Positions 1 to 64,000 of a stretch of 64,000 nt of DNA are shown one piece after another. The first letter of the stretch is position 1; every line of letters starts with the position of its first letter. The position numbers and the translations under genes were made by a program. The stretch comes from Thermoplasmata archaeon (GTDB lineage: Archaea > Thermoplasmatota > Thermoplasmata > Lutacidiplasmatales > UBA184): positions 6,373-70,372 of the forward strand of contig JBAQAF010000039.1 in assembly GCA_049285595.1 (NCBI GenBank), read 5' to 3'. A model generated the notes under the pieces. That model made no database searches. It was given only the letters and a program-made list of their open reading frames with translations, and was not told the DNA's origin.

Positions 1-2
1 AC

Positions 3-731
3 ATGAGCGAGCCCCCCTGGGTCCGGTTCGAGGGCGCGAAATTCCGCGACGAGCTCACGAACTACAAGATGGCGAACCACCCGTTCAAAACCCATCCGTT
101 CTTCGCGGACGTCGAGCACGGAAAGGCCCCCGTAGGGCTGGTCCGCTCCTGGGTGAAGCAGTTCTACCCCTGGCTCGCCGCCGTGCCGATCGCGATGGCG
201 GAACGGTTCTCGAACTGCCCGTCGGACATCGCGAACGACCGGTATCGCCGCATGATCCTCGACCAGCTCGTCGAAGAGGCGGGGGATCCGAAGGGGAAGG
301 AACCCGGTCACCCCGAGCTGTGGCTGCGCTTCTGCGAAGGGATCGGGGTGCCGCGGGCGGAGGTGCACGGCGCACCCCTGCTCCCCAGCACGATGGTAGC
401 GATCGACGATTTCCTGTACACGAACCGGCTTCACCCGTTCTACATCTCCGCCGCCGGCTCCTCCGAGCCCCCGAACGTAGAACTATGCGCCCGGCTTCTT
501 CCCGCGTTCCGTCAGCACTACAAGGTGACCGAAGACCACCTCGAGTACTACCGGCTCCATGTCACGGCGGACGTCGAGCACAGCGCATGGGTCGGCGAGA
601 TTGTCGCTGACTTCGCGAACTCTCCGGGGGTCCGGCAGTCGATGTGGGAGCAGATGCTTCGCGGATTCGCGCTTCACCGCCTCCTGGTCGATGGGGTCGT
701 CGCAGCCGGGACGACCGCGCCTCCGCACTGA
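3..731 (+). CDS. Heme-oxygenase-like di-iron / PqqC-CADD-TenA superfamily protein
   Basis: Complete 242-aa ORF with ATG at 3. Family-typical motifs are 'DQLVEEAGDPKGKEPGHPELWLRFCEGIG' (E..G...H.ELW..F) and 'YRLHVTADVEHSAW' (H...D..H). The subfamily cannot be resolved by eye. Confidence 0.6.
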   Translation: MSEPPWVRFEGAKFRDELTNYKMANHPFKTHPFFADVEHGKAPVGLVRSWVKQFYPWLAAVPIAMAERFSNCPSDIANDRYRRMILDQLVEEAGDPKGKEPGHPELWLRFCEGIGVPRAEVHGAPLLPSTMVAIDDFLYTNRLHPFYISAAGSSEPPNVELCARLLPAFRQHYKVTEDHLEYYRLHVTADVEHSAWVGEIVADFANSPGVRQSMWEQMLRGFALHRLLVDGVVAAGTTAPPH

Positions 732-814
732 GACGTCGACGAGCCGAGAGACTCTGAGACCCGCCGCCGCGGCTCCGAGCCCAGCGCAGGAGCCAAATAG
801 CCAGACCCGCTCTC

Positions 815-1129
815 GTGGTGCTCGGAATGTCGATGGATCTTCACGGTCCCAGTCCGTCGCCGGGGAGTTCCTCCGCGTACGTCTCGCCGGGGGCGATCCT
901 TGACCGGATCTACGAGATGAAACGACGGGTCGACGCCGGCACCTTGCTGGTCGAGGAGTTCGTTCGGAAGCGAGCGGATCTGATGACCACGACAGCTCCC
1001 CCCCGCGATGCGCCCGCCCCTTCGTCCACCCCCCACCGTGAACTCGCCAAGCTCGACTGGCTGCGCGACCGGACCGCAGTCACGGGCCCGCAGTACCTCG
1101 AGCTCCGGCGCCGCATCCTCTTCCGCTGA
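815..1129 (+). CDS. Small hypothetical protein with two SHOCT-like helical motifs
   Basis: 104-aa ORF. 'ILDRIYEMKRRVDAGTLLVEEFVRKRADLM' and 'LAKLDWLRDRTAVTGPQYLELRRRIL' resemble the SHOCT short C-terminal motif. Coding status is uncertain. Confidence 0.35.
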   Translation: MVLGMSMDLHGPSPSPGSSSAYVSPGAILDRIYEMKRRVDAGTLLVEEFVRKRADLMTTTAPPRDAPAPSSTPHRELAKLDWLRDRTAVTGPQYLELRRRILFR

Positions 1130-1465
1130 TCGAGTTTCCCGCCCACCGGGGGCGGCTCGGCCAGCGAGCGCCACCGAGGCCGGTCGACCGATGAAACGCT
1201 CAGAGGCGCGGTCCGGCGTCCCCCCGACCGAGCGCCGGAGGGCGGCGCTAACTCCTAAATACGCCCTGCCCGTGGGGGTAATCGATGGCGAACCGGAGCG
1301 ATCTCGGCGTCACGTGCCGGGCGACCGGCCGGGCTGCCGGGGCCTGGCTCTGGTGAACGGGAGGCGCCGGGAGGGCGCCGTCCCGATCGTCCTTCACTGA
1401 CCTCGGGTCGGCCCGTTCCGGGCGCCTCCCTCGGAGTTTGAAACCAACCACCGAAGGAAGGAACG

Positions 1466-2221
1466 ATGTACGGAAAGCAGATCCGACTGAAGCGACTGTT
1501 CCCGGACCCCGCCCGCCGGCTGTTCTCGGTCCCCCTCGACCACCCGGTGTCGATGGGACCGATCGACGGCCTCGAGCGGCTGGCGCCGGTGGCCGAAGGC
1601 CTCCAGGCCGGAGGCGTCGACCTGCTGATCGTGACGAAGGGGGCGGTCCGCGAGGTCGCACCGCTGCTCCGTCCGAACGTCTTCCTCGGGATCCACGTAT
1701 CGGCGTCCACCGGTCTCGGCACGACCTCCGACCGCAAGGTGCTGGTCGGTACGGCCGAGGAAGCGGTCGCCCTGGGTGCGGATCTCCTCTCGGTCCAGGT
1801 CAATTTTGGTGTCCCGGAAGAGCCCGAGATGCTCCGGGACCTCGGGATCGCCTCCGACCAGTGCCGGCAGCTGGGGCTGCCCCTCCTGTGCATGGCCTAC
1901 GTCAAGAAGGGGAATGGCGGAACGCCGACCGAGCTCCGGCACGCGGCTCGGGCTGCCGCCGATACAGGGGCGGACATCGTCAAGACGAGCTACCCCGGCT
2001 CTCGGGACGAGTTCCTCCGCCTCTGCCACACGACCCCCGTCCCGGTCCTCATCGGGGGCGGCGTGCGGCTCGACGACGAGGAAGCGTTCTTGACAATAGT
2101 ACGCGAGAGCATGCTCGCCGGCGGCGCGGGGATCTGCATCGGCCGTAATCTGTTCCAGCGGCGGCCGATCGAACCGCTCGCTCTGCGCATCTCCGCCATC
2201 CTGCACGGAACGTCGAGCTAG
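1466..2221 (+). CDS. aroA': 2-amino-3,7-dideoxy-D-threo-hept-6-ulosonate (ADH) synthase, class I aldolase (DhnA) family
   Basis: 251 aa. DhnA-type aldolase pattern with a candidate Schiff-base Lys in 'GADIVKTSYPG'. It sits directly upstream of DHQ synthase II, the classical archaeal pairing. Confidence 0.85.
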   Translation: MYGKQIRLKRLFPDPARRLFSVPLDHPVSMGPIDGLERLAPVAEGLQAGGVDLLIVTKGAVREVAPLLRPNVFLGIHVSASTGLGTTSDRKVLVGTAEEAVALGADLLSVQVNFGVPEEPEMLRDLGIASDQCRQLGLPLLCMAYVKKGNGGTPTELRHAARAAADTGADIVKTSYPGSRDEFLRLCHTTPVPVLIGGGVRLDDEEAFLTIVRESMLAGGAGICIGRNLFQRRPIEPLALRISAILHGTSS

Positions 2222-2233
2222 GAGTTCCACGGG

Positions 2234-3262
2234 ATGTCGGATCGGGTCGTGATCTCCCCCGAGGCCCCGGACGGCGCGAGCTTCGAAGCGATCGTCGCCC
2301 GGGCCCGGGACCGCGGGTTTCGGCGGTTCCTGATCTCGGAAGGGACTCCGTTCACGGCCGCATCGGGAGAGGAGATCGACCTCCGAACCGTACGCGGGAT
2401 CCGACCGACCGGCTCCGCCGAGGCAACGGTGCGGATCGTAACGGTCGCGGACCCGGCGACGCTCGACGCCGAGGTCGCTGCGACGGCGGACGGAGGAACA
2501 CTGGCGGTCGAGTGGACCGGCGACCGGGTGATCCCGCTGGAGAACGCGATCGCCCGTCGGGGCCGGCGGTTTCATCTCTGGACCCTCGCCCGCTCGGTCG
2601 TGGAGGTGCCTGCGTCGCTCGGAGCGCTCGAGCACGGGGCGGACCGGGTGATCGTCACCGTTCGATCCCCCGAGGAGGTCGACCGGCTCGAAGCGATCCT
2701 CGAGCGGACCCTGGTCGCGGAACTGGCGTGGCGCAAGGTCGCGCTCACGTCGATCCGACCGGCGGGTCTCGGGGACCGGGTGCTCGTCGATACGACGTCG
2801 ATCTTGCGCCCCGAAGAGGGGCTGCTCGTCGGTAGCGCCGCCGCCCTTCTCTTCCACGTGGCGAGCGAGGCGGTCGGATCGGAGTTCAGCCGCCCTCGTC
2901 CGTTCCGAGTGAACGCCGGGGCGGCCCACTCCTACGTGCTCATGGCCGACGGAACGACCCGGTACCTCTCCGAGCTCGAGGCGGGAGATTCGGTGCTGGT
3001 GGCGGTCCCGGGCGGCCCGTCACGGGCCGTTCGGGTCGGTCGGATCAAGATCGAGCGCCGTCCGATGGTCCTTCTCACGGCGGACGATGAGCATCGGGTC
3101 CGGACCGTCTTCCTGCAGGAGGCCGAGACGGTTCGGGTATCGACCGACTCGGGGCGAATCGCTGTGACAGTGCTGCGACCGGATCGCCTCCTCGACGCCG
3201 TACGGTTACCGTCCGCCCGGCACCTGGGGACCGCGATCGAGGAGACGATCGAGGAACGATGA
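2234..3262 (+). CDS. aroB': 3-dehydroquinate synthase II (archaeal type)
   Basis: 342 aa. The length, position after ADH synthase and overall sequence character fit the DHQ synthase II family. The stop overlaps the next start (ATGA at 3259-3262). Confidence 0.8.
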   Translation: MSDRVVISPEAPDGASFEAIVARARDRGFRRFLISEGTPFTAASGEEIDLRTVRGIRPTGSAEATVRIVTVADPATLDAEVAATADGGTLAVEWTGDRVIPLENAIARRGRRFHLWTLARSVVEVPASLGALEHGADRVIVTVRSPEEVDRLEAILERTLVAELAWRKVALTSIRPAGLGDRVLVDTTSILRPEEGLLVGSAAALLFHVASEAVGSEFSRPRPFRVNAGAAHSYVLMADGTTRYLSELEAGDSVLVAVPGGPSRAVRVGRIKIERRPMVLLTADDEHRVRTVFLQEAETVRVSTDSGRIAVTVLRPDRLLDAVRLPSARHLGTAIEETIEER

Positions 3263-4755
3263 CCGGAGTCCGTCCCGCGATCGTCGTTTCCCTTCCGGCG
3301 CGCTCCGCGGCCGAGGCGGTCCCTCAGATCGTCGAGGCCCGGTCGGCCGGGGCGGACGCCGCCGAGATCCGTATCGACCGGTGGCCCCCGGAGGAACGGG
3401 CCCGCCTCCGCGATCTATTCCCTTCAAGCCTCCCGCTGATCGCGACGCTCCGATCCGCGCGAGACGGCGGCAGCGGTCCGGACGGACCGGCGGAGCGCGC
3501 CCCGTTGCTGCTCAGCTACGCAGCCTTACCGTTCCGGTGGATCGATCTCGAGCACGGGCGCGACGATGGGCTCGTCGATCGGCTCCCGCCGACGGAGACG
3601 CTCGGCCGCGTCATCTCCTGCCATCTTCGAGACGACGAGCTGCTCGACTGGCCCCGCCGGTGGTTGGAACTATCCAGCGTACGGGGCATCGGAAAACTGG
3701 TCGTCCCAGCATCCGTACCGATCGCGCTCGGGGAGATGCTCCCGAAGCTGCTCGGACCCCGGGACGAACCGGTCGTCGTCCATACGACCGGCCCGTCGGG
3801 ACCGCTCCTTCGCGCGTTCGCCCGCCGCCTCGGCTCCCCCCTCGTTTTCGCCGCTCTTCCCGAGGGGAACGGACGGGCGCCGGTCGAGCCGAGCCAGATC
3901 CCGGTCGACCGGCTCCGCCGCTATCTCGAGGCTCCCGGGGAGGCCCCGATGTTCGCGGTCGCGGGCCGGCCGATCGCGCACTCCCGCAGCCCCGCGATCC
4001 ACTCCACCTGGATGGAGACCGACGGACGGGCCGGTCTCTACGTTCCCCTCGAGTTCGCCTCGGACGATGAGTTCCTCGAATCGATCCCGCTCCTGGCGGC
4101 CAACGGCTTCCGAGGCCTCAACGTCACCCATCCGCTGAAAGCGGCGGCGTTCGAGGCGGCCACGGACGCGGGCCCGGGAGCCACCGCCTGCGGTGTGGCG
4201 AACTGTCTCACCCTCCGCGACGGGGAGGTCCTTGCCGAGAACACCGACCTCGTCGCGATCTTACGCCGGCTCGAGGAGCTTCGGGAGTCGGGTCCTTGGG
4301 ACGGTCGGTCGATCGTGGTCCTCGGGGCGGGGGGCGCGGCCCGGGCGACGCTGGCCGCAGCCCGCGCTCTGTCGATCCCGGCCACGGTCGTCGCGCGGCG
4401 TTCCGAGGCGGCGGCAGCGCTCGCGAAGGCGTTCGGAGCGAGTTCCGAAACGGTGGTCCGTCCGAACTCCGGCACCCTGATCGTGCACGCCTCCTCGGCC
4501 GGACGGGAGGGGGCCGGTCCCCTCGACCCCGTTCTCGCGAGGGCGATCGTCGGGGGTGGCGTGGTCCTGGATTGGGTCTACGCCCCCTCGGGATCGACCG
4601 TGCGCGACGCGGCGTCCTCGGCGGGGGCGGCGTACGAGGACGGCTGGAGGTTGTTCGTCTACCAGGCAGCCGCGAGCTACGCGCTCTGGTGGGGCGAGGA
4701 ACCATCGAAGGAGCTCGTCGACCGGGCGATCGTGGAGGGTGGATGCGCGGCGTAG
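3259..4755 (+). CDS. aroDE: Fused 3-dehydroquinate dehydratase (type I) / shikimate 5-dehydrogenase
   Basis: 498 aa. The N-terminal half is AroD-like ('IVVSLPARSAAEA...ADAAEIRIDRW'). The C-terminal half is AroE-like ('GRPIAHSRSPAIHSTW', 'LNVTHPLKAAAF', 'ENTDLVAI', 'VVLGAGGAARA'). Confidence 0.85.
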   Translation: MTGVRPAIVVSLPARSAAEAVPQIVEARSAGADAAEIRIDRWPPEERARLRDLFPSSLPLIATLRSARDGGSGPDGPAERAPLLLSYAALPFRWIDLEHGRDDGLVDRLPPTETLGRVISCHLRDDELLDWPRRWLELSSVRGIGKLVVPASVPIALGEMLPKLLGPRDEPVVVHTTGPSGPLLRAFARRLGSPLVFAALPEGNGRAPVEPSQIPVDRLRRYLEAPGEAPMFAVAGRPIAHSRSPAIHSTWMETDGRAGLYVPLEFASDDEFLESIPLLAANGFRGLNVTHPLKAAAFEAATDAGPGATACGVANCLTLRDGEVLAENTDLVAILRRLEELRESGPWDGRSIVVLGAGGAARATLAAARALSIPATVVARRSEAAAALAKAFGASSETVVRPNSGTLIVHASSAGREGAGPLDPVLARAIVGGGVVLDWVYAPSGSTVRDAASSAGAAYEDGWRLFVYQAAASYALWWGEEPSKELVDRAIVEGGCAA

Positions 4756-5618
4756 GTGAGGCGACGGCGGCGATCACGATCGTGAACGCTCTCCCCACGG
4801 GCGTCGGAGCCGCCGCGGGGATCGAGCTCCGGACCCGGGCCTCGGTCGAGCTGGGCCTCCGTCGCGAAGGCTCGGACTCATTGCCCAAGATCCGGCCGGA
4901 GGGTTCGGCGACTCCGCTGGTCTACGCTGCGGTCGCCGAAGGAATGCGCACGTTTGCTCCCGGGGAGTTTGTGCCGGTGGAGATCTGGGTGAGCTCCGAC
5001 ATCCCGTCGTCCGCGGGTCTCAAGAGCTCGAGCGCGGTCGTTTCGGCGATCCTCCTCGCGATCGCCAACGCGGTCGGACGGCGACCGTTCCCCGAGGAGG
5101 TCGCGCGGAAGAACGCCGCGCTCGGTCGGTCGACCGGGGTGAGTGCGACCGGTGCCTTTGATGACGCCCTCGCCGGACTGACCGGCGACGCCGTTCTTAC
5201 CGACAACCGGGCCGATCGCCTCATCGAACGGTTTCCGCTCGACCCTCGGCTCGGCGTGGTGCTCTGGATCCCTCCGGGGAGCCATGCGCCGGCGCCGTCG
5301 GCGCTCGAACGCTTTCGTGCAGGTCCCGCGGAGGCGCTCGCTCCCGTCCGTGCGGCTCGGGCGGGGCGCCTCTGGGAGGCGATGGAGCTGAACTCCGGAC
5401 TGGTGGAGGAGGCGATGGAGTACTCCTATCGGGATCTCCGACGGACCATGCAGGAAGCCGGGGCGGTGGCGAGCGGGGTGAGCGGACTCGGGCCCGTATT
5501 CGCCGCGGTCGCGCCTCGGGATCGGGTTCCAGGACTCCTCGTCCGGCTCCGCGGAAGGGCGGGACTTGTTCGCTCGGTCGACTTCTCGCCGTCGCTCGCG
5601 CAGGAGGTGTTCCGGTGA
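4743..5618 (+). CDS. aroK: Shikimate kinase, archaeal GHMP-kinase type
   Basis: The internal ATG at 4743 of track ORF 4296..5618 gives 291 aa starting 'MRGVGEATAAITIVNALPTG'. GHMP motif 'PSSAGLKSSSAV' is present. The upstream part of the track ORF is R/G-rich and overlaps aroDE. Confidence 0.8.
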   Translation: MRGVGEATAAITIVNALPTGVGAAAGIELRTRASVELGLRREGSDSLPKIRPEGSATPLVYAAVAEGMRTFAPGEFVPVEIWVSSDIPSSAGLKSSSAVVSAILLAIANAVGRRPFPEEVARKNAALGRSTGVSATGAFDDALAGLTGDAVLTDNRADRLIERFPLDPRLGVVLWIPPGSHAPAPSALERFRAGPAEALAPVRAARAGRLWEAMELNSGLVEEAMEYSYRDLRRTMQEAGAVASGVSGLGPVFAAVAPRDRVPGLLVRLRGRAGLVRSVDFSPSLAQEVFR

Positions 5619-6892
5619 CGGAGGTCCGGGTCTCGCCCGGTCCGGTGCACGGAACGGTCCGTGCCCCTCCGTCAAAGAGCTACACGCACCGGGCGCTGGT
5701 AGTGGCCCATCTCGCCGGACGACGATGCGCCGTCGAACGACCGCTTCGGTCGAACGACACGCTACGAACCGTCGCGGCGATCCGTGCCCTCGGCTCGGTG
5801 GTCACCCTGGGCCGGGATCGATGGACCGTCGCTCCTTCCGGTGATCGCTCCCGTCGACGGGCCGTTCGGATCGACTGCGGGGAGTCCGGCACGACGTTGC
5901 GGTTCGCGAGCGCCCTGGCCGCGCTCGAGAGTCGCCCGGTGGAGCTCCGTGGTCGCGGTCGTCTCCCCCTCCGCCCGATGGGGGCGCTTTCGCGGGCGCT
6001 CCGGACGCTCGGCGCCACGGTCAAGGCGCCCCCACCTCCCCGAACGCTCCCGATGGTCGTGCGGGGCCCGGTCCGAGGAGGGGAGGTGGAGGTCGACGCC
6101 TCCGAGAGCTCGCAGTTCGTTTCGGCGCTCCTGCTCGCCCTTCCGACGGCGGAAGGCGACTCCGTCCTCCGTCTCCCCGGCCCGCCGGTCTCTGCCCCGT
6201 ACATCGACGCGACCGTCGCGGTGATGCGCGCGAGCCGCGTGCGGGTGACCCAGGGCCGCCAGCGATACCGTATTCCCGGGCACCAGATCTACCGAGGCCG
6301 GAGTTTCCGGGTCCCGGGCGATGCCTCCTCGGCGGCGTATCTTTGGGCGGCACCGGCGATCGCCGGCGGCTCCGTCACGGTCCTCGGCCTTCCGGACGCG
6401 TGGCCGCAGGCCGATCTCGCGATCCTCGGACTCCTTCGGGAGTTCGGCGCCCGGGTACAGCGCCGTCCCCGGGGGACGACCGTGGAGTTCTCGGAGCGAC
6501 GGCCGTTCCGGGTCGAGCTCACGGACTCACCGGACCTGTATCCTCTCGCCGGCGTCCTCGCGGCGAGCGCCCGAGGAGTCAGCACGCTCGTGGGCGCCGC
6601 GCACGTCGCGTCGAAGGAGTCGGATCGTCGGGCCGAGACGATCCGGCTCGCGACGCAGATGGGAGCGAAGGTGCGCGCCAGCCGGGGCGGTCTCCGGATC
6701 GAGGGTACCGGCGATCCCACGCCGCTTTCGATACGGGGAGCGGACGACCACCGCATCGTCATGAGCGCGGCGATCGGCGCGCTCGCCGCGTCGGGAGCGT
6801 CGACCGTCGGCCGCCCCGAGGCGGTCGCCAAGTCGTTCCCGGAGTTCTGGAGCGTTCTCGCCCAGATCGCGGGAAAGGGGCGGATCGCATGA
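5615..6892 (+). CDS. aroA: 3-phosphoshikimate 1-carboxyvinyltransferase (EPSP synthase)
   Basis: 425 aa with 'PPSKSYTHRALV' and 'CGESGTTLRF'. The GTG start overlaps the aroK stop (GTGA). Confidence 0.9.
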   Translation: MTEVRVSPGPVHGTVRAPPSKSYTHRALVVAHLAGRRCAVERPLRSNDTLRTVAAIRALGSVVTLGRDRWTVAPSGDRSRRRAVRIDCGESGTTLRFASALAALESRPVELRGRGRLPLRPMGALSRALRTLGATVKAPPPPRTLPMVVRGPVRGGEVEVDASESSQFVSALLLALPTAEGDSVLRLPGPPVSAPYIDATVAVMRASRVRVTQGRQRYRIPGHQIYRGRSFRVPGDASSAAYLWAAPAIAGGSVTVLGLPDAWPQADLAILGLLREFGARVQRRPRGTTVEFSERRPFRVELTDSPDLYPLAGVLAASARGVSTLVGAAHVASKESDRRAETIRLATQMGAKVRASRGGLRIEGTGDPTPLSIRGADDHRIVMSAAIGALAASGASTVGRPEAVAKSFPEFWSVLAQIAGKGRIA

Positions 6893-7974
6893 TGGAGCTG
6901 GGACGGAGATTCCGGGTCGGTATCTTCGGGACCAGCCACGGTCCCGAGGTAGGGGTCACGATCGACGGCCTACCCGCGGGAACTCCGATCGACCTCGAGA
7001 AGATCCAGGCCGATCTCGACCGCCGACGACCCGTGGGTCGGCGGCTGGCCACGAAGCGACAGGAGGAAGACCAGTTGGTCGTGGACCGGGGCGTCACGAA
7101 CGGTCGGGCCGACGGGACGACGTTCCGCGCGCACGTGGCCAACGAGGACGTGAAACGCGGGGCCTACGATCGGATGAAGAACACGCCCCGTCCCGGCCAC
7201 GCCGATTACCCGGCCCGGGTCCGGTACGGACCGGACGCCGATCTCTCGGGAGGAGGGATCTTTTCCGGGCGAATGACCGTCGGGCTCGTGATCGCCGGTG
7301 CGATCGCCCGCGCGATGCTTTTGGTCCGGGGGATCGAGATCGCCGCGTTCACCCGGTCGGTCGGGACGGTGGACGCCGACGTGCCGGACGACGTCCCCCT
7401 CTTCGATCTCTTCCGCGCCTGCGCCGCGAACGAGGTCGGCACGCCGGATGCCTCCGCTGCGGGACGGATGGAGGAGGCGATCGCCGCGGCGCGCAGGGAC
7501 GGCGACAGTCTCGGGGGAGTGATCGAGGTCCGAGTGACCGGTGCGCCGGTCGGCCTCGGGGAGCCGTTCTTCGACTCGATCGAGAGCGTCCTTGCCCATG
7601 CGGCGTTCTCCGTCCCGGCGGTGAAGGCGATCGAGTTCGGCGCCGGCTTCCGGGCGACGCGAATGCGGGGGAGCGAGCACAACGACCCGTTCGTCCTCGA
7701 AGGAGGGCGCGTCCGGACCACGAGCAATCACGCGGGCGGGATCCTCGGCGGCCTCGCCAACGGGATGCCGATCGTCTTCCGCGTCGCCGTCAAACCGGCC
7801 TCGTCGATCGCCCGCCCGCAGGCGACCGTGGACCTGTCTACGCTCACCGCTGCCGAACTCGTGGTGCAGGGACGCCACGACCCGTGCATCGTACCTCGCG
7901 CCGTCGTCGTCCTCGAGAGCGTGACGGCGATCGGCCTCGCGGACCTCGCGCTCGCGGGGGGGTTCCTGCCGTGA
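6889..7974 (+). CDS. aroC: Chorismate synthase
   Basis: The internal ATG at 6889 (ATGA overlap with aroA) gives 361 aa starting 'MMELGRRFRVGIFGTSHGPEVG'. 'PRPGHADY' is present. Confidence 0.9.
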   Translation: MMELGRRFRVGIFGTSHGPEVGVTIDGLPAGTPIDLEKIQADLDRRRPVGRRLATKRQEEDQLVVDRGVTNGRADGTTFRAHVANEDVKRGAYDRMKNTPRPGHADYPARVRYGPDADLSGGGIFSGRMTVGLVIAGAIARAMLLVRGIEIAAFTRSVGTVDADVPDDVPLFDLFRACAANEVGTPDASAAGRMEEAIAAARRDGDSLGGVIEVRVTGAPVGLGEPFFDSIESVLAHAAFSVPAVKAIEFGAGFRATRMRGSEHNDPFVLEGGRVRTTSNHAGGILGGLANGMPIVFRVAVKPASSIARPQATVDLSTLTAAELVVQGRHDPCIVPRAVVVLESVTAIGLADLALAGGFLP

Positions 7975-9044
7975 CGGACGTTCCCCTCCCGACGGCGATC
8001 CTGGGAGCGAGCGGCTACATCGGGCAGCATTTCGCTCGCCTCCTCGACGACCACCCCCGGTTCGGGCGACCGCTGCTCGGGGCCGGAGAGCGGTCGGACG
8101 GCCGTCGCCTTTCGGACGTCTGGCTCCTCTCGGAACCGACGCCCCCGCACCTCGGGGACCAGCGACTGACGCGGCTCTCCCCAGCCGCCCTCGAACGGGC
8201 CGGCGTCCGGGCGGTCTTCTCGGCGCTACCGTCGGGGACGGCGGGAGAAATCGAGACCGAGCTCGTACGCCGGGGGATCTCGGTGTTCTCCAACGCCGCG
8301 GACCACCGGATGGACCCCACCGTGCCGCTCCTCGTCCCGGAAGTGAACGCGCGCCATCTCTCGCTCCTCGCCCGTCGTCCTCGGCATCGGGGACTGCTCA
8401 TCGCCAATCCGAACTGCTCGGCCACCGGGCTCGTCGTGGCCCTCGCTCCGGTCCTCCGACTGCTCGCGCCTCGCGCCGTCCACGTAGCGACGTATCAATC
8501 GATCTCGGGTGCCGGCTACCCCGGCGTACCGTCCCTCTCCGTCACCGACAACGTCGTCCCGTTCATCCGGGAAGAGGAGGAGAAGCTCGAACTCGAGTCG
8601 ACACGGATCCTGGGAACCTTCCGGTCCGGCCGGGTCCGACCGGCCCGCTTCCCGCTCCTGGCGCACTGCGCCCGGGTGGCCACTCGGGAAGGCCATCTCG
8701 AGGCGGTGACCGTGGAGGCGACCCGTCGCCCGACGATCGCCGAGCTCCGGACCGCCTGGAGCACGTTCGATCCGTTGCGCGCGCTCGGTCTGCCGACCGC
8801 GCCCCATCCTCCGATCGAGCTGCGACGAGAGCCGGACCGACCCCAACCGGTCCGGGACCGTTGGGCGGGATCTCCGGAGCGCGCGCGCGGGATGGCGGTC
8901 GTGGTCGGACGGCTTCGCTGGACGCCTCCCTACCTACGGTTCTTCGTCCTCTCGCACAACGCCGTCCGGGGCGGCGCCGGAGGCTCGGTGCTGAACGCCG
9001 AGCTCACCGCGGCGAAGGGCTACCTCGACCCGGGAGCCGCGTGA
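7971..9044 (+). CDS. asd: Aspartate-semialdehyde dehydrogenase
   Basis: The GTG at 7971 (GTGA overlap with aroC) gives 357 aa. 'ILGASGYIGQ' is the NAD(P) site and 'NPNCSATGL' contains the active-site Cys. Confidence 0.85.
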   Translation: MTDVPLPTAILGASGYIGQHFARLLDDHPRFGRPLLGAGERSDGRRLSDVWLLSEPTPPHLGDQRLTRLSPAALERAGVRAVFSALPSGTAGEIETELVRRGISVFSNAADHRMDPTVPLLVPEVNARHLSLLARRPRHRGLLIANPNCSATGLVVALAPVLRLLAPRAVHVATYQSISGAGYPGVPSLSVTDNVVPFIREEEEKLELESTRILGTFRSGRVRPARFPLLAHCARVATREGHLEAVTVEATRRPTIAELRTAWSTFDPLRALGLPTAPHPPIELRREPDRPQPVRDRWAGSPERARGMAVVVGRLRWTPPYLRFFVLSHNAVRGGAGGSVLNAELTAAKGYLDPGAA

Positions 9045-10366
9045 TGCCGGCGAGGGGTCGGCGTCCGATCGTGATCAAGTTCGGAGGGGCATCGCTCGCC
9101 GACGCGTCGCGCGTGGCGAACGACCTCCGTGCGCTCGGGGCCCCGTCCTCCCGCCTCGTGGTGGTCGCCTCCGCCCGGGAGGGGGTCACCGACCTGCTCG
9201 AGGAGGCGATCGCCCACCCCCGCTCGGCGAAGCGGCACGGGAAGATCCTCGAAGAGATCCGGCGACGTCATCCAGATCTCCCGCCGGCGGGTCGGATCCC
9301 CCTCGAACGGCTGGGGCGACTGTTCGACTCGCTCGAGCACGGACCGGCGCGTGACGCGCCCCTTGCGGACCGGATCCGCAGCCAGGGCGAGCGGCTCGCC
9401 GTGCACTGGCTCGCCGCGCGACTTCGAGAGGAGGGGATCCCGGCAGCGCCGGTCGAGGCCGACCACTTGGGATTGATCACCGACAACGCATACGGCGCCT
9501 CTTGTCTGATGCTCGACCGCTCGCGCGCGGCGGTCCGCCGCGGCCTCGGTCGCGTGATGGCTCGGGGCGTGGTGCCCGTCGTGACCGGCTACTTCGGCCG
9601 TAGCCTCGAGGGGCGGGTGGCGACCCTCGGACGCGGCGGCTCGGATTATGCGGCGGCCGGTATCGGCGCCCTCCTCGGCGCCTCCCGCGTCGAGCTCGTG
9701 AAGCGACACGTCGCGGTGTTTTCGGCGGACCCCCGGGACGTGCCGCGGGCGCGACCGGTCCCCGAGCTCTCCTATGAGGAAGCCGAGGAACTGGCCCAGT
9801 TCGGGGCGCGCGTGCTGCACCCCCTGACGATCGAGCCGGCCCGGACGGCGGGACTTACGCTCACTGTCCGGTCGTTCGACGATCCGACGATCGTGACCAC
9901 GATCGGGCCGGCGCGCGCCGCGCGACGGAACCGGGCGATGACGGTGCTCCGACCGCTGCGCCTCCTCCGCCTTCGAGTGCCCGGCGGCCGCCAGCGTCCG
10001 GGGATCGTCGCCGAGGTCGCGCAGCGCCTCAGCGCGGCCCACGTCAACGTCGTTCAGTTGTTCACTTCGTCCGCGCTCCTCTCCCTCGTCCTCGAACCGG
10101 ACCGGGTCGTGGCCGCGTTGCGCGCGCTCGCCCCGGTAACGCACGACGACGAGGCCGACGTCGAGGGCCCGTTCCGCGTCGCGCTGGTGACCGTGATCGG
10201 CGACGGAGTGCTCGACGACCTCGACCGACTCCCGGCGGCCGCGGTTGTCGGGGCCGAGGGGTTCAGCGCCACGCCCCGGGCGCTCTCCCTCGCGGTGCCC
10301 GAGGCCCGGGGGACGATCGTGCTTCGCGCCCTCCACAAGGCGCTCGTGGAGGACGCGGTCCCGTGA
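9044..10366 (+). CDS. Aspartate kinase
   Basis: The ATG at 9044 overlaps the asd TGA by 1 nt and gives 440 aa. 'IVIKFGGASLAD' is the N-terminal kinase motif, and the C-terminal part looks like an ACT domain. Confidence 0.8.
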   Translation: MPARGRRPIVIKFGGASLADASRVANDLRALGAPSSRLVVVASAREGVTDLLEEAIAHPRSAKRHGKILEEIRRRHPDLPPAGRIPLERLGRLFDSLEHGPARDAPLADRIRSQGERLAVHWLAARLREEGIPAAPVEADHLGLITDNAYGASCLMLDRSRAAVRRGLGRVMARGVVPVVTGYFGRSLEGRVATLGRGGSDYAAAGIGALLGASRVELVKRHVAVFSADPRDVPRARPVPELSYEEAEELAQFGARVLHPLTIEPARTAGLTLTVRSFDDPTIVTTIGPARAARRNRAMTVLRPLRLLRLRVPGGRQRPGIVAEVAQRLSAAHVNVVQLFTSSALLSLVLEPDRVVAALRALAPVTHDDEADVEGPFRVALVTVIGDGVLDDLDRLPAAAVVGAEGFSATPRALSLAVPEARGTIVLRALHKALVEDAVP

Positions 10367-11550
10367 TCGATCCGTGGACCCAGTTCACCGAGCAGGCGAT
10401 CTCCTCCGAGGTAGCGGTGTACTTCGAGCGCACCGGCAAGCGGGGGCAGAGGGGGACCGCCGCGTGGTCGGTGCGCCCCTCGGAACGGCGGGTGCTCGAC
10501 CGGCAGAGCGAGCTGACGGATCTCTCCGCGCGTTCGGGCCGATTCCTCGACCGGCATCCTCGGGGAGGGATCCTCGGTTACGTCGGTTTCGACGCGGTCG
10601 GACTGTTCGAACCGGCCCTGTGCCGATTTCCCGTCGGAACTCCGTTCCCGCTCGGGGAGCTCGCGTTCGTGGACCGCCTCGAGACCCGGGCCGTCCCGCA
10701 TCGGAGGCGGCGCGCCCTCGAACCTCGGCGCCCGCCGCGTCCGGTCGGGGACTCCCTCGGTAAGCGCCCGTTCGAGGCGGGCGTCCGGCGGCTGATCCGG
10801 GAGATCCGTGACGGCGAGGCGTTCCAGGTCGTCCTGGCGCACCGTCGGTCATGGAAGCGCCCGGCCGACCTCCTCGCCCGCGCCGGGACGCTCCGTGCGA
10901 CCGAGCGATTCTCGTTCTTCTACTTCCTGCGATTTGGCGATCGGGAGATCGTCGGCGCGAGCCCGGAGTCGGTCGTGGAGATGCGGGGCGGCGTCGGGTT
11001 CATCAACCCGATCGCCGGGACGATGCCCGCGACGCCGAGGGCGGGCCGCCTCCCACTCCCGAAAGATCCAAAGGAGCTCTCGGAGCACCGGATGCTGGTC
11101 GACCTGGCGCGCAACGACCTGGGACGGGTCGCACGGCCCGGCACCGTTCGCGTGCTGCAGACGGAACGACGGGAGAGGTACGCCCGTCTCGAGCACCTCG
11201 TCAGCGAGGTCGGAGGCCGGCTCGTCGAGGGGATCGGCCCGTGGGAGCTCCTGGCCGCGGCGTTCCCCGCGGGGACGGTCAGCGGGGCGCCGAAGATCCG
11301 GGCCACCGAGCTGTTGCGCCGCGAGGAGGATTCGTGGAGGGGTCCGTACGGCGGGGCCGTCGGGTGCCTGCGCCCCGGAGGGCGGGCCGATTGGGCGCTC
11401 GCCATCCGGACCGCGTTCGCCGCCGGGCCGACACTGTATACGGCAGCCGGTGCGGGGATCGTGCACCGATCTCGCCCGGCGCAGGAATACGAGGAGACCC
11501 TCGCGAAGCTCGAGCACCTCGAGTCGACGTTGCTCGGAGACGCGCCGTGA
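10363..11550 (+). CDS. trpE: Anthranilate synthase component I
   Basis: 395 aa with a GTG start (GTGA overlap). Chorismate-binding motifs 'GASPESVVE', 'INPIAGT' and 'EHRMLVDLARND' are present. The N-terminal region is short. Confidence 0.85.
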   Translation: MIDPWTQFTEQAISSEVAVYFERTGKRGQRGTAAWSVRPSERRVLDRQSELTDLSARSGRFLDRHPRGGILGYVGFDAVGLFEPALCRFPVGTPFPLGELAFVDRLETRAVPHRRRRALEPRRPPRPVGDSLGKRPFEAGVRRLIREIRDGEAFQVVLAHRRSWKRPADLLARAGTLRATERFSFFYFLRFGDREIVGASPESVVEMRGGVGFINPIAGTMPATPRAGRLPLPKDPKELSEHRMLVDLARNDLGRVARPGTVRVLQTERRERYARLEHLVSEVGGRLVEGIGPWELLAAAFPAGTVSGAPKIRATELLRREEDSWRGPYGGAVGCLRPGGRADWALAIRTAFAAGPTLYTAAGAGIVHRSRPAQEYEETLAKLEHLESTLLGDAP

Positions 11551-12128
11551 AGATCCTTCTCATCGACCACGAGGATTCGTTCGTTCACAACATCGAGCAG
11601 GCGCTCTCGGAGCGAGGGGCGAAGGTGCTCTGCCTGCGACCCGGAGCTGCGCGCGTTCAGGCGACCTCCTTCGACCCGGACGCGGTCGTGCTCTCGCCCG
11701 GACCCGGTCACCCGTCGGACCGCCGGATGACCGGCCTCTCCCGCTACCTCCTCGACCGGTGGGAGGAGGAGCGACCTTTCCTGGGAGTCTGTCTCGGTCA
11801 CCAGCTGGCGGCCGAGCATTTCGGGGCTCGCGTCATCCACGCGGCGGCACCGGTGCACGGAGAACGGACGCGTATCCGGCACGACGGTCGCGGGATCTTC
11901 CGGTCCGTCCGCACGCCGACGCTCGGCGCGCGGTATCATTCGCTCGTGGTCGACCCCCGATCGATCCCGGAATCTCTCGAGGTGACCGCCTGGGGGGACG
12001 GGGGCGTGGTCATGGGGCTCCGTCACCGAACCTACCCGGTGGAGAGCGTTCAATTCCACCCCGAATCGTACCTGACGCCCCTCGGCTCGGCGATGTTCTC
12101 GAATTTCCTCACGGGGGTGCGGCGGTGA
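11547..12128 (+). CDS. trpG: Anthranilate synthase component II (glutamine amidotransferase)
   Basis: The GTG at 11547 gives 193 aa starting 'VKILLIDHEDSFVHNI'. 'GVCLGHQ' contains the catalytic Cys. Confidence 0.9.
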   Translation: MKILLIDHEDSFVHNIEQALSERGAKVLCLRPGAARVQATSFDPDAVVLSPGPGHPSDRRMTGLSRYLLDRWEEERPFLGVCLGHQLAAEHFGARVIHAAAPVHGERTRIRHDGRGIFRSVRTPTLGARYHSLVVDPRSIPESLEVTAWGDGGVVMGLRHRTYPVESVQFHPESYLTPLGSAMFSNFLTGVRR

Positions 12129-13156
12129 GCGGGTGGATCCTCCCTCGGCTCCTCTTGGCCCCACCGCTCGGCGGCGCCGAGGTGCGCGAGACGTTCCTGC
12201 GACTGCTCGAGCCCGCGTCGAGCGATGTCGAGCGGGCGGCGATCCTGGTCGCGCTCGCGGCCCGCCCTACGGACGCCCGCGAACTCGCGCTGTTCGCCGG
12301 CGAGATGCGCCGGAGGGCCCGTCCGTTCCCGATCCCCCGGTCCGATCGCCCCATCGACCTCTGCGGCTCGGGGGGCGCCCGGACCCCCTCGTTCAACGTC
12401 TCCACGCTCAGCGCGCTGGTGGTGGCGGCGTCCGGGGTCCCGGTCGTCAAGCACGGGAATCGGAGCGCGCGGGGGATCTGCGGGTCGAGCGATCTGCTGG
12501 AGGCGCTCGGTCTCCCGGTCGTCCGGTCTCGGGAGTTCTCCCGTCGCAGCTACCGGCGGCATCGGATCGCGTTCCTGCATGCCCCGCTCTACCATCCGGA
12601 GACCGCGGTGATCGGTCCGGTCCGCCAACTGCTCCCGATCCGGACGATCTTCAACCTGCTCGGTCCGCTCACCAACCCGGCCCAGGTACCCCTGCAGGTC
12701 GTCGGGGCGCCCGACGTCCCGACCGCCGCAATCTTCTCAAAGGTACTCGTGCGACTCGGAGTTCAGCGAGGGATGGCGATGACATCGGCGGACGGCTGCG
12801 ACGAGTTCTCCCCGCGCGCCGGCACGACGGCGTTCGTCTGGAGGGGGCGCGCGACGCACCGACGCACGATCGCCCCGGCGGAGTGGCTTGACGCGGACGA
12901 CCGCCGAGGCTCCTTCGGACCGATGCCGCCCGCCGAGGCCGCCGAAGAGGCCGAGCGGATCCTCGCGGGCGGAGGCGGGGCGCGGCGAGGGGCCGTGCTG
13001 CTGACGAGCGGGACCGCGCTCTGGACGGCCGGGGCCTCCACGACGTTCGCCCGGGGGATCGCGCTGGCGGCGGAGGCGATCGACGACGGCCGGGCCGCGC
13101 GCCTCCTGCGCGCGCTCCGAACGCTCGGACGGGAGTTCCCGGGGGAGGCGACGTGA
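12125..13156 (+). CDS. trpD: Anthranilate phosphoribosyltransferase
   Basis: The GTG at 12125 (GTGA overlap) gives 343 aa. 'DLCGSGGARTPSFNVST', 'KHGNRS' and 'FNLLGPLTNP' are present. Confidence 0.85.
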   Translation: MSGWILPRLLLAPPLGGAEVRETFLRLLEPASSDVERAAILVALAARPTDARELALFAGEMRRRARPFPIPRSDRPIDLCGSGGARTPSFNVSTLSALVVAASGVPVVKHGNRSARGICGSSDLLEALGLPVVRSREFSRRSYRRHRIAFLHAPLYHPETAVIGPVRQLLPIRTIFNLLGPLTNPAQVPLQVVGAPDVPTAAIFSKVLVRLGVQRGMAMTSADGCDEFSPRAGTTAFVWRGRATHRRTIAPAEWLDADDRRGSFGPMPPAEAAEEAERILAGGGGARRGAVLLTSGTALWTAGASTTFARGIALAAEAIDDGRAARLLRALRTLGREFPGEAT

Positions 13157-13965
13157 CGAGCGGATTCCTCGCAGGGATCGTTCAGGAGGTGCTCGCGGAC
13201 GTGCACCGGCCCGAGTATGCCGCCGACCTGCCGGCTCCGTCGTTCGAATCTCGGCCGAGCCTGCGCTCCGCGATCGACCGGGAACGGGCGAACGGCGCGC
13301 TTCTCGTCGAGTTCAAACGAATCTCGCCGGGACGCCCCGACCCGGTCCTACCGGTCCGAACCCTGAAGGAGTTCGTGGCGGCGACCGGGGTGCCGGGACT
13401 CGCCGGATACTCCTGCATCGCGACCGCGCCTCGGTTCCACGGCTCCCCCGCGGATGTCGCGGAGCTCGCCCGGGAGACGGCCCTTCCGATCCTGTTCAAG
13501 GACTTCGTGGTCGATGTGCGGCAGCTCGATGCAGCGATCCAGGCCGGGGCGAGCGCGGTCCTGCTGATCGCCCGGCTCGAGACCGACGGGCTCTGCCCCG
13601 TGCCGCTGGTCGATCTCGGGCGCGAGGCGCACGAACGAGGGCTCGAGGTCCTGCTCGAACTGCACAGTTCGGCCGATCTCGCGCGGGTCGATCGGATCGG
13701 AGCCGACCTCTTCGGGGTGAACGCGCGCGACCTCGACACGCTCACGATCGACCGGCCCGTCGCCGAACGGACCCTCGAGGAGGCGTGGTCGCACGGCCTC
13801 AAGCCGATCCTGGGCCTGAGCGGCATCGAGCGGCCGGCCGATGCGCGTCGGTTCCTCGACGCCGGGGCCGACGGGATCCTCGTCGGGAGCGCCGTCGCCC
13901 AGGCGGCCGATCCCGCCGCGTTCTTACGCTCGCTCACGGAGACGGGAGCGGTAGGGAAACGATGA
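13153..13965 (+). CDS. trpC: Indole-3-glycerol-phosphate synthase
   Basis: 270 aa with 'LLVEFKRISPG'. Its position in the trp gene order supports the call. Confidence 0.85.
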   Translation: MTSGFLAGIVQEVLADVHRPEYAADLPAPSFESRPSLRSAIDRERANGALLVEFKRISPGRPDPVLPVRTLKEFVAATGVPGLAGYSCIATAPRFHGSPADVAELARETALPILFKDFVVDVRQLDAAIQAGASAVLLIARLETDGLCPVPLVDLGREAHERGLEVLLELHSSADLARVDRIGADLFGVNARDLDTLTIDRPVAERTLEEAWSHGLKPILGLSGIERPADARRFLDAGADGILVGSAVAQAADPAAFLRSLTETGAVGKR

Positions 13966-14609
13966 GGACGTTCGTCAAGTTCTGTGGGCTTCGCGAGACA
14001 GCGACCTTGGCCGAGGTGCCGGCGGGCGGCGCCGCTGGGTTCGTGATCGACGTGCCGGGATCTCCCCGGTCGATCACGATCGACGCGGCCGCCAAGCTGG
14101 TCGAGTCGGTGCCGTCGGAAGCGGAGGCCTGGGCCGTCGTCGTCGCCCCGAGCGCGGAGCTGATCCATCGACTGTTCGACGAGGTCGGGGTCGATCGGGT
14201 GCAGCTGTACGGGCCGATCCCCGAGGGACTCGAGTTCCTCGAGATCCATCACCTCGTCCCGTCGATCCCGATCCCCCCGTCGGGGACCCCGGGCGATCTC
14301 CCCGAGATCCCGCCGGCCGAGTCGTACCCTCGGGTCCATTTGGATGCCGCGGGGCAACCGCTCCCCGGCGGCAGCGGGATCCGCCCCGACTGGGAGAAAT
14401 GCGCCGAGATCGTCGACCGCCTCCCGGGCCGCAAATTCGTCCTCGCGGGCGGGCTGACCCCCGAGAACGTCGCCGAGGCGCTCGCGAGCGTCAAACCGTG
14501 GGGGGTCGACGTCTCCTCGGGGATCGAGAGCGCGCCCGGCACGAAGGACGTGGTGAGAATGCGGGCGTTCCTCGCGGCCGTGGAGAAGTTCGAGAGGGGC
14601 GATGCCTAG
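13962..14609 (+). CDS. trpF: Phosphoribosylanthranilate isomerase
   Basis: The ATG at 13962 (ATGA overlap) gives 215 aa starting '[12 protein letters not shown]'. '[10 protein letters not shown]' is present. Confidence 0.8.
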
Positions 14610-15765
14610 GCGGTTCGGTGCCTACGGGGGGGCGTACGTTCCCGAGACGCTCGTCCCCGCGCTCGAGGAGCTCGAGCGGGCGTGGAAGTCCTCCCGCAAG
14701 GACCCCGCCCTGCGCGCCGAGCACGCCCGGCTTTCCCGTACGCTCGCCGGGCGACCGACGCCGCTGTACCACGCTCGGCGATTGTCGAAGCGGGGGGCGG
14801 GGGCCGAGATCTGGCTCAAGCGCGAGGACCTGCTGCACGGCGGGGCGCACAAGATCAACAACGCGCTCGGACAGGGGCTTCTGGCCGTCGCGATGGCCAA
14901 GCCACGGCTGATCGCCGAGACCGGCGCCGGCCAGCACGGCGTGGCGACCGCGATGGTCGGCGCGCTCCTCGGCCTCTCGACCGAGGTGTACATGGGCGAG
15001 GTCGACATGGCGCGCCAGCGCCCGAACGTCGACCGGATGCGTCTCCTCGGGACGAAGGTCATCCCGGTGAAGAGCGGTTCGCGCACCCTCAAGGACGCGA
15101 TCAACGCCGCGCTGCGCGACTGGATCGCGAACGTGCGCACCACGCACTACCTGCTCGGCTCCGCGGTGGGCCCGCACCCGTTCCCGACGATCGTCGCAGA
15201 TTTCCAGAGCGTCATCGGCCGGGAGATCCGGTCCCAGTCCCGCGCGGCGTTCGGCCGGCTTCCGGACCTCGCGATCGCCTGTGTCGGGGGCGGGTCGAAC
15301 GCGATCGGGACGTTCCACCCGCTGCGGCGCACCTCGGTGGAACTGCTCGGGATCGAAGCTGGCGGGCGGACGGGCCGAGGGGCGGCCTCCCTCGCCGCCG
15401 GACGACCCGGGGTGCTTCACGGAGCGTTCACCTACGTTCTTCAGAACGCCGACGGTCAGGTGTCGGACACCGAGAGCCTCTCCGCGGGCCTCGACTACGC
15501 CGGGGTCGGGCCCGAGCATGCGTTCCTGCGCGACTCGGGTCGGGCGACGTATCGCGCGGTGAAAGACGCGGGAGCCCTCGCGGCGTTCCACTGGCTCGCC
15601 GAGGACGAGGGGATCCTCCCCGCGCTCGAGTCGGCGCACGCGGTGTATGCCGCGGTGCAGGAAGCGAAGCGCCGGCCCGCCCGGGAGAAGATCGTCGTCA
15701 CGCTCTCCGGCCGGGGCGACAAGGACCTCGAGGTGGTGAACCGTGCGGATCGACGCGGCGCTTAG
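14602..15765 (+). CDS. trpB: Tryptophan synthase beta chain
   Basis: 387 aa with 'HGGAHKINN' (PLP Lys), 'GGGSNAIG' and 'TLSGRGDKD'. Confidence 0.95.
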
Positions 15766-16552
15766 CGCGGCCCGCTCGGCCGGGCAGCCGATCGTCGTGC
15801 CGTACCTGATGGTCGATCGGGGGCGCCACGCCCGCCTCGGGGTGACCGTCCGCGCCCTCGCCGCCGGCGGGGCGACGGCCCTCGAGCTCGGGTTTCCGTT
15901 CTCCGACCCCATCGCGGACGGGCCTGTTCTGGAAGCGTCCGCGAACCGGGCGCTCGCGAACGGCACCCGCTGGTCCGATCTCCTCTCGGCGTTGCGGACC
16001 GCGAGCGCCACGCTGCCGGTCGCGGTGATGACGTACGCGAACCCCGTGCTCCAACACGGGCTCAAAGCCGGCCTGAGATCCCTCGCCGCCGCGGGAGCGT
16101 CTGGCCTGATCGTCCCCGATCTCTCCCTCGAGGAGGCGGCACCGTGGATCCGAGCATCTCGCGCCGCTCGGCTCTCCCTGATCCTGCTCACCGCACCGGC
16201 GGCATCCGCGTCCCGCACCGTTGAGATCGCGCGTCGATCCCGCGGATTTCTCTATCTGGTGTCCCGGTACGGGACGACCGGCCGACAGGGCGCTCCTGAC
16301 GTGGGTGGGCTGTCGGACCTCGTCCGGGCAGCCCATGCAGCCGTGCCGAGCTTGCCGGTGCTGGTCGGGTTCGGCGTTCGCGACTCGGCGACTGCGCGAG
16401 GGGCGCTCTCGAGCGGGGCGGACGGTGTGATCGTCGGCTCGGCCCTGGAAGAACTGATCCTATCGGGAGCCGACCCGCAGCGGATCGAAGCGTGGACCGG
16501 CCGGATCGCGAACGGCGCCCGTCGGGCCCGCGCGGCGGTGGCCCGGTCTTGA
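15743..16552 (+). CDS. trpA: Tryptophan synthase alpha chain
   Basis: 269 aa with '[16 protein letters not shown]'. The GTG start overlaps trpB by 23 nt. Confidence 0.9.
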
Positions 16553-16556
16553 ATCC

Positions 16557-17975
16557 CTAGTCTCGGAACCTGACGAGTACGAAGAACCCCGCGATCGGTA
16601 GGGCGAGCCAGAGAATTATCGCGAGAGCGGCGAGCCCCGGGTCGGGAGCGAGGGCGATCAACGCGCTTCCGTGCGGAGCCTCGGCACCGAGGGCCCAACC
16701 GACAGGGTTCAGCCCCGCGGCTGCGGGGGAGAGTAGACCGACCGAGCCTTGCCAGGACAATGTGTCCGAGACAAGGTTGGAGACACCGAGGAATCGCGAG
16801 ATCAGCAGCGTCAGCAATGCCCAGAACAGGGTGAACACGAATGCGAGGGAGAGTCCACCCGCGAGTACCGTTGCGTGGGACCGGCTGACGTGGGAGAGGA
16901 GGAAGACGAGCGCGACCATCGTCACTCCTTCGCCCATTCCCCCAAGCCAGATCGCGCCGTAGACGTACCACGGGAGCGCCACCCCGAAGGAGCGTTCGAG
17001 TTCCACGGCGAGCACCGCTTCCGCGGCGGTGACCCCGATGGCAAGGCTGACGGCCGAATTGAGCATCCGCAACGCGGGGACCTGGAGGCGGCCGAGGGGG
17101 AGCGCGATCACCGGCTCGATCGCCCCGGAGATCCGATCGCGCCCGTACGCGACGTAACCGAGTACCGCGGCGCCCATCATGATCAGCGGCGCCATCTCTT
17201 CGATCCACAGAAGGACGGGAGTGCCCGCCGGCCCTTCCTGCCCCGGGGGGGCGTTCAGAACCCCCAGGCCGAACGTCGCTTTGGCCACGACCCCGCCCGA
17301 ACTGTTCTCGAGATAGAGACCGATCGGATTCCCGGGAACGGTCGCCGGGGGCACGGCGAAGCGCACCAGGCGGTCGGGGGTTGTGAATGGGCCGAGATCT
17401 CCCGTAATGTTCTGCCCTCCGCTCCCCGCTGCGGTCTCGTTGACGTAGTACGCCAGAGTGAGCCCGGGCACCACCGAGCCGAAGGGCGCGGGAAATGCGA
17501 CCAAGATCCAGTTCGTCAGTCCCAACTCCCCCCGCTCTGCCACGGAGAACACCCCGAAGACCGGGACCACGACGTTCGGCGTCGGAGCCTTCAGGACGGT
17601 CCCGAATCCCTCTCCCATCGACGATCTCTCGTTGAATGTATAGTTCCCCCGGGCGACATCAATCTCGAGCGTCGCCAGGCCCGCCGGCGATGTGATGCCT
17701 ACGGCGCTCCCCAATGAGTGACCGGAATCGTTCGCGACGCTGAGGACGATTGTGATTCGATCGCCCGCAACCGGCGCCCCGGTATTGTCCGAGGCGAAGA
17801 TCGAGAACTCGTATTTTCCGGAGTACTCCATCGTGATGGCGACATTTGCCATTCCCCCGACCGCGCCGGACGTGGATGCGACGATCCCGACCGCCGCGAG
17901 GACGAGCAGTCCGATCACCACGAGGGTCGAGGAGGTCACGAGCTGGCGTTGCAGGTCTCGGAGGAGTGGGTTCAC
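16557..17975 (-). CDS. ABC-2-type transporter permease with a large extracytoplasmic domain
   Basis: 472 aa. It has one N-terminal TM, about 230 aa of non-membrane sequence, then about 5 TM segments. It is translationally coupled to the ATPase upstream (4-nt overlap). Confidence 0.6.
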   Translation of the reverse strand: MNPLLRDLQRQLVTSSTLVVIGLLVLAAVGIVASTSGAVGGMANVAITMEYSGKYEFSIFASDNTGAPVAGDRITIVLSVANDSGHSLGSAVGITSPAGLATLEIDVARGNYTFNERSSMGEGFGTVLKAPTPNVVVPVFGVFSVAERGELGLTNWILVAFPAPFGSVVPGLTLAYYVNETAAGSGGQNITGDLGPFTTPDRLVRFAVPPATVPGNPIGLYLENSSGGVVAKATFGLGVLNAPPGQEGPAGTPVLLWIEEMAPLIMMGAAVLGYVAYGRDRISGAIEPVIALPLGRLQVPALRMLNSAVSLAIGVTAAEAVLAVELERSFGVALPWYVYGAIWLGGMGEGVTMVALVFLLSHVSRSHATVLAGGLSLAFVFTLFWALLTLLISRFLGVSNLVSDTLSWQGSVGLLSPAAAGLNPVGWALGAEAPHGSALIALAPDPGLAALAIILWLALPIAGFFVLVRFRD

Positions 17976-18871
17976 GGGTGCTTCCTCACTAGTTCGAGGA
18001 AGTACGTTTCGAGGTCCGGATTGGTCGCCTCCAGGCGCTCGACCTCGTAGCCGGCCTCGACCAGTGTGCGGTTGACCGCGGCCGCGTTGATTGCGGCCCC
18101 GCTCACCACCACCCCGTTCGCGCTCCGCTCCACGGCCCCGAACGAGCGCAGGAGCTCGAGGCCACGATCGTCGATCGGCCGGAAGACGACCTGCAGCCGA
18201 CCTTGGGTCGAGACGGGCAGTTTATCGGAGTCGACCTCGCCGATCAACCGCCCCTCGTGAATCATCGCGAACCGGTCCGCCATTGCTTGGAGCTCGCGTA
18301 GCTGGTGCGAAGAGACGAGCAGTCCCCGCCCGGCCTTGCGCTGACGGAACATCCACTCCCTCACCTGGGCGACGCCCGCCGGATCGAGTCCGTTGAACAC
18401 CTCGTCCAGAAGGTAATATTCCGGGTCCCGCAGTGCCGCCACGGCGAGCGCGAACCGCTTACGCTCTCCCATCGACAGCGTCCGGAACGGACGCCGCGCC
18501 AACGAGAGGATCCCCCACTCGCTGAGCGAACTCTCGGGGTCGGTCGACCCGCGATCACCCGCCATGGCGGAATAGTAGTCGAGCAAGGAGTGGATGCTCC
18601 GGTTCGGGTCGTGAACGGGGGTTTCCGGTACCCAACCGAGGGCGCGCGACGCCGACGCCTTCTCCGAAGTGATGCTCTTCCCATCGACCCGGACATCCCC
18701 TTCGGAGGCCCGACTCACACCGACCGCCACCCGGATCGTCGAACTCTTCCCGGCTCCGTTCAACCCGACCAACCCTACGATCTCGCCGGGGGCGACCGAG
18801 AACGAAACGTCGTCGACGGCGGGCCGGTCACGGCGACCGTACCGTTTCGAAAGGCGGACCACTTCGAGCAA
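17972..18871 (-). CDS. ABC transporter ATP-binding protein (ABC-2/CcmA-like)
   Basis: 299 aa with Walker A 'GLNGAGKSST', an 'LSMGERKR' signature variant and 'YLLDEVFNGLD' Walker B. The longest ORF starts with TTG, and a GTG lies 3 codons in. Confidence 0.9.
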   Translation of the reverse strand: MLEVVRLSKRYGRRDRPAVDDVSFSVAPGEIVGLVGLNGAGKSSTIRVAVGVSRASEGDVRVDGKSITSEKASASRALGWVPETPVHDPNRSIHSLLDYYSAMAGDRGSTDPESSLSEWGILSLARRPFRTLSMGERKRFALAVAALRDPEYYLLDEVFNGLDPAGVAQVREWMFRQRKAGRGLLVSSHQLRELQAMADRFAMIHEGRLIGEVDSDKLPVSTQGRLQVVFRPIDDRGLELLRSFGAVERSANGVVVSGAAINAAAVNRTLVEAGYEVERLEATNPDLETYFLELVRKHP

Positions 18872-19039
18872 GGTTCGGGGCTCGCTAAGGGTGGCACCAG
18901 TATATCTGGCGCAACGGGACCGCCGGGCTCCGCCCGTTCGACATTACGCTCGAAGAGAGTTCGGGCTCCTTCCTCGAGGAGCGACCACTCGGGGCGCACC
19001 GACCCAAGGGTGATGTAGCCCCGCTCGCGTACTTTCCTC

Positions 19040-19873
19040 GTGGCTCAAGGTCTCCCTCCGAGCGCGGGAGCGCCGCCCGCCGGAGCCAGGCCACGCTCTC
19101 CCGGACTCGGTCGTCGACGGATCCTCGCGATCGCCGTGGCGACCGTCCTCGTCCTCGTCGCCCTCCTGGGGGCCCTTGTTTATTGGGGGAGTGGTTCCGC
19201 GGCCCTCGCTCCGACGTTCGTCGAGGCGCGCGATGCCGTCAATCGTACGGTCGCGGGAGTGGCCGGGGGAGGATGGACGCTCCTGAGCGCGTTCGGCTTG
19301 GATGAGCGAGCGGGGTCGACGATCCTCGTCACTACGATCGCCACCAGCTCGGCGGCGACCTGCACGCCGGGGGCGGTCGCGGGGTATGCGCTCCCTAGGT
19401 CGTTCACCGTGGGGGCATACTCCGGAAGCTTTGGCTCCGGTCGGGCCCCGTTCTGGCTGTTCCTCTTCCGCCAGACGGCGGACGGGCCGTTCATGATCGC
19501 GACCGACTCGGAGGGCTCCACCACTCCGGAGGCCTATCTCAACGGCTCGGCCTGCGCTACGGCGCTCGAGAAGGTCGCGCCGATGCCGGATCCGATCGTC
19601 AACAGTCCGGCCGTCGCCTCGGCCTCCTGGTCCGGGACCGCGGACGCGAGCGGCTTCGTCGCCGGGGACCCGGCGATCGACTCGCTCATTCTTCTTGCCA
19701 CAGGATCGCTGACCGTCGACAGCGTCACGTTCACGGGGTGGGGATTTGAATACGCTCCGTGCGACCCGTTCCTCGAGGACAGCACGGTGAGCGAAACCAA
19801 CTACCTCGCCGGATTTACGGCGGCCGGAACCTTCGAGGCGGCGTTCAGCTCGCACACGGATTGCCCGTCGTAG
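19040..19873 (+). CDS. Hypothetical membrane-anchored extracytoplasmic protein
   Basis: 277 aa. An N-terminal TM ('ILAIAVATVLVLVALLGALVYW') is followed by a Cys-containing Ser/Thr/Ala-rich domain. No motif was recognised, and the start is GTG. Confidence 0.45.
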   Translation: MAQGLPPSAGAPPAGARPRSPGLGRRRILAIAVATVLVLVALLGALVYWGSGSAALAPTFVEARDAVNRTVAGVAGGGWTLLSAFGLDERAGSTILVTTIATSSAATCTPGAVAGYALPRSFTVGAYSGSFGSGRAPFWLFLFRQTADGPFMIATDSEGSTTPEAYLNGSACATALEKVAPMPDPIVNSPAVASASWSGTADASGFVAGDPAIDSLILLATGSLTVDSVTFTGWGFEYAPCDPFLEDSTVSETNYLAGFTAAGTFEAAFSSHTDCPS

Positions 19874-19912
19874 CGAGGGCGAACGGCCCCTCGTGCGGCG
19901 GGGTCGAACGCC

Positions 19913-20977
19913 TTAGGGTCGGATCCGCTCGAGCGACAGGAATCGGACCTCGGCCCCCGGCGCGACGCCCGCGATCAGGAACTCCTTGCGGACCCCCTGC
20001 GCGACGCGGACCCCACCGGCGACCCCCGGCCACGTGGCGATGTGGTCGGTCGGCACCGCCTGCACGAGGTATCGCGCATGCGAATGCTCGGGGTTGCGAG
20101 GGTAGGCGCGGAAATGGGCGCCGTACTTGAACCCCGTCTTCACGACGAGGCGGCGGGCGCGCAGATCACGATAGGCGGCGAGTCGTTCCGCGAACTGAGG
20201 GTCGAGCCGGCGGGCTCGGCGTTCCAACCGGTCGAGCGGCACGGGCCGTCCCGACGTGGCGTCCTTCACCGAGAGCTGGCCGTCCCCGGCCAGGTACGCG
20301 GCCTCGATCAGGCTTAGCTCCAGTCGGCCCCCAATGCGGCTCCCGTAGGCGAGCTCCTTGCCGAGCTTCTCGACCGCGTCGGCGTCGTGCACCGTCACCC
20401 GGTCCTCGGAGAGCCACGCCTCGGCGGGCGAGGAGAGCGAGCGGGGAGCGAGCGCCCCGTTCGGCGCGGGCCGGCGGACCCGGTAGTACGTCAGGTCCGA
20501 CTCTTCGTCGACGACCGCGAGCCAGAGAAGTCGGCGGGCCCCTTGGGCCCGCTCCGCGAGCGCAAAGATACGGGCCAAGTCGAACGGCTCGCGCTCGCTG
20601 AGCGCCTCGACCCAGAACCGGGAAGGGGTCTTGTTCGGGATCCCCCCGCGCGGCAGCACGGCGAAGGCGACGGGCGGGGGGCTCGCGCGGACGACGTACC
20701 CGCGCTGGCGCAGATCACGATACACGAGGTAGCGAACGGCGAACCCCGGGTCCGCCTTCACCGCGCGGCGGAACAGGCCGGGCCAGACGAGACCGCCTCC
20801 CCGCGGCACGGGCAGGTCGATCCGGCCCATCTCCGCGAGGTACACGGATTCGAACCGGTCGAGTCGCAGACTGCCGTCGGAACCGACCGTCCCGAAGAAC
20901 CCTTTCGCATAGACCGCGTTCGCCTCCGCCTGGTCCGAGATCCGGACCGTGGCGTCCGGGCCGATCTCGCCCGTCAA
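19913..20977 (-). CDS. endA: tRNA-splicing endonuclease, two-repeat (alpha-prime-2 homodimer-like) form
   Basis: 354 aa. The C-terminal repeat carries 'YRDLRARRLVVKTGFKYGAHFRAY...HSHARYLV'. The N-terminal repeat is degenerate ('YLVYRDLRQRGYVVRAS'). The TTG start overlaps the pyrE stop. Confidence 0.85.
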   Translation of the reverse strand: MTGEIGPDATVRISDQAEANAVYAKGFFGTVGSDGSLRLDRFESVYLAEMGRIDLPVPRGGGLVWPGLFRRAVKADPGFAVRYLVYRDLRQRGYVVRASPPPVAFAVLPRGGIPNKTPSRFWVEALSEREPFDLARIFALAERAQGARRLLWLAVVDEESDLTYYRVRRPAPNGALAPRSLSSPAEAWLSEDRVTVHDADAVEKLGKELAYGSRIGGRLELSLIEAAYLAGDGQLSVKDATSGRPVPLDRLERRARRLDPQFAERLAAYRDLRARRLVVKTGFKYGAHFRAYPRNPEHSHARYLVQAVPTDHIATWPGVAGGVRVAQGVRKEFLIAGVAPGAEVRFLSLERIRP

Positions 20978-21528
20978 GGGGCGCGGCCCCGGAGCTCCGA
21001 GAATCGGACGAGCGGCTCGAGCCGGACCCCGATCTCCGCGAGCTTCGTGGTCGCTCCGGCGTCCCGGTCGACGACGACGATCGCCCGCTCGACTCGGGCC
21101 CCGGCGGCCCGGACGATCTCGACCGAACGCACGGTCGAGCCCCCGGTCGTGGTGACGTCCTCGACGAGGAGCACGCGGCTCCCCGCCGGAAGCTCCCCCT
21201 CGAACGGCTGGCGGGTGCCGTGCTCCTTCGCCGCCTTGCGCAAGACCACGAAGGGCCGACCCGTCCGAAGCGCGAGCGCGACGACGAGCGGCACCGCGCC
21301 GAGCTCCATGCCCGCGAGGCGTTCCTCGGTCCCTGCCTTTGTGGCCAACGCGGCCGCGAGCCGGTCGAGCCGACCCGGGTCGGTCCAGGCACGCTTCACA
21401 TCGACGTAGACATCGCTCTTCTCGCCCGAGGCGAGCGTGAAGTCGCCGAAGCGGACCGCGCCGGAGTCGAGGAGCAGGCGAACGAGGTCGGCGGTCGACG
21501 GAGTACCGTTCGGAGGTAAGGAGGTCAC
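20974..21528 (-). CDS. pyrE: Orotate phosphoribosyltransferase
   Basis: The GTG at 21528 (GTGA overlap with carS) gives 184 aa. 'VRFGDFTLASGEKSDVYVD' and the PRPP motif 'VLLVEDVTTTGGS' are present. The upstream part of track ORF 20974..22287 is R/P-rich junk overlapping carS. Confidence 0.85.
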   Translation of the reverse strand: MTSLPPNGTPSTADLVRLLLDSGAVRFGDFTLASGEKSDVYVDVKRAWTDPGRLDRLAAALATKAGTEERLAGMELGAVPLVVALALRTGRPFVVLRKAAKEHGTRQPFEGELPAGSRVLLVEDVTTTGGSTVRSVEIVRAAGARVERAIVVVDRDAGATTKLAEIGVRLEPLVRFSELRGRAP

Positions 21529-22103
21529 CAGGGCACCTTCTTCAGGCCGGCCCAGTAGCCGACCCAATTGAACGCCGCGTGCAGCCCGAGCGTGTACGCG
21601 AGCAACCATATGACCGCTTCCCAACGGAGAAAGACGGAGTCGAACAGCCCGGGGAAGAGGAGCAGCCCGAGGGCGATCGGAAGGAGCACGAACGGCATCT
21701 GGTCGAGCAGGAACGTCCGGCTCCCGCTGTCCCGGCCGAAGCGTCGCTTGATGAACGACCCGACGGCGTCGCCAGTCATCGCGCCGAAGGTGAGGAGCGC
21801 GACGACCGGGACGGCGGCGAGGACCGAGACGGCGAGCTTCGGGACGAGCGCGAGGTTCGGGGGCGCGAGGAGGATCAGCCACGCTTCGAGCAGCCCGACC
21901 GGCATCGCGAGCAGCGACCCGGTGAGGAACCCGGACCACGTCTTCGAGGGGCCGAGAATGCGCCGACCGTCCCGTTTCCAGATTCGGCCGAGGTCCAGGG
22001 CCGCTCCCCATCCACGGGGGAGCGTGGCGAGCGCGTTCGCGACGTACGTCGGAAGCAGCACCCAGAGGACGGCGAGGCCCGAGGCGAGGAACGGGTCGAG
22101 CAC
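21525..22103 (-). CDS. carS: CDP-archaeol synthase
   Basis: The GTG at 22103 gives a 192-aa polytopic membrane protein. 'GPSKTWSG', 'GDAVGSFIKRRFG' and 'LLDQMPF' are typical of CarS (DUF46). The start is moderately certain. Confidence 0.8.
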   Translation of the reverse strand: MLDPFLASGLAVLWVLLPTYVANALATLPRGWGAALDLGRIWKRDGRRILGPSKTWSGFLTGSLLAMPVGLLEAWLILLAPPNLALVPKLAVSVLAAVPVVALLTFGAMTGDAVGSFIKRRFGRDSGSRTFLLDQMPFVLLPIALGLLLFPGLFDSVFLRWEAVIWLLAYTLGLHAAFNWVGYWAGLKKVPW

Positions 22104-22117
22104 GCGCGCCGGCTCCG

Positions 22118-23740
22118 CTACGGCTCCCGAACGAACCGCTCCAGCGCGGCGATGACCCCGGCGAGCTTCTTCGGATCGACGCTCTCCTCGGCGTCGTGGA
22201 TGTGGGCCGCGTCGTCCATGCTTCCGAAGACGACCGCGGGAAGCGGAGCCCCCGAAGGGGTCGTGAGCCCTCGGAGCGCACTCGCATCCGTGCCGCCGTA
22301 CTCTCCGCGGATCCCGTGGGCCCCGAGCGTGTCGCGGAGGATCCGGTCGAGCTTCATCGCGGCCGGATGATCGACCGGGAGCGCGTAGCCGGGTCGGCAC
22401 CGGGCGGGCGGGGCCTCGATGCGGGCGGAGAGGGAGTGGGCCGACGACCACTGGTTCACGTAGCCGAGCGCCTGCCGGAGTCCGTCCTCGAGCTCCATCT
22501 CCGGCGGGAGTCGGAGGTCCACTGTGAACATCGCAGAGCCGGTCGAGCGAGGGTCGATGAGCGATCCCTCCGCAGCGACTCGCAGCAGGGCGAGCGCGGC
22601 CGGCACCGGGTTGTGTCCGCGGTGCGGGTACCCTCCGTGGGCGGCCTCCCCGATCAGTTGGAGCGCGAGCGCCCCCTTCGGGATCGACAGGGCGGTCGCC
22701 CCGGCCGGTTCGAGCCGGAACGGGGAAGAAAGATGCGGCGTGAGGCGCGCGGTGAGCCCGGAGAGACCGTCCGCCGGGCCCTCGAATACGAGCGTTACCA
22801 CTCGCGCGATCTGGTTGGCGGCATCGGTCTCCGCGTGCGCGGCGACGAGACGCAGCTTCTCGCCAGGGGCGACGCCCCCGACGTCGAACTTCGTCACCGA
22901 GGCGCGGCCGGTGATCACCGGATCCGGCGCGCCGCGGTCGGGCCAATCCGGCGAGGCGAACGCCGACTTCCAGGCGCGGGCCATCGTGTGGAGAGCGACC
23001 AGGGCCTCCCCATAGGCGAGCGCCTCGGACAGGGGCACGCGGCCCCCGAACGACGCTTCCAGGAACGCGACGCCGCTCGAGCCGGCGGTCGTTTCGGGGC
23101 TGCCGTCGGGGATGAGCGCTACGTCCGCGACCAGGAACCGACCCGGGTCGCCGGGCGGAAGCGTCGCATCGTAGGCGCGCAGCGATTCGATCCCTCCTTC
23201 GCCGCCCGTCTCCTCATCGCAGCAGACGAGCAACCGCACGTTCGCGGGGAGATCCTGCGCGTCGGTGAGATGGGCCAGCGCGATCAGGGAGGCGACGACA
23301 CCACTTCCGAGGTCGTCGTTGGAGCCCCGGCCGTAGAGACGGCCGTCGCTGCGAAGCGTGAGGGTGTGAGGGGAGCTCTTCCAGCGAGAGCGCTGCTCCG
23401 TGGGCACGGGCACGACATCGTAGTGGGCCAGGATGAGGACCGTTGAGCGCGCTCCGGCATCGAGGTCCACGATCACGTTCGGTCGGGGGATCCCGCGGAA
23501 CTCCTCCGGATGCGGACCGTGGATCAGCGGGTCGAAGATCCGGGTCGCGAGACCGAACGACCGGGCGGCCCGCACGATCGCGTCCGCCGCCCGGGGGTAG
23601 TTCGGCTTCTCGAACCGATCGCCGGGGATGTCCTCGAGGTTCGTCGGGGCGATCGAGACGAGCTCCTGGAGGAGCGGCAACGCCCGCGGGTCGCCCAGCG
23701 CCGCCGGCACCTCTCCGCCCGATCGATCCGACGCCGGCAT
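22118..23740 (-). CDS. M20-family metallopeptidase / deacylase (ArgE/DapE-like)
   Basis: 540 aa with 'ILAHYDVVPVP', 'GRGSNDDLGSGV' and 'CCDEETGGEGG', the metal-ligand blocks of family M20. Confidence 0.8.
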   Translation of the reverse strand: MPASDRSGGEVPAALGDPRALPLLQELVSIAPTNLEDIPGDRFEKPNYPRAADAIVRAARSFGLATRIFDPLIHGPHPEEFRGIPRPNVIVDLDAGARSTVLILAHYDVVPVPTEQRSRWKSSPHTLTLRSDGRLYGRGSNDDLGSGVVASLIALAHLTDAQDLPANVRLLVCCDEETGGEGGIESLRAYDATLPPGDPGRFLVADVALIPDGSPETTAGSSGVAFLEASFGGRVPLSEALAYGEALVALHTMARAWKSAFASPDWPDRGAPDPVITGRASVTKFDVGGVAPGEKLRLVAAHAETDAANQIARVVTLVFEGPADGLSGLTARLTPHLSSPFRLEPAGATALSIPKGALALQLIGEAAHGGYPHRGHNPVPAALALLRVAAEGSLIDPRSTGSAMFTVDLRLPPEMELEDGLRQALGYVNQWSSAHSLSARIEAPPARCRPGYALPVDHPAAMKLDRILRDTLGAHGIRGEYGGTDASALRGLTTPSGAPLPAVVFGSMDDAAHIHDAEESVDPKKLAGVIAALERFVREP

Positions 23741-23748
23741 CGATCGCC

Positions 23749-25566
23749 CTATCGTAGGACCAGCGCAACGAGCAGCGAGCTCGTGAGGAGGAGGAGGAAC
23801 GTCGTTACGAACATGTGGGTGAACATACCGAGGGTGTCCCCGAGGGAGGTCAAAAGGCGTGCGGTGTAGCCGGGGCCGAGGACCCTCATGTTGGGGAGTT
23901 CCTTCGACCCGAACCGCGCCTCGCTCGGAGCGAGGTCGGCGACCGCCGCGTCGAGCACCGCCCGAGCGTCCCGTACCAGCGAGGCGAGGGGGTACCGCTC
24001 TCCGACCGGATTGATGCCCCCGTCCGCTTCGTGGACGACGTGGTTGTCGGTCGTCAGCACCTCCCCCGCGTCGACGGCGTGACCCAGCTCCTCGACGATC
24101 GGCGCCCGCTCGCCGAGGATGAGGTTGTTGCCATCGATCAGGACGTACCCCGCGGTCGCTCCGGCCGCGCGAACCGCGAGCGCCCGCATCCCGTGAGGGC
24201 CGATCCCGTCGCGCCCGATCGAATAGCCGTCCCGAACGGCGACCCCGATCTCGAACGGGCCATCGCGGGCGGCGGCCATCGCCGCGGCGACCGCCGCCTT
24301 CGTGTCCACCATCAGCTTCTCCGCTGCGGGCCCACCGTAGGCGATGTCCCCCTCCCCCTCGACGTACGAGTTGTGCGCGTCGACCAGGACGACACGGGGA
24401 CCGCCGTCGCGGGCGATCTCCCGGACGATCCGGTCGGCGACCGAGAACGCGATGTCGTCACTGGGGGCCGGCGCCTGGCTGACCACGACCAGGGCGACGC
24501 CGCCGAGGATCTGGGCGCGCGCGAAACTGCCGGGGTACGGGCTCACCAGCGGGCTCGCACGGGAGGGGACGGGGATCGCAAGGCCGCCGAGCAGTTCTCG
24601 GCAGGCAGCGCCGATCCGCTCGACCTCGGCCTCCGACGGCAGGTCGAGGTCGTGATCCGAGGGGGTGTGCGGGACGAACACGGTCCCCGCGTCCGGGCCG
24701 AGGATCCCGCCGAGCTTTCGCGGAAGATCGCTCGCACCGAGCGCGCCGAACGGCCCGGGGTGGACGGTCGGGAGCGCGATCGTTGCATGGGTACGGCCGG
24801 CGCGGTCGAAGGCGAGGAGGTCGACCCGCACATCGGCGGCGACCGTCGTCCGCAGGAAGAACGCCTCGAGCGTCCGCGTCGCCTCCGGGTCCCGGAGACC
24901 CACGTGGTCGAGCAGCGGACGGATCAGCGAGACCCCCGAGCTGTGGAACTCGCGGCGGATCGGGCGGTCGGAGGCGCTCAGGACCGCGAAGGCGCAGACG
25001 AACGCGAGGACGAAGAACGCGGCGGTGGCGACGAGCACCCTCAGGGTCGGCGGCGTCAGGAAGAAGTCCCCGAGGAGGAAGAGGATCGGCTGCAGCAGCG
25101 ATGCCGGGAGCATCCGCGCGTGGCTGGAGCGGGAAACGCCGTACAGGCTCAGATGCCGGAACCAGAGGGCGGGGGCCGCCAGGAACGGGATCAGAAAGAC
25201 GACCGGCGGCACGGACGCCGGCCAGAGGATCTCGGCCCCCCGCCAGGCGGCCGCGAGCGGGAGCTCGACCAGCAGGACGAGAGCGCTCAGCAGGATCGCC
25301 CGGTAGAACTCGAGACGACCCCCGAGCACCGCGGCGAGGGGGGAGGTGACGAACCCGGCGAGGAGCGCCGGGCCCGCGAAGACGAACAGGAACTCCTCCG
25401 CGAAGCGGAACGACGGGGGCGGTGCGAACATCGCGGCCGCCGCGACCCCGGCCAGCACGATCAACCCGACCGCTACGAGGGGTGGGGGCGAGCGGAACAG
25501 TACGTGACCTCGCGCGACCTCGCGCGGGGCGTCGACCGCGGGCGCGGGCGGGTCACTTTCGGGCAC
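23749..25566 (-). CDS. Polytopic membrane protein with a C-terminal soluble domain (DUF2070-like, assigned from memory)
   Basis: About 7 N-terminal TM segments, a soluble region of about 330 aa and a final C-terminal TM. The start is uncertain: GTG 25566, GTG 25536, or the track start 25674, which would overlap GGGPS by 122 nt. Confidence 0.55.
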   Translation of the reverse strand: MPESDPPAPAVDAPREVARGHVLFRSPPPLVAVGLIVLAGVAAAAMFAPPPSFRFAEEFLFVFAGPALLAGFVTSPLAAVLGGRLEFYRAILLSALVLLVELPLAAAWRGAEILWPASVPPVVFLIPFLAAPALWFRHLSLYGVSRSSHARMLPASLLQPILFLLGDFFLTPPTLRVLVATAAFFVLAFVCAFAVLSASDRPIRREFHSSGVSLIRPLLDHVGLRDPEATRTLEAFFLRTTVAADVRVDLLAFDRAGRTHATIALPTVHPGPFGALGASDLPRKLGGILGPDAGTVFVPHTPSDHDLDLPSEAEVERIGAACRELLGGLAIPVPSRASPLVSPYPGSFARAQILGGVALVVVSQAPAPSDDIAFSVADRIVREIARDGGPRVVLVDAHNSYVEGEGDIAYGGPAAEKLMVDTKAAVAAAMAAARDGPFEIGVAVRDGYSIGRDGIGPHGMRALAVRAAGATAGYVLIDGNNLILGERAPIVEELGHAVDAGEVLTTDNHVVHEADGGINPVGERYPLASLVRDARAVLDAAVADLAPSEARFGSKELPNMRVLGPGYTARLLTSLGDTLGMFTHMFVTTFLLLLTSSLLVALVLR

Positions 25567-26311
25567 GCCGCACCTCCTCCAGCACCGAACGGTAACCGCC
25601 GGCGATCCCCTCCTCCTCGGTGACGCTCCCCGTGACGAGGACGTTCGCTCCGGCCTCGAGGAGCGGAGCGGCATCGCGCCCGGAGCGGATCCCGCCGCCG
25701 ACGATCACGGGTATCCCGACCGTCTCCCGGACGGCGCGCACCATCGCCGCGGGGACCGGGGTCGGCGCGCCCGAACCGGCCTCGAGGTAGACGAACCGCA
25801 TGCCCAGGAACTCGGCCGCTAGCGCGTACCCGGCGACCGTCGCCGGCTCGTCCCGAGGGATGACATCCGCCTCGCCGACCTCGCCGACGCGCATTCCCGG
25901 AGCCACGACGAGGTACGCGAGCGGGATCGGTTCCAGCCCCATCTTCTGGACCGCGAGCGCCGAGCGAGACTGCGCCCGGATGACGAGGTCGAGGTTGCGC
26001 GAGTTGAGGAGGCTCATGAACAGTACCGCATCCGCCTCGGGGGCGAGCGACGCCGGACCTTCGGGGAAGATCACGACGGGGACGGAGACCGCGGCCTTCA
26101 CAGCCGACGCCGCCCGTCCCATTCCCCCGGGGGAGATCCCGGTCGAGCCGCCGAGCAGGATCGCGTGGGTGCCGTGGGCGACCGCGGCCTTCGCCGTCGT
26201 CGCGGCCGCCTCGCCGGGGGACTTCTCGGGGTCGATGAGAGTGAAGTGGATCGGCCCGCCGCGCAGCTGCTCGGTGAGGTACCGTTCGACCCGTCCGGGA
26301 CCGGTCGTCAT
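25553..26311 (-). CDS. Geranylgeranylglyceryl phosphate synthase (PcrB/GGGPS family)
   Basis: 252 aa with 'IHFTLIDPEKS', 'VYLEAGSGA' and 'IVGGGIRS'. Confidence 0.85.
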   Translation of the reverse strand: MTTGPGRVERYLTEQLRGGPIHFTLIDPEKSPGEAAATTAKAAVAHGTHAILLGGSTGISPGGMGRAASAVKAAVSVPVVIFPEGPASLAPEADAVLFMSLLNSRNLDLVIRAQSRSALAVQKMGLEPIPLAYLVVAPGMRVGEVGEADVIPRDEPATVAGYALAAEFLGMRFVYLEAGSGAPTPVPAAMVRAVRETVGIPVIVGGGIRSGRDAAPLLEAGANVLVTGSVTEEEGIAGGYRSVLEEVRRARK

Positions 26312-27183
26312 CGGAACGCCACCGCCAGGAACGCGAGGAGCGCGACCGTCATCGCTGCCTTGCTCGTCGTCTGCTCGAAATGCAGCCGTTCGGGCAGGTG
26401 CAGGATGGAGAGCACGAACGTCGCGTCCGCTGCAGCGACCAAGAGTAGGTAGATAATCCCCGCGTCGGAGCGCGGAGCCACGAACCAGAACAGCGGAACG
26501 ATGCTCAACGCGATCGCGACGACCACGGCCACCCGGGCCGCCGCGGTAGCCGCGGCAGGCCCGTGGCTCTTCGGGAACGTCTGCCGGCCCACATCGCCCT
26601 CCACATCCTCCATATCCTTGATCAGCTCGCGGCTCAGGGTCGCGAGGAACGCCATCGCCGCGAACGGAAGGAGGATCAGAGCGTTCCCCGCCGCCGCCCC
26701 TCCGTACAGGAAGACGAGCCCGGTCAGGAGGGCGACGACGGCGTTCCCGGCCAATCCGCGGGACTTGAGCCGAAACTCATACGCCAGCAGCGTACCCACG
26801 GCGACGGCCAGGATCACGCCGACCAACGGCTCGGCCACCACGACCGGCACGGCCACGAGGGCCCCCAGGACGAAAAGACCGGTCGCGAGCCGTTGCGCGG
26901 TACGGCGGCTGACGGCGCCGGTGACCAAGGGGCGATCGGGATGGTTCGTGCGGTCCCCCTCGATATCGAGCAGATCGTTGAGGACGTTGCCCCCGCCGGT
27001 CACGAGCGCGGTGGAGAGCCCCGCGAGGGCAGCGAACTCCCAGAAGAGGAGGGGGGCCACGACCCCCGAGGCCCGAGCCACGAGGGCGCCGACGACGGTG
27101 CCGACGAAAGATACCCCGAGATTGCCCCCGCGCACCAGCCGGAGCGCCGGAATCACGGGCGGCGATGGCCGCGCGCTCTCCAT
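26308..27183 (-). CDS. Digeranylgeranylglyceryl phosphate synthase (UbiA prenyltransferase)
   Basis: The ATG at 27183 gives 291 aa. UbiA motif 'NVLNDLLDIEGDRTNHPDRPL' is present and the protein is polytopic. The stop overlaps the GGGPS start (ATGA). Confidence 0.85.
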   Translation of the reverse strand: MESARPSPPVIPALRLVRGGNLGVSFVGTVVGALVARASGVVAPLLFWEFAALAGLSTALVTGGGNVLNDLLDIEGDRTNHPDRPLVTGAVSRRTAQRLATGLFVLGALVAVPVVVAEPLVGVILAVAVGTLLAYEFRLKSRGLAGNAVVALLTGLVFLYGGAAAGNALILLPFAAMAFLATLSRELIKDMEDVEGDVGRQTFPKSHGPAAATAAARVAVVVAIALSIVPLFWFVAPRSDAGIIYLLLVAAADATFVLSILHLPERLHFEQTTSKAAMTVALLAFLAVAFR

Positions 27184-27207
27184 AACGGTTGTGTCGGAGG
27201 TTCCCCA

Positions 27208-27218
27208 GTTATTTTTTC
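27208..27218 (-). promoter_or_regulatory. Candidate TATA box for the DGGGPS-to-endA operon
   Basis: The minus strand reads GAAAAAATAAC, centred about 30 nt upstream of ATG 27183. It is the only AT-rich patch in this intergenic region. Confidence 0.4.
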
Positions 27219-27363
27219 GGGAGCGCGACGCCGGGGCCCGAAGGCGGTCGGATCGGGGTCGAACCGCGGTGAACGGCTTCGAACCGACTTCATGGGCTGT
27301 CCGTGAACTCAGAACGAGAGGGGAGGAAGGACTGGCCAGGCTTCGCGGGAGCGACTCGAGCAC

Positions 27364-28440
27364 TTACATTTGGGGCGCGGCCGCGTGGCACCGAGTGCAA
27401 CTGCTCGACCAGGGGGCGTTCGTGAGACCACACTGTACACACTTCCAAGACCGGGCGCGAGGTCCGGCTGCGGGCGTGGGGGTATCCCCGTCCTTCACCC
27501 CACGAGGCAGCACGACGGCACTGGGTGGCGAGGCGGGGGCTGCCGCACGAGGAGCCATCGCGGGGGTCTGGGCGGGGCGCGCCGCGGGGGCGACGTACGG
27601 CGTGAGCGGGCGGGCGGGCGATTTGTGAGCGGGCGCCGGGGGGGCCGGCAGTGGAGGCTGGGGCCGTGCAGGAGCCGCTCGGTTCGAAGTCGCTCCGGCC
27701 GGGGAGCCGCTGCGTCCGGACAACGCCTCAGAAATGTTGCCGTACCGGGGAGGGGCGGTCGGTGGCCCGGAACGGGGACCGGCCGAGGGAGAGGTCAACG
27801 CAGCGCCGGCCGCCGGCGCACCCGGGGCCGGATAGTTCCTCCGAGGCGGAGGGAGCGGCGCGTAGGCGTCCGAGGAGAGCGGGCCGACGTCGGTCTCCGG
27901 TACCCGCCAACTTCCGGAAGTGGCCCCGCTCGGTGAACTTCGGGCCGGAGCCGCGGTCGCCGGAGCCGCGCGAGGGGCCGGACGAGAGCTCCACTGCGCG
28001 AGCTCTCGGAACCGGGGCGGGCGGTAGACGATGGCCAGGATCCCCCCGGCCACTCCCGCGGCGATCCCCACGTAGTATCCGCCGTAGGCGACGACGCTCG
28101 CGGCAGAGCAGGCAAGAATGAGCGCGCCGATGAGGGTATGCTCGCGGGGTCGGAAGAGCAGGACGAACGCGAGGAGCGTCAGGATTCCGCCGGCGACGAA
28201 CCCGACGATCGCCGCGAGGAGGAAATACTTCGGATCGAACCCCCAGAAAGAGAAGTCGGGGCAGACCGTGTTTCTGGGCGGAGGATTACAGTGCAGGTAG
28301 ACGCCGAGCGCGTCCGAGAACCAGTAGCCCGAATAGCCGATGATCGCCGCCGCGGCTACGATGGTCGCTGCTACCGCCGCGATCGGCTGCCGCGGCCGGC
28401 GAGGCGTCCTCGGTGGAACCTCGTCGTCGTCGCCCGACAT
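27364..28440 (-). CDS. Membrane protein with a Pro/Ala-rich linker and C-terminal RanBP2-type zinc finger
   Basis: 358 aa. It has about 4 TM segments at the N-terminus and about 190 aa of P/A/S-rich low complexity. The C-terminal 'WKCVQCGLTNAPWSSSCTRC' matches W-x-C-x2-C-x3-N-x6-C-x2-C exactly. Confidence 0.6.
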   Translation of the reverse strand: MSGDDDEVPPRTPRRPRQPIAAVAATIVAAAAIIGYSGYWFSDALGVYLHCNPPPRNTVCPDFSFWGFDPKYFLLAAIVGFVAGGILTLLAFVLLFRPREHTLIGALILACSAASVVAYGGYYVGIAAGVAGGILAIVYRPPRFRELAQWSSRPAPRAAPATAAPARSSPSGATSGSWRVPETDVGPLSSDAYAPLPPPRRNYPAPGAPAAGAALTSPSAGPRSGPPTAPPRYGNISEALSGRSGSPAGATSNRAAPARPQPPLPAPPAPAHKSPARPLTPYVAPAARPAQTPAMAPRAAAPASPPSAVVLPRGVKDGDTPTPAAGPRARSWKCVQCGLTNAPWSSSCTRCHAAAPQM

Positions 28441-28632
28441 CTTCCTCCCGGAGTCCCCGTCGCCCTCAGGGCGAAGCGGACCCGCATGACCGGCGCTCGC
28501 TATTAGAGTTGAATCCCGAGGCGCCCTGAGGGCCGAACGGCCGCGGGGACGGTCCCCTTGCGTCGCTTTCGGGCGACCGGGCGAGGGCAGCGGAAACCGG
28601 GGGCCCTTCGATTACTGTCTCGACGGCGGCGC

Positions 28633-28640
28633 GTTATAAC
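28633..28640 (+). promoter_or_regulatory. Candidate TATA box (GTTATAAC) for the M16 peptidase pair
   Basis: Centred about 26 nt upstream of ATG 28663, consistent with a leaderless or very short-leader mRNA. Confidence 0.35.
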
Positions 28641-28662
28641 CGAGGGACGCTCGGCGACGCCG

Positions 28663-29982
28663 ATGGCGGGCCGCGGAGTGCCTCGGCCGACACATCGCTC
28701 CTTCCGGCTCGGCAACGGTCTTCGGGTCGTCCTCGCCCCGTCGAAGACGAGCCCGGTGGCGAGCGTCTGGGTCTGGTACCGGGTCGGTTCCAAGAACGAG
28801 CACCCCGGGATCACCGGAGCGTCGCACTGGGTCGAGCACATGCTCTTCCAGGGCTCGCCGCACTATGGAAAGGGCGAGATCGACCGGGCCGTCGTGAGCG
28901 TCGGCGGCAATCTGAACGCGTTCACCGACACCGACTTCACGGCCTACTTCACGACCGTGCCGTTCGAGCATCTCGCGATCCCGCTCGACATCGAGGCGGA
29001 CCGAATGACGCGGGCGTTGATCACCGATCGGGAGGTCGAGCGCGAACGCACCGTGATCTATTCGGAACGGGAGGGCAACGAGAACTGGCCGGAGTTCCGG
29101 GTCGAGGAGGAGCTCTACCAGCTGGCGTTCCGGATCCACCCGTACCGATGGGACGCGCTCGGACGGCGCGAGGATATCGAGCGAATGCGGCCCGCGGAAC
29201 TGCGCGACTACTATCAGCGGTTCTACGGTACGCGCAACGCAACGTTGGTGATCGCCGGCCGGTTCGACCCGGTCGCGACCACCGCGGTGGTGCGGCGGCG
29301 CTTCTCCCCCCTGCCTCCGAGCGGTGCTCCGGTCGAAGTGACCGACGCCGAACCCCCCCCGCGCGGAGAGCGACGAGCGGAGCTCTCGGGCCCGGGAACG
29401 ACTCCCTACCTCCAGATGGGCTGGCGCGCCCCAGCATTCGCCGACCCCGACACGCCCGCCACGATGCTCGTCGATTCGCTGCTCGGTGGGGAGACCCGGC
29501 TGTTTGCTGCCGGATCGATCTGGGGCCACGGTTCCGAACATCCGAGCGCCCGACTCTATCGGGCCCTCGTGGATCCGGGCCTCGCCGTGCGCGCGACGAG
29601 CGACTGGCGACCCCGGGCGTACGAAGGACTGTTCACGATCCAGGCTCAAGCCGCCCGCGGGGTCACGCTCGATCGCCTCGAACAGGCGATCGACGGGGTC
29701 ATCGACCGTCTCCGACGCGCCGGTCCGACCGCGAGCGAAATGGACGACCTCCGGACCCGGGTGCGTCGCGGCGTCGGGCTCGCCTACGAGGGCGCTTCCC
29801 GGACCGGGTTCCGCCTCGGCTACTTCTCTGCTCTCGGGCCGGATCGCCTCGAGGACGATCTCTTCCGACGACTGCTGCGAGTCCGCGCCGACGAGATCCG
29901 GACGAGGGCTCGGGCCCTCTTCCTCGACGATTCGAAGGTCGTGGTTCGCTACGAACCGACCTCGGAGGGCGGCGATGAGTGA
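28663..29982 (+). CDS. M16-family zinc peptidase, catalytic subunit
   Basis: The ATG at 28663 gives 439 aa. The inverted zinc motif 'HWVEHMLFQG' (HxxEH) and a downstream 'ERE' region are present. Confidence 0.85.
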   Translation: MAGRGVPRPTHRSFRLGNGLRVVLAPSKTSPVASVWVWYRVGSKNEHPGITGASHWVEHMLFQGSPHYGKGEIDRAVVSVGGNLNAFTDTDFTAYFTTVPFEHLAIPLDIEADRMTRALITDREVERERTVIYSEREGNENWPEFRVEEELYQLAFRIHPYRWDALGRREDIERMRPAELRDYYQRFYGTRNATLVIAGRFDPVATTAVVRRRFSPLPPSGAPVEVTDAEPPPRGERRAELSGPGTTPYLQMGWRAPAFADPDTPATMLVDSLLGGETRLFAAGSIWGHGSEHPSARLYRALVDPGLAVRATSDWRPRAYEGLFTIQAQAARGVTLDRLEQAIDGVIDRLRRAGPTASEMDDLRTRVRRGVGLAYEGASRTGFRLGYFSALGPDRLEDDLFRRLLRVRADEIRTRARALFLDDSKVVVRYEPTSEGGDE

Positions 29983-31258
29983 GCTGACGGACCCGTTGCG
30001 CGTGGAGTACGGCTCGGAGCTCGACGGTCTCCGCGTCGTCCGACACCCACCGCCTCCGGGGGCTGCGAGCTTCTCGGCGACGTATGTCGGGCCGGCGGGA
30101 TGGGGGTTCGACCCCTCCGGTCGCACGGGGACCTCGCGCCTGGTGAACCAACTGATCGTCGCGGCCGCCGGACGGTACGACCGAGTCGCCCTCGCGAGGG
30201 TGCTCGACCGGGCCGGCGCGACGATCGCCCACCAGTCGAGCCCGGAGTCCTCCGAGGTGACGATCTGGGGACCGACGACGGAGTGGCGCCGTCTGATCGG
30301 CGTCCTCTCGGAGGTCGTGCTGCGCCCGCGGTTCGACCCCGCCGACGTGGCCCGAGTCCGACGGCAGATGCTCGAGCACCAGCTCCGGGAGTCCGCGCAG
30401 CCATCGCCGCGCGCGGACCGAGAGATGCTGCGGGCGATCTTCCCGGTCGGTCACCCGTACCGCGAGACCGGGCTGGGGGATCGTCGATCGCTCGCGCGCA
30501 TCACCCGGGCGGATCTCGTCCGATTTCATCGCGAGCATTACACAAGCGGCGACGCTCTGCTGGTCGTCACCGCGTCGGCTCGCCTCGCGGCGGTCGAGCG
30601 GATCGCGCGGGAACGGTTCGGCCGGTTTCCTCAGAGCACGCCGCCTCGACTGTCGGTTCCGACGGTTCCCCGGCCGGCAGCCTCCCCCACCTTGATCGAT
30701 CTTCCCGGTCGCGCTCAGGTCGACATCCGGATCGGTGGAGCCTCCCTCCCCCGGACCGATCCGGCGTTCCCTGCGGCGTTCCTCGCGAACGAACTCCTCG
30801 GAGGACGCCCTCTCTTGAGCCGACTATTCCAGCGGGTTCGAGAGCGGGGGGGACTCGCCTACCACGCGTCGAGCTCGCTCGAGGCGATGCGCTACGGAGG
30901 GTTCTGGGTGGCGCAGGCCGGTACCGGGGCCGACCGCTGGAAGAAGGTCGTGCCGATGCTGACCGACGAGGTCGCCCGACTCGACCGGTCGACGGTCTCC
31001 TTGAAGGAACTTCGAGTCATCCGCGAGAGCGCGATTGGAGAGATCCCGCTCGCCGTCGAATCTACGGCCGAAGCCCACGAGCTCGCCGTCGATCTCGCCT
31101 ACCACCGGCTTCCGGCGGACTACTGGGTCCGGTGGCCGCGACTTCTCCGAGCGATCCGCCCCGGGGAGATCCGCGCGGCCGCCCAGACCGCGCTCGACGG
31201 CCGTCGCGCCGTCACGGTCGTCGTGGGTCCGGTCGACTCCGCGCCAGCGGCCCCGTAG
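29975..31258 (+). CDS. M16-family peptidase-like protein, non-catalytic (no HxxEH)
   Basis: The ATG at 29975 (8-nt overlap with the previous gene) gives 427 aa. It shows the M16 fold pattern but no HxxEH. Confidence 0.75.
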   Translation: MSELTDPLRVEYGSELDGLRVVRHPPPPGAASFSATYVGPAGWGFDPSGRTGTSRLVNQLIVAAAGRYDRVALARVLDRAGATIAHQSSPESSEVTIWGPTTEWRRLIGVLSEVVLRPRFDPADVARVRRQMLEHQLRESAQPSPRADREMLRAIFPVGHPYRETGLGDRRSLARITRADLVRFHREHYTSGDALLVVTASARLAAVERIARERFGRFPQSTPPRLSVPTVPRPAASPTLIDLPGRAQVDIRIGGASLPRTDPAFPAAFLANELLGGRPLLSRLFQRVRERGGLAYHASSSLEAMRYGGFWVAQAGTGADRWKKVVPMLTDEVARLDRSTVSLKELRVIRESAIGEIPLAVESTAEAHELAVDLAYHRLPADYWVRWPRLLRAIRPGEIRAAAQTALDGRRAVTVVVGPVDSAPAAP

Positions 31259-31297
31259 CACCGCCGACGGGGCGAATTCCCCTGCGCACCCATACGT

Positions 31298-31305
31298 ACA
31301 TATAC
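31298..31305 (+). promoter_or_regulatory. Candidate TATA box (ACATATAC) for the small RHH gene
   Basis: Centred about 25 nt upstream of ATG 31327. Confidence 0.3.
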
Positions 31306-31326
31306 GCCTCCGCGGTTCCGGGACCT

Positions 31327-31584
31327 ATGCCGAATCGCCTCCGATCGGATTTCGCCTCTCCGGCGATGCTGCGGAAGAACATCACCATCACTCCCGAGGA
31401 GGAAGAGTTCCTCGAGCGGCATCCCGAGATCAATCAGAGTGCCCTGTTCCGGCAGATCGTAGAGAGCCTGATGCTCGCGGAGCGCAGCCCCGGGGTCGCC
31501 TCGACGCAACCGATCCGCCTCGGGAAGGCGGTCTACCGGTCGGGCGCCATCATGTTCCAGAAGTCGAATAGTCGCCGGGAGTAA
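31327..31584 (+). CDS. Ribbon-helix-helix (CopG/Arc-like) small DNA-binding protein
   Basis: 85 aa from the C-terminal part of track ORF 30100..31584. 'KNITITPEEEEFLERHPEINQSALFRQIVESLM' fits a beta-strand/helix/helix RHH pattern. The 3' end overlaps dtdA convergently by 35 nt. Confidence 0.5.
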   Translation: MPNRLRSDFASPAMLRKNITITPEEEEFLERHPEINQSALFRQIVESLMLAERSPGVASTQPIRLGKAVYRSGAIMFQKSNSRRE

Positions 31585-32410
31585 CCGGAGCGTTGGACCG
31601 CTCCCTCGTGGGGGCGGCCGACTCCCGCGCCCGGGGAGCCAGACCTTGGAGGAGCGGGTGGTCGGCGTCGGCCGCTCGGGCGTAGACGATCCCGACGGCC
31701 TCGGGAGTCGCGCGGTAGAGCGATTCCGCAGTCGGTCGGTCGAGATCGGCGAGCGCATGTCGTGAGACGATGTGCCCGAACGCCCAGCGGCGGCGTAGGG
31801 CGAGGTCCGTGAAATGCGGAGCGTAATGTCCGCCCCCGACGGCGAGCGCGACGATGTCCGCCGGGTCGGGTTCGATCGTCGGGATCACGTCCGCAAGTAG
31901 GCGCACCGCCTCGGGGGGAGGTTCAGAGTCCGTCCCGTAGCCGATCTCGACGAAGAAGGACGGGAGCCCGAGCTCCGGCCCGTGATGCGTCGCCTCGAAC
32001 GTTGCCCCGAGGCCCAGCGGACGCCCCCCCTCGGATAGCAATCGAAGAGCGGATGCCATCCTCCGTGGGTCCGTCGGCACGACGGCCCGAGCCCGCCCTC
32101 CCACCTCCGACGAACTGCCAAGGTTCCCGAGCGGGTGCACGGTCAGGCATCGGACGTTCTGTTCTCCCCGGTGGATCGATGGGAAGACGAGCGTCGTTCC
32201 CGCATCCCGAACGTTGGACGGGAGCTTCCGGTCGAGATGTTCGTCGTGGATGTGCAACCCAGGTCGGCGGAGCATCGTCACCCCCGGGGCCAGCTGTCGG
32301 AGGGCGGTTCCGTCGACGAATTCCCCCGCGCTGGGAGGGGTTCCCCACCGCCCGACGACCCTTGACGCCACCGGGTCCGCTTCCGAGACTACGATGAGCG
32401 TGGGTGCCAT
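31550..32410 (-). CDS. dtdA: D-aminoacyl-tRNA deacylase, archaeal type (DtdA/DTD2)
   Basis: 286 aa with 'LVFPSIHRGEQN', 'TVHPLGN', 'EATHHGPEL' and 'FFVEIG'. Confidence 0.85.
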   Translation of the reverse strand: MAPTLIVVSEADPVASRVVGRWGTPPSAGEFVDGTALRQLAPGVTMLRRPGLHIHDEHLDRKLPSNVRDAGTTLVFPSIHRGEQNVRCLTVHPLGNLGSSSEVGGRARAVVPTDPRRMASALRLLSEGGRPLGLGATFEATHHGPELGLPSFFVEIGYGTDSEPPPEAVRLLADVIPTIEPDPADIVALAVGGGHYAPHFTDLALRRRWAFGHIVSRHALADLDRPTAESLYRATPEAVGIVYARAADADHPLLQGLAPRARESAAPTRERSNAPVTPGDYSTSGT

Positions 32411-32554
32411 ACGGCGGGAGAGGCTTGCCAGCCAGAAGAGCGTCGCTTACCTTCAGGTCATCCCCACGCGCGGCCTCGTGGTTCGAGTGGCCGTGGCGGA
32501 GTGCCGTGGAGGGGATCGGGCGGGATCGAGCCCTTCCCGACAGGGAGAGGGGGT

Positions 32555-34387
32555 TCAGGGGCCGTTCGGGCGTCGACGGGTAAGCGCGACAGCGATGAGG
32601 GCGGCGACGACGACGAGCACCACCACGAGGATGAGGACTCCTCCGTACGGCCCAAGAGCGCCCGAGAGGTCGGACCAGAAGGAGCTCTGGGTCGAAGTGA
32701 AGGAGATGGTGACGAGCACTTCCATGGTGCTGATGGAGGCGTTTCCGGTCGGAGACGTCGCTCGGAACCCTGAGGGGTTGCCGACAGAATACCCGTACGT
32801 TCCGGCCGCCTCTCCGAAGGTGATGTTTCCTGTTCCATCGAGACGTTGGCCGCCGACGGTGACCGACCAGACGGTGCTCGCGGGGAGTCCGGACGGTACG
32901 AATACGAGGGGTTCGGCGCCCACTTCGAGGGTCAGGACCTCCCCGGGGAAGAGGTCGGGGGTCCCGAGAGGGTAGACCGATGCGCCCTGCTGCACGGCGA
33001 GCGCTACCGATCCCACGTTGACGAGCGTCTCCACAAAGTCGCCGCTGAACGCCAGCAGAGAACCGTTGATCGACAGTTCTCCCCCGGAGGTCCCCGTGAC
33101 CACACTGACCTCGACCGTCGAGAGCGCGATCTGGGCCCACAGGGTCTTGAACGATCCGGCTCCGCCGTACGTGATCATCGCGACCGGCTCCCGAGCGACG
33201 GTCGACCGGGCCTGGACGATCGCCTGGGAGATCCCTTCCTCGGTCGCTTCCCCGTGGTCCGCCGCATCCGGGACAGGTTCGAAGTTGAAGCCGTTCCACC
33301 ACTCGAGCGTCAGATTGAGGTCGGTCGCTCCGTCCAGCGCGGTTTGAGAGCCGTTACCCGGACCCCCGAGAACGAGCTCGACGTCCCCAAAGCATCGATC
33401 GCAGCTCGGGGAAAACCCGAGCCCCGGATCGACGTCGAACCCTTGGAATACGCTGAGGGAGGTAGCGTACGGAAACGTCACCGTATCGAACGGCTGGGGA
33501 GTCCCACCGTTGGCAAAGAGGAAACGGATGGTGGGAACGCCTCCCGCCCCCAGGGACGCGGTCAGCTCAAGCTCGACTCTCTGAGGGTTCGGCAGGCTCG
33601 TGCACGCTCCGAGAAGCGTGCACGGCGCTCCATCCCCATAGTAGGCGGAAGACCCGGTTCCGGAAGCGGACCCGTTCCCGTGGATCCCGGTCGCCGTAAG
33701 ATTATCGGACGACACGTTCCAGACGTTATCCTCGAACGCGACCGTCCTGGTCGAGGTGCTCAGGATCGCCACGTCCTGAGCCCAGTAGGCGTAGCGGTTG
33801 GAACCGAAGTCGAAGACCAGGAAGGCGTTCAACTGGATGCTGACCGAAAAGGGGTCCCCTAGGGAGTGGTTGTAAGCCGCGATATCCCCGAACTCGACCG
33901 TGCCGCGGAACGTTGTAGTACTGAAATCCGCAGGTTGGCCGCCCGAAGGGCCGCCCAAGTCCCCGATGCCCATGGGAGCCGGTTCCGCCCCAGAGGACGC
34001 CGAGTCGGGGGCGCGGAAGGCCGGGCCGTCACTCCATCGATCGTCGAGCGGTGGGGGGGCGGCCCGCGCGGGAGCATTCGATTCAGTCGGGCCGCCGGCT
34101 GCTGCGGAACCAGTCGAACCTCCCGAGAGAGCATGAGTAAGATCGCCCGGGCTCGCCCTTGCCCCTTCCGCTCTAGCATCGCCCCAGCCGACAATCGAGA
34201 GGCTGGGCAGAAGTAGGAGCCCCGCGACGAGTATGGCGCTGCGAAATTGGACACGGGTCAGAGGTCGGATACTTCGCTCCCGAGCGCTTCTATCGCGGGC
34301 GGGGCTTCGGAGAGTGTTCCCAGCAATCCTCGAAACCCGTGGAGACGGATAACTCGCGGATTCCGAGCCGCACGGAGAAAGGGTCAC
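32555..34387 (-). CDS. Thermopsin-like (peptidase A5-like) surface protein with a C-terminal TM anchor
   Basis: 610 aa with a signal-like 'ILVAGLLLLPSLSIVG'. 'SIQLNAFLVF...YWAQDVAIL...FEDNVWNVSS' resembles the thermopsin core. The C-terminal part has a beta-sandwich module ('SGLPASTVWSVTVGG...GTYGYSV') and the TM 'VLILVVVLVVVAALIAVAL'. GTG start. Confidence 0.6.
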   Translation of the reverse strand: MTLSPCGSESASYPSPRVSRIAGNTLRSPARDRSARERSIRPLTRVQFRSAILVAGLLLLPSLSIVGWGDARAEGARASPGDLTHALSGGSTGSAAAGGPTESNAPARAAPPPLDDRWSDGPAFRAPDSASSGAEPAPMGIGDLGGPSGGQPADFSTTTFRGTVEFGDIAAYNHSLGDPFSVSIQLNAFLVFDFGSNRYAYWAQDVAILSTSTRTVAFEDNVWNVSSDNLTATGIHGNGSASGTGSSAYYGDGAPCTLLGACTSLPNPQRVELELTASLGAGGVPTIRFLFANGGTPQPFDTVTFPYATSLSVFQGFDVDPGLGFSPSCDRCFGDVELVLGGPGNGSQTALDGATDLNLTLEWWNGFNFEPVPDAADHGEATEEGISQAIVQARSTVAREPVAMITYGGAGSFKTLWAQIALSTVEVSVVTGTSGGELSINGSLLAFSGDFVETLVNVGSVALAVQQGASVYPLGTPDLFPGEVLTLEVGAEPLVFVPSGLPASTVWSVTVGGQRLDGTGNITFGEAAGTYGYSVGNPSGFRATSPTGNASISTMEVLVTISFTSTQSSFWSDLSGALGPYGGVLILVVVLVVVAALIAVALTRRRPNGP

Positions 34388-34626
34388 TGGGTAGTAGAAT
34401 CCTCCACGTTCTATCTAAGGCCGGCGGCGAGGTCGGAACTGGAGACCCCCGCGAACCTGGCGCCGCGGCAAGAATCGAGCGTTCCCGAGACGGATAACAC
34501 TCTCGTTGGCCATTCAAGAGGGGCGCCGGGACCCTCTTCGTCTGGGAACCGACTGCGTAACGGGCTCTCGGCGGAGAAACAGAGTCAACGTCATATACTA
34601 TGGCCCGGAAAGCGCTTCTAAAATCC

Positions 34627-34634
34627 TTTAATAT
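34627..34634 (+). promoter_or_regulatory. Candidate TATA box (TTTAATAT)
   Basis: Lies about 35 nt upstream of ATG 34666. It is internal to the longer track ORF starting at 34600, which argues for the 34666 start. Confidence 0.35.
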
Positions 34635-34665
34635 CGACGCGCATTGGTCCGCGCTAGGTGGGCTC

Positions 34666-35805
34666 ATGCGTCGAGAGGGTCACCGATATCGGGGAGTTAG
34701 GCGATCGGGTCGCGGAGCAGGGTGGGGACACCGGGCTGTCTACGTCGCTTCGGCTATTGCCGCAGCGTCGTTGGTTGCCGGGTTCGGCCTCGCGGGGTAC
34801 TGGTTTGGTACGTTTTCACACACGTACAGCCAGATCACCACGACGGGGTTCGAGAGCGCGCCTTATGGCGTGGTCTTCCTTAGCGCGGGCGCGACCTACG
34901 CGGCGTTTGTGGGATTCAATTACACAAACGTCACGTGGAATTCAACGACCGGCCCGTGTTCTGCACTGCCGGCCAATGGGACGAACGAACTGAACCAGTC
35001 GGGTCCGGCAGGGGCGTTCAACCTCTCCGCGTCCAACCTGACGACGAGCAGCAACGCTACGCTGACGTTCGTCTGCTTGAACGCTGTTGACGGCGGGAAC
35101 ATCAGCTACCTCTGGCAGAACTACTCGGGTCACGACCCGCTCAACCAGAGCGGCTGGGACAACCTATCGGGCGCTGCAAACGGATCGCAGCCTGCGCCGA
35201 CGTTCAACCTCGGACTGAACATGACGGGGGAGAACTCGACCGGCTCGGTCAACATCACGGGCTGCAACCCGTCTGTTGATGGCAGCAACCTGACCGGTGC
35301 CGCCGAGTTGGCGAACTGTCCGTTCTTCGCGGGCAACAACCAGACCACGTACGTACCGCACAATGGGTTCTACGCCTCCAACGGCACGTGGATCAACGAG
35401 AACGCGACCTGGTGGCACCCACTGCAGACGGGCTACCTCGACTCCGACTCCGTCTTCTACGCGACGATCGAGTTCGTCGACACGATCCCGAACGTCACGT
35501 ATGAGTCCGTGGTCGACTTCGCGGGCGCCACGCCGGTCCCGCAGGTGTTCTTCCTGAACACCGGCGCCGGAGGCAACAACGAGACGGTCACCTTCGTCTT
35601 CGACATGACCGCCGCGTGGTTCACGGCACTGCCCGGCAATGAAATGGGCTACGGCGACGGCAACGTCACGAACGAGACCGGCGGCTTCCACTCGAACATC
35701 TTCGCGGCGATCGACACCTTCTCGATCACCGTGTCGCAGTGTTACATCGACGGAAGCGGCATGGTAGCGTGCCCCGACACACTCGGTGGCACGGGATTCC
35801 CGTAA
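34666..35805 (+). CDS. Sequon-dense secreted or membrane-anchored protein (candidate N-glycosylated cell-surface protein)
   Basis: 379 aa from ATG 34666 (alternative start 34600). It has one N-terminal TM ('VYVASAIAAASLVAGFGLAGYWF') and 24 N-x-S/T sequons counted by eye. It is Asn/Thr/Gly-rich, and local GC is lower than in the flanks. Confidence 0.6.
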   Translation: MRREGHRYRGVRRSGRGAGWGHRAVYVASAIAAASLVAGFGLAGYWFGTFSHTYSQITTTGFESAPYGVVFLSAGATYAAFVGFNYTNVTWNSTTGPCSALPANGTNELNQSGPAGAFNLSASNLTTSSNATLTFVCLNAVDGGNISYLWQNYSGHDPLNQSGWDNLSGAANGSQPAPTFNLGLNMTGENSTGSVNITGCNPSVDGSNLTGAAELANCPFFAGNNQTTYVPHNGFYASNGTWINENATWWHPLQTGYLDSDSVFYATIEFVDTIPNVTYESVVDFAGATPVPQVFFLNTGAGGNNETVTFVFDMTAAWFTALPGNEMGYGDGNVTNETGGFHSNIFAAIDTFSITVSQCYIDGSGMVACPDTLGGTGFP

Positions 35806-35830
35806 TCGGTTCGTGAGTCACACGAACTGT

Positions 35831-35883
35831 GGCCGGGGAGGGAAACCTCCCCGGCCAACCCTTTCCTTTCTTCTTCTTTTCTC
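35831..35883 (+). terminator. Hairpin plus pyrimidine/T-rich tract
   Basis: A perfect 11-bp stem, ggccggggagg (35831-35841) with cctccccggcc (35846-35856), closes the loop GAAA. It is followed by ctttcctttcttcttcttttctc. Confidence 0.5.
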
Positions 35884-36073
35884 AAATTAAGCGAGACTGC
35901 GTCGGGAGACACGGGAAGCCCTCGCCGGCTACAGGTTGTCGGCGACTCTAGGGCGGCGTTGAACGGTAGTCGCCGTCTCCCGAGACGCCCAACCCAAGGT
36001 CCACGAGCGGGCCAAAGAGCGGTTTCAGGGAACGGTGGGTGTCGCGCCCGATCGGCGCGTATAGAGAGCGACG

Positions 36074-36451
36074 TCAGGCGCGAGGGGGCGCACCGTAGGC
36101 GGGGGCACGGGTCGCGGAGGTGGAACTGCGGTGCTCGTCGACCGGCTCCCCTCCCTCCGCTTCCTCGGTCTCGTGGCGCTCCTGAGCGCACTCCTCTTCC
36201 GTCACCCAGTCGAATTCGACGTCTTCCGCGTGATCGTGGGAGATGAAGGCACCCGCTTCGAAAGCGGTCGAGATGATCTCCTCCATCTTCTCCGCCTCAT
36301 GGGTGCCGAACGACCCGACGAGCCGCCAGTACCAGTCCGGGGCCTTTCCCGCGGCCTGGAGGAACTCGGTAACGAGATCGTAGTAGGTCGTGTGCTGGTC
36401 GGTCAGATGGACGTGGAGATGGCGATCTCCTTGCGGTCCGGCCGGCGTCAC
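36074..36451 (-). CDS. Hypothetical acidic protein
   Basis: 125 aa with a GTG start and non-artefactual composition (D/E/H/W/Y/F present). No motif was recognised. Confidence 0.4.
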   Translation of the reverse strand: MTPAGPQGDRHLHVHLTDQHTTYYDLVTEFLQAAGKAPDWYWRLVGSFGTHEAEKMEEIISTAFEAGAFISHDHAEDVEFDWVTEEECAQERHETEEAEGGEPVDEHRSSTSATRAPAYGAPPRA

Positions 36452-36540
36452 GACCGTCCATGTCGGTGCCTGATATAATCCTCTCGGGTTGAATAACCCC
36501 GGACCGGCGGCGCGAGGCGCCGCGAACTCGGATCAGATCT

Positions 36541-36861
36541 TCAGTCGAACGCGGGATCGTCGGGGACAAGCTCCCGATAGTACCCGCCTTGGGGATCGTG
36601 GACGACGTCCGGTTCCCGGTAGCAGAGGATGCGCCAGGTGACGTAATCCTTCGGGCAGCGCGTGAACAGCATCCCGAGGATCGCGCCGACCAGCATGACG
36701 ACCCCGAGAAGGAGGAACAGATTGGAAAGGGGCACGATGCCGATGTGCGGGGCCGATGGGGAGAACCCGACCACGAGGAAGATGATCCCGAGCACGATCA
36801 TCGGCAGGTAGTGGAGGAAGATGTGGGTCGCTCGACCCGGGGCCGAAGTGGTCACCATCAT
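36541..36861 (-). CDS. Small membrane protein (2 TM)
   Basis: 106 aa with two hydrophobic segments, 'LPMIVLGIIFLVVGF' and 'LFLLLGVVMLVGAILGMLF'. Confidence 0.45.
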   Translation of the reverse strand: MMVTTSAPGRATHIFLHYLPMIVLGIIFLVVGFSPSAPHIGIVPLSNLFLLLGVVMLVGAILGMLFTRCPKDYVTWRILCYREPDVVHDPQGGYYRELVPDDPAFD

Positions 36862-37099
36862 GGACTACCCGACCCTCCCCACGACCCGGGAAGGGCGTCG
36901 GGGTTCATCCGCCTTTGCCCCGGTGGGGCTGCGACCGGCGACGGATCGCGCGGGGGCCGCCGCCGACCTTGCCTGTGATGAGTCTCTAGTCCCCTCGCAC
37001 CCGGGAATCGCCAGCCCGCCCACGGGAAACGTCCGGCAGCACTGCGGCGCCCACTTCCTGCCCGGGGACGGCCGGAGTGCCAGCGGCCGAAAAATGGCG

Positions 37100-37140
37100 T
37101 TATAATTACTATATAGCCTCAGACCCATCCCCGATATAGA
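37100..37140 (+). promoter_or_regulatory. AT-rich promoter region upstream of oppB
   Basis: 'ttataattactatatag' (37100-37116) and 'gatataga' (37133-37140) lie 45-85 nt upstream of ATG 37184. This is the most AT-rich stretch in the window. Confidence 0.4.
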
Positions 37141-37183
37141 GGCGGCACCGAGAGGTGCGGCTTCTACCGGGGGACAACGGGCC

Positions 37184-38476
37184 ATGCGGATGGTAACGTA
37201 TGTCATTCGTAGAGTGCTCCAGATCATTCCCGTGCTGATCGGGGTCGTCACCGTCACCTTCCTTCTATTCACCGCCCTCCCGCTCACCGACCAGATTCTC
37301 TCGCATTACGGAGCCCCCGGTCCCCACGCACCCTGCGGTTACCAGCCCTCCTGCCCCTGCTCGCAGTTGAACCCAACACAACATGGGTCGAGTTGCATCT
37401 GTAGCTACCCCACCGCACATACGGTGTCCCCATCAACCTATTGTGAGAACCAAATTTACTATCATGACGTCCACGCGTTGGGCCTGGACAAGCCCCTCCC
37501 GATCCAGTGGGCGAATTATGTGGTCCATAGTTTCACCTTCCGTTGGGGCTATGTTTCGAACAACAGTTTCATCGGTCAGAATATCCTAGGCATCAAAGGC
37601 CATAGCGTCGCGAGCGTCCTGGCGGGGTTCCTGCCGTACACGATCGAGCTCGCGATGTTGTCGCTCGCGCTGATCCTCGTCATAGCCATCCCCCTCGGAA
37701 ACGCTGCCGCCGTCAATCGGAACCGGCCGTTAGACCAGTCGGCGCGAGTGATGTCGTTCTCGGGCTTCGCCATCCCGGGGTTCCTCTTAGGGTCGCTTCT
37801 GGTCGCCGGTGTGACGCTCTTGTTCCTTCCCCATACGGGCGCCACGGTCGTCAGCCCGTGGTGCCGCGCGGGCGAAGCGATCGATCACGAATTCACCTAC
37901 TCCTGGCCGCAAAGCCCCGAATGCTACGTCGGTGCGAATACTCCCACCTTCCCGTATCACTTCCCACCGTGGATGCCCTACGGAACGACGACCTCCCCGA
38001 CCGGCTTCCCGACGATCGACGCGCTGATCCACCACAGCTACTGGCTCGCGCTCGACTCGCTCTTGAGAATGATTCTTCCAGCGCTGGTCATTGCCTACGG
38101 AACGATCGCGGGGTTGCTGCGATTCGTCCGGAACAGCATGCTCGAGGTGATGAACCTCGATTATGTCCGGACCGCCCGGGCGAAGGGAGTCCCCGAGAAG
38201 ATCGTGACCTCCAAGCACGCCGGTCGAAACTCCCTGAACGTGACCATCACGGTCTTAGGTCTCACCTTCGCGGGCTTTATCGGTGGATTCCCCGTGATTG
38301 AGGAGGTGTTTCATATCAACGGCGTCGGAGAGATGATCGCGTTGTCGATCCAGCAGCAGCTCGACTATGCGATGATCTTCGGGTCCACGATCCTGTTCAC
38401 GTACCTGGTCGTGGGCGCCAATATCATCGTGGACGTATTGTACGCCTATCTCGACCCCCGGGTCCGGCTGGGGTGA
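37184..38476 (+). CDS. oppB: Peptide/nickel ABC transporter permease (OppB/DppB-like) with a Cys-rich loop insertion
   Basis: 430 aa with the typical N-terminus 'YVIRRVLQIIPVLIGVVTVTFLLF' and the EAA-like region 'YVRTARAKGVPE'. An extra Cys-rich segment follows TM1. Confidence 0.85.
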   Translation: MRMVTYVIRRVLQIIPVLIGVVTVTFLLFTALPLTDQILSHYGAPGPHAPCGYQPSCPCSQLNPTQHGSSCICSYPTAHTVSPSTYCENQIYYHDVHALGLDKPLPIQWANYVVHSFTFRWGYVSNNSFIGQNILGIKGHSVASVLAGFLPYTIELAMLSLALILVIAIPLGNAAAVNRNRPLDQSARVMSFSGFAIPGFLLGSLLVAGVTLLFLPHTGATVVSPWCRAGEAIDHEFTYSWPQSPECYVGANTPTFPYHFPPWMPYGTTTSPTGFPTIDALIHHSYWLALDSLLRMILPALVIAYGTIAGLLRFVRNSMLEVMNLDYVRTARAKGVPEKIVTSKHAGRNSLNVTITVLGLTFAGFIGGFPVIEEVFHINGVGEMIALSIQQQLDYAMIFGSTILFTYLVVGANIIVDVLYAYLDPRVRLG

Positions 38477-38480
38477 AACA

Positions 38481-39713
38481 ATGGCGACTCCCACCGCCCC
38501 GGTTCCAAGCCTGACCCCCCGCCGTCGGCCGCATCCCCGGTTGGACCAGGCCAAACGTACTTGGTACTTCTTCCGTAGAAACACGCTGGCCCTCGTAGGG
38601 CTCGGGATCATCATCGCGATCGCGGGTATCGCGCTCTACTCGGCGACGCTGCCCCTCCCGTGGTCCACGCTTCCGGCGTATTGCGCCACGGATTACGGAC
38701 CGGGGAACCCAGCTTCCGGTTACCCCAACAACTACACTACGCACAACATCTGCCACACGGTCTGCACGTACGAGGTGGTGCCCCCGCCGAACCACGCCGC
38801 CGTCCCCGGGTGTAATGATCTTTGGTACAAAACTCCACTTTATGTGAACGGTACTCCCAAGATCTACGTCTCTTACGCCGGGGCGATCGCTCCGACCCTT
38901 CGGCTCTTCCCGGCGTTCTCGACCGGCCCATTACCGCTCGGGGGGCTGACCGAGTCGATCGGGGAAGAGACCCCGATCTATGATGTCGCGGGAGCGCTGG
39001 CCCGTGGGTCGGACTGGACGCTGATGCTCTCCCTGTCGATCGTGGGGCTGGGGGCTATCATCGGCCTCCTCACCGGGGCGATCGCGGGTTTCTACGGGGG
39101 GGTGGTCGACGACTTTTTGATGCGCTTCACGGACGTCTTCCTATCCATTCCAACGATCCTCTTCGTCATCGTCATGGTGACTGCGTTAGGGGCGATCATC
39201 CCCATCCACGGCCCCCTCGGGGCGGACATCAAGTTGATCCTCCTCATCGTTGGCTTCGTCCTGGTCTGGTGGCCGATCTACGCCCGCATCGTTCGGGGGC
39301 AGGTCCTCGTCGTGCGCGAACAGAAGTACGTCGAGGCGGCGAGGGCGTCGGGAGCCTCGAAAGGGCGGACCCTCCTTCGCCACATCATCCCCAACAGCAT
39401 GTATCCGATCTTCATCCAGTTCTCCTTGGACGTCGGGACCATCCCTCTCCTGATCGGCGCCCTGGTGTTCCTTGGCTTCGGGCCGGAGATGTTCCCGGCG
39501 GTGCCGTTCCCTGAGTGGGGATCGATCTCGGCGATCTCGGTCGCGGACCTCCCGATCGATATGCTCGGCTCCTGCCTCGTCCCGCACGGGCCGTGCATCA
39601 TCGCCTGGTGGCAGCTCCTGTTCCCGGGGCTCGCGCTCTTCTTCTTCGCGATCAGTGTCAACCTGCTCTCGGACGGGATCCGGGATTCGCTGGATCCGCG
39701 GCTGAGGCGGTAG
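38481..39713 (+). CDS. oppC: Peptide/nickel ABC transporter permease (OppC/DppC-like) with a large loop insertion
   Basis: 410 aa with 'YVEAARASGASKGRTLLRHIIPN' (EAA loop). A loop of about 120 aa containing 4 Cys follows TM1. Confidence 0.85.
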   Translation: MATPTAPVPSLTPRRRPHPRLDQAKRTWYFFRRNTLALVGLGIIIAIAGIALYSATLPLPWSTLPAYCATDYGPGNPASGYPNNYTTHNICHTVCTYEVVPPPNHAAVPGCNDLWYKTPLYVNGTPKIYVSYAGAIAPTLRLFPAFSTGPLPLGGLTESIGEETPIYDVAGALARGSDWTLMLSLSIVGLGAIIGLLTGAIAGFYGGVVDDFLMRFTDVFLSIPTILFVIVMVTALGAIIPIHGPLGADIKLILLIVGFVLVWWPIYARIVRGQVLVVREQKYVEAARASGASKGRTLLRHIIPNSMYPIFIQFSLDVGTIPLLIGALVFLGFGPEMFPAVPFPEWGSISAISVADLPIDMLGSCLVPHGPCIIAWWQLLFPGLALFFFAISVNLLSDGIRDSLDPRLRR

Positions 39714-39860
39714 GGGCGATCGATGACGTCGGCCGCAGGGTCCGGTAGCTATCCTTCCCCCGTATCTCGCAGGGTCCGACCGTCCGGCGGCCACCGGCCC
39801 CATCTTTTCTCCCGGAGCCGGCCCTCCCCGGCCCCGGCCGCCTCCCCCACCGCGTCGGCG

Positions 39861-41549
39861 ATGGCCCCCGCCCCGCCCTCCGACCGCGCGGCCCCCTCGC
39901 GGAGCACCGACCGGAATGTCGTGCTGGAGGTCCAGAATCTTAAGACCTATTTCTTCACGTACGACGGGGTCCTTCGGGCACTCGAGGGGATCAACCTCGT
40001 GGCGCGTGCCGGGGAGACCACGGGGATCGTAGGGGAGACCGGCTGCGGGAAGAGCGTCACCGCGTTCTCGATCGCCCGGCTCATCGGGGACCCCGGACGC
40101 GTCATGTCCGGAAAGATCTTGTTGAACGGGGCCGACCTACTCTGGGGGCTTGACAAGGAGGCGCGGTACAAGAAGATCACCGGTACCGGACGGGTCAAGG
40201 TCATCCGTTCGTTCCGCCGGATCAAGGCCGCCAACGAGCGGCTGGCCTCCGTTCGTGGGCGCGGCATTTCGATGATCTTCCAGGAGCCGGGGCAGGCGAT
40301 GAACCCGGTCTTCTCGATCGCCGACCAGCTCGGCGAGTCGGTCCTACTCCATCGGGGGATCGAGGTCGTGGAGGGGATGCTCCGCGCCGACGCGGCGGCA
40401 CGCGGGTCCGGGGGGGTGGCCAGTGAGGAGTTCGTCCCCGAGACAATGGACGGCAGCCCGGTCGAGATCCTCCCGGGAACGGGCGGGAACGTCGAGCGGA
40501 TGATCACGGTGGCCATGAGCGGCGATCGGGAGGGGCTCCGGGCGGCGGCCGAGGAGGTGGCGACGACCGCGGGGCTCCCGTCGCTCGCCCCCGAGCTGTT
40601 CTATTTGCTGCGGGAGTCGAAGGCGCAGGCGCCCGCCCGTCGCGTCCGGGTACGTCGGGCGATCCATCGCGTGCATCTGAGCGGAATGCAGCGGAAGTAC
40701 CTCCGGCATCAGCGGCGCGTGATGTTGATGCAGCGGGCGATCCAGGACCTCTACCTCAAGGAAATGAAGCTCGGCAAGTCGCAGCTCGGGGCCCGGAGTC
40801 GGATCGGGCTTCGCATCCGCCTCGAGCGGCTGCGCAACTTCTACTTCGGGGTGTGGGGCGTCAAGCGGCACGTCGCCCGCCCGATAAAGAACGAGCTGTT
40901 CTGGAGGGTGGTCGGGCTGCTCGAAGGCGTCCGGATCGCGAACCCCGTGCAGGTCGCTCGGGGCTATCCGCACGAGCTGTCGGGCGGCATGCTGCAGCGG
41001 GCGATGATCGCTATGGCGCTCTCCTCCGAACCGACACTGCTCATCGCCGACGAGCCGACGACCGCTCTCGACGTCACCATCCAGGCGCAGATCCTCGACC
41101 TGATGAACAAGCTGCGCGAACGGGTCGGGACGGCGATCGTGCTGATCACCCACGACCTCGGGGTCGTCGCCGAGGTGTGCGACCGAGTGAACGTGATGTA
41201 CGCGGGCCTGATCATCGAGAGCGGACCCGTCCACGAGCTGTTCCGCCGACCGCTGCACCCTTACACCCAGGGGCTGCTCGCCTCGATCCCTCGATTCGAT
41301 CAGCCGGACAAGGAGCTCGCGTCGATTCCCGGCTCGGTGCCGAACCTCATTCGGCCGCCCCCGGGCTGTCGCTTCCACCCGCGGTGCCCGTACGCCATGC
41401 CCGTCTGCAAGGAGGTCCGCCCCGAGCCCCAGATGGAAGGGGAGGACCACATGGTCGCCTGCCACCTCTACACCGCCCCTCCGGCCGCCCCCGCGGCTCC
41501 GGAACCGACCCCACCCCCGACCGTCGGAGGCCGCCCGGCGGCCGCATGA
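39861..41549 (+). CDS. oppD: Peptide ABC transporter ATP-binding protein (OppD-like) with large internal insertions
   Basis: Walker A 'GETGCGKSV', Q-loop '[11 protein letters not shown]', signature 'LSGGMLQR', Walker B '[12 protein letters not shown]', H-loop 'ITHDL' and the C-terminal oligopeptide domain 'GCRFHPRCP' are present. The start is ATG 39861 or track start 39723; the region between them is P/S/A-rich. Confidence 0.85.
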
Positions 41550-41718
41550 CCATTCCGGCAGATCGGGGCGCGCCGGGCGCGATCTCCTAGCCCGACCGTT
41601 CCCGGCGGCTCTCTCTTTTACGCCGAGGCGTTCTGGAGCTGGCCGAGGATCCCAGGCGGCGCGCGGAGACCCTGCGTCCCTCGCGGGCCACCGTGCGGGA
41701 ACCCTCGAGAAGAGAGGA

Positions 41719-43725
41719 ATGAGCGATCTCGACACCACCTGCGTCAACACGCTGCGCTTCCTTGCGGTCGACGCGGTCGAGGCCGCGAAATCCGGACACC
41801 CGGGATTACCGCTCGGCGCTGCGCCGATGGCGTACGTGCTCTGGGACCGGTTCTTGCGCCACCACCCGGCGAACCCCGCGTGGGCCAACCGAGATCGGTT
41901 CGTCCTCTCCGCGGGCCACGGCTCCGCGTTGCTCTACGCGCTGCTCCACGCCACGGGATACGACCTGCCGATCGACCAATTGCACCAGTTTCGCCAATGG
42001 GGCAGCCGCACCCCGGGCCACCCCGAGCACGGCCTGACCCCGGGGGTGGAGGCGACCACCGGCCCCCTCGGGCAAGGATTCGCGATGGGGGTCGGGATGG
42101 CGATCGCCGAGCGGCGGCTCGCGGCCGAGTTCAACCGCCCGGACCTGCCGATGATGGACCACCGCACGTACGGCATCGTCTCCGATGGCGACCTGATGGA
42201 GGGGATCTCCTCCGAGGCCGCCTCGCTCGCGGGGACCCTCGGTCTCGGCAAGCTGGTCTACCTCTACGACGACAATCACATCTCGCTCGAGGGGCCCACG
42301 GAGTGGGCGTTCACCGAAAGCGTGCCGCGGCGGTTCGAATCGTACGGTTGGCAGGTCCTCTCGGTCGCCGACGGCAACGACCTCGGGGCGATCGAGCAGG
42401 CGATCGGCGCCGCCTGCGCGGAGACCGCTCGGCCGAGCCTGGTAGCGGTCCGAACGCACATCGGGTACGGCAGCCCGGTGGCGGACTCCCGGGAGGCTCA
42501 CGGAGAGCCGCTCGGGCCGGCGAACCTGAAGGCGACGAAGGAGACCCTCGGCTGGCCGCTCGAGCCGACGTTCCGGTTCCCCGACGACGCGAAGGCTCAC
42601 TTTCGCCGGGCGCTCGATCGGGGCCGACAGTGGGAAGCCGAGTGGAACGAGCGACGCACGAACTACGCTTCCGCGCACCCGGAGCTGTCGGCCGAATTCG
42701 ATCGCCGGCTCCAGGGAGCGCTCCCGAGAGGCTGGGACACAGGGCTCCCCTCCTTCCTTCCCAAGGACGGACCCATCGCCACCCGGGACGCCTCCCAGAG
42801 ATCGATCAACGGCCTCTCCGCGACGCTCCCCGGCCTCGTCGGCGGTGCGGCGGACCTCTCCCCGTCGACGAAGACGGTGATCGCCGGATCGCCCGATTTC
42901 TCCGCGCACGAGGCGGGAGGGCGCAACTTCCACTTCGGCGTGCGCGAGCACGCGATGATCGCGATCATGAACGGGATGGCGTTGCACGGAGGGGTTCTGC
43001 CGTACGGCGGGACGTTCCTGACGTTCTCGGATTACGCGCGCGGGTCGATCCGGCTCGCCGCCCTTCAGCAGACGCACGTCGTCCTCGTGTTCACCCACGA
43101 CAGCATCGCCATGGGGGAGGACGGCCCGACCCACCAACCGATCGAGCAGCTCGCGAGCCTGCGGGCGGTCCCCGGATTGACGGTGATCCGCCCGGCGGAC
43201 GCGAACGAGACGAGCGCGGCGTGGCGGCTCGCCGTGACGCGGCGCGGCCCGACCGCCCTGGTCCTGACCCGTCAAAAGATACCCGTGCTCGACTCCGCCC
43301 AGTACCCGATCGCCGCCGGAGTCCCCCGCGGGGGCTACATCCTCGCGGAGCCGGCGTCCGGGGCCCCCGCGGTCGTTCTGCTCGCGACGGGCTCCGAAGT
43401 GTCGATCGCGCTCGACGCCCAACGACTGCTGGCCGCTCAGGGTGTCGGCGCCCGCGTCGTGTCGCTCCCCTCCTGGGAACTGTTCGAGGCGCAGGACGTC
43501 GCGTACCGGAACGGAGTGCTCCTCCCCGGAGTGCCGAAGGTCTCCGTCGAGGCGGCCTCCAAGTTCGGGTGGGATCGATACGTAGGACCCAACGGAGAGT
43601 CGATCGGCCTGGACGGGTTTGGCGCCTCCGCTCCTGGCCCGGTAGTGATGCGGGAGCGCGGCATCACCGCGGAGCACATCGTCCGGGCCGCACTGCGCTG
43701 GTCGGGGCGGGGCGCGCGCCCATGA
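41719..43725 (+). CDS. tkt: Transketolase (full-length, single polypeptide)
   Basis: 668 aa with 'SGHPGLPLG' and '[18 protein letters not shown]'. Confidence 0.95.
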
Positions 43726-45383
43726 TCCTGATCGACCCCGGGTCGTCGGCGCTTGGGCCGGATTCCGCCCCGGTCGCCGCGCGACTTCGAGATTGGGACC
43801 GGGACCGGGTCGCCGAGCGACTCTGGGCGGCCGACCCGACGCTCTGGCCGAACGCACCGGCCGCGGATGTCGCTAACCGCACCGGCTGGCTCGCCTTGCC
43901 CGAACAGATGCGATCCGAGGTCCCAGGACTCCGGTCGTTCGCCGAGGGGGTCCGCGCGGACGGAACTCGGCACGTCGTCCTGCTCGGCATGGGGGGTTCG
44001 AGCCTGGCTCCCGATGTCCTGCGACGGATGTACGGACCCCGACCCGGCTTTCCGGAGATGATCGTCCTCGACAGCACGCATCCGGACGCCGTGCGGGGCG
44101 TCCGGGACCGGATCGACCCGGCGCGTTCGTTGTTCGTCGTCTCGAGCAAGTCCGGCACCACCACCGAGCCGCTCGATTTCTATCGGTTCTTCCGGAACGC
44201 GGTCGAGAACGCCCGCGTCGACCCGAGCCCCCACTTCGCGGCCGTTACCGATCCGGGCTCGCCGCTCGACGGCCTGGCGACGAAGGAACGGTTCCGAACG
44301 GTCTTCCGCGCAGTGTCGACCGTAGGGGGACGCTACTCGGCGTTGACGATGTTCGGGCTCGCTCCCGCGGCCCTCCTTGGCGTCAACCTCGACGAACTGC
44401 TCGCCCGCGCCGGACGGATGGCGGACGCGTCGGGTGCCACGGTCCCGGCGACGGCCAACCCGGGACTCTCGCTGGGGGCGGCCCTCGGAGAGGTCGCCGC
44501 CCGGGGTCGCGACAAACTCACGATGTACGCGGGCCCCTCGGTCGGAGCGTTCCCGATCTGGGCCGAGCAGCTCGTCGCCGAGAGCACCGGAAAGGAGGGG
44601 CGGGGGATCGTGCCGGTGGTCGGGGAGCCGTTCGCCGCTCCCGCGACGTACGGCAACGACCGTCAGTTCGTGGAGTTACAGTCGACCTCAGCGCCCGACG
44701 CGCAGCTCGCGGCGCACACAGCACGTCTCGAAGCGGCCGGGCATCCGGTCCTTCGCTTCTCCCTGGGCGAGACGGCCGACGTCGGTCAGGAGTTCTTCCG
44801 CTGGGAGGTCGGGGTCGCCCTCGCGGGGGCGATCCTCGGGATCAACCCATTTGACCAGCCCGACGTGGAGCTGGCCAAGCAGCTCGCCCGCGCGGCGATG
44901 GCGCGACCTGCCGGCCCTGCCGCGTCGCCCGAGGTGCGGGAAGAACGTATCGGCGAGGGCCCGGCCCTCACCGACGCGCTCGCGCGATGGCTCGGGTCTG
45001 CCCGACCGCGCGACTACGTCGCTCTCCAGGCGTACGTCGCGCCGACCGAACCGGTAAGCGCGGCGCTCGACGCGCTCCGTCAGGTCCTTCTTGCGCGCAC
45101 GCGTCTCGCGACAACCGTGGGTTTCGGACCGCGCTTCCTTCACTCGACCGGTCAGCTCCACAAGGGAGGCCCCAACACAGGACTGTTCCTCCAGATCGTC
45201 GACACGCCGGCCGCCGATCTCGAGGTTCCGGGCGCGGGGTACACCTTCGGTCAGTTGATCCATGCCCAATCTCTCGGAGATTACCAGGCGCTCCAGCAGA
45301 AGGGCCGCCGAGTGCTTCGCGTCCAGTTGGGCACGGACGTGGCGGCGGGCTTGGAGAAGCTCACCGAGGCGTGTCGTGGCTGA
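43722..45383 (+). CDS. pgi: Glucose-6-phosphate isomerase (type found fused to transaldolase in some bacteria)
   Basis: The ATG at 43722 (ATGA overlap with tkt) gives 553 aa. 'DPTLWPN...NRTGWLALP', '[13 protein letters not shown]' and '[13 protein letters not shown]' (SIS domain) are present. Confidence 0.8.
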
Positions 45384-45990
45384 GGTGGCGGCGCTCCTCT
45401 GGGATGTGGGCGGAGTGATCCTATCGAACGGATGGGATCACGAGGGACGACGGGCCGCGGCAGCCCACTTTGAGCTAGACGCCGCGGAGCTTGAGCGCCG
45501 GCACGCGGGGCTCGCCCGTCCTCTCGAGACCGGAGGGATCGATTGGGCCCAGTACCTGTCGGAGACCGTATTCTTCGCCCCCCGGCCTTTCTCCGTGGAG
45601 GAGTTCCGGCGCTTCGTCTGGGAGCGGTCGACCCTCAACGCGCCGGCGTTCGATACTGCGCGCTCCCTTCGCCGGTCGGAGCGGTACGTCCAGGTCGCGC
45701 TGAACAACGAGTCCCGCGAGCTCAACGAGTATCGCATCGCCCGGTTCCGCCTCGGCGAGCTGTTCCACGCGTTCCTGAGTTCGTGCTACACGGGTCGTTT
45801 GAAGCCGGAGCCGGAGGCATTCCTCTTCGCGCTGGATCTGCTCCAGCGAACTCCCGAGGAGTGCCTGTTTCTCGACGACCGCCCCGAGAATATCGCCGGA
45901 GCGGCCGCGGTCGGGCTCCGAACGTTGCTCGTCGGGTCGGGCGATCAACTCCGAGAAGACCTCTTGGCGGCCGGCGTATCTCTGGAGTGA
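45376..45990 (+). CDS. HAD-superfamily hydrolase (subfamily IA-like)
   Basis: The GTG at 45376 gives 204 aa. Motif I is 'LLWDVGGVI', with 'FLDDRPENI' as motif IV-like. The substrate is unknown. Confidence 0.7.
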   Translation: MAEVAALLWDVGGVILSNGWDHEGRRAAAAHFELDAAELERRHAGLARPLETGGIDWAQYLSETVFFAPRPFSVEEFRRFVWERSTLNAPAFDTARSLRRSERYVQVALNNESRELNEYRIARFRLGELFHAFLSSCYTGRLKPEPEAFLFALDLLQRTPEECLFLDDRPENIAGAAAVGLRTLLVGSGDQLREDLLAAGVSLE

Positions 45991-46001
45991 AGGAGTCGAC
46001 G

Positions 46002-46910
46002 ATGGAAGTGGGAATGGTCGGGTTGGGGAAGATGGGCGGCAACATGACGGTACGACTCGTGAAGGCCGGCCATCGGGTCGTCGGGTTCGCCCGGGCGAAG
46101 CCGGTCGTAGACGCTGTGGTTCGGCAGGGGGCCATCGGGGCCGACTCGCTCGCGAGCCTGGTCGGCCAGCTCGCGAAACCCCGCGTGGTCTGGCTGATGA
46201 TCCCGTCCGGCGCCCCGGTAGATCAGACCCTGGAGGCGCTCCACCCCCTGCTCGCCCCCGGGGACCTGATCGTGGACGGCGGGAACTCCTACTACAAGGA
46301 CACCCTACGACGGGCGGCCCAGGTGAACGGCTGGGGGTTCTCCTACGTCGATGTGGGCACGAGCGGTGGCGTGTGGGGATTGACCGAGGGGTACTCGATG
46401 ATGGTCGGGGGCTCGCCGGCCGACGTCGAAAGGATCCGGCCGCTTCTTGTCGCCCTCGCTCCGGGCCCGGACCGGGGGTGGGGCCGCGTCGGAGCCGTCG
46501 GCTCGGGCCACTTCGTCAAGATGGTCCACAACGGGATCGAGTACGGTCTAATGGAGGCGTACGCCGAAGGGTTGGCCGTTCTCGGGGCGAAGACCGATTT
46601 TGCGCTCGATCTCCACCAGGTCACGCAGATCTGGCGCTACGGGAGCGTCGTGCGATCCTGGCTGCTGGAGCTGACCGAGGCCGCGCTCGCGGAGAACCCG
46701 ACCCTCAGTGGCATCGAGCCGTGGGTCGCGGACTCCGGCGAGGGGCGGTGGACCGTGACCGAGGCGCTCGACCTCAACATCCCCGCGCCCGTGATCACCC
46801 TCGCGCTCCAGCAACGGTTGCGTTCACGCGAAACGAACCCGTTCGCCGAGCGTCTCCTCGCGATGATGCGCAACAAGTTCGGGGGCCACGCCATCAAAGA
46901 GGCACCGTAG
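46002..46910 (+). CDS. gnd: 6-phosphogluconate dehydrogenase, short (about 300 aa, decarboxylating-like) form
   Basis: The ATG at 46002 is preceded by AGGAG and gives 302 aa. 'MVGLGKMGGNM' is the Rossmann motif, and 'GGNSYY' and 'GSGHFVKMVHNGIEYG' are present. Confidence 0.85.
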   Translation: MEVGMVGLGKMGGNMTVRLVKAGHRVVGFARAKPVVDAVVRQGAIGADSLASLVGQLAKPRVVWLMIPSGAPVDQTLEALHPLLAPGDLIVDGGNSYYKDTLRRAAQVNGWGFSYVDVGTSGGVWGLTEGYSMMVGGSPADVERIRPLLVALAPGPDRGWGRVGAVGSGHFVKMVHNGIEYGLMEAYAEGLAVLGAKTDFALDLHQVTQIWRYGSVVRSWLLELTEAALAENPTLSGIEPWVADSGEGRWTVTEALDLNIPAPVITLALQQRLRSRETNPFAERLLAMMRNKFGGHAIKEAP

Positions 46911-46912
46911 CC

Positions 46913-48376
46913 ATGGACCGCCCGACCGTCGAACCCCACCTGTTCATCGTCTTCGGCGCGACGGGCGATCTGATGCAGCGCAAGCTGCTCCCCGCGCTCT
47001 ACCGGCTGCGAGAGCGGGGAGAGTTCCCTGCCGGCAGCGTGATCTTGGGGGTAGCACGCCGGCCGATGGACGACGCCTCCTTCGGGGCCGCCGCGGTGGA
47101 GTGGCTCACGGCCGAGAAGATCGCGCCCGAGGAGACGCTCCGAGCGTTCGCCGGGACGACGCTCGCCTACCACCGACTTGAGGACGAATCGCCCGAGAGC
47201 TTCGTTCGCCTGCGCGACGCGATCGCCGCCCTCGAGAGTGCGCGCGGGCTGGGAGGCGACCGGATCTTCTATCTCGCGCTTCCCCCCGAGGCGCTCCGAT
47301 CGACGTTGGACGGTCTGGGCGGCGCGGGGCTGGCCGCGGGGCCGGGATGGACCCGCGTCGTGGTGGAGAAGCCGTTCGGGCGGGACCTCGCCTCCGCCCA
47401 GGCGCTGAACGCAGCGCTGCACGCCCACTTCACAGAGAGCCAGGTCTATCGGATCGACCACTACCTTGGTAAGGAGACGGTCCAGAACCTCCTCGTCTTC
47501 CGCTTCGCGAACATGTTCGTCGAATCGCTCTGGAATCGCGAGCGGGTCGAGCGCGTCGAGATCACCGTCGCCGAGAGCCTCGGCATCGAGGGTCGTGCGG
47601 CGTACTACGAGACGTCCGGGGCGCTGCGCGACATGATCCAGAACCATGTGACCCAGGTCCTCACGCTGGTCGCGATGGAGCCGCCCGCGACCCGCACGGA
47701 AGAGGCGGTCCGGAACGAGAAGGTGAAGGTCCTCCGAAGCATCGCCCCTATCGGCGTCGACGACGTCGTGCGCGGCCAGTACGCGTCGGGCACGGTCGCC
47801 GGCGCCCCGGTCCCCGGCTATCTCGCGGAGCCCGGGGTCGCCGCCGGCTCCACGACCGAGACGTACATCGCGCTCCGCCTCCGGGTGACGAACTGGCGAT
47901 GGCAGGGGGTCCCGTTCTTCCTGCGGTCGGGGAAACGACTCCCGGCGAAATCGAGCCGGGTCGTCCTGACGCTCAAGGCGCCGCCGGTGTCGTTCTTCCC
48001 GACCGATCAGGAGTACGAGATGAACCCGGACCGGATCTCGATCCTGATCCAGCCCGAGGAAGGGTTCGAGATCGCCTTCGAGATCAAGGTGCCGGGCCGC
48101 GAGCTGAAGGTGCAGACGCACCGCATGAAATTCCATTACGCCGACGTCTTCGGGCCGCTCCCCGACGGGTACGAGACCCTCCTGCTCGATGCGATGCTGG
48201 GCGACCCCACTCTGTTCGTCCGGGCCGACGAAGTAGAGGAGTCCTGGCAGGTCTACGACTCCGTCCTGCAGCATCCTCCGGCGCTCGCACCGTACGCCGC
48301 CGGGTCGTGGGGACCCGAGGCAGCCGAGCGGCTGGCGGAGCAGTGGGGGCACCGCTGGTGGGACGAGTCGGCCTAG
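46913..48376 (+). CDS. zwf: Glucose-6-phosphate 1-dehydrogenase (bacterial/eukaryotic Zwf family)
   Basis: The ATG at 46913 gives 487 aa. 'FGATGDLMQRKL' and the family signature 'RIDHYLGKETVQN' are present. Confidence 0.9.
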   Translation: MDRPTVEPHLFIVFGATGDLMQRKLLPALYRLRERGEFPAGSVILGVARRPMDDASFGAAAVEWLTAEKIAPEETLRAFAGTTLAYHRLEDESPESFVRLRDAIAALESARGLGGDRIFYLALPPEALRSTLDGLGGAGLAAGPGWTRVVVEKPFGRDLASAQALNAALHAHFTESQVYRIDHYLGKETVQNLLVFRFANMFVESLWNRERVERVEITVAESLGIEGRAAYYETSGALRDMIQNHVTQVLTLVAMEPPATRTEEAVRNEKVKVLRSIAPIGVDDVVRGQYASGTVAGAPVPGYLAEPGVAAGSTTETYIALRLRVTNWRWQGVPFFLRSGKRLPAKSSRVVLTLKAPPVSFFPTDQEYEMNPDRISILIQPEEGFEIAFEIKVPGRELKVQTHRMKFHYADVFGPLPDGYETLLLDAMLGDPTLFVRADEVEESWQVYDSVLQHPPALAPYAAGSWGPEAAERLAEQWGHRWWDESA

Positions 48377-48384
48377 CGCCCGAC

Positions 48385-49131
48385 GTGCGCCGCTTCCGGG
48401 ACCTCGCCGCGGCAAGCCGCGCGCTGGCGGAGCACGTCGTCGAGCGGGCGCAGGAGTCGGTGGCCGAGACCGGCTCCTTTCGAGTAGTGCTCTCGGGCGG
48501 GCGGACGCCTCTCGGACTGTACCGGATCCTCGCCGACCCCGCCGCTTCCCAGGTCCCCTGGCCCCAGACGCACGTCTTCTTCGCGGACGAGCGGTGCGTC
48601 TCGCCGCGATCTCCCGATAGCAATTACCGGGCCATTCGGGACGCGCTCCTCGACCACGTGCCGATCCCCCGGGCGAACGTCGTGCGGATCCGCGGGGAGC
48701 TCCGTCCGCCGTCCGTGGCGGCCGCAGAGTATAGCCGCCGGCTGGGTCCGGACACGAGAGGATCGCGAGGGCCCCGGTTCGACCTGGTGCTCCTCGGCAT
48801 CGGGCCGGACGGTCACACCGCGTCCCTTTTCCCGGGCGAGCGAGCGCTCGTCGCCCGCCGAGGCCGCGCGGTGAGCGTCGCCGAGGCCGGGGTCGAGCCG
48901 TTCGTTCCTCGAGTGACGATGACGCTGCCGACGCTCGCTTCCTCCTCCGAGGTCTGCTTCCTTGTCGCGGGATCCGACAAGTCCCGCGCGGTCGCTCGGA
49001 TCCTCTCGCTACGCTCTAACGGGAGACATCCCCTGCCCGCAGCCCGAGTTCGTTCGCGAGGGCCGGTCCGGTGGTTTCTCGACCGAGCGGCTGCGGCGGG
49101 TCTCTCCCGCGGTTCGACCGCGATTCGTTAG
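48385..49131 (+). CDS. pgl: 6-phosphogluconolactonase
   Basis: The GTG at 48385 gives 248 aa. 'VVLSGGRTP', 'FFADERCV' and 'LLGIGPDGHTASLFP' are present. Confidence 0.8.
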   Translation: MRRFRDLAAASRALAEHVVERAQESVAETGSFRVVLSGGRTPLGLYRILADPAASQVPWPQTHVFFADERCVSPRSPDSNYRAIRDALLDHVPIPRANVVRIRGELRPPSVAAAEYSRRLGPDTRGSRGPRFDLVLLGIGPDGHTASLFPGERALVARRGRAVSVAEAGVEPFVPRVTMTLPTLASSSEVCFLVAGSDKSRAVARILSLRSNGRHPLPAARVRSRGPVRWFLDRAAAAGLSRGSTAIR

Positions 49132-49937
49132 GATCGGGAGCGCGCCCGACCCGAGGAGCTCTTCGGCCGCGGGCCGACCGGCTCTGCCTCCGGGGAGGCG
49201 GAGCGGCCCGACGGAGTCTGCCAGGCGCGGATACCCCCGAGAAACGCGTTACGATTGTCCCCGCGGTGGGCCCCGGGCGGAAGCTTCTGCAACCGGCGGA
49301 CATTGCCGCCTCCCACGACCACATAGTCCGGCTCGAGGGCCGTCTCGAGCATGTCGATCACGGCGAACACCTCCTTCTGCCACCGCTTCTTTCCTTCGCG
49401 ACGGCGGGCGTCTTCCCCCACGAACTCCTCGAACGTCTTCCCCTTGCGGTACGGCAAGTGCGCGAGCTCCATCGGCTGAAGGACCCCGTCCACGATCATC
49501 GCCGACCCGAGGCCCGAGCCGAGCCCGAGAAAGAGCATGCTCCCGCCGCGATACGATCCCAGCGCCTGCATCGCGGCGTCGTTGAGGATTCGCGTCGGGT
49601 GGCGCAGCGCCCGTGAGAAATCGAAGCCGACCCATCCCTTCCCGAGATGATAGGGCTCTCGAGTGATCGTTCCTCGCCGGACGAGCCCCGGGTATCCGAT
49701 GGTGACTCGCTCGAACCGCTCACCTCGAACCGCTCGGTTGATCTCGCGCACCATCCGCGCCGGGGTCATCGTCGGACCGGAAGGGAACCGGACGCGTCGG
49801 CCCGGTCCGTGGGAGAACGCCACCTTCACGTGGGTCCCTCCTACGTCCACGACGAGAATTCTAGAGTCCGTCCGCGCGCCCGGCGACATGACGATCACCC
49901 CCACCCCGCGAGAGGCTAAAAGTTCGGAAGGGGCCAA
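49128..49937 (-). CDS. ROK-family glucokinase (polyphosphate/ATP glucokinase-like)
   Basis: 269 aa with 'LVVDVGGTHVKVA', 'ILNDAAMQALG' and 'LGLGSGLGSA'. Its stop overlaps the pgl stop convergently by 4 nt. Confidence 0.8.
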   Translation of the reverse strand: MAPSELLASRGVGVIVMSPGARTDSRILVVDVGGTHVKVAFSHGPGRRVRFPSGPTMTPARMVREINRAVRGERFERVTIGYPGLVRRGTITREPYHLGKGWVGFDFSRALRHPTRILNDAAMQALGSYRGGSMLFLGLGSGLGSAMIVDGVLQPMELAHLPYRKGKTFEEFVGEDARRREGKKRWQKEVFAVIDMLETALEPDYVVVGGGNVRRLQKLPPGAHRGDNRNAFLGGIRAWQTPSGRSASPEAEPVGPRPKSSSGRARSRS

Positions 49938-49954
49938 TCCCCGCCTGAAGGATT

Positions 49955-50002
49955 CGGAGAAAAGGAGAGGAAAGGGTTGCCCGCCCCCTTTCGGAGGCGG
50001 GC
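49955..50002 (-). terminator. Hairpin plus pyrimidine/T-rich tract after the substrate-binding-protein gene
   Basis: A 7-bp stem, gcccgcc (49979-49985) with ggcgggc (49996-50002), closes a 10-nt loop. On the minus strand it is followed by CCTTTCCTCTCCTTTTCTCC. The architecture matches the element at 35831. Confidence 0.45.
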
Positions 50003-50024
50003 GTTCCGGTCTAGCTCACCCGGC

Positions 50025-53000
50025 TTAGGCAGCCTCGCGACCCGAGACGGTCGCGACGAGTCCCGCGTGGCTCGCGAGCGCGGTAGACAACCGTGTGACC
50101 GCCGGCCCGAACGACTGGTGTTCGGGGGCGAAGGTCACGTGGATCGTCTGCGCGTGCGGCGTGTGCGACGGCAGGACGGGGGCCACCACGATCGGGGACG
50201 CGGGAGCTCCCGTGCCCGTGTCGCCGCCGACCACCGGGATGGTGTACGTGTACGTCCCGTTGGGCAGCTCGAACTTGATCGTGGCCGACGTGCTGCTCAG
50301 GGTGATTGGCGATCCTGGCACCGGGCCGGTCACCGTAACGGACCAGCTCGTGTGCGCCGCCAACCCGTGCTCGCTGAAGGTGATCGCCCCGGCGTTAAGC
50401 TTGAACTTAATCGCCTTGTTCACCGTGACGCTACCGACCGACAGACCGCCGTGGGCCGGAGCAGCGTCGTAGATCGCGGGCTTTGTCACTTCATACTTGT
50501 ACGGGGTACCCTTGGCGATGGTGAACGTCACGGTGCTGCCCGTGGTCGTGGCCGCCGAGCCGGCCGGGCCGCCCGTCCCCGACGGAACCAGGGTGATGCC
50601 CCAGGTCGTCAGAGCCGGCAGTCCGGGCCACGGTACGGACGTCACTTCGTTGAAGTTCACCGTCTGCAGCTTGCCGAAGTGCAGGGTAATGGTCGTGGTC
50701 GCAGAGATCGGGGCCGATCCGTAGAGCGTCCCGTGGGGTCCCGTCACCTTGGCGAGTCCGTAGCCCGCAGGCGCGGTCACGGTGAAGTCCAACGTCCCGT
50801 TGGGGGCGTTGAAGGGCACCGAGGTCGCAGGTCCCGTCACGTTCGCGGACGTCTTTTCGGTCGAGGGAGAGCCCGCGGTCACCGTGAACGCGGTGCCGGC
50901 ACCCGCCGTGATGCCCGACTCCTTGAACGTCACCGACTGTTCGAACGGAACGTAGCGGACCTGGAACCAGACCGCATCGCCACCGCCGCCGATCATGACG
51001 TTCGTGTTCAGGGAGCTCGGGTCAATCCACGGAGCCGCCGAGGAGACGGCGTTCGCCTGGCCGTTCCACACGTACATCCCCAAGGCGTTGGTGATGTGCG
51101 TGATCAGGTTGTAGTCGAGCGTCCGGTCCGGTCCTACTGGCAATCCCGCCGCGATGCCCATCCAGTTCACCGCGACCGTGTAGGCGACTCCCTGGCACTG
51201 GGTGGTCAGGCGGCCCAGAGCGGGGTTGTCGACAGAGTGGGCCCAGTAGTCGAGGTCCTGGATCGTCGAGCCGTAGTGGCCGCACGCCGAGATGTTAGCG
51301 CTCGTCTGGGTGCCTTCGCCAACCATTCCCGAGAAGGCATCCGCCGCCGTGTAGGTGGCGTTCGGGCCAACCTCGGGGACGGTGTAGTCGGTCGGGTCCG
51401 GATAGTCCGGAGCCCAGCCCGAGCCCGTCTCGGAGATCAGGGGGTTGGTGCCGGGCGCGTTGAAGGCGATGTCCAGGAACTGGTCGAAGGTCAGGTCAAA
51501 GGTGTACGGCGCAAGCGCGCCACCCGTGATCGTGGTGATCTCCGCCATCCAGTCCGCAATCGCGGCGTCATCACTCGGATCTGCGTCGAGACCCGCGATC
51601 GGGAACGTGCACGGAGTCGCATGCGAGCACGAAGCGAGCTGCGGATCGTAGTAGGACGAGATCGGGTTATTCGCCTGGGCCCACCACCACGCGGAGCCAC
51701 CGACATCCGACGGGTTCAGGTCAGGGTCCGTGTTCGGGAATGACACGTTCGTCGGGTAGTAGTTCCCGAGACCGACGGGAATCGCGCCACCCGCATTGAA
51801 GTCGAACTGGATACCGTCGACAGTCCGGATGGTGTTCTCGACCGTGGTGTAGGGGTAGGCCTCGACGTAGAACTCACGCAGTGCCGGGTTGGTGAAGAAG
51901 TTCACCGGGATGTTGGGCAGGGGCTCCGACGGGAAGTAGGTCGAGAATTCGGACGGGCTCCATCGGAGGTTGACCGGCGTGAAGAACTGCGTAATGGTCG
52001 GGTTGATAAAGTAGTTCAGGTCGCCCTCGGACGCCAGCAGCTTCAGCGTCGTCGTGTGCGCCGCCTCGATGCCGGCAAAGTCCGCGATGTGCGCCCGATA
52101 CTGGCTGATGCCGAACGAGTCGTCGGGCTCCCAATAGACCTGGACGTTGTGGATGAACGCGCTCGGCGCGGGGTCGCAGTAGCCACCATACGTCGCCGCG
52201 ACACCAACGCCCGAGCAGCCACCGGGCTGCAGGTACGCGGGGTTCTCAGCGAGCGTGTAGCCTGCGCCGGGGATGACACCCGCGTAGTACGGGCCGGATC
52301 CGACCATGTTCCACTGAACACCGCCATCGACGATCGGCGAGGTGACGGCCGTCTCTTCGAACGAGTCCCACGAGAGGGGGTCTACGCCCGCCAGGTATGC
52401 CGCCCACGCTGAGCTGTCGGTCGAGGTGATCAGGTGGCCCGGGGTGCTGCCCGGGAGTCCGCAGGGACCGTCCCCGTGGGACGCCCCGAAGTTCGCGAAG
52501 CCCGGCATCGCGGCGCCTTCATACGAGAACCAGCCGCACGGCTCAACGCTCGCGCCGAGGTTGTCCGCCACCAGCTGCAGGAAGTAGGGCCAGTCAGATC
52601 CCCCACCGTTTGCGACGAAGGTGACGCAACCGTGTTCGTTAGCGATCGCCGACGCCGGACAGTAGGCCGTCGAGTTGACGAGCATCGAGCTCAGGATGCT
52701 GTTGGCCGTGGTATTGAACGGGTAGTGAAGGCCACCGTCGTAGACGGGGCTTCCGTACTGGAGCAGCGACTGCGCCTGGATCCAGCCCGGGTTCTTCCCG
52801 ACGTAGGGAACTTCCGAGAAGGCCAGCGTCCGCGCTAGGCTGAACATGACGTCCGACGGGTAGACTCCCCAGGACGCGTGCGTGGTCGGGTCGTAGAACG
52901 AGGCTTGCTTGTCGATGACAAACGTCCAGTAGATCGGCTCACCCGCAAAGGGTCCGGCGCCGTCAGCGACCAGGCTGGAGCCGTAGTCGGACGTGCACTG

Positions 53001-53441
53001 AGCGTCGCCCGGAACGCAGGTCGCCACCGTGGGAACGAACGTCGTCGTCGAGTTCCCATTGTAGTTGACCAGCGTCTGGTAGACGTTGATGATCGGCTCG
53101 TAGCTCACCGTGTCGTACGCAATGGACGGGTCTTCAGAATTGGAGCCCCCCGGTGCCACTTCGTAGACATCAAGTGTGCCTGCGTGTGGCGAGTGGGGGG
53201 ACGCTTCAATCGCCCCGCCTACTGGTACGGCCGATGCGGTCGTCTGCTGGACGGCTGCCCCCTGCGCACCAGTGGTATGCGTTACCACCGGTGCGGCAGG
53301 CGTAACCGACGCGGCGCTCAAGGCGCCGGCGGCGACGGGCAACGCCATGCTCAAAACGAGCACGAACGTCGCGGCAATGACTGCCGTCCGTCTTGTCGCA
53401 ATCTCTCCCACCGAATAAGACCCTCCCGGCAATTGGGTCAC
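50025..53441 (-). CDS. ABC transporter substrate-binding protein (family 5, peptide/nickel type) with a long C-terminal repeat extension
   Basis: 1138 aa with a GTG start, the signal/TM 'AVIAATFVLVLSMALPVAAGA' and an SBP5-like core ('YDTVSYEPIINVYQTLVNYNG'). The last 330 aa or so are repeated beta-sandwich modules ('VTFKESGITAG', 'ITFSEHGLAAHTSWSVTVTG', 'LPNGTYTYTI'). Confidence 0.8.
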   Translation of the reverse strand: MTQLPGGSYSVGEIATRRTAVIAATFVLVLSMALPVAAGALSAASVTPAAPVVTHTTGAQGAAVQQTTASAVPVGGAIEASPHSPHAGTLDVYEVAPGGSNSEDPSIAYDTVSYEPIINVYQTLVNYNGNSTTTFVPTVATCVPGDAQCTSDYGSSLVADGAGPFAGEPIYWTFVIDKQASFYDPTTHASWGVYPSDVMFSLARTLAFSEVPYVGKNPGWIQAQSLLQYGSPVYDGGLHYPFNTTANSILSSMLVNSTAYCPASAIANEHGCVTFVANGGGSDWPYFLQLVADNLGASVEPCGWFSYEGAAMPGFANFGASHGDGPCGLPGSTPGHLITSTDSSAWAAYLAGVDPLSWDSFEETAVTSPIVDGGVQWNMVGSGPYYAGVIPGAGYTLAENPAYLQPGGCSGVGVAATYGGYCDPAPSAFIHNVQVYWEPDDSFGISQYRAHIADFAGIEAAHTTTLKLLASEGDLNYFINPTITQFFTPVNLRWSPSEFSTYFPSEPLPNIPVNFFTNPALREFYVEAYPYTTVENTIRTVDGIQFDFNAGGAIPVGLGNYYPTNVSFPNTDPDLNPSDVGGSAWWWAQANNPISSYYDPQLASCSHATPCTFPIAGLDADPSDDAAIADWMAEITTITGGALAPYTFDLTFDQFLDIAFNAPGTNPLISETGSGWAPDYPDPTDYTVPEVGPNATYTAADAFSGMVGEGTQTSANISACGHYGSTIQDLDYWAHSVDNPALGRLTTQCQGVAYTVAVNWMGIAAGLPVGPDRTLDYNLITHITNALGMYVWNGQANAVSSAAPWIDPSSLNTNVMIGGGGDAVWFQVRYVPFEQSVTFKESGITAGAGTAFTVTAGSPSTEKTSANVTGPATSVPFNAPNGTLDFTVTAPAGYGLAKVTGPHGTLYGSAPISATTTITLHFGKLQTVNFNEVTSVPWPGLPALTTWGITLVPSGTGGPAGSAATTTGSTVTFTIAKGTPYKYEVTKPAIYDAAPAHGGLSVGSVTVNKAIKFKLNAGAITFSEHGLAAHTSWSVTVTGPVPGSPITLSSTSATIKFELPNGTYTYTIPVVGGDTGTGAPASPIVVAPVLPSHTPHAQTIHVTFAPEHQSFGPAVTRLSTALASHAGLVATVSGREAA

Positions 53442-53463
53442 CCGATTTCGGGAGGCGGGCTCC

Positions 53464-53471
53464 CTATATGA
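53464..53471 (-). promoter_or_regulatory. Candidate TATA box (minus strand TCATATAG) for the substrate-binding-protein gene
   Basis: Centred about 26 nt upstream of GTG 53441, a leaderless-type geometry. Confidence 0.35.
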
Positions 53472-54313
53472 GCTTTCAATAGCCGTTTTGACACACCGCC
53501 ACTATCGGGGCCGCTCGTCGGCCGGACGGGGTGGAAAATCTCTTCTTCGGCGACAAAAAGGGATGCAGTAGGGGGCCTCCAACCGGCCCGTGCCCCGAGC
53601 GCCCGACCGTCGTACCATTCCCGGTCGAACGGAGCCCCGATGATGGATAACTCACGGTTCTAGGGGAGTCCCCCGGGCCAAGCCGTGGTTGGGGGTTAGA
53701 GATTGAGCGATCTGGAGCATTGCCGCGTCGTAAGGGCCCGCGGTAAGGTCGGACCGGGCCCTTGCCCGACCGGCGGCTCTCCGCTCGGGTCATGGCGCCC
53801 GCCCCCGCGGGAGACCGACCGATCGGTCCGGGCTGGATCCACGGCTCCCCATCGATGAAGAGGTTCCCGCGAAGGTTCTGTCTTCTAGCCCCCTGCGGGC
53901 CGGGGAGAGGTCGTGGATCTGCCTCGAAGGATCGGTGGATGCACTCTCCTCCCTCGCCCGCTCTGCCGGGGAGCGCGGCGTTCCCGTGACTCTGGATCGG
54001 ATGACTCCAGTCAGCGTTTAGGAACGTCAGGGGAGCCGAGTCATGGAGCGGCGGGCTAGGGTCGGCCCTCACGGACCACCCTGCCGCCCCCTCGGTGGCT
54101 CCCCGGAAAACCATGCAGCCATGCGATGGACGGATGTGGGGGGAGGTGCCGGAGGAGGGGACGTGGGCCGCCCCCCTACGTCTCGCATCTAGACTTGGGG
54201 CGCCTCCGAGAATCCCTGGGCAAAGCGACCCTGGAATCGGCCTTGCCTGTACACGTACAACCCTAGTCGGGCAGGTCCCTCTTGGCCATACCGGGGTTTG
54301 GAGCCCCCCGATC

Positions 54314-54421
54314 GTGGACGGGGTCGACGCGATCTCGGCCGTCGGCGCCCTTCGGGAGGTCCTCGAGTTCGGGAGGGTTCCACCCCGAGCCGTAGATCCC
54401 CCCCGAGGCCGCCCCGTCCAC
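54314..54421. repeat. Perfect 10-bp inverted repeat closing an 88-nt segment
   Basis: gtggacgggg (54314-54323) and ccccgtccac (54412-54421) are exact reverse complements. The element begins right after the oligo-T that follows the tRNA 3' end on the minus strand. Confidence 0.5.
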
Positions 54422-54431
54422 GAAAAGGGAG

Positions 54432-54533
54432 TGCTCCCGGCGGGAGTTTCCCCGGGCGGCGCGAACCGCCCGGTTTTGAACCCGCGTCAGAGGCTCGAGA
54501 GGCCTCTATCCTTGACCACTAGACTACGGGAGC
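54432..54533 (-). tRNA. tRNA-Glu (anticodon CUC) with a 29-nt intron in the T-loop (59/60)
   Basis: Folded by hand. Acceptor stem is GCUCCCG/CGGGAGC (7 bp) and the anticodon stem is GAGGC/GCCUC with loop C-U-CUC-G-A. The T-stem is GCGGG/CCCGC, the discriminator is A, no CCA is encoded, and TTTT lies downstream. The gene is 102 nt, or 73 nt after intron removal. Confidence 0.85.
54446..54474 (-). other. tRNA intron (bulge-helix-bulge) in the tRNA-Glu T-loop
   Basis: The intron is ACCGGGCGGUUCGCGCCGCCCGGGGAAAC. An inner 8-bp helix CCGGGCGG/CCGCCCGG is flanked by the 3-nt bulges AAA and ACU, which are separated by UUCA/GGAA (3 Watson-Crick pairs plus A.G). Confidence 0.7.
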
Positions 54534-54713
54534 GCCGGCGCTCGGTAGCGAGCCGACCGTTTCAACCTTTCTGCGCGGCGGGCTCTCGGATAGCGCGCTT
54601 CGATGCCTCGGGACTTTCGGTGCGGGGGCCGACGTGCGATCGTTCCACAGGGGGGGTAATGCGACCGAATTCTCCGCAGATGGGGCCGCGCGAGCCGTGC
54701 CCGGGAGAACCGC

Positions 54714-55121
54714 CTACCGAAGGCTCACGGGTTGAGCGGGGGACGGATCGGCCTCGACGACGACGGCGGTCCCGTACGCCATGATCTCGGTCATGATCTC
54801 GCTCATCTCCGACGTATCGAAGCCCACCGACAGGACCGCGTTCGCTCCGAGGCTCATCGCGTGCTGCGTGAGCCGGGAGATCGCCTCGTGCCGGGACTGC
54901 TCGAGCAGCTGGGTGTACTCGGTGATCTCCCCGCCCGCCAAGCTTCGGAGACCGGCGACGATGTTCCGGCCGAGGCCCCGGGAGCGGACGATGAGACCGA
55001 ACGTGACCCCGATGACGCGAATGACCCGGAACCCGGGGAGGAACGGGGTCGTCACGACGGGGATCTGGGACGGAGGGGCGTACATGGGGGCCCCTGGCGG
55101 AGCGAGCGGAGTGCCGGACAT
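54714..55121 (-). CDS. ybjQ: YbjQ/UPF0145 family protein
   Basis: 135 aa. 'GVTFGLIVRSRGLGRNIVAGLRSLAGGEITEYTQLLEQSRHEAISRL...GANAVL' is typical of YbjQ. The second ATG at 55085 is an alternative start. Confidence 0.8.
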   Translation of the reverse strand: MSGTPLAPPGAPMYAPPSQIPVVTTPFLPGFRVIRVIGVTFGLIVRSRGLGRNIVAGLRSLAGGEITEYTQLLEQSRHEAISRLTQHAMSLGANAVLSVGFDTSEMSEIMTEIMAYGTAVVVEADPSPAQPVSLR

Positions 55122-55203
55122 GCCCGCCGAACGGTCCGGTGCGGCTTAACCGCGTCGGCCCGCCGACGGAAGAGCCTATCTGTCCCTCTCGGGTCCGGAG
55201 CCT

Positions 55204-55659
55204 GTGACCCCCCCGGTCAAGGCCCGCAGCGGCCACCTTCTCCTGGAGTCGAAGCGATCGTTCAAGGACCTCGTCCGGGTCTACCCCGAGATCCATCGTC
55301 GGGTCGTGGAGATGAACCGGCCGTTCGTCAAGGAGTCGGACCCGTTGTCGCCCGAGGCGCTCCTCGAAGAGAACCTGCGGGATCTGAAGCGCGACAAGAA
55401 GCCGGTCGGATACAACCGGCAGGACGCCTTCGGCCTCCGGCTGATCTTCCCGATCACCGACGATCGACGGATCGAATTCTACTTCGCGAAGCCGTCGCGC
55501 TGCCAGGAGGTCGTCCAGGTGACCGAGCAGGTCTCCACGCTCCTGCGTCGACGGGGCCTGAAACACAACGTGGAGTACGACCGGCTCCCGCTCGGGCCGG
55601 TGCGCTTTCCGCCGGGGATGACGGTTCCCCCGGCCGGTTCCGGACTCTCCTCGCGCTGA
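55204..55659 (+). CDS. Hypothetical protein
   Basis: 151 aa with a GTG start and a balanced composition (K/E/F/Y/V), unlike the overlapping R/G/P-rich antisense ORFs. No motif was recognised. Confidence 0.45.
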   Translation: MTPPVKARSGHLLLESKRSFKDLVRVYPEIHRRVVEMNRPFVKESDPLSPEALLEENLRDLKRDKKPVGYNRQDAFGLRLIFPITDDRRIEFYFAKPSRCQEVVQVTEQVSTLLRRRGLKHNVEYDRLPLGPVRFPPGMTVPPAGSGLSSR

Positions 55660-55670
55660 CCGTCGACGGT

Positions 55671-58600
55671 CTACGACGACGGCGGCCGCCGGAACGGCCA
55701 GAACGGTGTCGCGGCCGGGGCGGCCGCCGCCGCAGTCGCCTCCCCGACTACGACGCCTTCCGCCTGGAGCAGCTTGAGGGCATCGCGCGCCTTCTCCAGG
55801 GCCGCCGGATAGTCGTTCGCCCGAAGGCGGAGCGATTCGGTGAGCAACGCGCGAGCCTTCGTGGTGTCGATCTCCCGCTCCTCGGCGCGGGCGAGCGCGG
55901 CGTCGATCAGGTAGTGCAGGTTCGTCAACTCCCGATGGAGCGATTTGCGCAGGTTCAGATCCTCTTCCACCTTCAGCAGTCGGGCGCCGCCTTCCAGCAC
56001 GCGGCCCGACGTGAGGAGATCGTCGGCCGCCTGGAGCTGCTCCTTCACGGGACCCACGCTGACGTGCAGACCCTCCTCCGCGAACGTCACCTCCGACGCG
56101 ACCTCCTTGCGGCGGCGTTGCAGGGGGCCCCGGACGCTCTCTTCGAGCGCGGCGCTCGCGCGGGCGAGGTGCGCGGTCGCCTCCCCGAGCCGGCCGGAGT
56201 CGACGGCCGCGCGCGCCTCGCCGAACGTCTGCATCGCGGGAGTGGTGTCAACCCCGAGGCGCTCGCCGACCCACAGGCGGTCCCGCAACGTGGCGACCGC
56301 CCGCAGCACGACCTCCCGGCGCTGACCACGGACGACCTCGAGCTCGGCGTGGGCGAGGCGGAGCGCTCCGCCGACGTCCCGGGAGGCTCGCAGCGTCCCG
56401 AGCTTCTTCGCGACGTCCTCGCGGCGGGACACTTCGGCGGGGGGGACGGGGCCGGTCTCCTTCGCGTCGGCCTCGACCTCCCTCCAGCGGCCATCGATCG
56501 TCTCCTCGAACAGGCGTCGGGCCGAATCCTCGGCCTGCACGATCGTGCTGCGTGCCTCCGTCCACTGGTGGGCGCGGGCCGCCGCCTCCGCGCTCGCGAC
56601 GAGCGCCTCGAGCGGCTCGAGCTCCGCAGAGAGCCCCTCGCCTCGGGCCGCCTCGGCCTGGCGACGCAGCTCCCCCAGCGGCGTCGCGAATGTCCGGTCG
56701 ATCGCCCAGCGGGCCATCTCGGTCGCTTCGCGGGCGCGTCGAACGGCGGGAGAGTAATGGCCGGCGGCGATCTCCTGACGCGCCTCGGCGAGCTCGGCCG
56801 AGGCGTCGGTCGCTTCCGCCCCGAGCGATTTCGCCTCGCTCAACTGATGTTCGGCGACCTCGATCGTCTCGCGACCCCGTCGCAGGCCGTCGCGGGCCGC
56901 GGCGACGACCTCGTAGACGAAGATCGTTCGCTCGAAGACGTCGGGATATGACCCTTTGGCGAACGACGACTTGCCGTTGCGCAGCGCATCCTGCGCCTCG
57001 GTCGCGACGACCCCCTCCGCGAGCGCCGTGGCGATCGCCTTCTCGGCCGCGACCAGCGACCCTTCGGCGAGCCGGTGCTGGAGGTCGGCCTGTTCGAGCT
57101 CCCGCTCGCTGCGCGCCGCGAGCTGCACGGAGTCGAGCGGACGGCCCTCGTCGAGCGACATCCTCGCTTGGTGCAGGAGATTCTCGGCGACCGAGGTGTT
57201 CGCCCCGTCGCGCCGCAGCTGCGTCACGGTCGCCTGGAACCCAGCGAGCGTCTTCGAGACGTGCCGGTACGTCGCCTGGTGGAGTTCCCGCTCGAGGGGA
57301 CCGGCGAGCTCGACGACGCGAGCGTACTCCCGCCCGGCGAGGAGGGCGTCGAACCGCTCCCCGCGGGAGCGCAGATCGCCGACGTCGACCCGCAGGAGGT
57401 CCGCCTGAGCGAGCGCCTCGTGCACCCGCTTGGCGGCCCGCTCGGCGTGTTCGACGAACCCGCGGGTGCTGATCAGGGCGCTGCGGACCTCGTCGATCAG
57501 CGCGGCGGCGCCCGTCGGCACGGGGAGCGCGACGCGGCGGCGCGCTTCGGCGAGCGGCGTCACGATCTTATCGAGCGGCACGCCTGCGGAGCGGGCGATG
57601 TCGAGGTCCCGTTCGAGCGACCGGAGGTTCTCGTCGAGGATCGGGCGAAGGATCGCGAGCAGCTCGTCATGCAATAGCATCGACCCGGTCCGGGTCGCCT
57701 CGGGCGCCGCGGTCGTCCGCTCCGTTCGGAGCGCTTCGAGGCGGTGGGCCATCGGTTCGACCGGGGCCCCCAGCTGTCGTCCTTCCTCGATCAGCAGACC
57801 GACCTCCCCGAGGAGGCGCTCGGTCTCGACCCGCGCGCTCTCCGCGGAGAGGCGTGACTCTACGTCGTCGAGGACGGTGCGGGCCTGGTCGAACCGCAGC
57901 GCCGAAAGGTCCTCTCGGGCCTGCTTGAGCGGCTCGTAGAACGTCGTCGGGTCGGCTCCGCCGGCGCGGATCCGCCCGAGCTGATCCTGCAGACGGGAGA
58001 TCCGTTCGACGATCGTATGAGCGGCGGCGCGGCCCCGGCCCGCGGACTCTTCCAGCTGGGAGGCGGTGCGGTACGCGTCGAGGTAGCGACCGTCCCGGGC
58101 CGACGCCTGCGCTTCGTCCAACAGCGGTCGAAGCGTCGTGAGGTCGAGGCCGATCGGCTCGAGCTCGACGAGGGCGAGCTTCGCGTGGGAGATCGCCTCG
58201 TCCGCGCGCAGGAGCTGCTGCTGGCGCGCGCGCGTGCGGATCTCCTGCGACGCGTGGGACGCCTGGACGAAGTCCCCCATGTTGAAGATCTGCTGGACCT
58301 CGTCGATCTGCCGCTGGATCTCGTCGCTCGCCCCGCCCATCGAGTCGAGCACCCGGACCTCGGCCTCGAGACCCTCGACCAGCGCCGAGGCGTGTACGCC
58401 GAAGACGGCGGAGAACTCCCGCTCCGCGCGATGCAGGCTCTCGACGGAGGCGACGATGTCCTGCTTCACGCGGAGCGCGACGTCCGCGTCGGCGAGCAGC
58501 CGCCGCACCGGGGCGGTGAGCGCCGCGTCGGAGATCTCGACGAACGACTTCTCCATCTCCTCCACGCGGCGCGCCACGTACGGACCCGCCGAGGTGCGCA

Positions 58601-60167
58601 GCTCGACCTCGTATCGGGCGATCCGTTCGGCCGCCGCGCCGAGATCTCCGGCGTCGAGCAGGGTGCGCGCCTCGGCGAGCAGCCCCTCGGTCTCCCCCGA
58701 AACGAACCCGTGCTCATGGGCGTACGACCGGGTCCGCTCGAGGGTGCTCCACCGCTCGACAAAGAATCGGAGCGCCTCCTTGCCGGCGACCCGGATCGCC
58801 TCTTTGAGCGCCTCCTTCGCGGCCGGCACGTCCGCCCGGTCGAGGAACGTCCGGACGCGGGCGACGGAGGCGTCGTACTGCTCGCTCGGGAATCCAGCCG
58901 AGCGGAATCGAACGAGCATCTCCTGCAACGTGGCGAGCTCTCCGCGCGATGAGTCGAGGTCCTCGGTGAGCCCGCTGACCCGGTCGAGCGCCTCCTGCGC
59001 GGCCGCGAGCGCCTCGGAGTAGATCTTCAGGCGAAGGGCTTCGCGCGCGCGGTTCATCGCGGCGAACACCTCGCTCGGGTCCCGGCCGAGCCGTCGGGCG
59101 CCTGCGATGCGGGGCCGGACCTCGTCGAGCAGACCAGCAACGACGGTGACGATCGGCTCCTCAGCGGCGATGCGCGCATCCGAGAGCAGCCCGGCGATAT
59201 CGCGGGGCGCCGTCGTCGGCAGCCGCGCGAGCGCGGTCTCGACCGCCGCGATCGCGGCCGCGGCGTCGACCTCGAACTCCCCGACCGTCACCAGCGATCC
59301 TCGAAGCCCCTCGAGGATCTGCCGGCACCGTTCCCGGAGCCCCTCGGCGACCTCGGGGATCGCCGCCTCGATCGCCCCGACGGTCTCGGGCCATCGGTCG
59401 ATGCGGGCGACCTCGTCCGCGCGCAGGGCCGCGTCGAGCGGACCGGTCGGCGCTCCGAGCTCCTCCGCGGTGCCGCGCAGACGCTCGGCGTTCTCGCGGG
59501 TGGATCGGTGGCGCTCGACGGCCTCGGGGAGACCGCTCGTCAGGGCGCGTTGGACCGTCGTGAGCGCGTCGGCGAGCGCGTCGTCCCGGGCCGAGACGAC
59601 GACCTCGGGAAGACCCCGCTCGAACTCGGTGAGCCGGACGCCCTCGAGCCCGGCCCATTTCGCCACCGTAAGGGCACGCCCCCGTACCCCTTCGAGGTAG
59701 CCGGTCGCGGCGTCCCGGATGCCGTCCTCGACCTTCGTCAGGCGAGCGAGCGAATCGGTCCAGGCCGCTTCGGCCGGGGGGTGCGCGAGCGCCTCGAGCT
59801 CGGTCGCGAGCTCCGGCGGAAAGGAGATGCCGAGGCCGGTGAGCCGACCGAGCGACTCGCCGGTACGCCGGCGCCGATCCTCGAGCAGGCCCGGGACGGA
59901 CGAGGCGAGGTCGGCGAGCAGCCCCTGGGACGCGGTCTCGACCTGGTCCCAGTCGGAACGGCGGACGAGCTCGCGGATCTCGTTGATGCGGGTGAGGGCG
60001 CTGGGCGGCACGATCCCCAGGCGCTCGAGCTGGCCGACCCGCTCCTCGGCCTCCTTCAGAGCGACCTCGGCGGTCTGGCGCTTCTTGCGCAGAGCCTCGG
60101 CCTTTTCCTGAAGGATCCGGGTCAGCCGGGACGACGGTAGAGGTCCGACGCCTCCCGGACCGGACAC
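55671..60167 (-). CDS. Giant all-helical tandem-repeat protein (about 60-aa TPR/MIT-like units), function unknown
   Basis: 1498 aa with a GTG start preceded by GGAGGT (5-nt spacer). No TM, signal peptide or enzymatic motif was seen. I counted about 18-20 repeats by eye carrying the signature L..A...L..G.[YFWL]..A. It is A/E/R/L-rich. Confidence 0.75.
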   Translation of the reverse strand: MSGPGGVGPLPSSRLTRILQEKAEALRKKRQTAEVALKEAEERVGQLERLGIVPPSALTRINEIRELVRRSDWDQVETASQGLLADLASSVPGLLEDRRRRTGESLGRLTGLGISFPPELATELEALAHPPAEAAWTDSLARLTKVEDGIRDAATGYLEGVRGRALTVAKWAGLEGVRLTEFERGLPEVVVSARDDALADALTTVQRALTSGLPEAVERHRSTRENAERLRGTAEELGAPTGPLDAALRADEVARIDRWPETVGAIEAAIPEVAEGLRERCRQILEGLRGSLVTVGEFEVDAAAAIAAVETALARLPTTAPRDIAGLLSDARIAAEEPIVTVVAGLLDEVRPRIAGARRLGRDPSEVFAAMNRAREALRLKIYSEALAAAQEALDRVSGLTEDLDSSRGELATLQEMLVRFRSAGFPSEQYDASVARVRTFLDRADVPAAKEALKEAIRVAGKEALRFFVERWSTLERTRSYAHEHGFVSGETEGLLAEARTLLDAGDLGAAAERIARYEVELRTSAGPYVARRVEEMEKSFVEISDAALTAPVRRLLADADVALRVKQDIVASVESLHRAEREFSAVFGVHASALVEGLEAEVRVLDSMGGASDEIQRQIDEVQQIFNMGDFVQASHASQEIRTRARQQQLLRADEAISHAKLALVELEPIGLDLTTLRPLLDEAQASARDGRYLDAYRTASQLEESAGRGRAAAHTIVERISRLQDQLGRIRAGGADPTTFYEPLKQAREDLSALRFDQARTVLDDVESRLSAESARVETERLLGEVGLLIEEGRQLGAPVEPMAHRLEALRTERTTAAPEATRTGSMLLHDELLAILRPILDENLRSLERDLDIARSAGVPLDKIVTPLAEARRRVALPVPTGAAALIDEVRSALISTRGFVEHAERAAKRVHEALAQADLLRVDVGDLRSRGERFDALLAGREYARVVELAGPLERELHQATYRHVSKTLAGFQATVTQLRRDGANTSVAENLLHQARMSLDEGRPLDSVQLAARSERELEQADLQHRLAEGSLVAAEKAIATALAEGVVATEAQDALRNGKSSFAKGSYPDVFERTIFVYEVVAAARDGLRRGRETIEVAEHQLSEAKSLGAEATDASAELAEARQEIAAGHYSPAVRRAREATEMARWAIDRTFATPLGELRRQAEAARGEGLSAELEPLEALVASAEAAARAHQWTEARSTIVQAEDSARRLFEETIDGRWREVEADAKETGPVPPAEVSRREDVAKKLGTLRASRDVGGALRLAHAELEVVRGQRREVVLRAVATLRDRLWVGERLGVDTTPAMQTFGEARAAVDSGRLGEATAHLARASAALEESVRGPLQRRRKEVASEVTFAEEGLHVSVGPVKEQLQAADDLLTSGRVLEGGARLLKVEEDLNLRKSLHRELTNLHYLIDAALARAEEREIDTTKARALLTESLRLRANDYPAALEKARDALKLLQAEGVVVGEATAAAAAPAATPFWPFRRPPSS

Positions 60168-60245
60168 GCGCTACCTCCCGTACGCCCCGCCTCCCTACGT
60201 TTTAAGAGAAGGTGCGCGGGCAGCAGTTTCATGCCGCACCTACCC

Positions 60246-60251
60246 TATAAA
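60246..60251 (-). promoter_or_regulatory. Candidate TATA box (minus strand CATTTATAGGG) for the giant repeat-protein gene
   Basis: The best TATA match in the window, about 80 nt upstream of GTG 60167. Unlike most genes here, this one would have a leader with a Shine-Dalgarno-like GGAGGT. Confidence 0.4.
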
Positions 60252-60291
60252 TGAAACGCGCCTTCGGCCCGTCAGCCGGCGGCGTCGTGCT

Positions 60292-60678
60292 TCACGTCCG
60301 GGTGATGAGTCGCTTGCCCATCGCATCGACGTATTGGATCTCCGCCCCGGGTGCGAGGAGCGCCTTCGTCTCCGCATCGAGCGGGAGCGTGAACGTCTCG
60401 TACGACTCCAGGTCCATCAGCTGGACCTCGCCCTCGGTCATCGACAGGACCTGAGCCTGCCGCTTACCGATCAACGGCACGCGGATCTTGTGGGTCACGG
60501 GGAAGACGACGCTGCGCTTGGAGCCGTCAAAGACACCGACCGCGTCGATCCGTGCCTTCGCTTCACCGTGCTTTCCCGGTTTTGACATCTGGATGCTGAT
60601 GATGCGGCACGGCTCTTCCTCGATGAGCATGTAGCGCCCCACCTTCAGCTCCCGGACCTCCTGCTGCGTCCAGGCCAT
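60292..60678 (-). CDS. eif5a: Translation initiation factor 5A (aIF5A)
   Basis: 128 aa with the hypusination loop '[13 protein letters not shown]'. Confidence 0.95.
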
Positions 60679-60830
60679 GATCTTCTCCTCGGAGGCCCAC
60701 GCAGCGGAACGGTGGCATAAGAGTTGCTCCGATGCGGAATTCCTCCGGCGCGGTAGGTCCCTGGCTTGCGACCGAGGGTTTATTCCCGCCCAGGTCGCTC
60801 GATAGACGGCGGGGGACGTAGGCGGGAGCG

Positions 60831-63800
60831 ATGCCGGAGGAGGCGCGGCAGTTCACCGTTCGCTCGCTCGAGCCGGACGTCCGGGCCCTGTGGCGGAGCC
60901 GACGTCTCCCCCCGCCGGGCGGACTCCTCGGTCCGAAGGACGGGGCGATCGTTCGCCAGTTCGAGGGGTCGATCGCGCCCGGAGATCCCCCCGAGATGAT
61001 CGCTCATCGCGCGGTCGCCGCCGACGTCGACGCGCGGCACCTGATGCTGTCGGGCCGTGGGGTCTCGGGGACGCTGCGCTACGAGGTGCGCCGCGAGGAG
61101 ACGGAGCCCAATCCGATCGGACCGTTGCTCGAGACGCTGGGCGTCTGGACCGGCGGGGCGGCCGACCGGCCGTGGGACTCGGCCGACCGCATGACGGGGA
61201 TCCAGGCGATCGTCTCGCGCCTGGCCCGTCGGGAGATCCTCGCCGCTCGCGACGGCCCCCTGCGGCTCTGCCTTTCGTGCCGGGTCCCCCGGACCCCCGA
61301 GCGGATCATCTACCAGAAGGAGGTCGGCGACACGTTCCTGGTCCGGTTCCCCCTGCAGGGTACCGACCCTCCGGTCGACGCTCTGGTCTGGGTCGATGCC
61401 CCCTGGCGGCTTCTCGGCGCGAGCGCCCTCCTCGTCCATCCCGAGGTCCCGTACGCGGTCGTGGAGTACCGCCACAAGGGGTCGAGCGCGCTCCTCCTCG
61501 TCTCCCGCGGCGCGCTCGATCGATTGCGCGCCTGGCTGCCCGACGTCGAGCTCGAGGTCCGGGAAGAGCGGCCGGGCCGCGAGTGGGTGGGCCGGCCCTA
61601 CGCCTACCCGCTCCGCCATGAATTCCCCATCGGGGGAGGGCTCGACCCGCCCGCGGGAACGGTACAGGCGGACCTCGAGGTCGGCGACACCGGGACCGGG
61701 ATCGTGCCGCTCGTCCCGGGCCACGGACCGACCGACGCGGAGATCGCGGACCGCCTGGGGATCACCGGATGGCCCCTGCTCACCCCGAGCGGGTTGCTCG
61801 ACCCGACCTTGATGCACAAGTACTCGGGGCTCGATGTGGAGACGGCCAACGAGTTCGTCTCCCGGGACCTGACGGAGAGCGGCGCGGTCCTTGCCCGACT
61901 GCGGGTCGTCCGGGGGGTCCCGTACTGTGCCATCTGCGGCCACCGGATGGTCTGGGTCCCGGGGCGGGCCTGGTGCCTCGAGCCGACCCGGCTCCCGGCG
62001 GAGCAGAAGGACCGGTACGCCCACCTGTTGCCGCGGGATCGACCGATCGGCCAGATCGAGATCGCCCGCTGGCCGGTGAGCGAGACGAGTGCCTCCCGCG
62101 ACCCCAGCGCGATCTCGCTGCTCGAATGCGCGCGATGCGAGCGCCTCGACGCCCCCGACGGGCCGATCGAATGTCCGTGCGGCGGGACACGACGGTTGGT
62201 CGCTCGGCGGCTCCTTCCATCGATCGGCGGGGCGTTCGGCGCCTGGTCGCGCTGCGATCCGCTCCCGCGGGCCGACACGGTCCGCATCTATACCAACGAA
62301 CGTCGGCGCGTTCCCGCGCTCGTCCACCACCTCAGTGCGATGACCGGGATCGACGCGTCCATTTCCGAGATCGGTCTCACGCTCGTTCCGACCGTCGCCC
62401 GGATCGACCTGGCGGAGCTCGTCGCCGCGCACGGCGCGGATGCGGTCCGTGCCGCGTTCGTACGCACGGCCGGCGCCGGCGGTTCCACGACGACGTTCGA
62501 GGAACGGTGTCGGCAAGAGGAGGAGCGGTGTGCGCGATTCTTCTCGCAGGCCGAGGCCCTCCTAGAGCATTGCACCCCCGAGATCTTGCGAGAGGGGGCT
62601 CGACCCCCCGATGCGGCGGCGCGGGACCTCGAGGTCGAGGACCGAGCGATCCTCGCCCGGTGGGCGCGCACGCACCTGCGCGTACTGGCATCGTACGACC
62701 GCTGGCAGCCGGACACCGCGCACCGTCAGCTGTTCCGATTCCTCGAACGCGACCTCCTCGAGTATCTCGAGATCACCCGGCCGCGCCTCGACTTCGCCGG
62801 CTCCCCCGCCACGAAGCGGGGGGCCCTGCGCACGCTCGTCTACCTGTTCCGCGCGGCGGCGATCGCGCTCGCCCCGATCGCCCCGTTCACGGCCGACACG
62901 GTGCACCGGCGTCTCCTCGGGGAACCTCGGAGCCTGTTCGAATCGACCGACCTCGGGGGAGACCGGACGCTAGTCAACGAGGAGCTGGCTACCGCTTGGG
63001 ACCGCTGGCATGCGGTGATCGCCTCCGCCGACACGTTCCGCCGCGATCATCACCTCGCGTCGTCCACGCAACTCCCCCTCGCGGCGATCGTCTTCCGGGA
63101 CGAGGAGACGGCGGCCCGGCTTCGGGCGGACCGCGCGACGATCGAGCGGCTCGCGAGGATCGCCCGGCTCGAGGTGACGAGCCCGCAGGTCCCGTGGGCA
63201 GCCCGCCAACGGCGACTCGTTCCCGTGGAGAGCGAGATCCAGCGCGCCTATCCGGCGCTCGCGACGCAGATCGTCCACCTTCTCGAGCGGATGCCGCCTC
63301 GACGGAGTACCGAGTCGCCCGGGCGCGAGCTCACCGTCTTCGTCCACGGGGTGCCCCGTACGATCACCCCGGAGATGGTGACGACGGTCGACACGCTCCC
63401 GGAGGGGTACGCGCCGATCCCGTACGGGCCGGGGGAGATGTACGTCCAGCCGCCGCCGAAGGGCGAATCGATCGCAACGCCCCCGCCGCTCTCCTCGGAC
63501 GCCTTTTGGGTAGTCCGGTGGGTCCGTCGCCGGCTCGCGGCCGCCCCCGCGGCGGGCGATCCCGCCGGACACGTCGCGATCGTCTCCGCGGTCGATCCGC
63601 TCGCCGCCGAGCTTCGAGAAAAATCCGCCGCGATCGCGGAGTACCTCGGGCTCCGTGAGCTGCGCATCGTCGGCAACGTCCCCGAGTCGCTTCCGCACGC
63701 TCAGATGGAGGGCCGGACCCGAACGGGGGCGCGGTGGACGGTCTCACTGCCGGGGATCGCGGCCCACCACCGCCTACCGAAGCGTCGAACCGCCCGTTCG

Positions 63801-64000
63801 GACGGCCGGCGCGTTCGCCCTCCCCGGGAGCCGACGGCCCCGGCCGAGGTCGATTACGCGGACGATGCGGTGATCGCCCGGGAGGAGTCGATCCGCGATC
63901 TCGGCCGCGAGCTCGATGCGCTGCTCGCCGCACCGCTCCTCGGTCCCGCCAAGGTGACGATCGCCTGGGAAGCCGGTCTCCGTTCGATGCAAGAGTATCG
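60831..64000 (+). CDS. Isoleucyl-tRNA-synthetase-like protein lacking HIGH and KMSKS (3' end outside the window)
   Basis: Not in the supplied track. I translated this frame codon by codon. ATG 60831 follows an in-frame TAG (60819-60821), and no stop occurs to 64000 (more than 1056 codons). The class Ia architecture is present, including CP1 '[15 protein letters not shown]', Zn-knuckle positions 'YCAICGH' and 'ECPCGG', '[10 protein letters not shown]' and the anticodon-binding helices. Confidence 0.8.

Follow-up and report, generated by a model that had tools for sequence, protein, structure and literature searches.

A bacterial-type oxidative pentose phosphate operon (tkt-pgi-HAD-gnd-zwf-pgl), accompanied by a convergent gene for a ROK-like sugar kinase, is present in a Thermoplasmata archaeon, and it was very probably acquired from a bacterium, in one piece, by the ancestor of a Lutacidiplasmatales family, after which it descended vertically, was lost repeatedly and merged with native pentose genes. 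All seven genes were found between positions 41719 and 49937 of the window (the whole stretch of DNA that was analysed, 64,000 nucleotides of contig JBAQAF010000039.1, assembly GCA_049285595.1). The bacterial character of this module in an archaeon, proposed in an earlier note made from the sequence alone, was confirmed, as four of the enzymes scored above curated equivalog cut-offs and the 16S rRNA of the host is archaeal (a fragment scoring 792 bits with the archaeal model versus 555 bits with the bacterial one). The host belongs to the Lutacidiplasmatales, an acid-soil lineage of the Thermoplasmata.

Gene organization

The operon is preceded by a 169-nt intergenic region (41550..41718, + strand), read from the sequence as the presumed promoter and ribosome-binding region, in which AGAGAGGA stands immediately 5' of the tkt ATG. 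The first gene, tkt (41719..43725, +), overlaps pgi (43722..45383, +) in an ATGA, and pgi overlaps by 8 nt the gene of a HAD-IA phosphatase (45376..45990, +), which is kept within the operon. Eleven nucleotides separate this gene from gnd (46002..46910, +) and 2 nt separate gnd from zwf (46913..48376, +), which overlaps pgl (48343..49131, +) by 34 nt, given a GTG start of pgl at 48343 that is probably the correct one and that also appears in the gene call of the closest relative. The kinase gene (49128..49937, - strand) converges on pgl, and the 4-nt stop overlap described at 49128-49131 is real and reads TTAG; its start is most likely the ATG at 49889, giving a protein of 253 aa, as in the closest relative. 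The overlap between zwf and pgl leaves no room for opcA between them, and the operon contains no extra ORF with a family assignment, in agreement with the claim that OpcA is missing from it. An identical layout is seen in three assemblies of independent origin, in which the contigs measure 45-139 kb.

Enzymes encoded by the cluster

Zwf is by family a canonical glucose-6-phosphate dehydrogenase, for which NAD(P)-dependent oxidation is predicted. It scores 550 bits with TIGR00871 (cut-off 401), contains both the G6PD_N (188 bits) and G6PD_C (363 bits) domains (PF00479+PF02781), and carries the motifs GATGDL, EKPFG and RIDHYLGKE, which are invariant across a 22-sequence alignment, so that its identification through a DHYLGKE signature was correct. 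The 6-phosphogluconolactonase, Pgl, scores 210 bits with TIGR01198 (cut-off 124), and its translation contains LLGIGPDGHTASLFPG, matching the GxDGHxAS(L)FP motif; the profile searches that could have moved zwf or pgl to other families thus left both in place. Gnd (302 aa) is a short-type decarboxylating 6-phosphogluconate dehydrogenase: its 6PGD domain covers only positions 1-116 of the 290 in the profile, the C-terminal domain being truncated with respect to the 470-aa type, and its closest structures are short enzymes of 332-358 aa (6vpb, 6xeq and 4e21). It fits two models that are named after different cofactors (NAD and NADP), NF007161 with 430 bits (cut-off 271) and TIGR00872 with 346 bits (cut-off 297). 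After strand beta-2 it reads F-A-R-A where 6vpb has F-D-R-D, and the missing Asp together with the kept Arg might hint at NADP, by comparison with the N-R-T motif of NADP-type enzymes.

The transketolase is a full-length, bacterial-type protein of 668 aa with the three Pfam transketolase domains in one polypeptide and 845 bits with TIGR00232 (cut-off 682); it is 54-59% identical to bacterial transketolases versus 32-37% to the native split archaeal enzymes of the relatives. The glucose-6-phosphate isomerase, PGI, corresponds to the PGI half of a fused tal-pgi, as had been recognized: sister genomes encode a 918-aa Tal-PGI fusion, and the PGI aligns without gaps, with 65% identity, to residues 369-918 of the fused protein of GCA_022749935.1. 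It matches the bifunctional transaldolase/PGI model NF007080 only over positions 393-944; with 638 bits against a cut-off of 712 and no transaldolase domain, it was rejected as a member of that bifunctional family, and it is predicted to work in the manner of the PGI half.

The HAD-IA protein (PF00702, TIGR01509) is related to PDB 3cnh (E 1.7e-45), an uncharacterised 'hydrolase family protein', and homologues that are 40-44% identical adjoin gnd or zwf in three Acidobacteriota loci (L072, L064 and L076). The kinase was first taken for a ROK glucokinase; membership in the ROK family stands, albeit marginally (PF00480, 23.9 bits, cut-off 22.9), and the ATP-binding motif DxGGT is present as DVGGT, but the assignment reaches only to the level of the family, and its best structural match is an uncharacterised 'putative kinase' (PDB 3lm2, E 1.2e-74). 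ROK glucokinases typically carry a zinc-binding cysteine motif, and the 269-aa translation contains no cysteine, so the kinase lacks this motif. It is related to polyphosphate/ATP glucokinases, as judged from the glucomannokinase 1woq (E 5e-12) and from 75 bits with NF045942, a score well below the cut-off of 250, for which reason it was not accepted as a polyphosphate-glucose phosphotransferase of that family. The kinase gene is kept beside the cluster in members of the host family, with 57-63% identity.

Bacterial origin and distribution

The proposal of an inter-domain transfer from bacteria is supported by trees, gene order and distribution alike. The best Zwf matches outside the host family are 45-52% identical and every named one is bacterial. 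The host family is monophyletic in the single-gene trees (SH-aLRT: gnd 98, tal 98, pgl 94, zwf 89, pgi 88 and tkt 73) and in a concatenated Gnd+Zwf tree (98), in which it is nested in a clade (support 100) with Gemmatimonadales, Bacteroidota and Salinibacteraceae. The same groups are nearest in the tal, pgi and gnd trees, within a bacterial comparison set that was picked by Zwf similarity, in which close relatives of the remaining genes may be undersampled and the nearest taxa span several groups. In a second Zwf sample the support for family monophyly was only 49%, the family falling into two subclades, each well supported, that form a polytomy with bacteria, so that, judged on Zwf alone, there may have been two separate acquisitions. 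Among bacteria, the arrangement tkt-tal-pgi-gnd-zwf-pgl is found in Salinivenus, Dormibacterota, Chloroflexota and Gaiellaceae.

Within the host family, zwf occurs in 101 of 180 species genomes (~56%), in 40 of the 67 of high quality and in six of the seven genera. It was missing from all 16 genomes that were taken from other families of the same order and class, and when 401 genomes were sampled evenly across the phylum, only two of the ~390 Thermoplasmatota genomes outside the family contained it; these two copies are ~39% identical, branch elsewhere and are unrelated to the family cluster. The recipient is thus nested in the donor domain and the genes are rare in the recipient domain. The alternative raised beforehand, a deep archaeal clade inherited vertically with conserved synteny, is true only in part: synteny is conserved and descent has been vertical since the time of the family, but the clade is nested in bacteria and is not deeply archaeal.

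The comparison of codon usage, GC3 and tetranucleotides, which had been proposed as a check, revealed no anomaly of the cluster. The cluster has 69.5% GC versus 68.4% in the genome, and its tetranucleotide profile is very typical, with a distance from the genomic mean that ranks at the 4th percentile of windows; in GC3 and codon scores, all its genes fall in the range from the 22nd to the 88th percentile. Compositional anomaly is expected for recent transfers only, and the fully host-like composition fits an old, ameliorated transfer.

Alternative histories

The patchy distribution could also reflect repeated gains, that is, a mobile metabolic module passed horizontally among family members as well as between soil archaea and bacteria. 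On the EF-2 tree (a species tree from one marker, with quick searches), genomes with and without the cluster are intermingled, and well-supported branches force at least four changes; G001 and G020, very close sister genomes, differ in the presence of the cluster; its flanks are not conserved; the Zwf-only tree is not resolved at the base of the family; and a Nitrososphaeria genome carries a related pgi-zwf pair. However, the EF-2 and Gnd+Zwf trees recover three identical major family groups, the basal lineages have the cluster, the sequences beside it showed no integrase, transposase or repeat, and the absences were scored in metagenome-assembled genomes, in which missing genes inflate apparent absence and some of the presumed losses may come from gaps in assembly. 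Such mobility is therefore considered unlikely as the main explanation.

A recent insertion into the host genome had been suggested by the position of the cluster between the oppB, oppC and fused oppD/F ATPase genes on its left (37184..41549, +; Pfam BPD_transp_1, OppC_N, ABC_tran and oligo_HPY) and, on its right, the gene of a 1138-aa secreted protein (50025..53441, -). The latter has no Pfam matches; it is possibly a divergent opp-type binding protein, and a 52% identical paralogue adjoins another opp ATPase (G000:C24). The cluster has different neighbourhoods in other family members and the left flank is atypical in composition, both of which could point to an insertion, but the atypical composition belongs to the opp/thermopsin flank and not to the cluster, which is 55-89% identical over a family-wide clade that follows the species tree. 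The opp neighbourhood is common to the host genome and its closest relative only, and it is specific to this species group rather than an original insertion scar; a recent insertion is quite improbable and, at most, an intragenomic translocation brought the cluster to the opp site in the host species group. As the nearest relatives of all seven genes outside the family are bacteria, a misbinned bacterial contig was also considered, and its probability is negligible: the window also holds a thermopsin gene, an archaeal-type D-aminoacyl-tRNA deacylase (DTD) gene and a tRNA-Glu, the cluster shares the composition of the genome, related genomes contain it within contigs of up to 2.3 Mb, and it recurs in all those 101 genomes of the host family. 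Acquisition of the whole operon by the family ancestor is the reading retained below.

Displacement of the native genes

Split transketolase had been named as typical of archaea, and this is what is found in the relatives that lack the block: full-length Tkt goes together with Gnd and Zwf, the split archaeal tkt is found where these three are missing, and in some genomes both kinds are present. Three genomes (G001, G003 and G011) retain the whole native locus, X-tktN-tktC-talS, whereas in the host genome X is directly followed by talS and tktN-tktC are cleanly gone. From this conserved locus the host lineage lost the native pair of split transketolase genes by deletion, and the acquired full-length Tkt would have to replace their function. 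In the same lineage, another deletion removed the transaldolase half of the fused tal-pgi that had been acquired. The reported absence of a transaldolase is accordingly valid for the window, but not for the genome, which carries a short TAL_FSA gene outside the window (G000:C8:17691-18317). The outcome in the host lineage would be a mosaic pathway in which acquired enzymes work alongside native ones.

Proposed pathway

The enzyme activities, cofactor use and flux direction are predicted from sequence, as is the part played by the HAD phosphatase and by the kinase, and the flow proposed here follows from gene content, which includes rpe, rpiA, short tal, hxlA and an hxlB-like gene elsewhere in the host genome. 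[quoted passage not shown] Rpe and RpiA could then interconvert the pentose phosphates, and the acquired Tkt together with the native short transaldolase would return carbon to fructose-6-phosphate and glyceraldehyde-3-phosphate. The PGI of the operon is expected to convert fructose-6-phosphate to glucose-6-phosphate, and by regenerating this substrate it would allow the pathway to cycle. Because the genes of the ribulose monophosphate (RuMP) route for making pentoses were kept, the main benefit of the acquired pathway was probably the supply of NADPH to an aerobic heterotroph. Zwf and Pgl are common to this pathway and the Entner-Doudoroff route in bacteria, and they could feed the latter instead; yet gnd lies between the HAD gene and zwf in the same operon, and profile searches of the 95%-complete genome found neither Edd (TIGR01196) nor an Eda-type aldolase (PF01081), which makes an Entner-Doudoroff role very improbable.

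Comparison with known systems

The bacterial clusters of Salinivenus sp. (L075), Dormibacterota (L042 and L092), Chloroflexota (L057 and L098) and Gaiellaceae (L093) contain the same families in the same order, with a PGI of the transaldolase-fused or transaldolase-adjacent type and a short-type Gnd; the Salinivenus and archaeal clusters are 51-61% identical over all five shared genes. The archaeal version differs in its additional HAD phosphatase and convergent ROK-like kinase, and the cluster of the window has lost the transaldolase domain. In many bacterial clusters a gap of ~1.1-1.3 kb, which presumably holds OpcA, separates zwf from pgl, whereas the archaeal pgl overlaps zwf. The archaeal non-oxidative branch (split tkt, short transaldolase and RuMP HxlA/HxlB) is the native state of the relatives, arranged as rpiA ... 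tktN-tktC-talS; in the host genome the split transketolase is gone, while the short transaldolase, RpiA, Rpe, HxlA and the HxlB-like gene remain.

In 2015, none of 83 archaeal genera (0%) was found to have glucose-6-phosphate dehydrogenase (PMC4518329). The haloarchaeal pathway likewise leads from glucose-6-phosphate to ribulose-5-phosphate in an archaeon and uses Gnd, although it oxidizes glucose-6-phosphate with a non-homologous short-chain dehydrogenase, to which an archaeal origin is ascribed, in place of the canonical bacterial Zwf and Pgl encoded in the window. An oxidative pentose phosphate pathway has also been reported in Hodarchaeales and Kariarchaeaceae (bioRxiv 10.1101/2024.07.04.601786), likewise an aerobic archaeal lineage and inferred from metagenome-assembled genomes, but these belong to a different phylum (Asgard) and are comparable by pathway only. 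The closest precedent concerns the same lineage and the same genes: a gain of zwf and gnd was assigned to the last common ancestor of the Lutacidiplasmatales (Sheridan et al. [quoted passage not shown] The transfer is thus less new than the earlier note had implied; the case is solid but largely known, and what is added to that sentence is the seven-gene operon, its synteny with bacteria and its closest relatives there, the Tal-PGI fusion, the loss of the split transketolase in favour of the acquired one and the presence in only ~56% of species, the new details being the operon-level history and the transketolase displacement.

The gene cluster and its products

The block of genes that an earlier note had read as tkt-pgi-HAD-gnd-zwf-pgl with a ROK glucokinase gene is present at 41719-49937, as judged by profile scores and motifs, and is composed of six co-directional genes and a convergent one. 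The first gene, tkt (41719-43725, + strand), codes for a full-length transketolase, as claimed (TIGR00232, 845 bits; cut-off 682), and is followed by pgi (43722-45383, +), whose product matches only positions 393-944 of NF007080 (638 bits; cut-off 712), and by a gene for a HAD-IA phosphatase (45376-45990, +; PF00702 and TIGR01509, above cut-off). The gnd gene (46002-46910, +) is of the short type, again as claimed, and scores 430 bits with NF007161 (cut-off 271) and 346 bits with TIGR00872 (cut-off 297). Profile searches confirm the family assignment of zwf (46913-48376, +; TIGR00871, 550 bits, cut-off 401) and pgl (48343-49131, +; TIGR01198, 210 bits, cut-off 124). The catalytic signatures of Zwf (GATGDL, EKPFG and RIDHYLGKE), Pgl (GPDGHTASLFPG) and Gnd (VKMVHNGIEYG) are intact. 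The tkt and pgi genes overlap in an ATGA, pgi and the HAD gene overlap by 8 nt, the HAD-gnd and gnd-zwf spacers measure 11 and 2 nt, and pgl begins 34 nt before the end of zwf, at a probable GTG start (48343).

The convergent kinase gene (49128-49937, −) shares with the end of pgl the four nucleotides TTAG at 49128-49131, exactly the stop overlap that had been described. Its annotation as a ROK glucokinase holds in part: the protein passes the ROK profile PF00480 (23.9 bits; cut-off 22.9), but it reaches only 75 bits with NF045942 (cut-off 250) and contains no cysteine. Its closest structure is an uncharacterised PDB entry, followed by a polyphosphate/ATP glucomannokinase, and that of the HAD phosphatase is an uncharacterised hydrolase; both best matches are structural-genomics entries that give no clue to the substrate, and the putative pathway roles of these two proteins follow from gene position only.

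The host belongs to the archaeal order Lutacidiplasmatales. Its genome assembly has 62 contigs, a total length of 1.77 Mb, a completeness of 95% and a GC content of 68.4%, and its 16S fragments fit the archaeal model (792 bits) better than the bacterial one (555 bits). The window also encodes a tRNA-Glu and archaeal markers, namely a thermopsin and a D-aminoacyl-tRNA deacylase of archaeal type. Contigs of GCA_022749935.1 and GCA_022750355.1 encode Zwf proteins with 69-71% identity to that of the window; both assemblies are from the same accession series as the type genome of Lutacidiplasma (GCA_022750295.1), a genus of acidic soils with about 69% GC and 2.1 Mb (PMC9287336). A binning artefact or contamination was ruled out, since three independent assemblies have the identical cluster layout and, in related genomes, the cluster is embedded in contigs as long as 2.3 Mb.

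Bacterial origin

Among the matches listed, the closest Zwf proteins from outside the family are 45-52% identical, and those named come from Terriglobia, Rhodothermales/Salinibacteraceae, Actinomycetota, Gemmatimonadota and cyanobacteria, with a Nitrososphaeria genome as the sole non-bacterial exception; the loci of the family itself were drawn from searches of its genomes. The order tkt-tal-pgi-gnd-zwf-pgl is common in bacteria (80 loci), as in Salinivenus, Dormibacterota, Chloroflexota and Gaiellaceae, and in Acidobacteriota loci a HAD gene adjoins gnd or zwf. The family forms one clade in the gene trees (SH-aLRT 98 for gnd and tal, 94 for pgl, 89 for zwf, 88 for pgi and 73 for tkt) and is supported at 98 in a concatenated Gnd+Zwf tree, where it is nested among bacterial sequences; the enclosing clade, which has a support of 100, also includes Gemmatimonadales, Bacteroidota and Salinibacteraceae. 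In a quick tree of a second Zwf sample the base of the family has a support of only 49, within a clade supported at 100. The nearest neighbours are Salinivenus alone for tal; Salinivenus and a Nitrososphaeria archaeon for pgi; Salinibacteraceae, Gemmatimonadales (L102), Bacteroidota (L047) and Terracidiphilus for gnd; and Acidobacteriaceae, then Salinivenus, for tkt. The bacterial comparison set was picked through Zwf, and the trees do not pin down the donor phylum. We infer from these sequence comparisons that the cluster is bacterial in origin and was transferred as a whole operon.

In the Nitrososphaeria archaeon MFD03726.bin.1.205 (42% GC), genes for a GFO/IDH/MocA oxidoreductase, pgi and zwf are adjacent (L038:6927-11464). 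Both its Pgi and its Zwf group with the Lutacidiplasmatales proteins in one bacterial-archaeal clade, and may represent a separate acquisition in a second archaeal phylum.

Distribution and age

The zwf gene was found in 101 of the 180 species genomes of the family (about 56%; 94 above cut-off), in 40 of its 67 high-quality genomes and in six of its seven genera; the other 79 species genomes (about 44%) have no match. A sample of 16 genomes from the other families in the order and class gave no match, and among 401 genomes drawn evenly across the phylum just two from outside the family have a Zwf above cut-off. These two, from other Thermoplasmatota families (L035, G261:C33; L022, G102:C15), are about 39% identical, sit on long separate branches and are probably independent acquisitions.

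Full-length Tkt, Gnd and Zwf co-occur in the same genomes. Presence and absence of zwf are interleaved within the genus, and the well-supported branches of an EF-2 tree force at least four changes. This family tree has three groups (g15 with g17; G215, G022 and G023; and the genus core), and the Gnd+Zwf tree recovers the same three, differing only in the position of the root. The cluster may have been passed between genomes within the family, and some seeming losses may stem from gaps in metagenome-assembled genomes; the simplest reading is that the family ancestor acquired the cluster once and that descendants lost it repeatedly. The transfer into the family is old.

In several few-contig assemblies (G007:C2:1968270-1970235, G572, G576, G580, G581 and G464) tkt or zwf is split into two or three neighbouring fragments or interrupted by an internal stop, reflecting either decay toward loss or frameshift errors of long-read assembly. 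A member of the genus lacking zwf and gnd has, at G008:C28:4114-8221, a gene for a different full-length transketolase (59% identical) with a long transaldolase gene (44% identical) after it, and keeps the native split transketolase; this pair may be another, separate acquisition.

The comparison of GC3, codon usage and tetranucleotides that had been proposed for 41.7-49.9 kb, made here against the genome, revealed no anomaly: the cluster has 69.5% GC against 68.4% for the genome, its tetranucleotide profile is nearer the genome mean than 96% of equal-sized windows, and GC3 and codon usage are ordinary in all seven genes. The left flank (33500-41718), which contains oppB, oppC, oppDF, the gene of a thermopsin-type protease and a 401-aa ORF without family assignment, is atypical (64.3% GC, 7th percentile; tetranucleotide distance, 92nd percentile).

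The idea that the block had been inserted between opp genes is not sustained. The layout oppB-oppC-oppDF-tkt-pgi-HAD-gnd-zwf-pgl-kinase is shared only by the closest relative (GCA_035499455.1; Zwf 89% identical), and no opp genes lie within 10 kb of the cluster at 10 other family loci, so the opp context is not an insertion scar. Synteny in relatives, also proposed as a check, is divided: the cluster is present but its neighbourhood is not conserved, the flanks in the relative G011 being common to none of eight other family loci and mapping to three different contigs of the window's own genome. Comparison of these flanks with the eight loci and the window's genome defined no ancestral empty site, and the surroundings of the cluster showed no integrase, transposase or flanking repeat.

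To the right, 50025-53441 (−) encodes a 1138-aa secreted protein with no Pfam match, a 52% paralogue of which adjoins another opp ATPase gene (G000:C24:24792-27959). Its C-terminal repeats resemble those of many surface proteins in the genome, and the protein is possibly a divergent binding protein for peptides, mounted on a stalk.

Sorting of native and acquired enzymes

Bifunctional transaldolase-PGI enzymes are known from bacteria (NF007080). The window PGI had been described as of this fused type, and it matches the PGI part of that profile; in Lutacidiplasmatales relatives the two are literally fused in a 918-aa protein (L161:4715-7471; L162:2670-5426), gene calls and reading frame ruling out a separate transaldolase gene. 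Because the window protein (553 aa) aligns gap-free to residues 369-918 of the fusion (65% identity), the DNA for the transaldolase domain (about 1.1 kb) has been deleted in the window's species group.

The expectation that archaea have a split transketolase was borne out in the relatives that lack the cluster: every such genome examined, in this and other families, has the archaeal form encoded by two adjacent genes (about 270 and 310 aa), and several cluster-positive genomes have both forms. The native locus in three relatives (G001, G003 and G011) reads rpiA ... X-tktN-tktC-talS, X being a conserved gene. In the window's genome, X (C8:16620-17600) directly abuts the short transaldolase gene (C8:17682-18329), with tktN and tktC cleanly missing, and no split transketolase was found anywhere in the genome; the acquired transketolase therefore displaced the native one. 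The short transaldolase was kept while the acquired domain was deleted, and thus the native transaldolase outlasted its bacterial counterpart.

Proposed pathway

The genome also encodes Rpe (C24), RpiA (C8), a short transaldolase, HxlA (214 bits; cut-off 200) and an HxlB-like protein below cut-off (140 bits; cut-off 160). Use of Zwf and Pgl in an Entner-Doudoroff route was rejected, as neither Edd nor Eda was found in this 95%-complete genome, which leaves Gnd as the sole encoded enzyme for the further use of 6-phosphogluconate. PGI, also encoded in the operon, would allow the pathway to cycle, glucose-6-phosphate being oxidised and reduced nicotinamide cofactor released. Gnd has F-A-R-A where the related structure 6vpb has F-D-R-D, which hints at NADP as cofactor. 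Since the non-oxidative and ribulose-monophosphate routes also make pentoses, we infer that the main benefit to these aerobic heterotrophs is NADPH supply.

A wider reading, which we consider unlikely, would make the operon a distinct soil module shared from bacteria to archaea more than once, with the HAD phosphatase and kinase as functional parts. Its recipients would be the Lutacidiplasmatales and possibly the Nitrososphaeria lineage with a related pgi-zwf pair, and the unrelated zwf genes of two other Thermoplasmatota families would point to further independent gains. The phosphatase and the cysteine-free, polyphosphate-glucokinase-like kinase might then act as a pair that sets the glucose-6-phosphate pool, or the phosphatase might instead clear a phosphorylated side product inhibitory to Gnd. 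The same doubtful reading would have every intermediate of the replacement of split by bacterial transketolase preserved across the 180 species; if true, the family would be a natural series for studying pathway displacement.

Relation to known systems

The inter-domain transfer that the earlier note had put forward stands as to bacterial origin, but not as a recent, local insertion nor as new to the literature. Gain of zwf and gnd by the Lutacidiplasmatales ancestor is stated in the supplement of Sheridan et al. 2022, whose main text does not mention the pathway (PMC9287336), and the central claim is therefore not new. What goes beyond it is the structure of the operon, its synteny and neighbours among bacteria, the Tal-PGI fusion and how it was truncated, the replacement of the split transketolase, and an occurrence in about 56% of species. 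Our analysis adds whole-operon transfer followed by gene-by-gene sorting of native and acquired enzymes, a tidy example of xenologous displacement that is useful for the annotation and metabolic models of these soil archaea; it opens no new question.

A 2015 survey recorded G6PDH in 66% of bacterial genera but in not one of the 83 archaeal genera it covered (PMC4518329), and this abundant acid-soil family, with its putative bacterial oxidative pentose-phosphate pathway, therefore illustrates how an aerobic, heterotrophic lifestyle in Thermoplasmatota was built from bacterial genes. Later, the oxidative pathway was inferred for Hodarchaeales and Kariarchaeaceae (bioRxiv 10.1101/2024.07.04.601786). 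Haloferax differs from the cluster described here in that it uses instead an enzyme non-homologous to Zwf (PMC12525153).

Follow-up and report, generated by a model that had tools for sequence, protein, structure and literature searches.

A near-strict BHB intron in the T-loop of tRNA-Glu(CUC) in archaea of the order Lutacidiplasmatales

In a 64,000-nt stretch of Thermoplasmata DNA (hereafter the window), the minus-strand locus 54432-54533 is very probably a functional tRNA-Glu(CUC) gene, whose intron would be removed by the usual BHB splicing of archaea at a site, between nucleotides 59 and 60 of the T-loop, that is unusual but already documented. The order concerned, Lutacidiplasmatales (formerly TMEG, GTDB UBA184), comprises uncultured archaea of acidic soils and peat with a G+C content of approximately 69%, and tRNA introns are not mentioned in its description (PMC9287336). 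Here, the structure of the interrupted gene, its conservation among relatives, and the endonuclease encoded in the same window are described, and the gene is compared with known archaeal tRNA introns.

Structure of the interrupted gene

The gene, including its intron, spans 102 nt (54432..54533, minus strand), carries the discriminator A73, and does not encode CCA. A sequence-only reading of the window had proposed a 29-nt T-loop intron at 59/60 in a minus-strand tRNA-Glu(CUC) gene; its coordinates, strand, parsing and length were found to be correct, and the spliced form is a cloverleaf. The 5' exon (54475..54533, minus strand; tRNA positions 1-59) contains the 5' acceptor strand, the D arm, the anticodon arm with the anticodon CUC, the variable region, the 5' strand of the T stem and UUCAAA, while the 3' exon (54432..54445, minus strand) contributes U60, the T-stem 3' strand CCCGC, the acceptor 3' strand CGGGAGC and A73. 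Read as RNA from window position 54533, positions 1-59 with the bulge nucleotides are GCUCCCG UA GUCU AGUGGUCAA GGAU A GAGGC CUCUCGA GCCUC UGAC GCGGG UUCA AAA, and the part after the 5' bulge, down to 54432, is CCGGGCGG UUCGCG CCGCCCGG GGAA ACU CCCGC CGGGAGC A. The acceptor stem has 7 bp, the D stem 4 bp, the anticodon stem 5 bp (loop CUCUCGA, anticodon CUC), and the T stem 5 bp. All four stems, described earlier as perfect, do form after intron removal, but the D stem is not entirely Watson-Crick, as it holds two G.U wobbles (G10.U25 and U13.G22).

In the genomic sequence, the T stem encloses 36 nt instead of the usual 7, and, judged by its base pairing, the locus is a tRNA only once 29 nt leave the T-loop. 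The 73-nt exon-joined form, with the T-loop UUCAAAU, was folded by ARAGORN into a standard cloverleaf of tRNA-Glu(CUC). With the Rfam tRNA model, the unspliced locus scored 28 bits against a gathering score of 29, the local match entering the intron. No match anywhere in the window, which has a G+C content of approximately 70%, attained a gathering score. A covariance model combining the tRNA with the BHB motif gave a match of 123.1 bits on the window, covering exactly 54432-54533.

The intron (ACCGGGCGGUUCGCGCCGCCCGGGGAAAC; 54446..54474, minus strand) lies between tRNA positions 59 and 60, and its removal yields the 73-mer of the intron-less relatives. The central BHB helix is formed by the exon strand U54 U55 C56 A57 (54477..54480, minus strand) and the intron strand GGAA (54448..54451, minus strand). 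U54-A, U55-A and C56-G are standard pairs and A57 faces G; the spacing is thus four positions, with three pairs and one non-standard opposition. On opposite strands are two bulges of 3 nt each, AAA and ACU, whose lengths, with the exons as anchors, are constant in the 107 distinct homologues among the matches listed. The 5' bulge (54474..54476, minus strand) consists of A58, A59 and the intron nucleotide 1, an A, with the predicted 5' cut after A59, and the 3' bulge (54445..54447, minus strand) consists of the last intron nucleotides A and C followed by U60, with the predicted 3' cut before U60. The flanking helix h is the invariant 5-bp T stem, and the flanking helix h' is an intron helix of 8 bp between CCGGGCGG (54466..54473, minus strand) and CCGCCCGG (54452..54459, minus strand). 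The earlier wording, a "near-canonical" hBHBh' motif, was apt, the fourth central position in the window being A.G, and by these pairings the intron is a near-strict hBHBh' at a non-canonical position. In the minimum-free-energy fold, h, h' and the rest of the tRNA were predicted, and UUCAAAA/GGAAACU stayed an open internal loop, as is expected of a helix of 3 bp with bulges on either side.

The intron-less tRNA-Glu(CUC) genes of three relatives (L026, L038 and L105) are identical at 73/73 positions to the predicted spliced product of the window gene, and these genes fix the splice junction without any folding rule. Given that the first intron nucleotide in the window is A, UUCAAA|U is the sole junction that yields UUCAAAU. 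In the canonical intron, the 4-bp helix includes the first two anticodon bases, and the bulges next to it contain the splice sites (PMC4090602). The 5' cut accordingly falls behind the second nucleotide of the bulge, and this rule, applied symmetrically here, puts the two cuts after A59 and before U60. The T-loop UUCAAAU that was anticipated from symmetric bulge cuts matches that of the intron-less relatives exactly. Covariance-model scoring of the exon-joined sequence, named beforehand as a test, also came out in favour of a tRNA, the identical intron-less genes scoring 68.2 bits with Rfam RF00005.

Appearance of the gene to annotation tools

On the genomic sequence, ARAGORN reports an 88-nt model (54446-54533, minus strand) with a wrong 3' end and a poor structure. 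The acceptor stem of this model has 5 bp with mismatches, its 6-nt T loop is taken from the intron hairpin, and its long variable arm is spurious. This model is what speaks for a mature tRNA in which the insert is retained as an extra hairpin in or beside the T arm. We regard such a tRNA as barely credible. The T loop of the 88-nt model does not have the UUCRA consensus, the model ends inside GGAAAC, and it leaves unused a perfect acceptor stem of 7 bp and a T stem of 5 bp. The hairpin sequence is also unconserved, whereas the true T-loop nucleotides are invariant, and the relatives without the intron have an ordinary 73-nt gene.

ARAGORN also gives 88-nt calls in the relatives L001-L008, and it reported no tRNA at the genes with 32-nt introns in L009-L012. 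ARAGORN mis-draws the gene and the Rfam tRNA model stays below its threshold, so that these MAGs can seem to have an aberrant decoder for the main Glu codon or none at all. Prokka-type pipelines use ARAGORN, and many MAGs of the lineage probably have tRNA-Glu(CUC) mis-annotated or not annotated at all. When introns were allowed, most of the tRNAs that ARAGORN reported across all loci of this DNA, which is rich in G+C, were spurious and had introns hundreds of nucleotides long. Its two short-intron calls, Ala-CGC in L054 and Leu-CAG in L109, were rejected as false because they represent an identical protein-coding stretch in two genomes.

Distribution of the intron among relatives

One genome per GTDB species was scanned using a pattern that described the tRNA 5' half only and allowed any 3' half. 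At least 119 loci from at least 118 assemblies were found. This DNA pattern scan, rather than synteny with the YbjQ-family protein gene located directly upstream of the tRNA (54714-55121, minus strand), was the productive route to orthologues. A contig search with the window's own YbjQ sequence found none, relatives being reached via YbjQ homologues; YbjQ adjoins the tRNA in only 30/132 loci, and the neighbourhoods are rearranged. At loci reached via YbjQ synteny the interrupted gene is present too, in some cases with loop changes. All loci among the matches listed are from Thermoplasmata MAGs, with the exception of one labelled Methanobacteriota archaeon and one labelled "bacterium", and the relatives include Candidatus Lutacidiplasma silvani AcS3-62, a Candidatus Lutacidiplasmatales MAG, and many acid-soil MAGs of the AcS and SubAcS series.

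Among the matches listed, 111 of the 119 loci have an insert at 59/60, and the other 8 have an ordinary intron-less 73-nt gene, in four distinct sequences. The listed matches contain 107 distinct full-length intron-bearing genes, in which the insert measures 26-32 nt and is always located between A59 and U60; at five more listed loci the gene is cut by a contig end, with intron-type sequence visible after UUCAAA. The exons of these 107 distinct genes are near-invariant and change only as compensated pairs. In the L009-L012 group, the insert is 32 nt long and has a wholly different hairpin sequence, and the UUCA...GGAA ACU frame is retained. The presence of the insert at one site in 111/119 listed loci, together with the compensatory changes in the intron helix, places the interruption beyond chance.

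In one MAG (JASHVP01, isolate JOPF208), two contigs (L055 and L071) end inside tRNA-Glu(CUC), one at its 5' end and one within the intron. This fits an assembly that breaks at a variable intron, possibly as a result of strain heterogeneity.

Covariation and variation of the BHB motif

The 34 genes with 29-nt introns form a gap-free alignment (A1), in which 95.7% of the structure cells are paired, compared with 37-58% in slid registers; none of 500 shuffles reached the observed values. In these 34 sequences, both partners vary at 7 of the 8 h' pairs. A covariance model built from the A1 structure had exactly one match in each of 100 sources. In the resulting model alignment of 96 distinct sequences, which is fitted to the model and therefore biased towards the structure, all 8 pairs of h' show both-side changes, 93.3% of h' cells are paired, compared with 36-58% for the structure as a whole in slid registers, and the acceptor, D and T stems are unbroken throughout. 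In a count anchored on the exon boundaries of the 107 genes among the matches listed, pairing amounts to 71-98% per h' position (1-8), and shifted registers give irregular and generally much lower values (5-99%). The two 3-nt bulges, the 4-position helix and the 8-bp intron helix, as originally drawn for the window alone, are thus kept and covary in approximately 100 species.

The exon strand of the central helix, U54 U55 C56 A57, is fixed in the 107 listed genes. Opposite it, these genes have A (94) or G (13) at U54, A (97) or G (10) at U55, and always G at C56, so the three pairs, Watson-Crick or wobble, can form in 107/107 of them. A57 is faced by G in 81, by U in 23, by A in 2 and by C in 1 of the listed genes; the fourth central position is thus a true A-U pair in about one-fifth of the species among the matches listed and A.G in the rest, the window included. 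The 5' bulge has A58 and A59 fixed and a free third nucleotide (U 46, G 32, A 28, C 1; 107 listed genes), and the 3' bulge is ACU in 86, AAU in 8, AUU in 8, AGU in 3 and CCU in 2 of the same listed genes.

The start of the intron sometimes resembles the 3' exon. In L131 (DATJWA010000003.1), the first 9 nt of the tRNA-Glu(CUC) intron (TCCCGCCGG) are identical to the first 9 nt of the 3' exon, and with this repeat the precursor could form an alternative complete T arm using intron sequence. Introns start with U in 46 of the 107 genes among the matches listed, often with UCC, which resembles U60-C62. Such resemblance may bear on the origin of the intron.

Copy number, codon usage and upstream region

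In five ORFs of the window, GAG and GAA codons occur in a ratio of 196:47, so that tRNA-Glu(CUC) reads the main Glu codon. Among the matches listed, no assembly has a second copy of the gene or both an intron-bearing and an intron-less form; an intact intron-less copy elsewhere, which the sequence-only reading had named as grounds for calling this locus a pseudogene, did not appear alongside an intron-bearing gene in any listed assembly. The gene is thus probably the only tRNA-Glu(CUC) copy in its genome.

Upstream of the tRNA, a promoter-like element, GAAAGGUUGAAACGG (in the window GAAAGGTTGAAACGG), was identified at 54557..54571 on the minus strand, that is at -38..-24 from the tRNA 5' end. 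It is kept as cGAAAGGCTCAAAGAG at the same distance upstream of the homologues, within an upstream region that is otherwise G+C-rich and unconserved. Archaeal BRE/TATA elements are expected at -38..-24, and we infer that this element is a putative BRE/TATA-like promoter from which the tRNA-Glu(CUC) locus would be transcribed. The intron-bearing genes share cGAAAGGCTCAAAGAG, and the intron-less genes of L026, L033 and L052 have TTAAATA-like boxes upstream. Intron state and promoter type go together, and the TTAAATA-type boxes suggest that the intron-less relatives represent a separate sub-lineage rather than scattered losses.

A disrupted pseudogene, dead and carrying 29 inert nt, with GAG decoded instead by tRNA-Glu(UUC) or by a copy located elsewhere, is highly improbable in the light of these data. 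Some archaea reportedly lack CNN tRNAs, according to the title of one study, and the genome is represented here by 64 kb only. However, the exons are invariant in the 107 distinct genes among the matches listed, while the insert varies with compensatory changes that preserve the BHB motif. The conserved promoter-like element, the presence of one copy per assembly among the matches listed and the dominance of GAG among the Glu codons also speak against a dead gene.

Between the tRNA and the next gene lie approximately 950 nt that, the start region of that gene excepted, show no conservation with the relatives, and nothing was found in them. The conserved stretch (53306-53479, minus strand; 174 nt), at the start of a 1138-aa ORF (50025-53441), comprises approximately 40 nt upstream of the start codon and the N-terminal coding part; it is 97% identical to the corresponding sequences of L005-L008 and L040 and 84-88% identical to those of L084 and L094. 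Elsewhere in the window, 8357-8422 (minus strand) shows weak similarity to sR53, a family of archaeal C/D-box sRNAs (28.1 bits against a gathering score of 49; E=0.021).

The tRNA-splicing endonuclease of the window

The cognate two-repeat EndA gene that had been noted at 19913-20977 is present, and it lies on the minus strand. It encodes a protein of 354 aa with two tandem repeats (alpha'2 type), as judged by Pfam, PDB relatives and repeat alignment. PF01974 and PF02778 each match EndA in two stretches, the halves of the protein align mutually with 30% identity (E=8e-10), and its PDB relatives are the EndA proteins of M. kandleri, A. pernix, M. jannaschii and A. fulgidus. Against M. jannaschii EndA, the C-terminal repeat shows KYG..EHS..VRK in a gap-free alignment through the Tyr, His and Lys positions, which we take to be the catalytic triad as in the M. 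jannaschii enzyme. In the N-terminal repeat, PPV, KTPS and ARR stand at the places aligned to the catalytic residues. By this alignment, the Tyr/His/Lys triad is kept solely in the C-terminal repeat.

The loops L1 (CSL), L2 (ASL) and L3 have been defined as sites of inserts associated with broad specificity (PMC5829648). In the alignment of the window EndA, no such inserts were found before the catalytic His or at the C-terminus; at the CSL site there is no gap relative to M. jannaschii, and the CSL residues of A. pernix fall in gaps of the query. The window EndA is thus, in its aligned architecture, an alpha'2 enzyme without broad-specificity inserts, and it is predicted to act as a homodimer. 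The substrate of alpha4 and alpha2 enzymes is the strict 3-4-3 hBHBh' motif, which enzymes of the type found in the window are likewise reported to need (PMC3239211). The window intron matches the motif asked for by such an EndA, the A.G position excepted, and there is no conflict between a strict-type enzyme and a strict-type motif that sits at an unusual position.

The proposed splicing pathway would proceed as follows. In the precursor, the T-loop nucleotides U54-A57 would pair with the intron's GGAA, close to its 3' end (U-A, U-A, C-G, and A opposite G), forming a short central helix flanked by the 5-bp T stem (h) and the 8-bp intron hairpin (h'), with the 3-nt bulges AAA and ACU remaining on opposite strands. 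The homodimeric two-repeat EndA (19913-20977) would cut after the second nucleotide of each bulge, and an RtcB-type ligase would join A59 to U60, yielding a 73-nt tRNA with the T-loop UUCAAAU and the predicted exon junction GGGUUCAAA|UCCCGC. The 29-nt intron would be released, probably as a circle with the predicted junction ...GGGGAAAC|ACCGGG....

Comparison with known archaeal tRNA introns

Position 59/60 is among the listed non-canonical intron positions, which range from 20/21 to 59/60, and BHB recognition can be transplanted to other tRNA positions, including 59/60 (PMC4090602). The same source states that euryarchaeal tRNA introns occur at 37/38 only. This rule has already been softened by the counts of tRNAscan-SE 2.0, which include 25 non-canonical introns in 144 euryarchaeal genomes (PMC8450103, Suppl. 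Table S7). These comprise 11 introns in Methanosarcinales, 6 in three genomes of Methanomassiliicoccales, 4 in Methanocellales, 2 in Methanopyrales and 1 in five genomes of Thermoplasmatales, the table giving counts without positions or isoacceptors (PMC8450103). The euryarchaea of Table S7, among them sister orders of the window lineage, have non-canonical introns together with alpha4 or alpha'2 enzymes (PMC8450103). A T-loop intron alongside a two-repeat EndA had been singled out as notable in the sequence-only reading, which was right in part, since both 59/60 introns and euryarchaeal non-canonical introns are documented (PMC4090602, PMC3239211, PMC8450103).

The closest parallels at this position were found in ARMAN-2 (Ca. 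Micrarchaeum), where pre-tRNA-Pro(GGG) and pre-tRNA-Cys(GCA) likewise have T-loop introns at 59/60 (PMC3239211); a 59/60 intron of ARMAN-2 also served as a substrate in another study (PMC5829648). The ARMAN-2 tRNA-Pro intron has a strict hBHBh' motif (PMC3239211), similar to the near-strict motif of the window gene, whereas its tRNA-Cys intron is a relaxed hBH of 13 nt. ARMAN-2 further differs in its EndA, a three-unit epsilon2 enzyme with a broad-specificity loop in contrast to the plain two-repeat alpha'2 enzyme of the window, and in that 56% of its tRNA genes are disrupted. Protein-spliced BHB introns outside 37/38, with 59/60 included as in the window, are also known in Crenarchaeota, in particular Thermoproteales (PMC4090602). 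These organisms have (alpha-beta)2 EndA enzymes with a CSL loop, many introns per genome, relaxed motifs and evidence of intron transposition, whereas the intron of the window lineage occupies a single site in a single isoacceptor and is stable across an order-level lineage. With the canonical 37/38 hBHBh' intron, the window intron shares the 3-4-3 spacing, the predicted cut after the second bulge nucleotide, and the enzyme class. In contrast to the canonical intron, it has the T stem in place of the anticodon stem as flanking helix h, its central helix uses U54-A57, which are later needed for tertiary contacts between the T-loop and the D-loop, and its fourth central pair is A.G in most species among the matches listed.

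In the literature searched on archaeal tRNA introns, neither a 59/60 intron of tRNA-Glu(CUC) nor its order-wide conservation is described. While the kind of intron and its position are known from Crenarchaeota and ARMAN-2, a euryarchaeal lineage with such an intron stably present throughout an order does not appear to have been described. The known splicing mechanism is unchanged by this finding. The intron provides a clean exception to the "37/38 only" rule, an intron fixed at one site of one isoacceptor in more than 100 species-level genomes, and this stability contrasts with the mobile and multiplying introns of Thermoproteales. Moreover, the natural variants, with A-U versus A.G, G.U wobbles and four different middle bases in the 3' bulge, constitute a substrate panel for a strict-type homodimeric EndA.

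A real intron could in addition be under selection for an extra role, such as the disruption of the site in the T arm and 3' end that tRNA-integrating elements target, a maturation checkpoint, or a functional circular intron RNA, which we consider quite unlikely. In favour of such a role, the intron has been retained at one site in approximately 100 species-level genomes among the matches listed despite rearranged neighbourhoods (YbjQ in 30/132 loci), and the intron mobility of Thermoproteales (PMC4090602) was not seen in the relatives. However, the intron sequence outside the BHB motif varies freely, 8 related loci among the matches listed manage without an intron, and retention can be neutral once the sole copy depends on splicing. 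A scan of viral contigs with the spliced 3' half gave 0 matches, a result that is uninformative on the integration-target idea. A selectively maintained intron could shield an integration target in the T arm and 3' end, or could act as a splicing-dependent maturation checkpoint; the latter is conceivable because U54-A57 cannot form the T-loop before the intron is removed. Two further propositions seem unlikely: that the 59/60 intron is a long-lived and selectively maintained part of the sole tRNA-Glu(CUC) gene of Lutacidiplasmatales, or that the alpha'2 EndA of the lineage routinely accepts A.G. If true, acceptance of the A.G mismatch by an alpha'2 enzyme would soften the "strict 3-4-3" rule for homodimeric enzymes. 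Ordinary BHB splicing of a functional gene is the reading that we prefer.

The same BHB core in other tRNAs

A metagenome scan was performed using a narrow pattern with the same BHB core beside a T stem differing from that of tRNA-Glu. It gave 90 matches, which were filtered by T-stem and acceptor complementarity and by refolding of the spliced forms; nearly all were chance matches, or an ordinary tRNA followed by a chance match. Among these 90 metagenome matches to the narrow pattern, the BHB core was not found in any non-Glu tRNA of the high-G+C lineage, which weakly suggests, within the limits of this pattern, that the intron is specific to tRNA-Glu(CUC) in the lineage.

The scan yielded one clean case from an unrelated low-G+C archaeon, an initiator-like tRNA-Met(CAU) on the metagenome contig Ga0315314_1000393 (L203, approximately 860-990, plus strand). 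This tRNA has a 30-nt intron at 59/60, with the UUCA/GGAA helix and the AAN/ACU bulges as in tRNA-Glu(CUC), and it has A1:U72, GGG/CCC in the anticodon stem, and an encoded CCA. Two further loci, L198 (approximately 4200-4330, plus strand) and L215 (approximately 510-640, plus strand), have a Met(CAU)-like anticodon loop, a T arm with a 31-nt insert in the T-loop, and a 3' acceptor strand. The sequence upstream of their anticodon loops does not continue the tRNA, and this broken 5' part could reflect a further intron or a split gene.

What the first reader, a model, noticed from the sequence alone, without database searches (positions are those of the whole stretch)
55671..60167. 1498-aa cytoplasmic protein built from about 20 tandem 60-aa helical units with a TPR/MIT-like 'G-x-[YFWL]-x2-A' signature
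The longest gene in the window encodes no TM segment, signal peptide, nucleotide-binding or catalytic motif. The same degenerate unit recurs with a period of about 60 aa across almost the whole length.

Each unit is a long helix, then 'G[LVFA][DSP]...' , then 'L..A...L..G.Y..A...A..A'. Examples:
- 'GLDLTTLRPLLDEAQASARDGRYLDAYRTASQLE'
- 'GADPTTFYEPLKQAREDLSALRFDQARTVLDDVE'
- 'GFVSGETEGLLAEARTLLDAGDLGAAAERIARYE'
- 'GAEATDASAELAEARQEIAAGHYSPAVRRAREA'
- 'GVDTTPAMQTFGEARAAVDSGRLGEATAHLARA'
- 'EIDTTKARALLTESLRLRANDYPAALEKARDAL'

The helix-turn-helix core resembles single TPR or MIT (Vps4-type) modules, but a protein made of about 20 of them in series is not a family I can name. The repeats are diverged at the DNA level, so this is an old internal amplification.

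The gene has its own strong TATA (60246-60251) and a GGAGGT Shine-Dalgarno, unlike the mostly leaderless neighbours. It is a candidate large scaffold or cytoskeleton-like element.
Basis: partly seen in the sequence, partly recalled or inferred. Interest (0 to 1): 0.7.

Follow-up and report, generated by a model that had tools for sequence, protein, structure and literature searches.

The report
Giant archaeal three-helix-bundle rod protein
The longest gene in this window encodes an uncharacterised 1,498-residue all-helical protein made of 23 tandem 63-residue three-helix bundles; its family is found only in Thermoplasmatota archaea, and distant relatives sit next to cell-division (ftsZ) and chromosome-condensin (smc-scpAB) genes.

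Summary
ORF 55671-60167(-) encodes 1,498 aa with a significant internal period of 62-63 aa (profile self-alignment E=6e-14). I count 23 units, not about 20.

AlphaFold2 (pLDDT about 89) shows 24 long helices (~40 aa) alternating with 23 short ones (~15 aa). Independent co-variation analysis shows each unit is a three-helix bundle whose long helix is shared with the next bundle. That is a spectrin-like chain topology, not a TPR solenoid or a MIT array. Only the short-helix/long-helix hairpin has a TPR-like sequence signature.

No Pfam, NCBIfam, PDB-sequence or Foldseek match is significant.

The family is not confined to the source order (Lutacidiplasmatales-type Thermoplasmata). Collinear relatives of ~1,450-1,640 aa, down to ~18% identity, occur across Thermoplasmatota. 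They include Aboo_0924 of cultured Aciduliprofundum boonei. Most distant members end in a prokaryotic RING finger, which this clade has replaced with a disordered linker plus 'PFWPFRRPP'.

In A. boonei the gene follows an RHH-ftsZ pair by 44 bp. In a large soil lineage it directly follows smc-scpA-scpB.

Best reading: a long cytoplasmic rod scaffold, probably tied to division or segregation. The structure is well supported. The function is inferred from relatives only.

The parts
55671..60167 (-). Complete gene, 1,498 aa plus stop codon, GTG start
   Evidence: N-terminus MSGPGG... is conserved in the family. dN/dS 0.18-0.30.
60246..60251 (-). TTTATA box about 80 nt upstream of the start codon (putative archaeal TATA box)
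   Evidence: Sequence read. TTTATA found upstream in at least 17 of 40 orthologous loci in a ~70% GC background. Promoter function is inferred, not shown.
60173..60178 (-). GGAGGT Shine-Dalgarno-like element, 5 nt before the GTG
   Evidence: Sequence read. SD-like motif seen in 10 of 40 orthologous loci with my imperfect start calls.
60078..60167 (-). N-terminal segment (residues 1-30): a disordered Gly-rich stretch, then the start of the first long helix carrying the superfamily-wide motif SSRLTRILQEKAEALKKKRQ
   Evidence: pLDDT <50 for residues 1-12, helix from residue 14. The equivalent motif YLKxxQLxKQLEEKAKE is found in relatives at 18-30% identity.
55746..60077 (-). Array of 23 tandem ~63-aa units (residues 31-1474). 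Each unit is the C-terminal half of a ~40-aa helix, a 'L-G-h-D/P' loop, a ~15-aa helix, a 'G-D' turn, and the N-terminal half of the next ~40-aa helix.
   Evidence: repeat detection; AF2 secondary structure, pLDDT 89; co-variation contacts.
58953..59138 (-). Repeat 6 (residues 344-405), the most conserved unit: 86% mean identity in the order, and conserved motif VL..I..SR.KF..AK..G.DI......LN.AR in distant clades. Candidate partner-binding surface.
   Evidence: conservation; consensus of distant clades. Binding role is inferred.
58212..58583 (-). Repeats 9-10 (residues 529-652), highly conserved within the order (70% and 81%)
57075..57644 (-). Repeats 14-16 (residues 842-1031). Repeat 16 carries the block QLAxRSExELExxDLQ, which corresponds to the nearly invariant LAMQSExExERxxLQ of distant clades.
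   Evidence: order-level conservation; E1017, E1019 and Q1024 invariant in A4 and A5.
55674..55745 (-). C-terminal disordered tail (residues 1475-1498): an Ala/Pro/Thr-rich linker plus a terminal peptide
   Evidence: pLDDT <50.
55680..55706 (-). Conserved terminal peptide PFWPFRRPP (residues 1488-1496), a candidate docking or membrane-contact motif. It occupies the place of the RING finger found in distant relatives.
   Evidence: W, P, F, R, R, P >=90% conserved; strict FWPF[KR][KR]P in 74 of 149 full-length close relatives, none with a Cys finger; the window protein has 1 Cys. Function is inferred.

Best explanation
The gene encodes a soluble cytoplasmic rod-like scaffold.

Structure. Twenty-three ~63-residue units each fold into a small three-helix bundle. 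Each bundle contains the C-terminal half of one ~40-residue helix, a ~15-residue return helix, and the N-terminal half of the next ~40-residue helix. Every long helix therefore runs through two neighbouring bundles, as helix C to helix A' does in spectrin repeats. This strings the bundles into one continuous chain. With short loops and 40/15-residue helices, each unit must advance about 3 nm, so the chain would be about 70 nm if straight. That length is my geometric inference, not a measurement.

Evolution. Individual repeats are orthologous across the phylum Thermoplasmatota, and total length is held at ~1,450-1,640 aa. This suggests that length and repeat-specific surfaces (repeats 6, 9-10, 14-16, 23) matter.

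Ends. The N-terminus is a conserved helix. The C-terminus is a flexible linker plus the PFWPFRRPP peptide. In most distant relatives that position holds a C4HC3 prokaryotic RING finger.

Function (inferred). Relatives lie directly behind the RHH-ftsZ pair in Aciduliprofundum boonei and directly behind smc-scpA-scpB in a large soil lineage. I therefore think the most likely role is a structural spacer or adaptor in cell division and/or chromosome segregation, functionally comparable to the spectrin-like FtsZ regulator EzrA of Firmicutes.

What is shown: the repeat architecture, the bundle topology, homology to the RING-bearing family, and the gene linkages in relatives. What is inferred: rod shape and length, partner binding, and the cell-cycle role.
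For: Repeats.

Fold:
- AF2 gives pLDDT 89.2 and 88.8 for the two halves, with 24 long and 23 short helices in strict alternation.
- Mean-field DCA was run on 4,058 concatenated neighbouring units (Meff 2,141). Of the top 60 couplings with separation >=10, 57 are within one unit: 18 S-H3, 14 H1-S, 4 H1-H3.
- The H1-S pairs (i+j = 40-47) and S-H3 pairs (i+j = 78-85) show antiparallel index sums. H1-H3 contacts have a parallel offset, the strongest being 6-50, ranked 11 of 1,540.
- The two replicate blocks correlate at r=0.82.
- The heptad-like core sits at columns 7/10/14/17, 27/31/34/38 and 43/46/50/53/57.

Real gene: dN/dS 0.18-0.30. It is present in 116 GTDB species representatives.

Superfamily:
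- phmmer finds 164 relatives in 1.84 billion representatives, collinear down to 18% identity; 68 of the 150 listed are 1,380-1,640 aa.
- hhalign against the RING clade gives probability 100%, E=2e-101, with repeats 1-19 mapping one-to-one.
- Aboo_0924 carries Prok-RING_1 at 54.8 bits against a cutoff of 29.1.

Context:
- A. boonei: RHH - ftsZ - 44 bp - giant gene. This matches the conserved cdrS-ftsZ2 operon type described in PMC7439475.
- scpB lies directly upstream on the same strand in 45 of 74 distant loci, whose giant proteins are 27-100% identical to each other (median 43%).
- The RFC small subunit lies 1.5 kb upstream in two more loci.
Against: - No cell-cycle gene lies within +-8 kb of the gene in this window or in the 79 loci of its own order. 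There the neighbours are aIF5A and an orphan 151-aa ORF.
- The smc linkage comes with conserved downstream synteny (an aromatic-lyase gene), so it may partly reflect general synteny inertia within one lineage.
- The metagenome sample was drawn with two peptide patterns and is not unbiased.
- Other relatives have unrelated neighbours: FTCD, GGR/FAD, DHH, integrase, FBPase.
- The ftsZ linkage is one lineage.
- Coordinates of the AF2 models were not available to me, so straightness and length are not measured. pTM is only 0.42-0.43, and inter-bundle couplings are weak (3 of the top 60).
- Ten of the 23 units are not individually significant at sequence level.
- There are no expression, localisation or interaction data.
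Confidence: 0.4

Rival explanations
1. It is a generic protein-protein interaction platform of the TPR type. On this reading the array forms a stretched TPR-like solenoid whose concave surface binds assorted ligands, with no specific link to the cell cycle. This is essentially the first reader's TPR/MIT reading and the JGI label 'TPR repeat protein'.
For: - The short-helix/long-helix hairpin has the TPR-like pattern A...L..G.Y..A...A..A.
- Single units hit TPR_2 (E=0.015) and PknG_TPR (E=0.005).
- In the distant relative P0211, one unit passes TPR_2 (35.1 bits against 27) and ANAPC3 (43.7 against 27.2).
- Some sources label relatives as TPR proteins.
Against: - No TPR or MIT model matches the window protein at E<=1.
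- The period is 63, not 34.
- Helices are 15 and 40 residues, which forces a stagger of ~25 residues per unit rather than in-register stacking.
- Foldseek returns no TPR structure for either half, although the PDB is rich in them.
- DCA shows H1-H3 contacts that close a three-helix bundle.
- Position-specific conservation of each repeat and of total length across the phylum is unusual for a generic TPR platform.
Confidence: 0.2
2. It is a membrane-skeleton or cell-shape strut. The rods would lie under the cytoplasmic membrane, tethered by the basic/aromatic C-terminal peptide (PFWPFRRPP here, KKRVALKI-type tails or a RING in relatives). They would give mechanical support or set cell dimensions, as spectrin does in eukaryotes, independently of division.
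For: - Spectrin-like chain topology.
- Tightly conserved length: 5th-95th percentile 1,458-1,516 aa in the order.
- A flexible linker plus a conserved aromatic/basic terminal peptide.
- Basic-hydrophobic extreme C-termini in many distant relatives.
- The gene stands alone with its own upstream region in most lineages.
Against: - No amphipathic helix or TM segment.
- The terminal peptide is Pro-rich and could equally be a protein-docking motif.
- Nothing in the neighbourhoods points to envelope genes.
- The ftsZ and smc linkages point elsewhere.
- Whether these organisms lack a wall or S-layer is unknown; the order description does not discuss it.
Confidence: 0.2
3. It is the substrate-recruiting arm of a RING-type E3-like ligase or other zinc-finger-dependent machine. 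On this reading the helical array is only a long adaptor, and the Lutacidiplasmatales version is a degenerate, RING-less remnant with reduced or altered function.
For: - Prok-RING_1 at the C-terminus of A. boonei Aboo_0924 (54.8 bits) and of many relatives.
- C4HC3 pattern in the A4 and A5 consensus.
- 38 of 68 full-length-like representatives have at least two CxxC motifs in the last 90 residues.
Against: - The window protein has one Cys and no finger, yet it is under purifying selection (dN/dS 0.18-0.30) and strongly conserved across 116 species.
- Intermediate clades at 27-35% identity also lack the finger. The helical array is therefore the conserved functional core.
- No E1, E2 or ubiquitin-like genes were seen in any of the neighbourhoods inspected.
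Confidence: 0.1
4. It is a filament-forming coiled-coil protein of the intermediate-filament or CCRP type, which polymerises through long coiled coils.
For: Heptad periodicity (lag 7, z=5.6). A/L/R/E-rich all-helical composition. Weak Foldseek similarity to long helical proteins such as SMC, MukB and tape-measure proteins.
Against: - Helices are at most ~43 residues and are interrupted every ~63 residues by conserved Gly/Pro loops.
- Couplings are intramolecular bundle contacts with antiparallel signatures.
- No uninterrupted coiled-coil segment exists.
Confidence: 0.05

Closest known systems
Spectrin-repeat rods (spectrin, alpha-actinin, dystrophin; Pfam PF00435)
   Same: Tandem three-helix bundles in which the last helix of one repeat continues without a break into the first helix of the next, giving an elongated chain (AF2 secondary structure; DCA). 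Heptad-type cores. Scaffold role.
   Different: The unit is 63 aa, not ~106. The return helix is only ~15 residues. There is no sequence match to PF00435 and no significant Foldseek match. The hairpin has a TPR-like signature. The family is archaeal and phylum-restricted.
EzrA, the bacterial spectrin-like FtsZ regulator (PDB 4UXV)
   Same: A prokaryotic protein built of spectrin-like helical-bundle repeats. EzrA acts on the FtsZ ring, and a relative of the present protein is encoded 44 bp downstream of ftsZ. 4UXV appears among the weak Foldseek hits.
   Different: The Foldseek E-values are 5-7, i.e. not significant. EzrA has an N-terminal TM anchor and about 5 repeats (~560 aa); this protein has no TM segment and 23 repeats. 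There is no sequence homology, and FtsZ binding is untested here.
Aciduliprofundum boonei Aboo_0924 and the Thermoplasmatota 'RING finger / TPR' giant hypothetical proteins
   Same: True homologues. The alignment is collinear (hhalign probability 100%, E=2e-101). They share the N-terminal motif, the same 63-aa unit, position-by-position orthology of repeats 1-19, and similar total length.
   Different: They end in a CARDB-like domain and/or a Prok-RING_1 finger plus a basic tail. The window protein has two extra repeats in that region (its repeats 20-21 have no counterpart in P0225) and ends in a disordered linker plus PFWPFRRPP with no Cys finger. None of these proteins has been studied: no paper was found.
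TPR repeats (Pfam clan TPR) and MIT domains (PF04212)
   Same: The short helix, turn and start of the long helix carry the TPR-like small/large residue pattern (G/A at the turn, aromatic, Ala). One unit of a distant relative passes Pfam TPR_2. MIT is likewise a TPR-like three-helix bundle.
   Different: The period is 63, not 34. Helix lengths are unequal (15 and 40). There is no solenoid match. No MIT hit was found for any unit. Bundles are chained by shared helices rather than stacked.
Ebh/FIVAR-GA 'helical string' of Staphylococcus aureus (recalled from memory, not tested here)
   Same: Described as alternately connected three-helix bundles of roughly 60-70 residues each, joined by a long shared helix to form a very long rod.
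   Different: It is extracellular, cell-wall-associated and bacterial, with a 126-aa double-bundle repeat. It did not appear among the Foldseek or PDB-sequence hits here, so the resemblance is a lead only.

Membership tests
TPR repeat proteins | Matches to the 34-residue TPR profile(s) at or above Pfam thresholds | tested here: not met
   No TPR model at E<=1 on the whole protein. Among 23 isolated units there was one TPR_2 hit (E=0.015), one PknG_TPR (0.005) and one TPR_4 (0.31), all below the cutoffs. A distant relative (P0211) does pass TPR_2 in one unit.
TPR repeat proteins | Tandem period of ~34 residues with two equal ~14-residue helices stacking into a superhelical solenoid | tested here: not met
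   Period is 62-63. Helices are ~15 and ~40 residues. There are no TPR structures among the Foldseek hits.
MIT domain (Vps4-type) | Match to PF04212, or sequence match to solved MIT domains | tested here: not met
   No MIT hit at E<=10 for any of the 23 units, none at E<=1 for the whole protein, and none in the PDB profile search.
MIT domain (Vps4-type) | Binding of ESCRT-III MIM peptides | not testable with these tools
   No interaction data are available. No ESCRT genes were seen in any neighbourhood inspected.
Spectrin repeat family | Sequence match to PF00435 and a ~106-residue repeat | tested here: not met
   No hit. The unit is 63 aa.
Spectrin repeat family | Three-helix bundle whose last helix is continuous with the first helix of the next repeat | tested here: met
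   24 uninterrupted ~40-residue helices each span two units. DCA shows H1-S antiparallel, S-H3 antiparallel and H1-H3 contacts, and 57 of the top 60 couplings fall within the unit centred on the short helix.
EzrA-like FtsZ regulators | N-terminal membrane anchor | tested here: not met
   The maximum 19-residue hydropathy is 1.38. The N-terminus is Gly-rich and polar.
EzrA-like FtsZ regulators | Structural similarity to the EzrA spectrin-like arch (4UXV) | tested here: inconclusive
   4UXV is listed, but at E=5.0 and 7.4 with TM 0.10-0.17.
EzrA-like FtsZ regulators | Direct interaction with FtsZ, or mid-cell localisation | not testable with these tools
   The only evidence is genomic linkage of the A. 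boonei orthologue to RHH-ftsZ. There is no linkage in this window.
Thermoplasmatota giant helical 'RING finger' protein family (Aboo_0924-like; unnamed) | Collinear homology of the helical array, with the N-terminal L..LQEKA(K/E)E helix | tested here: met
   phmmer E=1.8e-8 to the Aboo_0924 cluster representative, and far stronger to intermediates. hhalign probability 100%, E=2e-101, with repeats 1-19 mapping one-to-one. N-terminal motif shared.
Thermoplasmatota giant helical 'RING finger' protein family (Aboo_0924-like; unnamed) | C-terminal Prok-RING_1 (C4HC3) zinc finger | tested here: not met
   The window protein has 1 Cys. None of 149 full-length close relatives has two CxxC motifs near the C-terminus. 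The finger is present in Aboo_0924 at 54.8 bits.
Coiled-coil filament proteins (IF-like / CCRP) | Long uninterrupted heptad coiled-coil segments | tested here: not met
   The longest helices are ~43 residues, and conserved Gly/Pro loops occur every ~63 residues.

The most novel reading that the evidence does not exclude
This family is a previously unrecognised, Thermoplasmatota-wide cytoskeletal element. It would be a ~70-nm 'mini-spectrin' rod that physically couples or spaces the FtsZ division ring, the condensin-organised nucleoid and possibly the membrane. Its fixed number of position-specific repeats would act as a molecular ruler. Its C-terminal module (a RING finger in most lineages, the PFWPFRRPP peptide here) would act as an exchangeable anchor. 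It would be the first spectrin-type division or segregation scaffold described in archaea, evolved independently of spectrin and EzrA from a TPR-like hairpin.
Probability: 0.25. Interest if true: 0.8.

Novelty: new variant of a known kind. Interest (0 to 1): 0.55.

Why it matters
Archaeal cell biology has few known structural proteins beyond FtsZ/CetZ, SepF, actin-like proteins, ESCRT and a handful of recently found ring components. Almost nothing is known for Thermoplasmatota outside a few acidophiles.

This is a single-copy, strongly conserved protein of ~1,500 aa. Its architecture has no sequence or fold match in Pfam, NCBIfam or the PDB. It is present across a phylum that is abundant in soils, sediments and vents.

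The chained three-helix-bundle design is a solution known from spectrin and EzrA, but it is built here from a different 63-residue unit, so it looks like convergent evolution of a rod scaffold.

The linkage of relatives to RHH-ftsZ and smc-scpAB gives a concrete, testable hypothesis. Aciduliprofundum boonei (Aboo_0924) provides a cultured organism in which to test it.

For annotation, the labels now attached to relatives ('TPR repeat protein', 'HEPN domain protein', 'VapI', 'PTS IIB') are misleading and could be replaced by a proper family definition.

Tried and rejected
- Pfam, NCBIfam and PDB-sequence searches of the whole protein gave nothing significant. The same searches on single units and on a unit profile gave only weak hits to TPR, YfdX, DUF4398, ApoE and designed proteins.
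- Foldseek of both AF2 halves against the PDB, and of the first half against BFVD, gave nothing at E<=0.001. Best hits were dynein tail, MukB/SMC, designed helical repeats, PRC1, EzrA, alpha-catenin and tape-measure proteins.
- Model coordinates are not exposed, so rod shape could not be measured. I used co-variation instead.
- A first double-unit alignment was wrong because MAFFT aligned overlapping segments by their shared halves. It was discarded and redone with non-overlapping units.
- The dN/dS calculation against L002 picked the wrong frame (1,287 codons, ratio 0.50) and is disregarded.
- The 151-aa convergent neighbour was tested as a functional partner. It has no Pfam, NCBIfam or PDB match and is absent next to distant relatives, so it was dropped as evidence. 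aIF5A linkage is likewise order-specific.
- ORF 41880-45383 (1,167 aa) was tested as a possible SMC. It carries only a PGI domain.
- FtsZ, SMC, ScpA and ScpB were searched for within the window and the 79 orthologous loci. None was found.
It was repeated with the narrower A5.
- Literature searches for prokaryotic RING fingers in archaea, spectrin-like proteins in archaea, Thermoplasmatota with RING, and Aboo_0924 found nothing relevant. The Lutacidiplasmatales description does not mention this protein, S-layers or division genes.
- The precomputed PF26154 label on two relatives was not reproduced in my scan.

Full report
THE OBJECT

ORF 55671..60167 on the minus strand (GTG start, 1,498 aa) exists exactly as reported and is the longest ORF in the window. 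The window is ~70% G+C. The protein is Ala/Leu/Arg/Glu-rich, has a net charge of -42 and a single Cys. Its maximum 19-residue hydropathy is 1.38, so there is no membrane-spanning segment. The upstream TTTATA (60246-60251) and GGAGGT (60173-60178, 5 nt before the GTG) are present. TTTATA recurs upstream in at least 17 of 40 orthologous loci despite the G+C-rich background.

IS THE REPEAT REAL?

Yes.
- A BLOSUM62 autocorrelation, compared with 200 shuffles, peaks at lag 7 (z=5.6) and lag 62 (z=4.9), with echoes near 124-126 and 185-189.
- Profile-profile self-alignment of a 121-sequence family alignment gives a 62-residue shifted alignment over 1,080 columns at E=6e-14. At least ten further shifted alignments lie near multiples of 62.
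- Twenty-three units align in register.
- In a leave-one-out HMM test, 13 of 23 units score 11-28 bits with none of 100 shuffles reaching them. Ten are weak.
- There is no ~189-nt DNA repeat.

The count is 23 units of about 63 aa, not about 20 of 60.

WHAT THE UNIT IS

AlphaFold2 was run on residues 1-800 and 700-1498 with 54-sequence alignments. It gave mean pLDDT 89.2 and 88.8 (pTM 0.42 and 0.43). The secondary structure is strictly alternating: 24 helices of ~36-43 residues and 23 helices of ~12-19 residues, separated by 3-7-residue loops. Residues 1-12 and 1475-1498 are disordered.

- I cut every homologue into non-overlapping units centred on the short helix and aligned 4,246 units to a 63-column HMM.
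- I concatenated neighbouring units (4,058 pairs, Meff 2,141) and ran mean-field DCA.
- Of the 60 strongest couplings at separation >=10, 57 lie inside one unit.
- They fall into H1-S pairs with constant index sums of 40-47 (antiparallel), S-H3 pairs with sums of 78-85 (antiparallel), and H1-H3 pairs with parallel offsets (6-50 ranks 11 of 1,540).
- The two copies of the unit in the concatenated alignment act as replicates and agree at r=0.82.
- Core positions follow a 3-4 spacing in all three segments.

Each unit is therefore a closed three-helix bundle, and each ~40-residue helix contributes its N-terminal half to one bundle and its C-terminal half to the next. That is the chaining principle of spectrin repeats. 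With such short loops, a 15-residue return helix cannot bring the next 40-residue helix back into register. Each unit must therefore advance by roughly 20 residues of helix (~3 nm), which gives ~70 nm for 23 units if straight. This length is my geometric inference.

COMPARISON WITH KNOWN FAMILIES

- Pfam, NCBIfam and PDB-sequence searches of the whole protein are empty or insignificant.
- Isolated units give only sporadic weak hits: YfdX 0.0019, PknG_TPR 0.005, TPR_2 0.015, DUF4398 0.065. None hits MIT or spectrin.
- A unit profile against PDB sequences finds mostly designed helical proteins at E>=0.004.
- Foldseek finds nothing at E<=0.001 in the PDB or BFVD. The best hits are dynein tail (0.04), MukB, designed helical repeats, PRC1, EzrA and alpha-catenin. 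There are no TPR solenoids.

FAMILY AND DISTRIBUTION

- Word-indexed searches from the window protein and from a 43%-identical relative returned ~250 clusters. All are from uncultured Thermoplasmata and all are ~1,360-1,533 aa.
- A scan of GTDB species representatives found the gene in 116 genomes. All are Thermoplasmata MAGs from soils and peat, and they include Candidatus Lutacidiplasmatales and the AcS/SubAcS genomes of that order's description (PMC9287336).
- dN/dS against two orthologues is 0.18 and 0.30.
- Length is tightly held: median 1,494 aa, 5th-95th percentile 1,458-1,516.

An exhaustive phmmer search of 1.84 billion representatives with residues 300-1498 found 164 relatives (94 at E<=1e-10). 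They form a gradient from 63% to ~18% identity and are mostly collinear. Of the 150 listed, 68 are 1,380-1,640 aa and ten are longer, up to 3,129 aa. Named members are Thermoplasmatota, Thermoplasmata or 'Methanobacteriota' MAGs. One cluster is Aboo_0924 of the cultured Aciduliprofundum boonei T469, annotated variously as hypothetical, 'RING finger protein' or 'TPR domain protein'.

hhalign between the window's family and an alignment of 35 distant members gives probability 100% and E=2e-101. The loop positions of repeats 1-19 map one-to-one. The window's repeats 20-21 have no counterpart in P0225, and repeats 22-23 map to its last two. The N-terminal helix motif is shared. The amplification therefore predates the divergence of these lineages, and each repeat has kept its own identity.

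Conservation is uneven. Within the order, repeats 6 (86%), 10 (81%), 9, 23, 16 and 14 stand out. Blocks in repeats 6 and 16 are also conserved in the distant clades.

C-TERMINAL MODULE

Many distant members end in a CARDB-like beta domain and/or a Prok-RING_1 finger with a C4HC3 pattern, followed by a basic tail. In Aboo_0924 the finger scores 54.8 bits against a cutoff of 29.1. The window's clade and intermediate clades at 27-35% identity have no finger. The window protein instead ends in a disordered Ala/Pro/Thr linker and the conserved peptide PFWPFRRPP. The helical array, not the finger, is the invariant core.

GENOMIC CONTEXT

Within the order, the gene lies downstream of aIF5A in 71 of 79 loci. 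It is convergent with an orphan 151-aa ORF in 72 of 79 loci. Neither neighbour accompanies distant relatives, and the 151-aa protein matches nothing.

In distant relatives the gene usually stands alone behind a 90-460-bp gap. Two contexts stand out.
- In A. boonei it follows, by 44 bp and on the same strand, an ftsZ gene that itself abuts a ribbon-helix-helix gene. An RHH gene (cdrS) co-transcribed with ftsZ2 is a conserved archaeal cell-division locus (PMC7439475). Whether the A. boonei pair is orthologous to cdrS-ftsZ2 was not tested.
- In a large soil and sediment lineage it directly follows smc-scpA-scpB on the same strand. This holds for 45 of 74 distant loci with upstream sequence, and the giant proteins in that set are 27-100% identical (median 43%).

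Two further loci have the RFC small subunit 1.5 kb upstream. Other contexts are FTCD (15 loci), GGR/FAD, DHH, an integrase and FBPase.

Caveats:
- The metagenome sample is pattern-selected.
- The smc-linked loci also share a downstream gene.
- No ftsZ, smc or scp gene lies within +-8 kb in the window or its 79 orthologous loci.

INTERPRETATION

Well supported:
- It is a real, conserved, cytoplasmic protein built as a chain of 23 small three-helix bundles with shared connecting helices.
- It is homologous to the RING-bearing giant proteins of other Thermoplasmatota.
- It has no detectable relationship to spectrin, EzrA, TPR or MIT families beyond a TPR-like hairpin signature.

Inferred:
- It is an extended rod of ~70 nm.
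- Conserved repeats and the C-terminal peptide are docking sites.
- It works in division and/or chromosome segregation.

I put the combined structural-plus-functional statement at 0.4. The structural part alone I would put near 0.85. The rivals are a generic TPR-like platform, a membrane-skeleton strut, an E3-type machine and a coiled-coil filament. Each is discussed in the rival explanations with its evidence.

NOVELTY AND INTEREST

The design principle is known from spectrin, EzrA and possibly Ebh (the last recalled from memory only). The 63-residue unit, the family and its phylum-wide, length-conserved, repeat-by-repeat orthologous architecture are undescribed; I found no paper. I rate it a new variant of a known kind, of moderate to good interest. 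The reasons are that it offers a testable candidate for a missing piece of archaeal cell architecture and that a cultured organism carries an orthologue.

Noticed in passing
window 55204-55659 (+): An orphan 151-aa ORF is convergent with the giant gene; its stop codon ends 11 nt from the giant gene's stop codon. It is conserved in 72 of 79 orthologous loci at ~78% identity and is always convergent. It has no Pfam, NCBIfam or PDB match. The gene call on the near-identical ENA contig (L080 9977-10549) is 190 aa and overlaps the giant gene, so the annotation there looks wrong.
   Followed up: partly
window 50025-53441 (-): A 1,138-aa protein has an N-terminal hydrophobic segment, Thr/Ser-rich stretches and a hydrophobic C-terminal tail, and no Pfam hit. 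It is found in only 10 of 79 related loci. It is a candidate surface or S-layer-like protein.
   Followed up: partly
window 54446-54533 (-): The tRNA-Glu(CTC) predicted by ARAGORN is 88 nt, which is long for a tRNA. It may contain an intron or an extended arm.
   Followed up: no
window 60780-62516 and up to ~63800: The region upstream of aIF5A is conserved in ~68 of 79 loci, but several overlapping ORFs on both strands score in tblastn. The genes called on the matching contig (327 and 673 aa) have no Pfam hit. The true reading frame and identity are unresolved.
   Followed up: partly
window 41880-45383 (+): The 1,167-aa ORF carries only a phosphoglucose-isomerase domain at residues 689-905. 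The ORF is probably over-extended at its 5' end, which is common in 70% G+C DNA. G6PD and 6PGD genes lie nearby on the matching contig (L080).
   Followed up: partly
L086 1-3021 (locus of a distant relative): A cluster of Roadblock/LC7, two small Ras/Arf-like GTPases, V4R and KaiC-like ATPase genes lies 3-6 kb upstream of the giant gene. It resembles MglA/MglB-type polarity modules.
   Followed up: no
L092 4503-6767 and L095 4183-6600: In two distant loci the giant gene is preceded by the replication factor C small subunit and then an FKBP-type isomerase. This is another replication or cell-cycle-flavoured neighbourhood.
   Followed up: partly
P0241, P0247, P0248, P0251, P0302 (representative-search hits): There are much longer relatives (2,018-3,129 aa) with up to 37 detectable units. 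Some carry the same C-terminal Cys finger, so repeat number is not fixed in every lineage.
   Followed up: no
L009 and L054 (isolate JOPF047): One MAG carries the gene on two different contigs (57-58% identity to the query). This means either two paralogues or a mixed bin; every other genome showed one copy.
   Followed up: no
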